Shown one piece after another: positions 1 to 48,909 of a stretch of DNA of 48,909 bases. A model generated the notes under the pieces. The model was not told the origin of the DNA. It saw nothing but the letters and a program-made list of their open reading frames with translations, and ran no database searches. Each line of letters opens with the position of its first letter. Within the stretch, counting starts at the first letter, position 1. A program made the position numbers and the translations under genes. The DNA comes from Ramazzottius varieornatus (taxonomy: Eukaryota > Animalia > Tardigrada), in contig BDGG01000003.1 of assembly GCA_001949185.1 (NCBI GenBank), positions 1 to 48,909 on the forward strand, given 5' to 3'.

Positions 1-272
1 AAGAGCAAGGTCCCTGTTCTAATTAGATAAGTGCGGAGTAAGTTACTCTGTTGGATGCGGAGATAAAAGCTTTCCCAGTCGGTCAGAAGAACTGTGAAGT
101 CTGTGATGGATGCACCAGCGAAAGTGATGCCGCATCTGAAATTGTCAATACCGGACCGCGCCAAAACAATACCGCAGTTCTTTTGCGGTACCAAAAGCCA
201 ACTACATGTGCTGCCATCGCATACCGCAGAGTGTGTCCACTCCGATGTCAAATTTTGGGGTGTCCACTCCAT
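1..272 (-). CDS. Possible 5' part of a gene running off the window edge (weak XLF/NHEJ1-like N-terminus)
   Basis: Minus-strand frame open from ATG 272 to the edge: MEWTPQNL...CSWLLVPQKNCGIVLARSGIDNF...DFTVLLTDWESFYLR. Only a loose resemblance to the XLF head pattern W..L...LAK...LL.TD. Confidence 0.2.
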   Translation of the reverse strand, partial: MEWTPQNLTSEWTHSAVCDGSTCSWLLVPQKNCGIVLARSGIDNFRCGITFAGASITDFTVLLTDWESFYLRIQQSNLLRTYLIRTGTLL

Positions 273-1144
273 TGCCGCCTCCTCGTACTGCACTGCGAAA
301 TTTTACTTGCTGACGTCACAGGGCTAGTTTATGCTACGACATAACAATCTCTGCGTTAAACTACCGTCAGCCCGTCCGGCCAGAAATTTTGTCCAGGCCA
401 ATAATTCGGCCAGCCGCGTGTGCTGTTCCCTGTTTGGTCTCAGCACGTCGAATTTCATAGTATTTAATTCGTGAAACTCACAAAGTGGTGGACTTCAGTG
501 AGTAACTGCGATAACCAGCTAACCCGGCCGGAAAACGTTAGCAAGGAAAGGATTCAAAGGTACCGCTGTCACCATGAACAACCATCAGCACCTGTAGAAA
601 CCGTGAGGAAAAGGGTACGGCGAAGGCTGAAAGCCCGGACTAGGTTTGATCTTGTTGATGATATCAAGAATCCTGCCAAGGAAAGCGAGGTCCCTTCTCT
701 CAACTTTAAGGCTTCCATGATTTTACATATCTACCGCGGTTTTATCATTGCTCTTTTGCCATGGCGAGCCACGTTTATTCATCTGACTTTTAAGTCAGTT
801 CGCATTAGTACGCTTCTCCACATTCGACAACCGACATTTTATCAGCGCTTCCCAAGGGATGGAGAGTTGGCAACAAACCTAATCTGCGCGTAAATTAATA
901 AACATAAAAAACCTGGACTGTCCGAAAGCGGAAAGGATCATTCCACAAGCAAAATATCAAAAACCGCGAATCGTACGCTTCCGAGCAGTAATTCAAAACA
1001 TATATCTGAAAACTAGTTTGCCACAGACGAGAATAACTTCACTTCATATTGAGTAGGACAGAAAGAACACATGAAACTTTTACTGACACGAACTTCGTTA
1101 TGTTAACAAAGAGACAAGCCTTGTTACGCTGACAAAACGATACT

Positions 1145-4100
1145 TTATTCAGTAGCTTTTGCTGCCTTCTTTCTGGCGATGGCTTCTTCCACAGCCTTCA
1201 GCTGTCTCAAAAGCTCTTCCCGCTTTTGCGCTTTATCGGCTTCCTGAGAGGAAGGAGCCTTCGCTTTCTGAGGGATTTCCTCGTCCGACAAGGGACTACT
1301 TCTGTCTTCTACACTTGTCGCTGCAATGAAAGGATGTAAATTAAGAAACACTAACGAGAGAAAAAGATCTATTCGGTCTTTTCAAGCCACCCATCATTTC
1401 GAAAACTTTCTACAATGATCCGCATTTTCTTCTCTGGCTATTTCGACGAAGAATCTTACGTTCAGGTCTAGATGGTGCATCAGCAGCTGCTTTATCCGGG
1501 TCATTCTCGTCGTCTTCAGCCATCAAGCCGAAAGCGGCCAGAGGATTTCGGCGCTCCGCCTGCAAGAACGACGATCACAAATTGAGTTCATATTTCCACA
1601 TGGAACATTCAAAAATGTTTCCATCCTTTCGGAAGGAAAGTACTATGTATACCTTGATGCCGATGGTGAGTTTGATCGGTTTATGTGACTTCTTGAGTTT
1701 CTTCCGGTCAGGTTCTTCCGAAGGCTGTTCAGCCGGTGATTGAGTCCTCTCGGGACTACCTTCGGGGGAGATGGGAGAGCCAGAATGCTGACGTCGCCGA
1801 CTGGGTCGCTCCTCATCTACAAAGAAGCTCTCTCGAATTCAAAATCACTATCACGTCACCACTCTTGGACGAATCAGCCCGCAAAATAGACCTGCATACG
1901 CGAATCGTACTGAACGGCATTCCGCCTTGTATGCAGGTCCTCTACCGGCCGTTCAACCGTGACTTCACGGACCTGCATACTTGATGTTGCAATGAACGAA
2001 CGAAGTACTGCATGCATCTACGGGATTGGCATGCTTTGAATGCATCTTACCTTGGCTTTCTTCCGCCGTTGATTCTCCTTCGTCGTCAATTGGCGGTGTT
2101 CGCGGTCCTTCCTCTTCTGTATCCACTTCCTCAGCCGAGGAGATCCTGCTACCCACCGAGGAAATGGGCGAGCCTTCGTGAGCCTTCTTCGCTGCTCGAC
2201 CATTGCGGCTGTTGGGTTCTCTCTTCCTGCTGGCGCCGTTGCGTGGAGGTGTGATGGCCGAAGTGTTGGACAGACGCTTTTGTCGGTCGAATGTAGCGCT
2301 ATCACGACGAAGGAGTGGTGCTGGGGAAGGAGACTTGGAGGGTGAAGAACGCGGAGAGTGATGCGAAGGCGAGCTGATGGGGCTTCCGCTGGGTGCGCGT
2401 TGAGGAGGTGCTGTTCGACGGGGCGATTCGCCACTGCGACGCTGAGTCGCTCCTTTCGGCCCACTGACGTCGGATATCCTGAAAATCCGTAAATAAATGA
2501 ATATACGCTTTCTTTCATAACCTGGAAGCCCCCAGACAAACACGACAATGGTGTTTTACCAGGTGGCGCGCGCATCCTTATTACTGGCTGGAAGCGCGCG
2601 CCACTAGGGAAAACAATTTTGTCGAGTTCCCTAGTGGCGCACTTTTTCAGTGACGTTGGCTGAGAGAGTGCGCCATTCGGAAAAACTATCTTATCGAGCT
2701 TCTTTGCCGATCTACGATTTTACGAAACTTTACAAAATCTTGAGTCAATTTTACGACAATGAATCCACAATCAGAACGAACAAATAACTCAAGCAAAATC
2801 TTGCGAAAAAAACGCGATAACTGATTTCAGAGAAACTTACCGAGAGGTGGCGGAAATCTTGCTTGTTTTGCTGATGGGTGATCCGGAGCGCGACCTCGGC
2901 GGCTTGACTGTCGGTTTCCTGGCCGGTCTCTCCGGTCTTTCCCATTTGCTGGGGTCCTCTCGACGTCTGTCGCGGTTGATGGGAGACCGAGAGCGCATCC
3001 AAGGGTCGCGCCACTCGTCGGGTGCGCGGTTGCGTTGGTTCATCCGGTCATTCATGTTACGATCGTTCAGGCTGCGGTCGCTCAAGTTACGCCGCATGTC
3101 AGTCGGACCCGGTGGACTTCTTCTCCGTGGTTCCATTCGATCCATCATCTCCCTCCCGTTACCGAAACTAAAACCAGTCACAATATTCCTGAATCCACAT
3201 GATTTCTTTAAATACTGTAAGAAATTCTTCCTTAAAATACTTGTTGAAATTCATTCGACGAGCTTCTCTTTGAGCAGCTTCAAAATCGTTCCGCACGGCG
3301 AATGCGGGGAAAGGAACTCGTTGTCTGCCAACTTCGTTGAAAGGAAAAGGCTGCAGCTCCTTTTGCCGGAACTCATTTCTAAAAATAAAACACCAAATTC
3401 ACCTCTCAGCATAACCGATCAAGTTTGCAAACTCTTCTCCTTCCATTTCAATCTCGAAAAATATTCCGAAAAAACCCTGGAGTTATGGATGGGTAAACTG
3501 AAATTACTGAAGAGTCTTACTCAAGTTCGGGATCGAAAGCGTCTCCCAGTCCATGCATCTTATCTTCCATAGCGTCCCTCTTCTTCGCTGCGGCTTGTGA
3601 CAAGATCTTCGCGGATCTCAGACTCTTTTCCCAAGCAGACTCTCTTCTTGGAGGTTCAATCACGGCCGGAAAGAAGTCGGCTTGAGGAATGATGCGAGCG
3701 AAGAGATTCATAGGAGGAACGATGAGAGGAGCCGCAGGCACAGGTGGTGGAGTTCGTGGGCGGGGCGGCCTGGTAGCAGCCGTCCTGAGGGGTGGCGCCA
3801 GCTTGACATCACGCTGCAGCTGGACACTTGTCGGAACTGAAACCATACAGCTTACGTCACTACACAACACGGACAAACCAGACATTGGTGACGTAAACAG
3901 ACGGTCTTACCGAAATCTATACCCATTACAGCATCTCAGAACATTCGATTTTATACGATTTTCTTCTTGTACCTGCAGGTTCTTCTTTCTTCCCCTTCGA
4001 TCCATCGAACATGTCGTAATTTCCCTTGTCGACGGATCCAGGATGAATGAAGCGACAATGAGAGCCCCAGGTGCACTGGCCTTTGTAGAAGTACTTGCAG

Positions 4101-4629
4101 ATCTGGCCGGACTTAGAGTTCTTGTCGCCATCTTCGTCTTCGTCCACTTCGCCATCTTCCAGCTCACCTTCTTCGGGGTCTTCTTTCTCGACACCGGGAT
4201 CATCCACTTCTCCTTCATCAGAGGCTTCCTGCAGGTTCTCACTTAGTTCCTGTGCCACGGTAAGATGTTCAAACGTCAAAATTACCCCTTCTTCGTGGGC
4301 TTCCGAAGTTTTCTTGCCCGTTTTCTTGTCGTCAGTGTTTTCTGACGTCTTCGAGACATCGAACGATTTCTCTTCATCCAACTCGTCGGTATCAGAAATG
4401 GGAGAATCTACTCTCGAGGCACCCGCAGAAGAAACATTCTGCTTCACTTCGGGCTTTGTTTCTTGCTCGACTTGTTCGTCCTCGACCGTATTCGACTCTG
4501 GAAACAAAAATGTTAGAGCGGAATTCGAATCTTAAATAAACTTGAATAGTACTTAATATCTACTAACTACTAACCTTCGGTCGCAGGCGCTTCGTCCTCC
4601 TTGATGGTGTCATCTTCGGAGTTTTCCAT
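1145..4629 (-). CDS. ZC3H18: Zinc finger CCCH domain-containing protein 18 (multi-exon)
   Basis: Acidic EEGELEDGE stretch, CCCH finger CKYFYKGQCTWGSHCRFIHPG, ESAWEKSLRSAK, DEWRDPWMRSRSP, and C-terminus REELLRQLKAVEEAIARKKA. ATG at 4629, TAA at 1145. Confidence 0.9.
1890..2019. repeat. Family B inverted motif pairs (two units) in a ZC3H18 intron
   Basis: ACCTGCATAC 1890-1899 / GTATGCAGGT 1929-1938 (29 nt spacer). ACCTGCATAC 1971-1980 / degenerate GCATGCATCT 2010-2019 (29 nt). Confidence 0.75.
2563..2676. repeat. Family A 43-bp palindromic element, tandem pair, in a ZC3H18 intron
   Basis: GTGGCGCGC-N24-GCGCGCCAC (2563-2604) and GTGGCGCAC-N25-GTGCGCCAT (2634-2676). The linker is itself bounded by CCACTAGGGA/TCCCTAGTGG. 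Confidence 0.8.
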
Positions 4630-5387
4630 TTGATTCATAAGCCTAGAAAGAAAAGAAAAGGATTCTTCAGAGATCAGCGTATGTTCAGTCAATCAATGCA
4701 CAACAATCAACTGTGTCAGTCGCTGATTTGGAACTCGCGAAACAGAATTCTCCCTCCTCGCCATCTTTCGCCAGTTTAGCAGATCCAACACGATAGAACG
4801 GCACGTTTACCTCTCTCAAACCAAGAACAAAAAGAAAACCAGCCCAAGCTGCGTGAAGGTAGCAAAGATGGCGATTCCACTTTGACCACAGCACGACTGA
4901 CTGTGCGTGCACTCGCACACTATCCAAGTGGATATTTGTTAGCAAGCACATCTTTCCAGCTACAGAACACTTTGACTCTCAACGAGAACTATCACAATCA
5001 TAAGCATACCTTGATGTTCTGAGTAAAAGATGGGAGAGGTTCGAAAGGTGTCCCGCTGTCTCCGATGGAACACTGAAAAATAAAATAAATTTCCTACAGT
5101 CTGGCTCGATAACCATACGTCATACGTTGGCGACGTCATTGATCAATCAATCATAAAAACTCTGATCTATATTTCAACCAGCCAAGATCAAACCGTTTTA
5201 GAGGACACACCTAGAGGCGTGACGTCAATCAAAAAGTTGATTTTGTGATTTGTAGGATTCTGAAAATTAATTCGTCCGTGATCTTTTTCCCCGAATTCAC
5301 TCGAACCTTATCCTTTCAATCTTCAGCTTGCTTCCCGTCATCAATTGGAGCAAGGAGCTTTCCGGAAGTCCAGGTCTGATCACCGAC

Positions 5388-8189
5388 ATGGACGTGAACG
5401 AAATTTTGGGAGCAGTCCATGTAAGTTCCGCTGCAAGATACTAGTTCACCTCGTATCTTTCCCAATGACGATAAATTTCCACCTGAAGGCAACCTCACGG
5501 AAACGGGATACGTCCAGTGCAAGGCAAAATGGAACATCGGAGAAGGCAAGGAGTTCCAAGTTTCAGAAGTTAGACGAAGACGGAGTGGCCGAGGCGCCCA
5601 CCATCCTCCCAGCTGGCTTCTTTGATGCTGAAGTCCAAGAAGCACTGGACAAACTCAACGCTGAACCAGCGGTAAGTTTCCTCTGGTTATACTCTCGATT
5701 CCAGAGTTGAAGGGGGGTCTTTTTCTGTCTAGGATGAAAGAGAAGCACTCGACGAGATGGCAGTCCGGCGGATTCTTAGTACCTTCGAGAAGACTGTCTT
5801 GAAAAATTCGGAATTACGGGTAAAATTCGCGGACGAACCTCTGAAGTAAGATTTACCTTCTACCGAATAATCTGTGCGTTAACGGAAGCTAGCCAATGGA
5901 ACCTGGAGAGAAAATTCTTGTGATAGGTATCTAGATTCAGAATTCGACCTGAAAGAAGCCATCCACAAACTAAACCTTCTCGCGACACAGCCCGATCTCT
6001 ATCCTGTCGTCTTACAGATGAATTTTGTCCAACGAATAATACAGCTTTTGTCTCACGAGAATACAGGTACGAAATACTGATAAACCTCTCTAGATCGTCA
6101 AAAATTTTCCAGGTTTCGTATTGCAAATTGATTATCATTCTTTTTTATTTTCAGTTATTTCTTACGCTACCATTCTCCTATTGGAAGAATTAACCGATGC
6201 CGAAACTCTGGGAGAATCTGCAGAAGAAGCATCTGGCTTTGTTGAAGCTCTGGTTCGAACTCCACTTCGAATTCCGGTTAACTTTGCGCATCATGAGCAC
6301 ATGGTATTTTGATCGTTTTTCAGTTGAAAGAGCACGTTGTGATCAGTTTGATTCAGAACCTCGACCGTCTGGACGAATCCTTTGAAGACGACGCCGACGC
6401 TATCTTCCACACGCTCGGTGTCATCGAGAACATTCTAGAGTTCAAGCCAGATAGCGCAGAACCTATCGCCAAAGTTGGAGCTTTGAAATGGATACTTCGG
6501 CGGATAAATGTACGGTACCAGTTTTCACTTCCAGTTAGCAATAAAGGCGCTCAAAAAATTCAGTTCACGAATTTTAATGTTTTGTAATGGTATTTTCTCC
6601 AGAAAAATATGCAGTTTGACACGAACAAGCAGTACGCTAGCGAGATTCTTTCCATCCTTGTCCAAGACAGCGCGCAGAACCGGAAGGCGGTTGGTGAGAT
6701 GAACGGCGTGGATATCCTCCTTCGACAACTGTCCGTTTACAAGAAGAAAGACCCACAGTCCGGTGATGAAGTGGAGATGATGGAGAACCTCTTCAACTGT
6801 CTCAACTCGGTTCTGCTGTACGGACCGAACAGGAAGCTCTTCTTGGATGGCGAAGGCATCCAACTGATGATCCTCATGCTGAAGTAAGTACCGCATTGAG
6901 ACAGGTACAGGCGTGCAGATTGTCGCACAGTTAGTCATGGTGCCTGGGTATGCAGGAGCGTGCGCGGTTTCCAGCCTGTTACGTACCTACGTATAGTGAA
7001 GCGTGCGTTTTATATAATGTTGGTGTATGCAGGTGTCTGAACGTTTTCTTGATCGTTGAAAGTTGAAACTGTCCGGGTATTACCTTACCTGAAGTCTACC
7101 AGTCATCGTTTTTCGCTTTTGTGTTTTAGGGAGAAAAGATTATCGTTGGTTAGCGCCATCAAAGTCCTCAGTTTCGCGCTGACGAGCGACGATGACGCCG
7201 AACCTTTGTGCAACAAGTTTATCGAAGCGCTCGGCTTGGGCCGTCTCTTTCCCTTCTTTATGCAGCCTCCCAAGCAGAGCCATAAGCGTGGTGGCACCAA
7301 GGAAAATGTTGAAGGTAGGCGGGCTCTAATTTTCACTTTGGAATCTCCTGTCGGAAGAATCTAGCCTGAAGACAGCGATAAATCCACGTAAATGCCTCAA
7401 GTACCTGCAAACCATCCTGTACGCAGCAGAGAGTAATCTGCTGTATGCAGGTTCTCGGAAAGTTATCAGATGTCACTTTCTGTCTTTCCATAGTGCTAAA
7501 ACTGCTTTCTTGCTTACTTTTCAACTGTCCTGAAGACGCTCAGCTTTTTGTAAAGTCAACCGAATGTGGCAAAAAATAGGTTGGTTTTTCCAGAGCATCT
7601 GTGTTCGATCGTGTCGTCGCTCGCACGAAACACAACCCTCGACTTCCGGAAGCGTTTTCTCTTCAAGTTTGAGGAATCCGAGTTTGAGAAGGTGGATCGG
7701 GTCATCGATCTGCATCGGGACTACGTGGCGAAGGTTGAGCAGTGTGATAAAGAAATAGCCAAGGACTTGCAGGAGATGGACGAACCCGACGAAGACACCG
7801 AAGACCAGATGTACCTCCGACGACTCGATGCTGGCGCCTTCACCCTGCAGAAAGTCGATATTCTCATTCTAGAAATTTATTCTGATGCAGAACTCGAGGT
7901 GAATCTTCAAAAACAATTTATGTACTTGATTCGCATTAGGCTGACAATTTATTCTCTCAGGTGAGAAAGCGGATAAACAGAATACTGACTATGCAACAAG
8001 TCCCTCGAGAATCCATCACCAAACCAGTAAAAGGTAAGACGAGAAACGAAAACAGGTTATTTGTAATATAGAATTCTTTTTTATATAGAGTATATGGAAG
8101 AAATCAAACAAGAACACGGGGATGTGAGTAAAAGAAGAGATTACGCACGGTTGAGTGTTTTGATGGATCGTTTCCAGGTCGTCGACTAA
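5388..8189 (+). CDS. CTNNBL1: Beta-catenin-like protein 1 (Prp19 complex), multi-exon
   Basis: MDVNEIL start; KNSELRVKFADEPLKYLDSEFDL; LIQNLDRLDES; FDTNKQYASEILSILVQ; EMMENLFNCL; FLDGEGIQLMILML; MYLRRLDAGAFTLQ. Confidence 0.95.
6948..7034. repeat. Family B motifs in a CTNNBL1 intron
   Basis: GTATGCAGGA 6948-6957; degenerate ACCTACGTAT 6985-6994 / GTATGCAGGT 7025-7034 (30 nt spacer). Confidence 0.6.
7403..7452. repeat. Family B inverted motif pair in a CTNNBL1 intron
   Basis: ACCTGCAAAC-N30-GTATGCAGGT. Confidence 0.7.
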
Positions 8190-8278
8190 TTTCCATTTTT
8201 TCTTGCATGACGAGTTCGTTTGAACTTTTATCCACTAACCAGGATTTGTCAAGAACGTTTTTTTCTGTTCGACAGTGG

Positions 8279-8951
8279 TCAAAGTTTACAAAAACCGTTT
8301 CCGCAGAGGTACTTGAGGGTATGTTTGGCTTCCTTCACGTCAGCCTGCGCTGCTTTCCGAATATACCCCTCGGCCTCCCTGAAATTAACCCAATGAATGT
8401 AACCAAAACAAACTTTCAGGGTTCGCAGCGATCACAATAGTATCCCAATCGACTCGAATATCGGCTCTGGCAGCCACAGCCGGAAATTTTCGGTCTGAAA
8501 AAGACTTCCGGTTGTGCTATAAGTATTCGTTAACTTTCAAGGCTTTGTGAACTGTGGTCGATGATCACCCTTCTGCAAGATGGGAATGCAGACGATGGAC
8601 ATGCCCGTATCCCAGATTATACGCTGCTTCAGGGTGGCCTTGCAGAGCTGCTTTGTGGAACCAGTACATGGCAGCTCGGTGGTTCACGACCGTTCCATCT
8701 CCCTGGAGGTACTTTTGGCCCGCCATGTACTGCGCATCCTGGTCTCCAAACCATCCACCAAGGAGCGTAACCCATAACCCGAGAGTTTTTCCGCAAGCTA
8801 GACAGAAAATCAGGGAGAAGGTACCAGCGACAAGAGCGATCTGCAGACCGTACTGGTCTTCAAATGACTTTGTGGCGGGTGGACGTTTTCGTAGGCGTAC
8901 TTTGGCTAGGACACCTACATCGATCTTCACGTCAGAAGAACTCGCAGCCAT
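8279..8951 (-). CDS. Small Sel1-like repeat protein with an N-terminal hydrophobic segment (exons 8569-8951 and 8279-8378)
   Basis: AQYMAGQKYLQGDG...AAMYWFHKAALQGHPEAAYNLG is a Sel1 repeat. A GT-AG intron joins it to GEAEGYIRKAAQADVKEAKHTLKYLCGNGFCKL*. Confidence 0.85.
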
Positions 8952-9237
8952 CCCGATCGGAATTTGAGGGTTTAAGAACAGACGTTCAGAAGACTGTAAA
9001 AGTCAGCGATGGTTGCAGCGCAACGTCAGACACGACTATCGGTCAATCCAGGCTCGATCCTCGAACCTGCCGTCTTCGACACACCTGTCCAGACACGCTC
9101 AGAGAATGTCTAGCCGAACGTGAAGCTCCCAGCCGGTACCTGGGGTACTAGCTAAGCCGGGAAACAGAGCAAATGTACTGTGTATTAGACGTAAGTAATA
9201 TGAAGGGCAGATGATTCGAACATGATGTTTATCTCAA

Positions 9238-9280
9238 GTAGCGCACGTCATCATTGCTACTGAATAATGATGTGCGCCAC
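9238..9280. repeat. Family A 43-bp palindromic element between the divergent Sel1 and MTHFD1 genes
   Basis: GTAGCGCAC-N25-GTGCGCCAC. Confidence 0.75.
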
Positions 9281-9673
9281 TTACGAAAACGATTGTGTTC
9301 ATTGCAGTAAATTTGTCCACGTTCTGTATTTGTTATCAGATTAAAGTTTTCTCCAGATGTCAGCACTAACGTTCCACGAGCCTGTACCCAGCTCAAGATT
9401 ACGGCTTTTGTTGAACTAGCCGTTCTGCCGTAATCTTCTGATAATCAGGCTACTTGACCTGCGGCACTTAAATCTTGATAATGAGTGACGCTGTGCCAAA
9501 ACTTCCCTGTCATGTCTTACAGTTGATCGCTGCTGCACATGACGAGTTATCTTCGGCGTGCATCAGTAACTGTTGAAGAGGAGAAACTTTTTGTACGGCG
9601 CGCATTCCTTTCCATCTGGTTCCTATTTCCTCGTCTAGATTGGTCTTGTTGGCGTGGGACCACCATAGGGAGC

Positions 9674-15398
<5,725 letters not shown>

Positions 15399-15568
15399 GG
15401 TCTTAGTCGGTCTGCCTCTTCCTGCACATCGCATTCCGTTTTCGCGAGGGCGACCAAAATTAAACCCTCCCTTCGTTGCACCTTCTTTCCAATGTCCATG
15501 CTCAGTTTGCTCACTACCAATGATTTAGAGGGTAAGATCCTGGTCTTATTTCAAGATTGTTTTTTCAA

Positions 15569-15611
15569 GTGACGCACACCTTCAGCCAAGAACACAGAAA
15601 ACTTGCGCCAT
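15569..15611. repeat. Family A element (degenerate) between the convergent MTHFD1 and C18orf21-like genes
   Basis: GTGACGCAC-N25-TTGCGCCAT; spacer accttcagccaagaacacagaaaac resembles the other copies. Confidence 0.65.
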
Positions 15612-15747
15612 GCGGAAATCAATGTTGTCGAGCTTGTTTGCCGAGCTTCTCAATACTTAAATCCTCAGACATCTTTGAGACGAGATGTCATTCCAAATGA
15701 TACTTTATCAAATCGGGAAATTGTGCGAAAAATAAAGCAGCAAGTTA

Positions 15748-16584
15748 TCACATTAAGAATCTGTCGAGCAGACTTTTCATGGGTTGGCTCGGAGGAGCGC
15801 GAGAGTTTAACGACGGAGAATTCAGGGCTTTCTTAAAAGACGATATCGAAGCAGGAATAAGTAGTCCAGCATTCTTGTCTTTTACTTTACGTTTCCTGGC
15901 GGAAGACGGGATTGAAGTGGGAGTAACCGGAAGCTTCTCAGAGGGCTTCGCTGGTATCGCAGTGGAGACTTCTTTCGTGCGAAGAATGCTGGTCGCGACA
16001 GCCGTTTCAGCAGCTTCTTTCAGCTTTTTCTGAGTAGATCTCGGAATGCTAGGCTGTGTGAAAGTTTTCCTGCAAACTTCGCACCGAAAACACTGAAAAT
16101 AAGTTACTGTAGAATAACTGAGCTGTGGGAAAATAAGACAGGAACATTATCACTTTTGGCTTTCCAGATTTTTCCTTACAATTTGATTCCTCGATTGCTG
16201 AAATACTGCCACTTCTTTTGACTCCCCAAATCTCCTCGCCTGTTTGCTGAGAATTTTAGAAACGTTCCGAGTGCATCGCTTTCGGCTTTGGACGCTTACT
16301 TTGACGTTATCAGGGTTGCGCTGTGTTCCGCAATACGGACAGATATTCGTGGATAATGTTTTCAACGAACCTATAGATAAATACAACAGACTATTCAGGA
16401 GAAATGTGTCTGTTGTCCAATGTGTGTGATGCAAACCTCGTTTGTCTTCGGGTAATTCCTGCAGCCAAAGCGAGGTGAAGTAAGCGGAGAGTGGCGACCG
16501 CTGGGAGAAGAGCGAGGAGGCTTGCTGGTGGAATATCGAAGCGGAGAGAAGAAAATCAGGGCTGGTTGCGCTTTCGGATTCCAT
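15748..16584 (-). CDS. C18orf21: C18orf21/RMP24-like zinc-binding protein (Rpp21/Snm1-like RNase MRP subunit)
   Basis: FLLSAS...ICPYCG...DNVKVSV...VSKILSKQAR...FQQSRNQI, spliced to CFRCEVCRKT. Two CxxC pairs with the spacing and intervening motifs I recall for the C18orf21 family, followed by a basic low-complexity tail. Confidence 0.7.
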
Positions 16585-17338
16585 CGGAGCTCGAGCTGAT
16601 ATACTCAGACTTTGTCCTCCCTTTGTGGGTGAGATTTCATCGTTCTGGTCGTCATGAAAGTTAATGGTCGGTGAGGAGGAGCAGAGGAAACCGCGGATTC
16701 GAAACAGACGTCGAAATGAATGCGAAGCACTACCCCTCAAGTGACGCATGACCTGCGTGACAAAATGGGCGTGTCTCAAAAACGCGACATTTACGTAAGA
16801 TCTCGATTATTAGGCTGCGTAAATCACTCGTCGATCGCTGGACCACATTTTGTTCTACGAGGTAAAGGTCGTAAACTTAGTCGCCCCATACCGGGTTTGA
16901 AAGTTAGCCATGGCTGTAGCGTCTATCGCTTGATTGACCATTTGATTGTCAGTCTTCGCTTTTTAACATGAGATTCAACGTTTTTCTAATTGCGGATCTC
17001 TTGGATTCTCCGAATCTTCACGTTGACTGTACCTAAGACAATTCGACAGCCCATTATTTTATCTACCGATCTATCCATAAATGTTTGGGATTAAGTAGGA
17101 GAGAACAGGCGAACTTGGACGGCTAACTTAATAAACCCGGTATCGGGTGGCTAACTTTACAACCGTTCCCTCGTACATCCTAGTACGCCATTCCCCAACA
17201 ATCTGTTTTGGTTTTCTACTATTTTCAACGTGACTAGAGTGTGGAGATTGGAGCAACGTTGAAGGAGAGTTTAGAGATCGCAGCAACGTTGAGGGTGGAA
17301 GCAGAGCGCCAGAAGACTTCGGTTGCCTTGAGGACGAC

Positions 17339-19377
17339 ATGGAGCAAGGATCTGGATTTACTGGAAATCTCGACGAACCCCCTGCTCCCTCTTCCAATGC
17401 TGCCGTTACGAGGTAATCTTCTCTCTTTGAAGAATGGTACAAACTCATTGATTTTCTGATTGTTTTGCAAAAATCTCCGATCGATTTTGATTGAGTGGCA
17501 TTTCCACTGCGTTATGTCATCGTGACGAAGCACTTTCACGGTTTTCCATTCACAAAACAAACATGAAGCAAACGATTTCCACTGTTGGATTGTAGCCATA
17601 CTTTTCCCCTTCTCGTAGCTATCGTAGCTAAAGCCCTTCTCGTAGCTATCGAAACTTGTTTCCTGGGTAATTTCCTGTATTTCACGGACGAGGAAGACAT
17701 GGCGGGACCTGTGGCCTCTCCCCCCACTTTGAGCTTTATCGCAAGTGTCGCTTCTGTCGTTTACAGGGCTGCTTCCCGCTGGCTTTCCTTATCTTCCTGG
17801 ATTCCTCGATGGGTACCCACCTCCGACGAAGCTCTAGCGGCTGCCGAACGGAAAATCCTCTCATGTGAGTCTAGTCTGTCCGAGAAAACCAGAAAACCGT
17901 TAAACACGGGTAAACAATTGGAATTTCTAATTTATCCAGCAGTGGTGACGCAACGGGTGGGCGGTGTCTTGTTGTTTGACTATTCCTGTCAACCAATAGA
18001 AATCTGCGTTTCTTAAAGAGCCGTCCTTCGATTCGTGATGTCAATAGTGGAAGATGTTCAGTGTTCGGTTCCTCCACTGTACACTTTTTTGTCTTTTTTT
18101 CCAGATTTGAAGACTCCCTATCAAAGCAGGTTCGTTACCGTCGATCCTGATCCCGCCGTCAAACGTCCCAAGCCCTACAAGATATGGACGTTGTCTATGA
18201 ATACACAACACCCCATCTCGCAGACCCCCATCGTCCTCGTCCACGGCTTCGGTGGCGGTGTCGGCATGTGGATCCACAACCTGGACGCCCTCTCCGCTAG
18301 ACGTCCCCTTTACGCCATGGACGTCTTGGGGTTCGGACAGTCTTCTCGGCCATCCTTCAGCAGCAACGCCGAGAGTGCCGAAGCGCAGTTTGTCGATTCC
18401 ATCGAAGCCTGGAGGAAAGAACTGAACTTGACCAAGTTCATCCTCCTGGGACACAGTCTGGGCGCCTTTCTCTGTGCGAGTTACGCGTTAAAATACCCTC
18501 AACACGTACGGCACCTCATCATGGTCGATCCGTGGGGTATGCCGGAGCTACCGAGTCAGAAAGAGACGCTGCATAGGCAAGCTCCTTTCTGGATCCGGAC
18601 AGCCGCGACAGTGATGCAGCCATTCAACCCACTCGCTGGACTTCGAGCTGCTGGACCTTGGGGTAAATTACTCGGTATTTTTCCCTTCTTTCCTCTGTTT
18701 TAAACTCTTTTGATCTCTGGTAGGTCCCAGACTAGTGACTAGACTCAGGCCGGACCTGCAGAGGAAATTTATAGATGTGGTCGAGGAGGAGAACGCAATC
18801 TTTGATTACATTTATCATCTCAACGCTCAGCATCCGAGGTGCGTTTTCGAAGGTGGCGCACGCTTCCAGTCAATGGCAGTGTTTACGTGCGCCACTTGAA
18901 ATTTCAATCTGGTTCAATGCATTCGCCCGCGTTCATGTTCGAGTGTTTATTTTTCGTCTGACGTATTTTGATGACATTGTGGTTGTTGTAGTGGGGAGGC
19001 AGCTTTCAAAACCATGACGAGTGGTTTCGGTTGGGCCAAGAATCACATGTCGACGAGGATGGGCACGATGGAAAGGACGTTACCGGTGTCGTTTGTGTAC
19101 GGTAAAAGATCGTGGATTGACCATAGTATTGCTTATACGGTAAAAGACAACCGCAAAGAATCCTTTACGGAAGTGATTGTAAGTCTCGCGCAACTGGACA
19201 TCCAATTACGTACTGTATTTCGGATCTTTTAAGTGGTCTTATTTTCTGGTTTCTTTTCTCCAGATGGTTGAAGGAGCTGGGCATCACGTCTATGCCGATA
19301 TGCCCAAAGAATTTAACCGTATTGTCGATGATATCTGCCAGAGAGTGGATAACGACGAGATTGGGAAACCTCTCTGA
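17339..19377 (+). CDS. ABHD4: ABHD4/ABHD5 (CGI-58) family alpha/beta hydrolase
   Basis: RWVPTS; PIVLVHGFGGG; DVLGFGQSSRP; LLGHSLGAFL (nucleophile Ser retained); VDPWG; GAGHHVYAD (HX4D). The start is uncertain: there is an alternative ATG at 17699 and possibly an upstream exon. Confidence 0.9.
18853..18895. repeat. Family A 43-bp palindromic element in an ABHD4 intron
   Basis: GTGGCGCAC-N25-GTGCGCCAC. Confidence 0.8.
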
Positions 19378-19785
19378 GAAAGATTTCATTTGTTAGTTTA
19401 TGCTACCAGCTCTGGAGCTCTCGCAGAAGTGTTTTTAATGGACAAATTTTCCTTGGTGTGAGATTTACGTCAGTTATCGACTTTAATGATTATCTGCTTG
19501 TGGAAGGAGACATTTTTATCGCACGAAATTTTTGTGTTTCTTGAGCTTCTCTTATCCTAACAGAGTTTTGGTGTACGTTCAAGTCCCACGGTCATTTTTG
19601 AGTTTTTACTTCTTGTTGTTACACTGAGGACTTCAGTCAAATCCAGAAATTCAAGGCTGTGCGGAGCTCTGTAAAGTTATTTCAGCCGCGTGGATTTCTG
19701 GGGAGTTACATAGTCCTCTGTTAAGGAAGCTTGGAGCCTTGGATGCAGCGCAATCGAACACGAAGATAAATACAAAAAGAAAAAA

Positions 19786-19858
19786 TGTTCACACCCGGGA
19801 TCGAACCGGGGACCTCCTGTGTGTGAGACAGGCGTGATAACCGCTACACCATGTGAAC
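19786..19858 (-). tRNA. tRNA-Val(CAC)
   Basis: GTTCACA TG GTGTAGCGGTTATCAC G CCTGT CTCACAC ACAGG AGGTC CCCGG TTCGATC CCGGG TGTGAAC A forms a full cloverleaf with A/B boxes, followed directly by a TTTTT Pol III terminator. Confidence 0.97.
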
Positions 19859-20374
19859 CGGTTCTTGTTATCCAGGGGAGGTTAATGTTTGGATATGTTT
19901 CATAGGAACGGTGCAGTAGTGTTTACATCGCGAGTTTTGTCACCTTTGTGCGGGAAGATTTTGGACCGATACAGTAACTTTCTAGTTCGCCATAAATTTC
20001 GGGAATGAAACAAGACGAAAAGCTGACTTCACTTCGAGGCAGCGCCGAATGAACTCAATGGAGTCATCGGAATTTCAATATCCAGGAGTGGAAGTTCGCG
20101 TGAACCCTCGCTGCCGACACCGAAACAGTCTCGCAAACTCGAACACAGGTCTTCAGTCCAGAACTGTACTTCACGCATTTATGACGCATTTATGCAGTGA
20201 AAAATTGATAGCGAAGGACAACTTCAATTTAGATAAAGTTAAAAAACAACGTAGCATGTAAAACCTACGCCGATGCAAAAATCACGACCAAAACGATGAC
20301 ATTCCCTGTCCCCCCAAATGCTAAAACTAGAACTCAAGAAACTTGCGAGAATGTAAAGCAATTTAGATCCATTT

Positions 20375-22444
20375 CTACACAGCTTTCCCCAAGTTCATAT
20401 CGACACGCAGAGTAATCCAAGTCGTTTGAATCTGCGGCTCCTTCGGCTTCGGTTCACCACTCGAACTGTTAGTCAAATCCGTTCCAGAAGCCGAAGTAAA
20501 CAGAGTGTTCTGTACTTCCTGGTAGTCGTACGTGATCATGAACGATACCTGCAATAAAAGAAACAAGTCGAACATCAAGAAACAAAGCAAAGAAACTTTG
20601 TCTGTTGTACCCAATTGTCCATTTCTTTTGAAACCGGCGTACAAGTAAACTTCAAGCCGACCGTATACAGTTTCCTGAAAGCAACGAAAGAAGATTCTTC
20701 CCTAGCCAAAGCCCCAGTACCCTCACTCGGCTTCTCATCTGCCACACAGAGTCGGCTGAGGATTGTAACGGGTGTAGAAGGGAGTTCCACGTTCTGGACT
20801 GCAACGCCGTTAATCCAGCTCGGCATCACTTCCGCTTCCGGGACAGGGCTAAACGACATCTGAATGTCGTTCACAAATGGGTTCTTCACGGTCACGACGA
20901 AAGTGCAAGACTTGCCGACAGTTAGGGAGGGCTTACAGGGCTTGATGGTTGGGACGAGAAGTGGCGCAGAGCTGTTGATCTTGAACTTCACCGTGTGTGC
21001 TGCAAAACAAGTTAGCCAATCAACCACAGCCCAATCAAAGAAAACGCTGCTTATGACATTACATGACGGACATTACAAGATAACCATGACATAGCACCAC
21101 GACACTGACAAACACGAGATTGATTATTGATTGTGACGTATGAGCTCAACCGGAAGTGGAAGTTTGTGGAACTCCCCGCACGAACTTCAGGGTTCTCGAA
21201 GAGTTTCTTAAGATTTTTCTTGAAAACTTACCAGCAGCAAAGTCGGTCTTCGTCATGACGTGTTGGCAGGCTTTACATCGCGACAGCTTCTTGACCACCA
21301 GCGGCTTGTTCCTCGGCAAGAGCTTTTCCGCCGTCAACGGCTGTTCACCAGGATAGCAAAGCCTCTTATCCAACGTCAGCCGTTTCTGTGCTTCCTCCAC
21401 GCTCACTGATCTCAGAAGTTTCTCATCCGAACACTCGGTCAGGTTATCCAGGTACCCGACGTTGGGTAACCGAGCTTGCAGAACCACCATGTCCGGTGGA
21501 GCTGCACTGGCGGCACTGATTCGCTTCTGCGCCACGGAGACTAACTTGTACTTGTCAGCGATGAACGGGTAACCCGGTCGGTACTTCTTGGGCTTCTGGT
21601 TCTTGGAAATCATACTAGCGCGATCCGTGATGCTCTGGCCGCGGTAGTAATCGGCTAGGGCGAGGACGTCGGCGTGAGTGGAGGAGGACGGCTTGAAGTT
21701 CCAGGGTGACACGACGGAAGACTGCTTTGTGGCGTCGGGGATGCCCGCGGAACGAGTGGACCACCGACATGTCCGACAAACTAGATGAAACTTCCTGAAC
21801 AAAAACACTACAGGACTGATTTCCACTCAAGTCTGAATTATTTCGACGAATCATATAAAGGACGTAATTTTTCGGAAGTACGACTGTACGAGTATTCATA
21901 CTTTTCTTGCAACGCTTTCGCTTCTGCAGACAGGTCTTCAGGTGCAACTTCTCCACTACTAACAATAGAGCTTCTCACGATTAAAGCCTGCGAGCAGACC
22001 GGACATTCGAAACACTGGGGGCAACTGCAACAAAACACAGAACACGTCATTGACAAAAGTAACATTAAATCTGGCGCTATGATAAGTCAGACCGTAAATT
22101 AGCAACCCCAGTCTACAGCCAGCGTGACGTTCTGTTCTGGGTCGTCATTTACGGACCGTAAGGCAAAGTGCACCAAGTTTAAATCGTTCGTGAGGAGAAA
22201 TGAAAGTTGAGCATTACCCGTGCTCCTTCTCGCTTGTTTCACTGTGAGTGAAGGTTTCCGAACAGCTGGTGCATCGTAGAACCTCAATTTCCTCTTGGAT
22301 ACCGTTCCGATTGCGGAGTTGCTTACAATGTCGGCAAAAGTGGAGCCAAAACACGGATCCGTGGACGTCGCCGTCAGAGTAGATTACCTTGTCTCCTTGA
22401 GCCAGAAATGGTGGAAGGAAAGCGGTAGGAATCGTTGTAGACAT
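20375..22444 (-). CDS. DCTN4: Dynactin subunit 4 (p62)
   Basis: LHFCRHCKQLR; CPQCFECPVCSQAL; HLVCRTCRWSTRSAGIPD; LLPRNKPLVVKKLSRCKACQH; FKINSSA; C-terminal beta-rich domain. Confidence 0.92.
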
Positions 22445-22825
22445 CTTAACCAGTACTTGGCTCGAACACGGTGAGATCTGTTTTCGGAGCTCGAGGAACA
22501 GTGGAAAATCCGACTTCATCCGAAGATGTTAGAGAGAAACCGATAAGATCTGGATTCTGGAATTCCGAGGAAAATAGCCCTTCGATTGATCAAGTGATCA
22601 GATACAGCCTTGCGATTTGCGAATTGATTGAGACTCACTGAGTTGAATTGATTGAATGCAAACAAAAGAATTTCTCGTTTCTTAATCGTGAATTTCCTCC
22701 CCAGACTTTTGTGTTCGGTTTCTTCTTTCCGGTAGTCTGACTTAATCCAGGACTTAATTCCTCCTCTAGAGTTGACTGCCAACCCCGGTTAGTGGATGTG
22801 CTAGGCGAAAGCGTCTTCATTGGAG

Positions 22826-25127
22826 ATGGACCGTAGGGGAGCAGTGCAAGCCGCGACGCTTGTTGTGATGGGAGCGATCGGCTTCACCTTGCGTCTTCCA
22901 TCACTTTCCCCTGGAGTGCAAAGATTTGTGGAGGATCGCGTGGAGTTTTCTGTTCCAACAAATGCATGGCGCAGAGGTACGAACCACTGTTTTCACAGTT
23001 GTGCTGTTTGAGCACGCAATGCGATGACAATATTCGTTTCGAACGAACTGACTCGAATGTCGCGCATTGCATCGCTTCTTTCAGCAAGTGCGCAATTTGA
23101 TTGGATTATTAGTATTTATCTTTTTACCTTTTTTCTTTTCTTCTAGCGGCCGAAGGCGTCTTTCTTCACGAATCCGGAGTGGATCCTTACGAAGGCGATA
23201 TGTACCACGAGGTAAGCTTGACACTATAAAGGATCTGATCGTATAGCGAGGATTTTAATATATGGATTCTCTGTGTTTGCAGACGCCTCTGTGCCTGATA
23301 TTTCTAACCAAAGCGAAAAGCCTTGGCGAGACATTCCTGAATCGATTATTTCCAGTACGCATAACGTTTCCGCATCTCACCTTCTTCCCATAACTGGTGC
23401 ATAAGTTACATTCCAGTCTGCACGGTATTTATTTTTCGCAGGCTTGTGATATCTTGACGGCGATATGCCTGTATTTCTTCGCCAAGAACCTCGTTGAAGC
23501 GATGGTTCGTGCTTTTTCAACTCTTCAATTTCTCGAACTCTTCAAGGCCTTTCTGACTTGTTTGCATATTTTTTTCACCAGATAATCCAGCAGAGAAAGG
23601 ATTATGCATCACTCAAGCCGAAAGTGCAGCTGTTATTGACGCCCTTCGAAGATATCCCCAAGGTCCCGCTGGCTGTGTTCATATGGTACACGTACAATTT
23701 GCTTCCCCGTTTTCGTTTCCTTATGAAACTTGCATGATGAACTATCTGCCTGCACGTTACTTGGTTCGCACGAGATGTATGCAATACGGTTATTCCTTTG
23801 TAGGTATATATTAAATCCTTTCGTCATTGGATCCTGCATGGCGAAAACCACGTCGGTCTTCACTAACCTCCTTCTCGCAGCCATGCTTCTCTTCACGTCT
23901 TTCGGTGAGGCAAACAAGAAGATTTTTTGGTGCCCCACGTCTCGATTTTATGCGTATCCTATTATACGGTAATTATTTTTATAGAGTAGTGTTGCAGTAT
24001 TTTCCGTTGTAGGCTCCAACCCAGTTGCACGAGTAGCATCACTTGTCTTCCTCGCGCTGGCCAGTTACCAGACGCTTTACCTCTTCCTCTTATTTCCCGC
24101 GCTACACCTTTATTTGATGGTAATTTTCACCCAGAGGTTGCTCTGTTGCTAGTTAGACTCTATAGCTCTACTTTGCAGACATCCGTGCCCGATAAACAAC
24201 GTTCGCGGCTGTGGTACGAGCTTGGACATCTGGTGGTCAACCTTGGCATCTTCGGTGTGACGCTGTCCGGCCTGGTCATCTTTTCCAGCATGATCATGGG
24301 CTCCTGGACCTTCCTTCGGGGCGTTTACGTCTTTGCGTAAGTTTCTGGAAAAATTAGAAATATTCAAGAATTCACAAACGGGTTTTCTCTCGTTGCAGCG
24401 TCTCGTCGCCAGACTTGACGCCGAACATTGGGCTCTTCTGGTACTTCTTTACGGAGATGTTCGAGCAGTTTCGAACCTTCTTCGTCTGTACATTCTTTAT
24501 GAATGTTTGTCTGTATGCCATACCTGTGGCCACAAAACTTAGGTAATTGATTGTCTTGAAGTTTTCCGCGATATTTTTCCAACCGGAAGTGGTTCTTCTT
24601 TTTTAACTTTTCAGGCATGATCCACCGTTCGCCATCTTCGTTTTGCTGATTCTCATAACCATCTTCAAGCCGTATCCTTCGTACGGAGACGTTGGGTTCT
24701 ACATGAGCCTGTTTCCCATTTGGAGAAGGCTTGAACCGCGTAAGATTCCTGCAAGTTTTGGTAATAAGGAAGCTTTGTTGAATGAGTGCATTCTTCTGGT
24801 TTGTTCTAGTAATGAAGCAGACGCTGATTGTCAGCGTGATGCTGCTGATAGCTGTGGTCTTGTTTCCCGTTTTGTGGAAACTTTGGATCATCGCCGGAAG
24901 TGCCAATTCAAATTTCTTTTATGCCATTACCTTAGTTTTCATAGCATCTCAGGTAAGATAAACTTCTGAGATTCCGTAGTGTGATTCCGCAATGTGTCAC
25001 CCTCGTTTGTGAGTATACATCTTACCGACAGGTCTTCTTTGTGTGCGATGTGACTCTCGCCCACGAAAAGCGCCAATGGCAGCTGAAGAACAACGCCGAA
25101 ACCTTGGAAGCCATTCATTTGGACTAA
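22826..25127 (+). CDS. PIGU: GPI transamidase subunit PIG-U (multi-exon)
   Basis: [14 protein letters not shown]; [12 protein letters not shown]; [11 protein letters not shown]; [20 protein letters not shown]; [10 protein letters not shown]; [17 protein letters not shown]. Confidence 0.95.
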
Positions 25128-25466
25128 TCTTCCGCACTGACCACGACATTCGAAAAGTCGAGAGTTATCCTTCCTTTTGCCTCTCTTTCAAGCCAGTACT
25201 TTTGCTGATATCTGACCATTTGGGATTTGCGGACATTGTATCTTTTTTGTTCTTTTGTAGTTTTTTTTGTAGTGAGTCGGTTTCCATGCAAGGACAGTAT
25301 AATTCGTACGAAGAGAAAATTAAGCAATCAATCAATTGATTGATCCTCCGGTTTTGCGATATCAAACTCGACCAGAAGTCGTTCTGTCTTGAATCTAACG
25401 AAACAACTCATCACATACAAATCACGCTGGATAAACACGTCGCTTTGCTGGAAGGATGTGCCCGAT

Positions 25467-28092
25467 ATGCAGATTCGTGTGAATTTATTCCTCCTCATTC
25501 AAATTCTCGCAGGACATCACCTCCTTGTGTACGGAGAAACTCAATCCCCAGAAGCCCTGTTTTGTCAGAAGCTCCACATCTATCGCTACACATTACGCGT
25601 CAAAGACCCGGTCCCCATCTTCCTGGAAGCCACTCTGGGTGAAACCCTGGAGATTCCTTGTCCGTTGTGTATTGACAACCCCAAACAGCCAGCCAACTGG
25701 TTTGTGCAACGTCATACTGCTAAGTTCGAAACAACTCCACCGTACCTCGTCAAGGACGACAACCTTCTGAAACTGGAGAGGGGTATTTACCCTCCTGCCA
25801 ACACTTCTGTCGAGGAGATCACCGACGACCCTTTCACCTTCGACGAGTTCAACCGGATCTTCGTGCAAAAGAGCAACAACCTTGTCATCCGGAACCTCAG
25901 TGGTGAGTTTGAGCAACGTCCTTGCACAAGCGTATCAATAGGTATAAACGTGATACGTGTAGAACGCGTGACGTAGAGCTCGCGATCATCTTCCAGAATG
26001 CAGATCCAAAGCTGCAAGAGGAGACGTCGTCATGCGGGTGTTGCTCTGAATACCGTGGCTCTGGATTCCTGCCTGCTGTCGTAAAGAGCCAGCTTTGTTT
26101 TGGTGGTTAACCAATATATCGGTCTGGCCCTTGGGCGAAAAAAATTCAAAATACTGTAAACAGTGTGAAAAACTTCCTTGGAGTTGGAGCTAAAGTTTTT
26201 CTTCCGTTTGTCAACGCGCTGAGTTGAAACGCACTACAAGAGGAGGGGGAGTGTTAGCGGGTAACGCGCAACACATGCGGAAGAAAGAGAACTAACCAAC
26301 TCGCAATTTTTTCCGAAAGATACCCCTCGAAAAGTGACAATTTCAATCTTTCGAAACCTAAGTACAAGCTCCTTGCGCCTGCAACCAGACTGGACAACCG
26401 TAGGTTTTAACGGTCAACCGAAGGTCCAAGAAGCAACAGCTGTGTCGATTCGAAGCCGTTTTTACTACGTATTTGTAGTGGTTTACTTTAGTGAGTGATC
26501 TGGGACTATACACCTGCAAAGTCGCCGCTACGAAAGAATCCAACGGCTTCCTGTACTACGTTCGAGGTCTCATTCACAAAGACCCCATTATCCTTCCGCT
26601 CGACAACGAGACCTATGGCTTCACCGGGAAGAAGTCACTGGATCTGGCTTTCAAGCCGCGACCACACAGCCCTCCAATCAAGATTCAGCTCGTCCACGTC
26701 GACCTGGTCCCACAAGCATGGTCGGAGTGTACGTCGTGTGGAGATATCGCCGGCCAACAAGAACAGCTGCTGGAATGCCGAGTCAAGTTTGTCTATCCTC
26801 AAGGTGATCAAGATGAGTTCAGGAGACGCTACGCTGCACTAGGCTCGGAAGGTCTGGGCAACATCGAGCGGTACCTTGCCTCGATGAATCGAAAGTTCAT
26901 GGCGGACTACGAAGAGAAGATGACCATGGTTGGTCTGTTGCGAGCCTGTGTCTTGACGGGCATGTCGGATACGCGGAGGTTTCAGCAATGCCAGGAAAAG
27001 ATTTACTATCAGGACGATCTCGGTTTCAAGAACGGGACAAGCTGCAGGAGCCTGCTCCACCTAAATTGGTAAGACGACACTCTGCGCAACCGGTGAGATA
27101 CTTTGGTATTGGAGATATCATAGCTGCATACAAGTCGTCGCTATGGATTAACGGTGCGCTGTATGCAGGTGCACAAAACACTAAATAGACACTTGCTAAG
27201 TAAACACCTGCATGCCCGTTCACCGCAGAGATCGTGTACTATACTGTATGCAGGTTTGCAGACGTTCTTTATGGACTGGTCGGATGCTGTGACGGTTACT
27301 CTGTAGCGAAGTTACTCAAATTAATCGTCGAAAGTCGTGTTTCAGGTGGACATACGAAGCAGGAAAAGAAGAGATCATTTTTCCGCCACCGCAGCTCATC
27401 GGCGGGGTACTTCGCTCCCGAACGTGCAAGGTCCCGTGCCCCGTCGACGAAAGTGGCAAAGTCGTGGGTCTGGCCGCGAAGAAGGTGAAAGCGAAGAAGT
27501 TCCTCAAACGTCGTGGTCTCAACCTGAAACTCATCCGACAGAAGCAAAAGAAAAGAAAGACCGCCATACGGAAACCCAAAAGACATGTCATCAACGAGTT
27601 CGCCGGTACTTCGATCAAGCTCAGCTGCCCGACGGCCAAGATGGATAATGTACTCTTGTGGAAAAACGGAACGCTGGACTTGAACCCATACTCCATCGGC
27701 GAGGAAAGCGGAGGAAAAATCACGTACATCAACAATCTAGTGTTGTATATTCGTAAGCTGACCAAATACGACTCTCAAGTTTACAGGTAAGCCACACTCA
27801 ATTCCTGTTACACTGATGTAATGTTGGCCTTTTTTCTACGCGGGGTTACAGTTGTTGGCAAGAGGATCAGCTGAAAGCGGAAGTGGAAATCAAAGTGGTC
27901 AAGCCCAAAGAGGCGCCACCGGACTTGAGGGTTGCGCTGTTGTACTTGGCGGTGGGCCTCGCCTTCGACGTCCTGATCTTTCTCGCCTTGATGGTGGTTC
28001 GGCATCGACAACGGAAAGCGGTTCGGATGAAAGGCTACAAAGAACTTTACGATGATACAACCGTACAGAAAAACATACCAGTAAAGCAATAA
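25467..28092 (+). CDS. FAM187A-like single-pass Ig-domain membrane protein
   Basis: Signal peptide; Ig domain (LEIPCPLC...W...LVIRNLS|VSDLGLYTC); Cys-rich WSECTSCG...RTCKVPCP; second Ig domain (IKLSCP...W...LYIRKL...YSCW); TM helix VALLYLAVGLAFDVLIFLALMVV; short tail. Confidence 0.7.
27122..27255. repeat. Family B inverted motif pairs (two units) in an intron of the Ig gene
   Basis: AGCTGCATAC-N29-GTATGCAGGT (27122-27170) and ACCTGCATGC-N30-GTATGCAGGT (27206-27255). Confidence 0.75.
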
Positions 28093-28185
28093 CCCCATCG
28101 GATGGGGTCTTGACTTTTGCCAAACTGGTCGAACAGAACCCATGCGGGATTTTTAGTGCCAAAGAAATTACTGAAATGAAGAGAA

Positions 28186-28823
28186 GCGATGCTTGAGTGT
28201 CTGCGGGTCGTTTGAAGATGGACTTCACACTGGGCTGTTTACGAGTTGTCGTCGAGCAAACTGTGATGGTGGTGCGTTGTGAGTGGAAGAATGGGCCATT
28301 GTTCGCCAATGGACGAGTAATGAAGTTGGTGTTGAACGATTTGCCATGGCCGTGTTTATTATTCGCCGACAAATAAGATGGAGAAGGTCGCCGATCGTAA
28401 ACAGTTTATTGGCCAGCTGACGCTCATCTCGACATTGCCGAAGAAAATGGCGAAGGGGGCACCACCTGCCGGCTCACAGCTTCGCTGCTTTGTCACGGTG
28501 TTGTAAATAGCCTGCGAGATTCAATTTGTTGAGAAGCGAAAAAGCTTGTCAGTACAGTCTTCGGTGAAATGGAATGTTAACGAAGAGCGCATGCTTGATT
28601 TGATGGATAGCGTGTAATGATGAGCTTTGGTTGCTGGTTCGAATCGTTGATGGTACAGAACAACCTGTGATTAACAGCTATTAAAGTCACCTTCGCCCAT
28701 TCAGCCACTTTATTATTCTGCCATACGACAAGACCGTGCGGCATATTTGTGATCAAATAGTCGCTGGACTACTTTGCAAAAGTACCAGTAGCCAGGGACC
28801 ACCCTGGCGTTCGTTGCATCTTG
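28186..28823 (+). repeat. Inverted repeat block A (partner 36141-36803)
   Basis: Reverse-complement match. The outer half is diverged with indels; the inner ~310 bp has only a few mismatches. Confidence 0.95.
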
Positions 28824-29029
28824 AAATGTCGAAACACGAACTCCATCCGACTGGCTTATCACTGTAACCAAGAAATAATTTTGGAACCACAAGTCTTGTG
28901 GGAATATTGAATCGAACAGACGGAGCTCTGGAGAACGCGAGGGCCGCGAGTCCACCACCTAACCTCAAATTTCCCTTCCAAATTCGCTAGTCCAGAATAG
29001 ACTGATTATTAACAGCAGTGTGGTTTGAA

Positions 29030-29322
29030 ATTATCGAACAGATCTTGTTATCGCCTTCACATATTTCTGTCAAGTTTTATTGACTGATGGTTATTTGAGA
29101 AACCCTGCCGCTGATTTGGCCAAACAAGGTGGCAAGTTGTGGACGGTGTTAACGTGTGAGAACCTCCGCAGGATGCCACCCAATCTCCTTTTTCTCTTGT
29201 CGTGCTGATTAATTAAACACTTAGCTCGTTAGTGGCCACCCACATTTAGTGCTGCATTAACTTTCACTAGACATGACAAGATCTACATCTCTTGAACGCT
29301 TCTTCGGGTCACGCCAATTAAG
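29030..29322 (+). repeat. Inverted repeat block D (partner ~35656-35945), diverged
   Basis: For example ccctgccgctgatttggcYaaacaaggtggcaagttgtgga is shared. Roughly three-quarters identical by eye. Confidence 0.85.
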
Positions 29323-29819
29323 GTGATCCTTCGGACCCGAAAGGCTTGTAAATGCCGATTTTAGAAATATTGTACAAATAAAACAAGCCTTCCTCTGTCA
29401 ATCTACCCTGTCAGAATGTAAGTTGATATACTGTAATCGAAAAAGTTGAGGACTATATCTACTGAAGGTGCCTCGACGAGGAAGTTCGGTGCGTCTAAAT
29501 CTAGTGAATAATGCCTACGACGGCAGAGAGATGTATCGGAGCACTGACTATCTACCTCAATGGCCAATGCCTACTTATGACTTGGGCACATAGGTATCAG
29601 CCAGCGGTGTATGTACAGTATTTGGCTTTGACTTGGGAGACAATGCGATGAAGACGTTGATGGTGCAATTAACACCTTATGAAATACAAATGCGTGGAAA
29701 CTGACCTAGTCAGCCGGTCAGTCAGCACTGAAAAGAAGGAAGTAGAAGAGACAAGATAAACAGCAATCTCTTTATGCTCTCATCCCCAAAGGTCGGGTCG
29801 ACCCTCAGACCTCAACCGA

Positions 29820-29975
29820 GTCCCGTCACCGACACAACAGTGGTACCATACGGTTCGGACAGACAGAGTCGGACTGACCACTGTCTGACCAACGTGTGAT
29901 AACGGCCAACAGCTCATTTGATTCACAATTGACCTATTCAACCAGATGCATAATTTGACCAACACTTGGTCGACA
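29820..29975 (+). repeat. Inverted repeat blocks E (29820-29870, partner ~35595-35640) and B (29880-29975, partner 33920-34015), fused
   Basis: B has one mismatch in ~95 bp. E is a short diverged match (tcaccgac..aacagYggta..gacWgagtc). Confidence 0.85.
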
Positions 29976-30260
29976 CCGCCACCACGATATGTATTTAGCT
30001 AACAGCTGGCTTCCAGCTAATACATACATCGTGCCACCCCCATTCAATCGTTCTACGACAAACCTTGAGTCCACCGTCCGAAAAAGACAACAACATCCGT
30101 TCCACGTACAGTGGTGTCTTCGAGGAAGCCAGTCTTCCCCCGGGTTTTGTAACTGCGAACTCGTTTCTGGTACGAGAATCTACCGGCTTACGGGGAACAC
30201 CACAAGGAAACCTGAACCACCGAAGGTTAAAATGAGTTTCCGCGCACTTGACACACCGAG

Positions 30261-30702
30261 TACAATTACATATTTTGCTTGTCAAAGTCGAGATGGGAGC
30301 TTTGTAAACTGTGAAACATAAGGCGCGAGATGTCGAGCACAGCGTGACACTCGATTTGGCATTTGGTCAGCGCAATAAGCATTCGCAGAAGGGGGTCTTT
30401 TCTACACAACCACGACCCTCTTTGACACTTTAAACATTGCCATTGTATCACGTCAACAATTTCCCAACGCACCTTTGACTTTTTCTGTTTGGCTGACACG
30501 ACCGTATTCCGTGTTACATGATGACGCTCCACTTGAAACTTGCCACCTTCCTTCCTTCCTCGTTGCATTGTCTCGCGATCACTTGTCATAACTTCCCTCT
30601 GACCGTCAATTATCCATTTGATCTATGGGGAATAATATCCGCCTTTTTCTTCCTTCTAACTCGAGCAACCCCATCATTACGTGCCATAATCCGCATTCCT
30701 TT
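30261..30702 (+). repeat. Inverted repeat block C (partner 33254-33688, in T-box intron 2)
   Basis: Core 30278-30634 appears identical to the reverse complement of 33315-33671; edges are diverged. This produces the twin MTSDRETMQ ORFs in the track. Confidence 0.97.
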
Positions 30703-31011
30703 AATACTACGGAAAACTACTGCACGAATGACACCTTGCGGCGTTTGAGTGCGACTGCGGATACGTTGCCCGCACGCGATCACCAGATCCGTCACAGATG
30801 ATTCTTTAGACATCTGTCCATTTTTCGTCTTCTGTGCATCTTTTATCAGAATACTGTTCTGTTTTCTGCAGAGGAAATACACCGGTGCAAGAGTTTCGGA
30901 TAAAATAATATTGCAACTTTAATCCGACAAACGCAGACTGTGGACAGGAGACACAAACGACAGATAAATCATAATTCCCACAATCAGCTTATATTTTAGC
31001 CTTTTCGAATT

Positions 31012-34000
31012 TTAGCACTTTCGTTTTGTTGCACTCTGTAGAGCGATGTCATTCTGCCGCGCTTGTTCCAGCTGCAGGTTGTCGTTGACGGTACTCTGGA
31101 ACAACTGGCGTGTGCAGTATGCAGCGTAGGCCGCCTGCTGTTGTGACAGATGCTTGGAGAGATCGAGAACCGAGTCGTTGGGCATGATCCGCTGGTCAGG
31201 TAGCGGGAAACCGCTCCTGGCTGACCATTGTTGCAGGAACTGTAGGGGAATAGAGGGTGCGCCGAAGAGTGAGGAGTTGAACAGAGGTACACCATCCGGT
31301 GTCATACACGGAAGTGACATCATGGAGGAGTAGGGTGGAAGTTTCATGGCGCTGTCCATTTTGTTGAACTGCAAGCTTTGGATGGAGCCGAGATGCGACT
31401 GGTAGTGCTCTTGCATCGAACATTCCCTGAAAACGGAAACTAATTCGTTAATATCGTTAGACTGACTTCTTCCCGATGAATAACACTTTTGATGTTTCGG
31501 AGAAAATTTTTCTTGACGTTGTTGACTTGGACAACATCATTATCGTCAAATTAGTATGGAATAGTTTTGCGACAGGACGTTGACTGGGAATGGAGGACAG
31601 CAAGTGTGAAACGAGGTTATTTAGAACAGACAACGGTGCTAGCTTAACATCGCCGCCCTCCTGCAAGTTGAGACAAAAACTCTGCCCAGATCGCAACTAG
31701 CCTGACACCAATGTTTCGAAGTACAGGCCAGTGGTCACTCGTCACTGAACTCGACAGCGGATCCGCAAGCGGAAACGAAGGTCAACGAGGCCCCGGGGCC
31801 AGAACTCACGGCTTATAGCCGTTTTTACCTCTCTGTACTGTTTCCTGTTTAGTATCGTCGTATCAAAAGTCTGACGTTTCGACGACTTTCCCCCGAGAGG
31901 GGTTCAATAAATCAAGAGAAGAACTGTATGAAAATGACTTGCTGGCTCTTCTTTAATGGGTTTTTTTATCGAGGTTAAAAATATCAGGGACGACGGCCGG
32001 TGGTCTTCGTCAAGATTATTTATGTTGGTGCTTGATGTGGCTCGTTAATTTCACAGTTGGAACACGAAGTGGCAGTCACGCTGATAAATCTCCAAGGCGA
32101 TCAAAAGTCGGCTTGTGACTCTGACGGTGTTGTCGTTCTGGATTGTTAAGCACTTTTGACACAAGGACTACTTGTGTGGTACAGTTTGCTGGGAAGGACG
32201 GGGCACTGGCTGTTCGGTCACGACTGATCGCTCAGAAATGAGGGTGTTTGTGAGAGCGGCAATTAAGGGGAAGCATGGTGATGCGTCAAAGCGATATCAT
32301 TGCTTGTGTAAACATCAACTGCCTTGCACTGTAATGAGATCTTGGCTGCATGACACTTGATCGCTTTCCACTGGGGTTATTCGATCGAGAAGACAAGTGC
32401 CCAGCCTGTGGGATGCCTTGCTCATGTCATGTCTTGTCAAATGTCCGCGTGTAAAGTGTCAAAATATTTCTACATCTAGACAAAGCCCACCTTTCTCGCT
32501 CCATGTCGGTAAAGACACGCGTCGAATCGCGAAAGCCTTTGGCGAAAGGGTTGCAGTCAATCTTCATTTTCGTGATCTATAATGAAACGCGGAGTGTTAT
32601 ATATTGATTCAGCAGAAGAATTTTCGACAAGCGGAAGTTGAGCTGTTTTGGAGCAGCCTTTCTTACCAACTGATTCTGGTACGCGGTGACAGAATAGAAG
32701 GCGCATTCAGGAAAGGAAAATGTCCGGTAGTCAAAGTTGTCCAGATCGGAAATGGTCTTTAGGCTTTTCGGAGGCACTTCGCTTCCTTTCTCGACGTAGA
32801 CTAAATGGATCCTGGGCTGATATCGATGCATGGAGTTGAGAACAATCTGCAATACAGTATGACCATTTGAACTTTCCCAGACTTTTTTCCATCGACATTC
32901 AGTACAACTTACATATCCAGGTTTGTTGACTTCCGTATTGGTCAGCTTGACTTTCTCAAAGCTGATGATCTGCTTGCGCAACTGTTGCGGGGTGAAGGGC
33001 GAGTCAGGGTGGAGGTACAGCTTGGTGTGATGGGGTGGATCGCCCTTGCCTGCCACGAGCCACGAGGAGCGGTGGTAGGCGTAGCGGTAACGCTTGCTGT
33101 CGACACTGACAATGTCCAAGTACAGTAGGTACGAGCCTTCTTCGGCTAGTCCCGTAAAGGATGAACGTAAAGTTGGAAACATCCTCCTGGAAAATAGGTA
33201 TGTATTTTGAATTACCGGCGTGACATGTTACGCAATAAACTCTCGTGTTGGGAAAAGGAATGCGGATTATAATGATGGAGTTGCTCGAGTTAGAAGGAAG
33301 AAAAAGGCGGATAGTATTCCCCATAGATCAAATGGATAATTGACGGTCAGAGGGAAGTTATGACAAGTGATCGCGAGACAATGCAACGAGGAAGGAAGGA
33401 AGGTGGCAAGTTTCAAGTGGAGCGTCATCATGTAACACGGAATACGGTCGTGTCAGCCAAACAGAAAAAGTCAAAGGTGCGTTGGGAAATTGTTGACGTG
33501 ATACAATGGCAATGTTTAAAGTGTCAAAGAGGGTCGTGGTTGTGTAGAAAAGACCCCCTTCTGCGAATGCTTATTGCGCTGACCAAATGCCAAATCGAGT
33601 GTCACGCTGTGCTCGACATCTCGCGCCTTATGTTTCACAGTTTACAAAGCTCCCATCTCGACTTTGACAAGTGAAATATGTAATTGTAGCCGTTCGAACT
33701 GTCGGTGTGCCAAGTGCAGTAAAGATTTTGTACAATCTTCGAACTTGTGCATTCACGTTTCACTGAGATTTGCACCCAGGTACGAAGAAAAAAGTAAATT
33801 TCCGTTTACGACGAAGACGAAGACTAGTTTTCCCCTCAGAAAGCACCCAGTCAGTATGAAATAGTGTCAGTTCGGGTGGCGAACTCATGGCTCGCAGTGC
33901 TGTGATCGAATGATGGCGATGTCGACCAAGTGTTGGTCAAATTATGCATCTGGTTGAATAGGTCAATTGTTAATCAAATGAGCTGTTGGCCGTTATCACA

Positions 34001-34923
34001 CGTTGGTCAGACAGTAGGCAGTGTTTACACAATGGCCGCTAATACGCTTTCCGAGTTGCCTTCCTCCCTCATTCGCGCACTTCCTGATCCACTCTGTCTT
34101 TGAACAAGGACAATTGACGGCAGCCATTATCCACTGATTATTCTCGCAATTGCCGCATAACACATTCAGACTGTGTATCAATGCGCAAACGCCGGCCGAC
34201 ATTCGCCCAACCTTATCGCAACGCACCCACATCAACACAAACGATAATTTCAAGTGCAAAAAATTGTTTATGCGACAGCGACGCGTGTTAACCGTGCCAG
34301 CAACCCTTCATTCTTATCACTTAGCTGTTATAAATACGAAGTCGAGCTCCGAAAAACCTAACCTACCGGCCGCTTCTGGTGATGATCATTTCCGTGCCCA
34401 GCTCGTCAAATTTCTGCCATAGCTCCTTCGTTTCCAAATGACACTCGACTTTGGCCAGCTCCGGCGGTAGACATTTCTCGTATTCCGTGTTGGACACAAT
34501 CAGGTCGTCGCTTGTCGTGGTATCGGGGAACTCTGAGGTCGAGGAAGGTGTCGCAGACTTCCTGGTCTCAGCTGGCGACTCACATTTGATCAGTGGCGAA
34601 CTCTGTGGACTTTTGCTCGATCTGGCAACTGCAAATCAAGAACATGGACTTACGTTAGTCTATTTTCAAAGACAGTGGACTGTAATACTGTAGCGAACTG
34701 GCATGCACTGTGGCAAAGATGGGCACAGCAGTAATTTTTCCAAGGCCATACAATATTGGACATGAATTTAATTTCGTATACCGAATCAGGAGACTCAGAA
34801 ACGTTTTGCACTTGAAAATCAGCAACAAGACATGACATTGCATCAACGCGTACCTTTTTTCTTCTGGTCCTGTTCGGCCATAATTGCCTCGATGGAGAAA
34901 TCAGTCACCTTCCTTTTTGCCAT
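31012..34923 (-). CDS. TBX20: T-box transcription factor, Tbx20/midline/H15 subfamily; exons 34854-34923, 34367-34628, 32913-33186, 32667-32846, 32491-32576, 31012-31426
   Basis: N-terminal eh1 motif [36 protein letters not shown]; the Tbx20-diagnostic RYRYAYHRSSWLVAGK; LNSMHRYQPRIH; VTAYQNQ; KIDCNPFAKGFRDS. All joins are GT-AG and in frame. Confidence 0.93.
33254..34015 (-). repeat. Right-arm copies of blocks C and B inside T-box intron 2
   Basis: Reverse complements of 30261-30702 and 29880-29975. Confidence 0.95.
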
Positions 34924-35594
34924 AGTCTTTCCGCGAGCCAACAAACAATATAAAGCACGATGAATATCAGAATTTAAACAATCAAAAGATAGGGTGCGGC
35001 AACGGAGGAGTTTGTACGTAGCGCAGATCGATGGAAAAACAAGTGTTGAGCTGGCAAAGTTGGCTATCGACGTGGCGACAAGACGGCGGTTGGCGAACTG
35101 ATCGACTTGTCAAGACGAGATAATTACTAGCTATATGGTTCGTTCCAAAGGCGAAAAAGTAATTTCTTTGCCGTGAAAAGACGCTGCTGACGAACTGAGC
35201 TGGTGAGTTCCTTCAACACAGACAAGCCAAGGTTGTCTTCACTTCGCTAAGTCGCTTGATGACATCGCGCGCTGGATATTGTCGCTTTGTTCGTGGGCAT
35301 CAGTACACACTTGAAGGCGTGGTCGACCGAACCAACCAATGCAAAACAGTCGGTTTATGTTCCGCCCTTCCACGAGGAAGTTAGTCAAGCCTGAAATACA
35401 GTACGGCAATGGCAGAAGCGCCAAATCGATTACAACGACCAGTTGATCTAATACACTGGCGGCATCGTATTCAAGTCGATATATCGTCTGACTTGAATTA
35501 TGACAGTCACATTAATCATTGGCGTCATTCCGTTGAAGCGCAACATTTCCACAGATTGCATTTTGAGGTCGCGCCTGACTTTTATTACGTTTGA

Positions 35595-36803
35595 CTCAGT
35601 CCGTCTCAACTGTATACCGCTGTTGTCGGTGATGGAACCAAGTTGTCGTGTGAAGCGTTAATTGACGTGACCTGAAGAAGCGCATTTGAGAGATTCGCAT
35701 CTTGTTATGTCTTGTGGCAGTTCGGATGGCGCTAAATGTGGGTGGCTTCTAACGAGCTAAATGCTAAATTAATCAGCGCACGAAGAAGTTAAGGTGATCG
35801 GGTGACGTCCCGCAGAGGTTCTCACACGTAAAAACCATCCACAACTTGCCACCTTGTTTAGCCAAATCAGCGGCAGGGCTTTCTCAAGTAACCATTCGTC
35901 AACGAGAAAAATGTGTGGAGTCGTTAACAAGATCAGTTTGATAATAAACGATGACACTGCTAACTAATCTATTCTGCGCTAACGAGCCGGGAAGAAAATG
36001 GGCCAGAGTTTACTTTGTCTTCTATACTTACGACGACAATCACCCCGAGCGGCGATTGCCGAGAACTTTGTTTCCACTAGGCCTAAGAAACTCGAATTTT
36101 GAGAGCTCTTTAAAGTTCCGTCGGTTTTCAGGATGACGTGCAAGATGTAACGAACGCCAGGGTGGTCCCTGGCTACTGGTACTTTTGCAAAGTAGTCCAG
36201 CGACTATTTGATCACAAATATGCCGCACGGTCTTGTCGTATGGCAGAATAATAAAGTGGCTGAATGGGCGAAGGTGACTTTAATAGCTGTTAATCACAGG
36301 TTGTTCTGTACCATCAACGATTCGAACCAGCAATCAAAGCTCATCATTACACGCTATCCATCAAATCAAGCATGCGCTCTTCGTTAACATTCCATTTCAC
36401 CGAAGACTGTACCGACAAGCTTTTTCGCTTCTCAACAAATTGAATCTCGCAGGCTATTTACAGCACCACAAGATAATATGCAATCGTGACAGAGCAGCGA
36501 AGCTGTAAAGCCGGCAGGTGGTGCCCTCTTCGCCATTTTTCTTCGGCAATAGCGAGATGGACATCAGCTGGCCAATAAATTGCTTACGATCGGCGACCTT
36601 CTCCATCTTATTTTGCCGGCGAGCATAAACACAGCCATCGTAAAGCGTTCAACACAAATTCGATTATTCTTCCATCGATTGTCAATTGTCCATTCTCCCA
36701 TTCAAAACCAAACCTACCACCATCACGGTTTACCCGACGACAACTCGTAAACAGCCCAGCGTGAGACTCATCTTCAAACGACCCCGCAGATGCTCAGCAT
36801 CGC
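35595..36803 (-). repeat. Right-arm copies of blocks E, D and A upstream of the T-box gene (candidate cis-regulatory DNA)
   Basis: Reverse complements of 29820-29870, 29030-29322 and 28186-28823; they lie 0.7-1.9 kb upstream of the ATG. Confidence 0.9.
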
Positions 36804-37889
36804 AATCAGCTCGTTTTTGATCTGTATTGCGCTGTAGTCCGTAAAAATTGACTTTGCTTTGAAACGCTTTGACCTCTTTAATGTTCAAAAATTGTGCGGT
36901 AAGAGAACGGCTTCGAGCCGACTAAATGGTTTTTGCTCGGTGTGTTAGGTCTGTTAATAACCCTCGACGGACGCCTGTTGTGCTGAATATCCCGAAATTC
37001 TCGGGCAGCTTTGCGGTAGGATCTGGATGATGTTATGATGCGGAAGAGGAATAGATAATGTCGGTGCGATGGGATAGTAATGAGGGTCATAAAAGGGACG
37101 AGACGCACTGAACCTGATCAGATCAGAGTCGATCACGGGGATCACAAATTTGACATTTGCTTTGGCCTGGAGTGCTTCCACAGCCAAGTTAGAAAAAGGA
37201 CTCTTTTGAGGAGCGATTATCCCACTGTGCGGTCATTTGAATAAGTGACACTTGTGCCGCTGTGGCGCTTGAATGCTTCCTCTTCTCCCGCATGTCGCAG
37301 AGGTCTATTGTGCCAGACTGAAGACAAATTGCTTCTGTTTAACAAATTATACAATTGGCGATTGACACTTGCACTCCAGGGAATATATGGTCGCTCCTCG
37401 GGAATCGGGATGACAAGGACCTTAGTGCTTATTCATGATGGCTAACTGCGGTGGGCTTTTCACGGCACTTTATCGCTTTGCCCTTGTAAGGAACCGTATA
37501 AACATAGCCACTAGATCCCACGGAGCATTGAAAACTTTACCGGCAAGCTCCAGTTGGTTTGTTCCCTTCTTCTTTTAGAAATGGCGGAAAATGAACGTGA
37601 AAATAAGTCTTGCAGTTCGGAGACCGGCCCATCAACCAGAGTCGCAGCAGTGGCGCCACCATGAGCCTTTTATATTTAGATTACCCATTGCGAGACAAGG
37701 TGATATGACATGACATGACGTGACACGACAATATGCAGATATTTATAGTTTATCAGCTGAGCCGGTTTGTCCACTTTGTGTTATCCTTTTTTACGAAACC
37801 ATTTCCCCCCGATGTCCTTTGTCGTAAAGCTACTACTTGCTCTGTAAGGAGACGTAAGAGGGCTGAGAGATCGTGACTGTTTGTGGAGG

Positions 37890-39213
37890 ATGTCGCAGCA
37901 TCAGAATGAGTCTCTGCAGAGCGTCTCAAACGTCTTCTCCAACTTCGTGGGAAAGCTGGAAGCAGAGGCAGATCTACGAGATGTGAGTAAAAGCTTGATT
38001 CATTGATGATGAACTGATGTCTTTTGTCTTTTAATATTCTATTTGACGGATGAGAATGAGATGACTATACCTCGTATACCTTGCCCGGTGTCCATCCAGA
38101 CTGTTGAATAGCCTTGTGAATAAACGGGGGTGCATCCTGACATTTCAGGAAATTCGGAACACGGTGAAGGAGGTGGATCGACTGGCACGCGAACTAGTAG
38201 CTGGACTTTCCGCCATTCATTCTCAGAGTCATGGACATAAACGCTGTAAGAGATATTTCCGGGAAATATTCCTCGCAGTTTCGCCGCAGCTTTGTTTTAC
38301 CAGAGTAATTTTATTTAGTTGCAGAAATCGTCGCGGAAGCAAACACCCGGTTTCGAGATGTGAAGAAGAGCTTTGACCTGTTGGCAGCTAAAGTTCCCGC
38401 TGATCAGTATTACGTGTAGGTTTTTTCTCCCCATCTTAAATCGTGTCCAACTTTTTTCAGGTTCACCCATCCTGTTTGCTTTAGCTTTCATGAACACTGG
38501 AAATTCACCATGCACAAACTAGTCTTCGCCGCGGCGTTGATTTCGTTTATCGAGCACGGAAAACTGGCCACCTTGTCAGAAGTCGCAGCTACGATCGGAG
38601 GTACGTTACTGTAGCTAGGTTTCGCCAGAACAGATGGTTCTTACTTGTTTTTACTCTTTCAGTTCACGCCGACCGAAAGCAAGGCTTTCATCTAGATCTC
38701 GAAGACTACCTGTTCGGATTACTCAGCCTCGGGAGTGAGCTGGTAAGAGTGTAAGACCGGAAGTGGAGGAAGTTCAGTATCCATACGTTGTGTATAGGTT
38801 GTCATGTCATGCACGATGTATAGGGTATAACAAGACTTACTTATCCAGTTGCTCACTGTGGGCCTCTGGCAGTTTATTCTGTCTTTACTTCTTGTCTGCA
38901 GTCTCGTTACTGCGTGAACCGAGTGACAGCCGGAGATTACAAAACCCCGGAAAAGATTTTCGCCTTCTTGTCAGAACTGGGTGCAGGTTTCCGGCTGTTG
39001 AATCTGAAGAATAGCGACCTACGTCGGCGCTTTGACAGTCTGAAGTACGATGAGAAGAAAGTGGAGGAAGTCATCTACGACCTGTCAGTCCGCGGACTTC
39101 TTCAGAAGAATAACGAGCAGAAGCAGGAACCGGGAACTTTCAGAGTAGTGGATGAGAAGACCCGATTGAGTACTAAGGATAACTCACCGGAAGCAAATTC
39201 CATGCAAGAATAA
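37890..39213 (+). CDS. TSN: Translin (C3PO subunit)
   Basis: EIRNTVKEVDRLARE; FHEHWKF; GFHLDLEDYLFGLLSLGSELSRYCVNRVTAGDY; FRLLNLKNSDLRRRFDSLKYDEKKVEEVIYDLSVRGL. Confidence 0.95.
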
Positions 39214-39452
39214 AACTGTAGAAAAAACTGACCGAATCGTCCTCGTGCTCATCTTACGGTCTTACCTGCTACCTCATGTTCCAATCCCTTGCTGGCTTCT
39301 TACTTCCCGTAGTCTTCAGGATTCACTGTAGTTGATCATCCGAAATGCTGAAAATTTTTGTTTCTGCCGAGGCGGAAAACAAGAAATAAAGTCTAAATCA
39401 CACCAGGAATTCAAGACTCGAATTGTATTGCATCGCAGAGAATGGAAAAAAA

Positions 39453-41641
39453 TCAGGCGGATTTAGGGATGGGTAAAACAAGAAGAGGTGAACTAATTTT
39501 CGGGTTTCCTCTATAAACAGCCATGGTCATTTCTTTCAGGTCAAACAAGGCCGTCGCAATAGTACATCCGCCATCTTTCATGCTCGGTGTACGGAAGACC
39601 GGGTAGTCTGCGTCAGTAGTGTCTCCGAGGAACTGTAGGACGTCGTGAGCGGTCTCGGGAACCGGAAGCTGTCTGGCACGATTCTGCCGATGTATGGAGC
39701 TGACAATATTTTCTGGATTCTGCTTGACTTTTATTCTTTCGTACCTACAACGAACCAGGCGAGCTAACTTATAACAGAATAGACGTGTTCAGAAAATGGC
39801 AAAACTTGCTTGTTGAAATGGTAAAGAAATCCGTTTCCTTCCACTGTCGGCTTTTCTGGATCGTAGCGCAGAACTGCGGTTCGGTCGATGATCGTGGAAA
39901 TCTGCTGGTCGAAGCTGCCGAGCAGTTCGTAGTTGCGCATCTTGATGGCATCATTTGGGTCCTTCGTGAAAATTACATTCAAGCTACGGATACAAACCCA
40001 TCACCTGTAGATTCTCCTCATGAACTGGTTAGAATTTTTCGGTATGAATCTGCGTCTCCACGGCAAATCTCTGTGAAGAGCTTGGCAAACAGAACGCACA
40101 AGACTGATCTCTGAAGTGGCGCACTTGCCCAGCCAATAACGGCGGAGACGTGCGCCACTTGAGGTAACGACCTGCACTTTTGTGCTGAGTACAACATCTT
40201 TTTTGGTTTTCTCGATTTTCAGTTCATTATGATGAAGAAGGATCAAATCAGCGATGAAAACGTACCTGCATCCTTGCGAAAGACCAGGTTCCAGGCTGAC
40301 GATCCTCTCGACGTCTTCCGGGTTCTCGGCAGCCATCAAAGCGCGGTTCATCACGTACCTCGCTACAAACAGAAAATGAAATTGATAATGGAGAGTTAAC
40401 TGCATGAAGCACATCACCGTACGGATTTTATCTGTAGGGACCGTTATCGGCGACTCCGAGTTGGCCGTAAAGATAACGCCGGCATGGTTGAAGCTGAAGG
40501 CGTTCCCGGGTAGGACTCCAGGGTACGCGAAGGCCGTGAATTTCTCCACAATTGTCCCGTTCTCGGACAGGATCTCCGCGGAGACCAGGTAGCTGTGAGC
40601 TTTCATATCAGGATCGTTGTCTTCATTATGGCCGACGATTTCCTGCAAATGGATGATGAATGGGAGGGACGGTATTGAATGTGACAGGTAGTAGCCTTCG
40701 TGTGTTGATTTGTTTGCACGAGGGTAAAATTGATCTTACCGCTTCTGTACGATGAACGAACACCGTAGTGCATGCTGGAGTTTCGTAGTGACCTTGTCGC
40801 AAAAGTAAAGCGAGTTCCGACCGAATGTGCATCGCGAAAACCTAAAAACTACTCTGATAAACCCAACTGAATTACATGAAAAGCTAATCCGTTAAGTTGG
40901 ACCGGACCACTTGGCGGACTTAAGGCTAAGAACCCGGGAGAAATTTACGGCATACAGCAAAACCTGCGCAACTCCAGGTTTAGCTATTAATCAATAATCA
41001 AGTCCTACAGTTTACCTGGTCGAAAGGCACGCCGCTCCCTTCCGAAATCCCTCGGATCTCCTCGAAATACTGGGGCAGATGATCTCTCACGACATTCGAG
41101 TATCCGTCGTAGACATGTTGTCCTTTATCCGTCTTGAGGAAAGGCAAGAAAAGCTGGTGTAGTGGCTCAAAGTTTGCGTAGAAAGATTGGATGTGCTCGC
41201 GCATTAACCGCCCCTAAAGAACAGCAATCCGCTCCTCTCAAATCATGATAAAAAGCACGTGGTATTAGAAACTATTTCAAGCGTAGAACGTCACGTGTCC
41301 CGACATACCATTTCAAATCCCACTTGAAAATTTGTTCCACGGACAAAAATCATGGGCAAGGAGTTACTTCCGACTGCGCACTCGTTGTTCCTTGGTATCC
41401 TCGCCATCTTCGGTGGTTCAACGATGTTCTTTGGATGAAAGGGCCGCCACGTCCGGAGTAGAATACGCACAATCGGGTCGGATAAGTTGGGAGCTTTCAG
41501 CAAGGAGTTTTCCTTCAGCGTCATTCGCATTGGGCGCATCTGCAGTGGCTGCAAGGGCACGATGACGCTGCACCATGCGCAGTGCACCAGCGTGCAGATA
41601 ATCAGTGCGCATACCTGTAGCATCACGGACCTTTTCCTCAT
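39453..41641 (-). CDS. Peptidase C45 / Tan-like Ntn-hydrolase with a predicted signal peptide
   Basis: FVRGTNFQVGF; PQYFEEIRGISEGSGVPF; autocatalytic C in ACTTVFV; IVGHNED; YPGVLPGNAFSFN; FLGDT...YPVFR; TIATALFDL. Confidence 0.88.
40116..40158. repeat. Family A 43-bp palindromic element in an intron of the C45 gene
   Basis: AAGTGGCGCAC-N25-GTGCGCCACTT. Confidence 0.8.
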
Positions 41642-42115
41642 TCTTCACTTTCTGGCTCCTCGTTCCAGTTCCCGAACCCCAAAATCCCTTCGCTCGGCCT
41701 TTCTGGTTACTCGGACATCCAGCAAACAACTGGGCACCACGACGATAATTACAGTAAAATAACACAGCGGATATGAAGATTCGTGCCGGTTGGACAAGGT
41801 GTATGCAAGCAGGTGGCGCGTGTTTGACCACGTTGTTGAGAACCACAAGCGCGAAAAGTACTCACGAATCACGATCACTTGCAGATTAAATCCATGTATA
41901 AATCACCCGTCCACTCCACAACTTTTACTCAGCCTTATGCATGTTCGTGGTAAACTATACAGAGAAAATAAAACCAAAAATACATTAATGCATTGTTTTA
42001 AGAGCGCGCTTCAAAGTCACCGAGGCGTCCAAAGTCAATCGAAGTTATGTCAATCCACAACAACACTTGAAAAATATCTGTCAGTCACCCATCATCATCT
42101 GTTTCAAGTTCATTG

Positions 42116-45077
42116 CTACAACGACAGAGAAACAGCTAGAGCCGCGCCGAACGCCGCGTCTCTTCCCTCTTCTTCCTGGACCACAACCGGCAGCCCGAAG
42201 ACTTTCGTGACGTATCGGCACAACTGCGGGAATTTCTTGAACAACGACCCGGTCAAAACTATCCTGTCAATACTCGACTGTAGTAGAATCTGTGGAGGTA
42301 ACATTACAGCTAGGTTCTCAATCACACCCTTCAAAAATCCTCTCGTAACAAAACCTAGTTTTACGTTCTCTAGACTCAATCCTTCCACGCTCGCGCGAAG
42401 GTTTGAGTCGAATCGTTCAGCGTAAATTGTAGGTCGGATGGTTGGATCGTCAGATGTGGTCCAGTCTTCGCTGTTGGCTGCAGAAATTATCTTGGACCAG
42501 ATGACATCTTCGCTGAAGTCCAGGTCAAACTGTCCGATCCAGTCTAGGAGCGTCTTGACAAAGAACGTCAAGACGTTGCCGCCGTTGAGGGAGGGTGCGA
42601 CAACGAGCTCGCGACCGGAATGGGAAGGCTTACCGCTGGTGGAACTGAAGTAGGAGCGAACGTCACAAGCGGAAGGAATGACGAGGTCAGCGCGGGAACG
42701 TATGAAGGAAATCTGGGAGGAAGTGCTGAAATTTAACACTGCGAAGAAAGGAAAAATTAAGATTAAAAGAAAAGTCGGCAAATAACTTTGCCCAGCTCAT
42801 TTTCCCAAAGTGGTGCACGTCTTCAGTGTTACTGGCTTGAAGTGTGTGCCACTTAGAGAAGCGATCTCATTGTTTTCCCAAGTTATTTTCCCACGCTCTT
42901 AGACAATAACAGCGCAGAAGTGCGCCACTTGACATAACGATATGAGTGAAACGTCATTCCCAACGTCCCGAATCACTAAGCTGAAACTTTTCTGAGCGTA
43001 CCTGCGTCGGTGTCTTTCGCAACGGTGGCGATGAAAGAGGTCTGCAAATCGCCCATTGCTACACTGACTGGAATGGTCTGTCGATCTCGGTTCATCCCGT
43101 GGAAGCTGGATCCTGGTCGGAGAACTCCGAGTATTGTGGTGTTGCAAACGAGGGGAAGAAGACCCACCGGAAACTGGTTTTCTGTCAAACTGCAACGGAC
43201 TGAGTCTGTCATGTTCAAATTACACAAATTAAAAGGTCAGTAAATCAGCTATTTTGAACTTACATTTTGGTGTTCCAAGACCTGCTATGCCGATCGAAAA
43301 ATCCCCAAGACTCAGCATTGTGCGGAGAGATCACTGCGGATTTCGAGTTCGTCAGCAAGCAAGCTATGAAGTCCATAATGGTTCCTGCTTCTGAATAGTA
43401 CTCCAGCACTGCGGGATCATTCTTTTGCAACCAGAAGAGCGAACAGCTTCCGTACCCTGAAAAGGCATAAGTTTTCCAACGAGAGAAGGACTCCAGACGG
43501 CCATTTCATGTCATGTCATATGCCGTCATGTCGTGCCACAGGCCCACAGCCCAGCATTACAATTACATGGTCACACTAACATTACAGAAATCCGGGTAGG
43601 ACTTAACTTAGCAGTCCTTATAGCCTTCAAGAAATCTTCCCGTACATCCCACTGACGTCCTAGAGGAAGCTTTCGATTACTTGGGCCTTCGACATGCTAC
43701 ATGACTGGGCTGCCTGGGCGGGTGGGCCGCAGACCCTGCTCAAAAGAGAAGCTTCCCGAATACTGTATGAAAATTGGATTTGCGGTAAAATCATAAACCG
43801 ATTTTTGATGTGTTAAGTCGCGTGGTTTGATACAGTTGGTATCAGGTCAATAAACCACGTGTTGCGCTTTGATATGCGCCACTGTAATGGGAATTTTTGG
43901 TTTACAGGGCGTTTCCAGAGTGGATGACTATGCTGGATAAAAACAGGGTTCGTAGCCGCCGTGTTGCTTACATGGAGGAACCAAAGCCTGAAGAGCTGTG
44001 TGATGACAAAAGCTGTGAACATACAAGGTGGTCAAAGTAGGTCGTGTTGGAAGCAGCAGAAAATCATATTCGTCATTTCGTTATCGTTGGCATGGTCCAG
44101 AGGCGGCTGGAGGTATCAAGAAGGTACGCAATTTGGCCCTTTTTCTACGAAGATGCTTGTCAGGTCCGTGCTCGGCACAACCTTGACTGATAATCCATAA
44201 AAATTTCGTGGAAAAAGGGCCAAATTGCGGACCTTTTTAATACATCCAGCCGCCTCTAGGTCATGGTCCATTTCGGATATGGTAATCGACCCTTGGAAGT
44301 ACATGATGAATTGAGGAAGGTGACGTACGTTAGGTAACGCTTCGGGATTACTGAACACTGGCGCTAGCTGACTAGTGGGCAGCAGTGGCAAAAGCAGTTC
44401 TTGTTTGGAATCGATTAATATGATGGACTGCACGGTCATAATGCTCTTTACCCTAATGTCGATTTTTCATCGAAAGGACAAGCCGCGGGTTGCCAATTGT
44501 CATAAGCTTTCATCCATTTGATAAACTACTTACGTAGGCTCACGTGATGAAGACCCACCTGTTGCTAGCACTTGATCTGGTTGCGGCTTCGGTAGTGTTT
44601 CCAGGAAGTCCTTCGTGCAGCGCTGATCCTGCCAGGTGATCAGGTTCGAAAATTCGCAGATGTCCGAAAGAGCGGTGAATTTCGTCAGAGTGACATTGGA
44701 CCAGGCTGCTTTCCGCTTCCACAGCATCACCCCATGCTGTTGTCCGCAAATTCCGACCGCCTAAAAATGGAATTATTCTTGTGTGAATGCAAGCTAGCGG
44801 AACAGAAAAGTTTCCTTCGTCTACTTACGATAACGTTGGATAAAGTGTGAGGTCCAATTTCTGCTAGTAGGATGTTCAGAGCAGTCCATATTTTCTCAAC
44901 ATATTGCTCGCTGAAGCCGGGTGGTAGGTTTGGGACATCCGCGAAGGTTTTCTGGGAGTAGGATTGATTCGTCGCCACTCGCTTTGTTACCGCGTCGATA
45001 ACGGAAACTTTAACGGTGGTTGTGCCCAGATCGATGCCTAAAATCACTCCATGCTTCCGGTTCTGGCCACCTTTCAT
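42116..45077 (-). CDS. SHPK: Sedoheptulokinase (FGGY kinase family)
   Basis: LGIDLGTTTVKVS; GQQHG; NLITWQDQRC; GYGSCSLFWL; NAESWGFF; AMGDLQTS; NFSTSSQIS; PSLNGGNVL; PTIYAER; DAAFGAAL. Confidence 0.9.
42810..42928. repeat. Family A element plus a degenerate second unit in an SHPK intron
   Basis: GTGGTGCAC-N25-GTGTGCCAC (42810-42852); second right arm GTGCGCCAC at 42920-42928. Confidence 0.7.
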
Positions 45078-45368
45078 CTCCGCCGACTCGAGCAACACAG
45101 GGACAGCTTCCACCTGAAGAAATGAGAAAGTTGCACACTGCGGGATAACCTAGCGCGAAAAAGTGTCTCATACCTATGGAGGCAACGAGACTTTTGTGAG
45201 TTGCATCTACGGAAGCGATGGAGTGAGCCACGCGGACTGTGAACTGTGCGAAGATAAGAACCGGAATTTGGTCTATAAACCCAGTAAAAACGATAACGAG
45301 TCATAACGACATCCCGATATAGTCTGCCGGCTGTAGTACTAACAAGAATGCGCCGCTGAACAGCACGA

Positions 45369-45418
45369 CCACCAGGTGGCGCATCGGTCGCAGAAGGAAA
45401 CGAGCTACGCTGCGCCGC
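45369..45418. promoter_or_regulatory. Family A-like element whose left arm is a canonical CTCF-type core, in the SHPK/C2orf69 divergent promoter
   Basis: CCACCAGGTGGCGC at 45369-45382; GTGGCGCAT-N25-CTGCGCCGC. Confidence 0.45.
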
Positions 45419-45605
45419 TTGATCGAGGTGTGAACTCACCTGGTGTGAACAGCTGTCACACTGACAGACTTCCGACCGGAGATGAATTATCAACCAGCTT
45501 TCGTTTCGTGCTCGCCGGTCGTTACGATCTGATTTCATATGCAACGATCAATTTCTCACGTACGGTTTATCGCTTTATAGGTTACGGCACTCTGGTTGCG
45601 GGAAG

Positions 45606-46451
45606 ATGGCTCCTCGCGTAGTTCGAGCCGTCGGAGGCTACGGTAATCGAAGGAACGACGTGGTGATCAGCGACAACTTCGCCACTGCTTCTTCGCCGCG
45701 CACCGTCGTTTACTTCGGCGGAGACATCCAGGATCTCGACGAAGTGATGCAGCAACAACCAGAGTGTCACCCTTTCTTGTTCTGGAGTTTGGAAAACACG
45801 GTGGAAATTGTACAGGAGTCTTTCCCTAACAGCCGTATCGTCGCAGTCCGACCTTCGAGAAAACAAGACGTCCTGTACAGCTGCTTTGACAATTTCGTAC
45901 TATCCTCACCTCAAATTTCTCCCTCTGCCTACAGCCCCAATTTCCATGCTCTCCAACACCTAGATCTCATTTTGTCGAATCTAAAACAAAGATTGGGAAT
46001 AGAAGGACTGGAGGAAAGAGACGAAGAGATTATTCTGATCGGATTCAGCAAAGGCTGTGTGGTCCTCAATCAACTGGTGCATGACATCACCGCGCAGTGT
46101 GCGGTGATGCATGGAGCATGCGCACCAAGCGAGGACAGGGATGGGCCACGCTTGCTGCGCACCATGCGCGAGATGCACTGGGTGGACTGTGGTCATTGGG
46201 GTCCAGTGGAGTTTTACGTCGCAGACCCTAACCTCCTGACGTCACTGCGGGATCTCCGTATTGAAGTCCATGTCGTCACTTCACCGTACCAAACGAAGAA
46301 TCCAGCTCGCCCTGACTATCTTCCCCAACTACAGAGATTCTGTGATGTTTGTAAAGAGCTGGGAGTCCTTAAAAGCCACCAGCACTTATTCGAACACGAT
46401 AAAATCAGCATAGAGCGACATTTTCAAACGTTAAAAGAGATAAAACAATGA
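45606..46451 (+). CDS. C2orf69: C2orf69/UPF0565 family protein (intronless)
   Basis: VYFGGDIQD; WSLEN; YSCFDNFV; LIGFSKGCVVLNQL; WVDCGHWG; VHVVTSPYQ; HFQTL. Confidence 0.88.
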   Translation: MAPRVVRAVGGYGNRRNDVVISDNFATASSPRTVVYFGGDIQDLDEVMQQQPECHPFLFWSLENTVEIVQESFPNSRIVAVRPSRKQDVLYSCFDNFVLSSPQISPSAYSPNFHALQHLDLILSNLKQRLGIEGLEERDEEIILIGFSKGCVVLNQLVHDITAQCAVMHGACAPSEDRDGPRLLRTMREMHWVDCGHWGPVEFYVADPNLLTSLRDLRIEVHVVTSPYQTKNPARPDYLPQLQRFCDVCKELGVLKSHQHLFEHDKISIERHFQTLKEIKQ

Positions 46452-46504
46452 AAAAAGCCGCCAAGTTTCCGTCTGTTATCGGTAAGTCGTCAAACTTTTC
46501 TCGT

Positions 46505-47524
46505 CTAGATTTTCAAATCCAGCTTTACATCAAAGTTAAAACCGTGGTTCATCTTGTCATGGAAAGGTGGGACCCAACGTCTGGCAGCATGGCGGAAGAA
46601 CAGTTGTTCATCGCAGTACTGCGATGCCACGAAAGCACTCTGCGTCCAGATTTCCCCAATCTTCTCCACGGGTGTACCCAACGCTCGTTGAGCGCCGATC
46701 GTGTACAGCAAAGTTCCAGCCGGCACTTGATTAATGATATCCACCCTGAAATCGTTGATGCTTTTGGGATCTCCAGCTTTGGTCAGATCAGGATTCGGTA
46801 CGATGACCACGCGTAGGGGCGCAATAACGGCGCCATCAATTTCGACGCCCGCCGAGTCCACACCAGCTTGCTCGTACATTCCCATGTTCAGGACACTTTC
46901 AGGCCTGTCGTTAGGCCCACCAGGCAACGTCTGAAGTGCTTGCATCATCACAGTTCCTATGCCAGTATTGGGAGCATAAATCATGTTACTCAGAGGTCCC
47001 AGGAAGTAGTTGTGATTGGGGTGTTGATCCGGAAGTGGACCGGCAATACTGTTAAAGTGAAAGTTCTGGGAGGGACCGAGGTCCAGCAAGATTTTCATGG
47101 CCAGCTGTGGGGCGAACGAGTCAGCAGCCAGGTGTTGTAACGATAGTCTGACCAGGCCGATTCCTCCGCTCTTGAACAAACCCGTGTAGCCGGTAGAAGA
47201 GTTGGCATATGCCACGAACTCCACCATGGCACAGACGCCGTAGGGGTTGAAGAGGCGGTAGCGGCCTGCAGGCATCTCATCACCCATATTCAGGAAGACT
47301 GGCGGGTAGTAGCTGGCATTGAACAACTGTTTCGGGTCGACGCTGGGATTTTGTGGAAACTTGGACGGAAGTGAGTCCAAACTGTACGTGGAAGCGGCTA
47401 TCAGCGACCAGAGCGTCGCTTGCTTGTCGGCACCCAGCAAAGTGTCATAGGAGGCATCCAACGCAGCGGAAACCAAGCAGCCAGAAACTATCCAGAATAC
47501 CACAAACCCGAAATTCCCAGCCAT
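46505..47524 (-). CDS. Intronless secreted protein, probable heme-dependent catalase-like fold
   Basis: Signal peptide; GVCAMVEF...YTGLFKSGGIGLVRLS...PQLAMKILLD...SQN...NYFLGPLSN...KIGEI...SQYCDEQLFFRH, a pattern I associate with uncharacterised catalase-related proteins. Confidence 0.6.
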   Translation of the reverse strand: MAGNFGFVVFWIVSGCLVSAALDASYDTLLGADKQATLWSLIAASTYSLDSLPSKFPQNPSVDPKQLFNASYYPPVFLNMGDEMPAGRYRLFNPYGVCAMVEFVAYANSSTGYTGLFKSGGIGLVRLSLQHLAADSFAPQLAMKILLDLGPSQNFHFNSIAGPLPDQHPNHNYFLGPLSNMIYAPNTGIGTVMMQALQTLPGGPNDRPESVLNMGMYEQAGVDSAGVEIDGAVIAPLRVVIVPNPDLTKAGDPKSINDFRVDIINQVPAGTLLYTIGAQRALGTPVEKIGEIWTQSAFVASQYCDEQLFFRHAARRWVPPFHDKMNHGFNFDVKLDLKI

Positions 47525-47804
47525 TCTTCAATATGATTAAATTACGAATCGGGGGTTATTCGCGCAAAGATGGAGTCTATTCTTCATACCGGTACATTGC
47601 TGGGTGGCGTAACGAACAGTTCGAAGTCAGAATATATGGAGCAAAACTACTCCAGGTTTACAGCTCTACTAATAGATTCTGTAGCAACAAGTTTCAACAA
47701 CTATCCAAAGTCACCCATCCGCTGAACTCCAAACTATCAAGACCTGGCATCTCAAGAGTATGTTCGATAACAAAACAAAAGTTGAAGGTCACAGAAAGTC
47801 AGCC

Positions 47805-48909
47805 TCAAACGCCAAAGACTTTCTTGGCCAAAGCAGGCGGAAGTTGGTTTCGGATCATAGCTGGAGTTTGGATCACGTTGATGAGTTCTCCATCCGTTGA
47901 CAGCACACAACTCACCACATTCTGAAGAAAACAGAAGACCAAGATTGCCGAAACGAAACAGAAATCTCCCGGAATAGAAGCACTTCCTCTTCAGTCTGAA
48001 ACCACAATCAGGGACGTGGGCAAATCACATCCTCCAAACGAGCCAGGTCGTTACGTCAAGTGGCGCATATTTTCGAAAATTTTGGCCGAATATGTGCGCC
48101 ACTTGGAAAACGATCTGGCTCATTAATTGTGATTTGCCCACGTCCCATCTTATTTCCTGCAATTTTCTACCTCGTCGTAGTTCAGTTCCTTCTTGACTTT
48201 CCACATCTTTCCTTCCTTGACCAGAAGCACTCCAGCTTTCCAGTTATGCAGGACAGCCAAGTCTTCATGAACCGAACAGTTCGTGAAAGCCACCACTTCC
48301 TTCACTGCCTCTTCGCTTCCTCCTTCCATCACTATCCTCTGATATGACAGTGTATGAAGGTTGAAAGTCACCACGGTACCATCAGCATAAGCCAGTAGAA
48401 GATCTGCTTGTTTGTGAGTGCTGAGAGCCAGCGCTGTCACGATGGAGGTCGACTGTGAAGGCAGGATTGTTCTGTAGGAAGTCCTTCTCTGCTGCGCGCT
48501 TTCTTCGTCGTCGTCTTGGGCCATCACTACATCGCCCGAAGACTTCTCCAAATCGAAAACTTCAACCTTGTTTTTGGAAGTGACGATGGCGACAAAACGA
48601 CCGTTGGAAGAAAGCAGCCGGACCTTTTCATCTGAAAAACACAAATTCATGCAGTAACAGCGTTCAGTCAGCCAATCGATAGCGAATACACAAGAAAAAC
48701 TCACCCGGAAATAACGAGCAAATGTTCCTCTTGTCAACTACTGAAGCTGAATGTTCGCCGCTCGCTATCCACTTGAGCTTACAGTGGAAAACTTCGCTAG
48801 AATCAGCTACTACCAGTCTGCCCTCTTCGGAGAAGGTTAGGCTATCAACCGGAAGTGCGAAGATGTCGGTGGATTTCGAAGCCGGCACCAAATCGATGTC
48901 GACTTTGTC
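47805..48909 (-). CDS. UTP4: U3 snoRNA-associated protein 4 / cirhin, 3' part
   Basis: WD40-like strands (LPSQSTSIVTALAL...LLLAYADGTVVTFNL) and a last exon ending IRNQLPPALAKKVFGV*, matching the UTP4 terminal LPP..KK.FG motif. Confidence 0.75.
48060..48102. repeat. Family A 43-bp palindromic element in a UTP4 intron
   Basis: CAAGTGGCGCAT-N25-GTGCGCCACTTG. Confidence 0.8.

Follow-up and report, generated by a model that had tools for sequence, protein, structure and literature searches.

A palindrome around the Tbx20 gene

Why is the non-coding DNA of a developmental regulator present twice, in mirror order, at a locus where its coding exons are present once? The question is raised by the Tbx20 locus of the tardigrade Ramazzottius varieornatus, in the window analysed here (the whole stretch of 48,909 nucleotides, positions 1 to 48,909 of contig BDGG01000003.1). 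Self-alignment reveals two collinear arms in mirror order, 28186-30702 and 36803-33254, that flank a 2.55-kb single-copy spacer (30703-33253) containing Tbx20 exons 3-6. All five mirror-ordered block pairs described by a first-pass annotation (A/a, D/d, E/e, B/b and C/c) are recovered by alignment, at coordinates correct within a few bases; E and B are somewhat longer than given. The parts of the palindrome are as follows.

28093 to 28641, plus strand: 3'UTR of the convergent neighbour, crossing A1 and reaching 130-145 nt into A2
28186 to 30702: left ('ghost') arm, 2517 bp, from the mirror alignment; DNA contigs tile the whole arm
29322 to 29804: left-only segment, 483 bp separating D from E, whose counterparts d and e adjoin each other in the right arm
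33254 to 36803: right arm, 3550 bp; c and b in intron 2, then the right-only 1570 bp, then e, d and a upstream
34023 to 35592, minus strand: right-only segment, 1570 bp, missing from the left arm

The left arm occupies nearly the entire gap from the neighbour's stop codon (28090) to the Tbx20 mRNA 3' end (~30821). The right arm spans Tbx20 from its upstream region, where e, d and a precede exon 1, through exons 1-2 into intron 2, which harbours b and c, in agreement with the earlier description.

The enclosed gene belongs to the Tbx20 family of T-box genes and is the only Tbx20 gene in R. varieornatus. Its identity, already proposed by the annotation, is borne out by a Pfam T-box domain spanning three exons and by its relatives: the best is a tardigrade T-box protein with 73% identity, and the next matches, from spiders, scorpions, Limulus, amphioxus and fish, carry the name TBX20. 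The gene model, searched exon by exon, consists of:

~34923 (ATG) to 34864, minus strand: exon 1, with an eh1-like motif; in the right-only 1570 bp
34629 to ~34368, minus strand: exon 2; in the right-only 1570 bp
33190 to 32913, minus strand: exon 3; in the single-copy spacer
32846 to 32667, minus strand: exon 4; in the single-copy spacer
32576 to 32493, minus strand: exon 5; in the single-copy spacer
31428 to 31012 (stop), minus strand: exon 6, with the mRNA end at ~30821; in the single-copy spacer

A spliced RNA contig confirms the junction of exons 5 and 6, joining 32493 to 31428. The spacer also holds 63 nt of intron 2 and 119 nt of DNA downstream of Tbx20: block c lies 63 nt from the exon 3 acceptor, and block C 119 nt past the mRNA 3' end.

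One missing segment and no coding remnant in the left arm

In the left arm E adjoins B, and in the right arm e and b are 1570 bp apart; the interval between them is exactly Tbx20 promoter through exon 2 (proximal promoter, exon 1, intron 1, exon 2 and the 5' part of intron 2). The direct abutment of E on B thus marks a deletion junction. The left-only 483 bp bear no similarity to these 1570 bp (z=-0.1), and their sole other match in the genome is C1:203493-203683, at 69% over ~190 nt. Beyond block C there is no DNA homologous to the last 63 nt of intron 2 or to exon 3. The first-pass annotation held that the copy had lost every exon; exons 3-6 lie instead in the single-copy spacer, with no sign of ever having been duplicated, and the copy lacks only the promoter-exon 1-intron 1-exon 2 segment, as one clean deletion joining E to B. 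No junction microhomology is readable any more at this palindrome.

The annotation was right, on the other hand, that the left arm carries no T-box coding remnant, as found by three methods that include the tblastn it had proposed. With the gene's own exons as queries, tblastn reaches no E value better than 0.4 beyond the gene itself; a Pfam scan of the genome in six frames has no T-box match in the left arm; and a 41-sequence Tbx20 profile, run against all frames of both arms, reaches E 2.2 at best. One weak tblastn match, of residues 270-340 of a Paramacrobiotus protein to A/a (E 0.07 and 0.63), was judged to be due to chance, since the true orthologous exon 6 is not conserved there and the 41-sequence profile finds nothing; none of 200 shuffles equalled it, but the segment was chosen after the match had been seen. 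The open reading frames of the arms contain no protein domains, and no known RNA families or tandem repeats occur within 27.5-37.5 kb.

At its outer end the left arm is transcribed over 440-455 nt, as 3'UTR of the plus-strand neighbour, a membrane-protein-like gene with no Pfam match whose reading frame ends at 28089. The X4 RNA contig (28100-28625, depth 151) runs 254 nt into its coding exon, and X14 contigs extend to 28641. Block A, earlier taken as Tbx20's own non-coding DNA, is therefore in its outer part the 3'UTR of another gene.

Near-identical islands among diverged blocks

Compared pair by pair, the blocks fall into two divergence classes:

A/a, 28186-28823 and 36803-36141: 88.8% identity over 667 columns; splits into A1 and A2
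A1, 28186-28476 and 36488-36803: diverged, JC 0.17; within the RNA contig running on from the neighbour's last coding exon
A2, 28497-28823 and 36141-36467: near-identical island, 323/327; DNA contig depth 49, against 24 in the flanks
D/d, 29030-29321 and 35945-35658: ~80%, JC 0.20; as a block, D is delimited at 29038-29321
E/e, 29805-29870 and 35653-35593: 71%; local score z=12 against shuffles
B/b, 29873-29984 and 34022-33911: near-identical island, 107/112 (95.5%); DNA depth 36
C/c, 30261-30702 and 33688-33254: near-identical island, 431/442 columns with a 357-nt perfect run; DNA depth 50-58

The three islands, of 327, 112 and ~430 nt, have JC values of 0.009-0.05 (0.009, 0.012 and 0.046), and the remaining alignable blocks 0.17-0.27 (0.17, 0.20 and 0.27). 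Two further stretches, 28824-29037 and 29985-30260, are nearly unalignable, with only faint collinear similarity (z ~4). The longest identical run is 357 nt, whereas none above 107 arose when the variable sites were permuted 5000 times.

Islands of 99-100% identity that adjoin blocks at JC ~0.2 and DNA almost beyond alignment speak for gene conversion and not for purifying selection; most likely, the near-identity results from one copy overwriting the other. The earlier idea that the blocks were kept for a cis-regulatory role fares less well, as near-identity suits copy correction better than enhancer constraint. Island edges that meet nearly unalignable DNA could also reflect very strong constraint on the islands only. 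Identical islands are not enriched in GC relative to the diverged blocks, so that there is no signature of GC-biased conversion.

A proposed origin of the palindrome

The structure is probably the outcome of one inverted partial duplication, followed by a 1.57-kb deletion and then by gene conversion from arm to arm. Some 3.5 kb of the 5' Tbx20 locus (the upstream region, exons 1-2 and intron 2 for the most part) would have been copied in a single local inverted duplication and inserted mirror-wise into the gap where the 3' end of Tbx20 faces that of its convergent neighbour, which would leave exons 3-6 as the single-copy spacer. The copy would then have lost promoter, exon 1, intron 1 and exon 2 in the one deletion, and D and E would have come to be separated by ~480 bp of other DNA. 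The larger part of the arm sequence presumably diverged thereafter (to JC 0.17-0.27, with two stretches almost beyond alignment), repeated non-crossover conversion between the arms keeping the islands at 96-100%. The outer end of the copy would have been recruited as the 3'UTR of the neighbour.

The order of these events is inferred from the present arrangement, as is conversion as the cause of identity, and no regulatory role would be needed. A whole-gene palindrome with two deletions would yield the same present structure. Fold-back or template switching may have produced the copy; as no junction microhomology can be read, this mechanism is only inferred.

Alternative explanations

The reading first offered for this locus was that of a whole tail-to-tail Tbx20 duplicate whose exons were lost and whose cis-regulatory blocks were selectively retained, as putative mirror-image shadow enhancers 3' of the gene. 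In its favour, the blocks stay in order while the DNA between them is nearly unalignable, the left arm lies less than 120 nt from the Tbx20 3' end, and the ~80-85% identity that A1 and D keep next to near-saturated stretches could be due to constraint on each copy. Against it, with no homology to the end of intron 2 or to exon 3 after C, one more precise deletion would be required for a whole-gene origin; an unchanged run of 357 nt beside blocks at JC 0.2 is unlike purifying selection on enhancers; and block A is part of the neighbour's transcript, as 3'UTR. T-box half-sites (AGGTGT-type), the T-box autoregulatory sites being the only ones checked, are absent from every shared block. We regard this reading as unlikely.

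A related possibility retains gene conversion and adds a function: the islands would be upheld by conversion since the pair matters to the sole Tbx20 gene, either as duplicated putative regulatory modules flanking it on the two sides or as an inverted-repeat bracket of exons 3-6 (RNA looping or DNA inversion). This we also find rather improbable. In its broader form, patchwork palindromes around developmental regulators would recur from break repair in a desiccation-tolerant, parthenogenetic genome.

It is more doubtful still that the near-perfect repeats were selected as nucleic-acid structure, be it an RNA duplex or an invertible DNA repeat. In the RNA form, c and b of intron 2 would pair with C and B in read-through transcripts and loop out exons 3-6, with back-splicing, editing or hairpin siRNAs as a result; in the DNA form, the inverted repeat would let the exon 3-6 segment invert as an off switch. 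Long inverted repeats that bracket exons promote circular RNAs in other animals, and here an inverted repeat, perfect over 357 nt and 98% identical over ~430 nt, brackets exactly exons 3-6, its arms close to both the exon 3 acceptor (63 nt) and the mRNA end (119 nt). However, RNA contigs from two studies stop short of B and C, at 30821 and 30887, although the same data give intron 5 a coverage of ~1/10 of exon depth; contigs cannot prove absence. Pairing within one RNA leaves A2/a2 unexplained, since this island is not in the Tbx20 transcript, and for inversion no recombinase gene or site is evident.

That the inverted copy is a misjoined, haplotypic or wrongly polished product of assembly is very improbable. 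Scaffolding errors can create palindromes (a caveat raised in PMC7953838), and short-read contigs fail to cross the identical islands. Yet over more than 600 nt the arms are 15-25% different, with large indels besides, and hence are two distinct sequences. When DNA and RNA contigs are aligned to 28100-32420, a stretch chosen to include one arm only and to leave out the conserved T-box exons, DNA contigs of the 2016 sample tile the left arm at a depth of ~24 in its unique parts, full and not half that of the flanks, and of 36-58 in the islands, and they bridge all junctions examined between unique and repeated DNA. A contig of the 2020 sample covers 28100-29510 with zero differences. Single-copy depth in the unique parts and doubled depth in the islands, taken with the confinement of the arms to this locus, argue against a haplotype copy or a collapsed assembly as well as against a transposon family. 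The assembly combines Sanger and Illumina reads with fosmid ends (PMC5034306, PMC11071193), so that palindromic artefacts of long reads or amplification do not apply. Short-read contigs break within the identical blocks, so that support for the spacer's orientation comes from the published assembly and the unbroken order of the exons.

In the 55.8-Mb genome each block is present exactly twice, both times at the Tbx20 locus; the genome-wide transposon family that the first-pass annotation named as counting against its own reading is not seen.

A random 200-kb sample of the genome has many local inverted repeats. The one long near-identical inverted pair in that sample (C7:201363-201612 and 206518-206766) represents the ends of a single-copy piggyBac-like element, and thus gives no support for segmental palindromes being frequent. 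Pfam models place Hedgehog on C34 and match Patched on C8 only, so that a hedgehog gene within a patched palindrome is not recovered by this route.

That the blocks derive from a transposable element, either as its copies or as the terminal inverted repeats of a large one, might be suggested by such repeats and by the piggyBac-like pair, but with only two copies per block, no transposase domain in the arm reading frames, no target-site duplication at the outer edges of the arms, and exons 1-2 of a conserved developmental gene inside the right arm, this is the least credible of all.

Comparison with known systems

In its inverted arms and spacer, confinement to one locus, expected read depth and excess of near-identity, the structure matches a palindromic segmental duplication. 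Gene palindromes have been reported in asexual animals, and at the gene level R. varieornatus is reported to have 4 palindromes with 22 genes (PMC7953838). Like these and the palindromes of primate Y and X chromosomes, the Tbx20 structure has inverted arms around a unique spacer and near-identical tracts in an otherwise old structure. Unlike them, its arms are far smaller (2.5-3.5 kb) and without an intact gene, its identity is patchy, and one arm has lost its only exons; gene-based palindrome screens would miss such a case.

Inverted duplications that arise by fold-back or template switching after double-strand breaks (PMC10622511, PMC10766186) similarly place an inverted copy near its template, with a single-copy spacer. 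In contrast to them, the Tbx20 event is old and germline-fixed, and its junction can no longer be read for microhomology.

Shadow enhancers and duplicated cis-regulatory modules resemble the locus in having a second copy of a developmental regulator's upstream and intronic DNA near the gene; they differ in that the Tbx20 copies are inverted and partly 100% identical, that one block is the 3'UTR of another gene, and that regulatory activity of the copies is hypothetical. An unprocessed pseudogene formed by partial duplication is likewise a partial locus copy without coding capacity, but here the coding part was cleanly deleted in one event and the non-coding flanks are recognisable, apparently aided by conversion from the intact arm. 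Finally, the reverse-complementary intronic matches that promote circular RNAs, and hairpin-RNA loci, share the long perfect inverted repeat around internal exons, whereas the distal Tbx20 arm lies past the mapped poly(A) end and has no RNA contig.

Significance

Here, cleanly and on a small scale, a partial gene-locus palindrome has shed its coding part, and its non-coding patches are apparently held identical by conversion from the intact arm. It also calls for caution: near-perfect 'conserved non-coding blocks' within a genome can be copy-corrected and not constrained. Part of the Tbx20 copy, moreover, has been taken over as the 3'UTR of another gene. The palindrome as it stands is a structural curiosity, and regulation of Tbx20 by the copy is hypothetical. 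An in vivo expression vector exists for this tardigrade (PMC9945988); if the arms are functional, they would be a convenient place to test duplicated regulatory DNA, the genome being compact.

Mirror-ordered arms around Tbx20

The T-box domain recognized by Pfam in the window is split across three minus-strand open reading frames (ORFs). In a full scan of protein representatives, the closest relative of the encoded protein comes from the tardigrade Paramacrobiotus metropolitanus (73% identity), followed by proteins named TBX20 from spiders, scorpions, Limulus, amphioxus and fish. The exon map was drawn by placing the Paramacrobiotus metropolitanus relative on the window and inspecting splice sites, the gene being searched exon by exon and not as a joined model. 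A spliced RNA contig connects 32493 to 31428 and terminates at 30821. Intron 3 (32847-32912) is 66 nt long, in frame and stop-free, so that exons 3 and 4 can be read as one 216-aa ORF. A six-frame Pfam scan finds five T-box loci in the genome and no second copy near Tbx20.

Features of the Tbx20 locus and its neighbourhood (window coordinates)
6.3-8 kb: CTNNBL1-like gene
12-15 kb: formate-tetrahydrofolate ligase/MTHFD1-like gene
18 kb: alpha/beta hydrolase gene
28093-28641, plus strand: neighbour-gene 3'UTR in duplicated DNA (A1 and start of A2), from RNA contigs
28186-30702: left arm, 2517 bp
30703-33253: spacer between the arms
31428 to stop at 31012, minus strand: Tbx20 exon 6
32576-32493, minus strand: exon 5
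32846-32667, minus strand: exon 4
33190-32913, minus strand: exon 3, followed by the 66-nt intron
34629 to about 34368, minus strand: exon 2
ATG at about 34923 to 34864, minus strand: exon 1, with an eh1-like motif
36803-33254: right arm, 3550 bp
37.7-39.2 kb: translin gene, divergent from Tbx20
45.5-46.4 kb: C2orf69-like gene

Both an inverted-repeat scan and self-BLAST recover the mirror pairs A/a, D/d, B/b and C/c (capitals for the left arm, lower case for the right) where the first-pass annotation had placed them. With permissive scoring, 28186-29321 aligns with 36803-35658, 29805-29870 with 35653-35593, and 29873-30702 with 34022-33254. The collinear E/e pair is short and only 71% identical, yet scores z=12 against shuffles. 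The exon map and the spliced RNA contig place c and b inside intron 2 and the other three blocks (e, d and a) 650-1880 nt upstream of exon 1, as first annotated.

On the right, d and e form one contiguous stretch, and between e and b lie 1570 bp that span the gene from its proximal promoter through exon 1, intron 1 and exon 2 into the first part of intron 2. On the left, E adjoins B (29870/29873), and an unrelated 483-bp insert (29322-29804) separates D from E; it has a single weak relative elsewhere in the genome (contig C1, 203493-203683, 69% over about 190 nt). No microhomology or target-site duplication is readable at the arm edges. Neither Rfam families nor tandem repeats occur in 27.5-37.5 kb, Pfam domains are absent from arm ORFs, and no shared block contains a T-box half-site. 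Elsewhere in the window we noted a 136-nt self-palindrome (48011-48146, 76%) and a 53-nt inverted pair (44099-44151 and 44205-44257, 91%).

Copy number and assembly

Each block has exactly two copies among the 55,842,812 bases of the 200 contigs searched, both at the Tbx20 locus, which argues against a genome-wide transposon family. Sanger and Illumina reads together with fosmid ends went into the 55.8-Mb assembly, which consists of the mitochondrion and 199 nuclear scaffolds and has an N50 of 4.74 Mb (PMC5034306; PMC11071193).

Logan contigs from four runs were aligned to 28100-32420, which covers the left arm and part of the spacer; the interval was chosen to avoid the conserved T-box exons and to contain one arm only. 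DNA contigs from a 2016 sample, possibly the source of the assembly but assembled independently, tile the entire left arm and span all boundaries of repeated with unique DNA in this interval. Their depth is about 24 in unique left-arm parts, equal to the flanks, and rises to 49 in A2, 36 in B and 50-58 in C. The b-c interval of the right arm is represented by its own 308-nt contig. A contig from a low-depth 2020 sample crosses 28100-29510 with zero differences. Together, the contig depths, the bridged junctions and the 2020 contig speak against a haplotype copy, which would give half depth, and against a collapsed repeat or polishing artefact. As contigs break within identical blocks, the spacer's orientation is taken from the Sanger/fosmid assembly and the intact exon order.

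Missing exons

No T-box coding remnant was detected in the left arm, as first annotated. With the gene's own exon peptides, tblastn reaches E 0.4 at best beyond the gene itself; the genome-wide six-frame Pfam scan matches only the true T-box exons on this contig; and a profile of 41 Tbx20-family proteins, which finds exons 1-5 (E from 1e-86 to 0.02), reaches at best E 2.2 outside the exons in all frames of both arms. The C-terminal region of the Paramacrobiotus protein matches A/a weakly. This segment was chosen post hoc, with the match already known, and falls in a stretch not conserved in the real exon 6; the match was judged to be chance.

The earlier proposal of a tail-to-tail duplicate that lost every exon fits exons 1 and 2, which are gone from the copy: since E adjoins B while the e-b interval holds promoter to exon 2, one clean deletion explains their absence. 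For exons 3-6 it is not supported. Beyond block C no homologue of exon 3 or of the final 63 nt of intron 2 follows, so exons 3-6 need never have belonged to the copy.

Mosaic identity

Arm-to-arm identity shifts abruptly between near-identical islands and diverged blocks. The islands are A2 (28497-28823, 323/327 columns identical), B (107/112) and C (431/442, including a 357-nt perfect run); the JC distances of the diverged blocks are 0.17 for A1 (28186-28476), 0.20 for D and 0.27 for E. The intervals 28824-29037 and 29985-30260 are of similar length in both arms and show faint similarity only (z about 4). When the variable sites are shuffled 5000 times, the longest run is at most 107, versus the 357 observed. 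The islands show no G+C excess.

Transcription

From the last coding exon of the neighbouring plus-strand gene (stop 28090), RNA contigs of two studies continue to 28625 or 28641; they cross A1 and enter A2 by 130-145 nt, so that the outer end of the left arm is the neighbour's 3'UTR. This gene has coding exons at about 25.3-28.09 kb, no Pfam match and a hydrophobic stretch in its last exon; its 3'UTR is represented in RNA contigs at least as well as Tbx20.

No RNA contigs from the two studies fall on 28642-30820, and the Tbx20 mRNA stops about 119 nt before block C. In one RNA run (X4), contigs cover intron 5 (31429-32492) to roughly one tenth of the depth of exons. Not one RNA contig lies on the identical C/c block of intron 2, perhaps owing to filtering or coverage. 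In the right arm little besides exons seems present in RNA, judged from the share of sampled words.

Palindromes elsewhere in the genome

A random 200-kb sample holds many small palindromes and short local inverted repeats, with 14 inverted against 6 direct matches. Several 10-kb samples contain palindromes of 200-520 nt at 73-80% identity (L011 4176-4691, L017 1931-2285, L024 2147-2341). The sole long near-identical pair of the 200-kb sample (C7:200001-210000, positions 1363-1612 and 6518-6766; 250 nt, 99.2% identical, two copies only in the genome) encloses a minus-strand 413-aa ORF (2968-4209) with a piggyBac-type transposase domain (DDE_Tnp_1_7, E 4e-49). It is apparently a single-copy transposon with long terminal inverted repeats, and the sample thus contains no second segmental palindrome. 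A gene-based screen reported 4 palindromes with 22 genes in Ramazzottius varieornatus (PMC7953838).

Origin of the arms

The left-arm blocks might conceivably act as shadow enhancers, as first suggested. For the 357-nt perfect run adjoining blocks at JC 0.2, copy correction is a better explanation than constraint. By flanking exons 3-6, the C/c repeats might serve a structural role, through RNA looping or inversion. The RNA contigs lend this no support.

The simplest history, whose order and mechanism we infer, has three steps. A single duplication event would have copied part of the locus, from its 5' side, in inverted orientation into the gap between two convergent genes; fold-back priming or template switching at a break would be expected to leave such a layout. 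The promoter-exon segment would then have been deleted from the copy. Finally, long divergence of the arms would have been broken by non-crossover gene conversion where homology sufficed, giving rise to the two identity classes.
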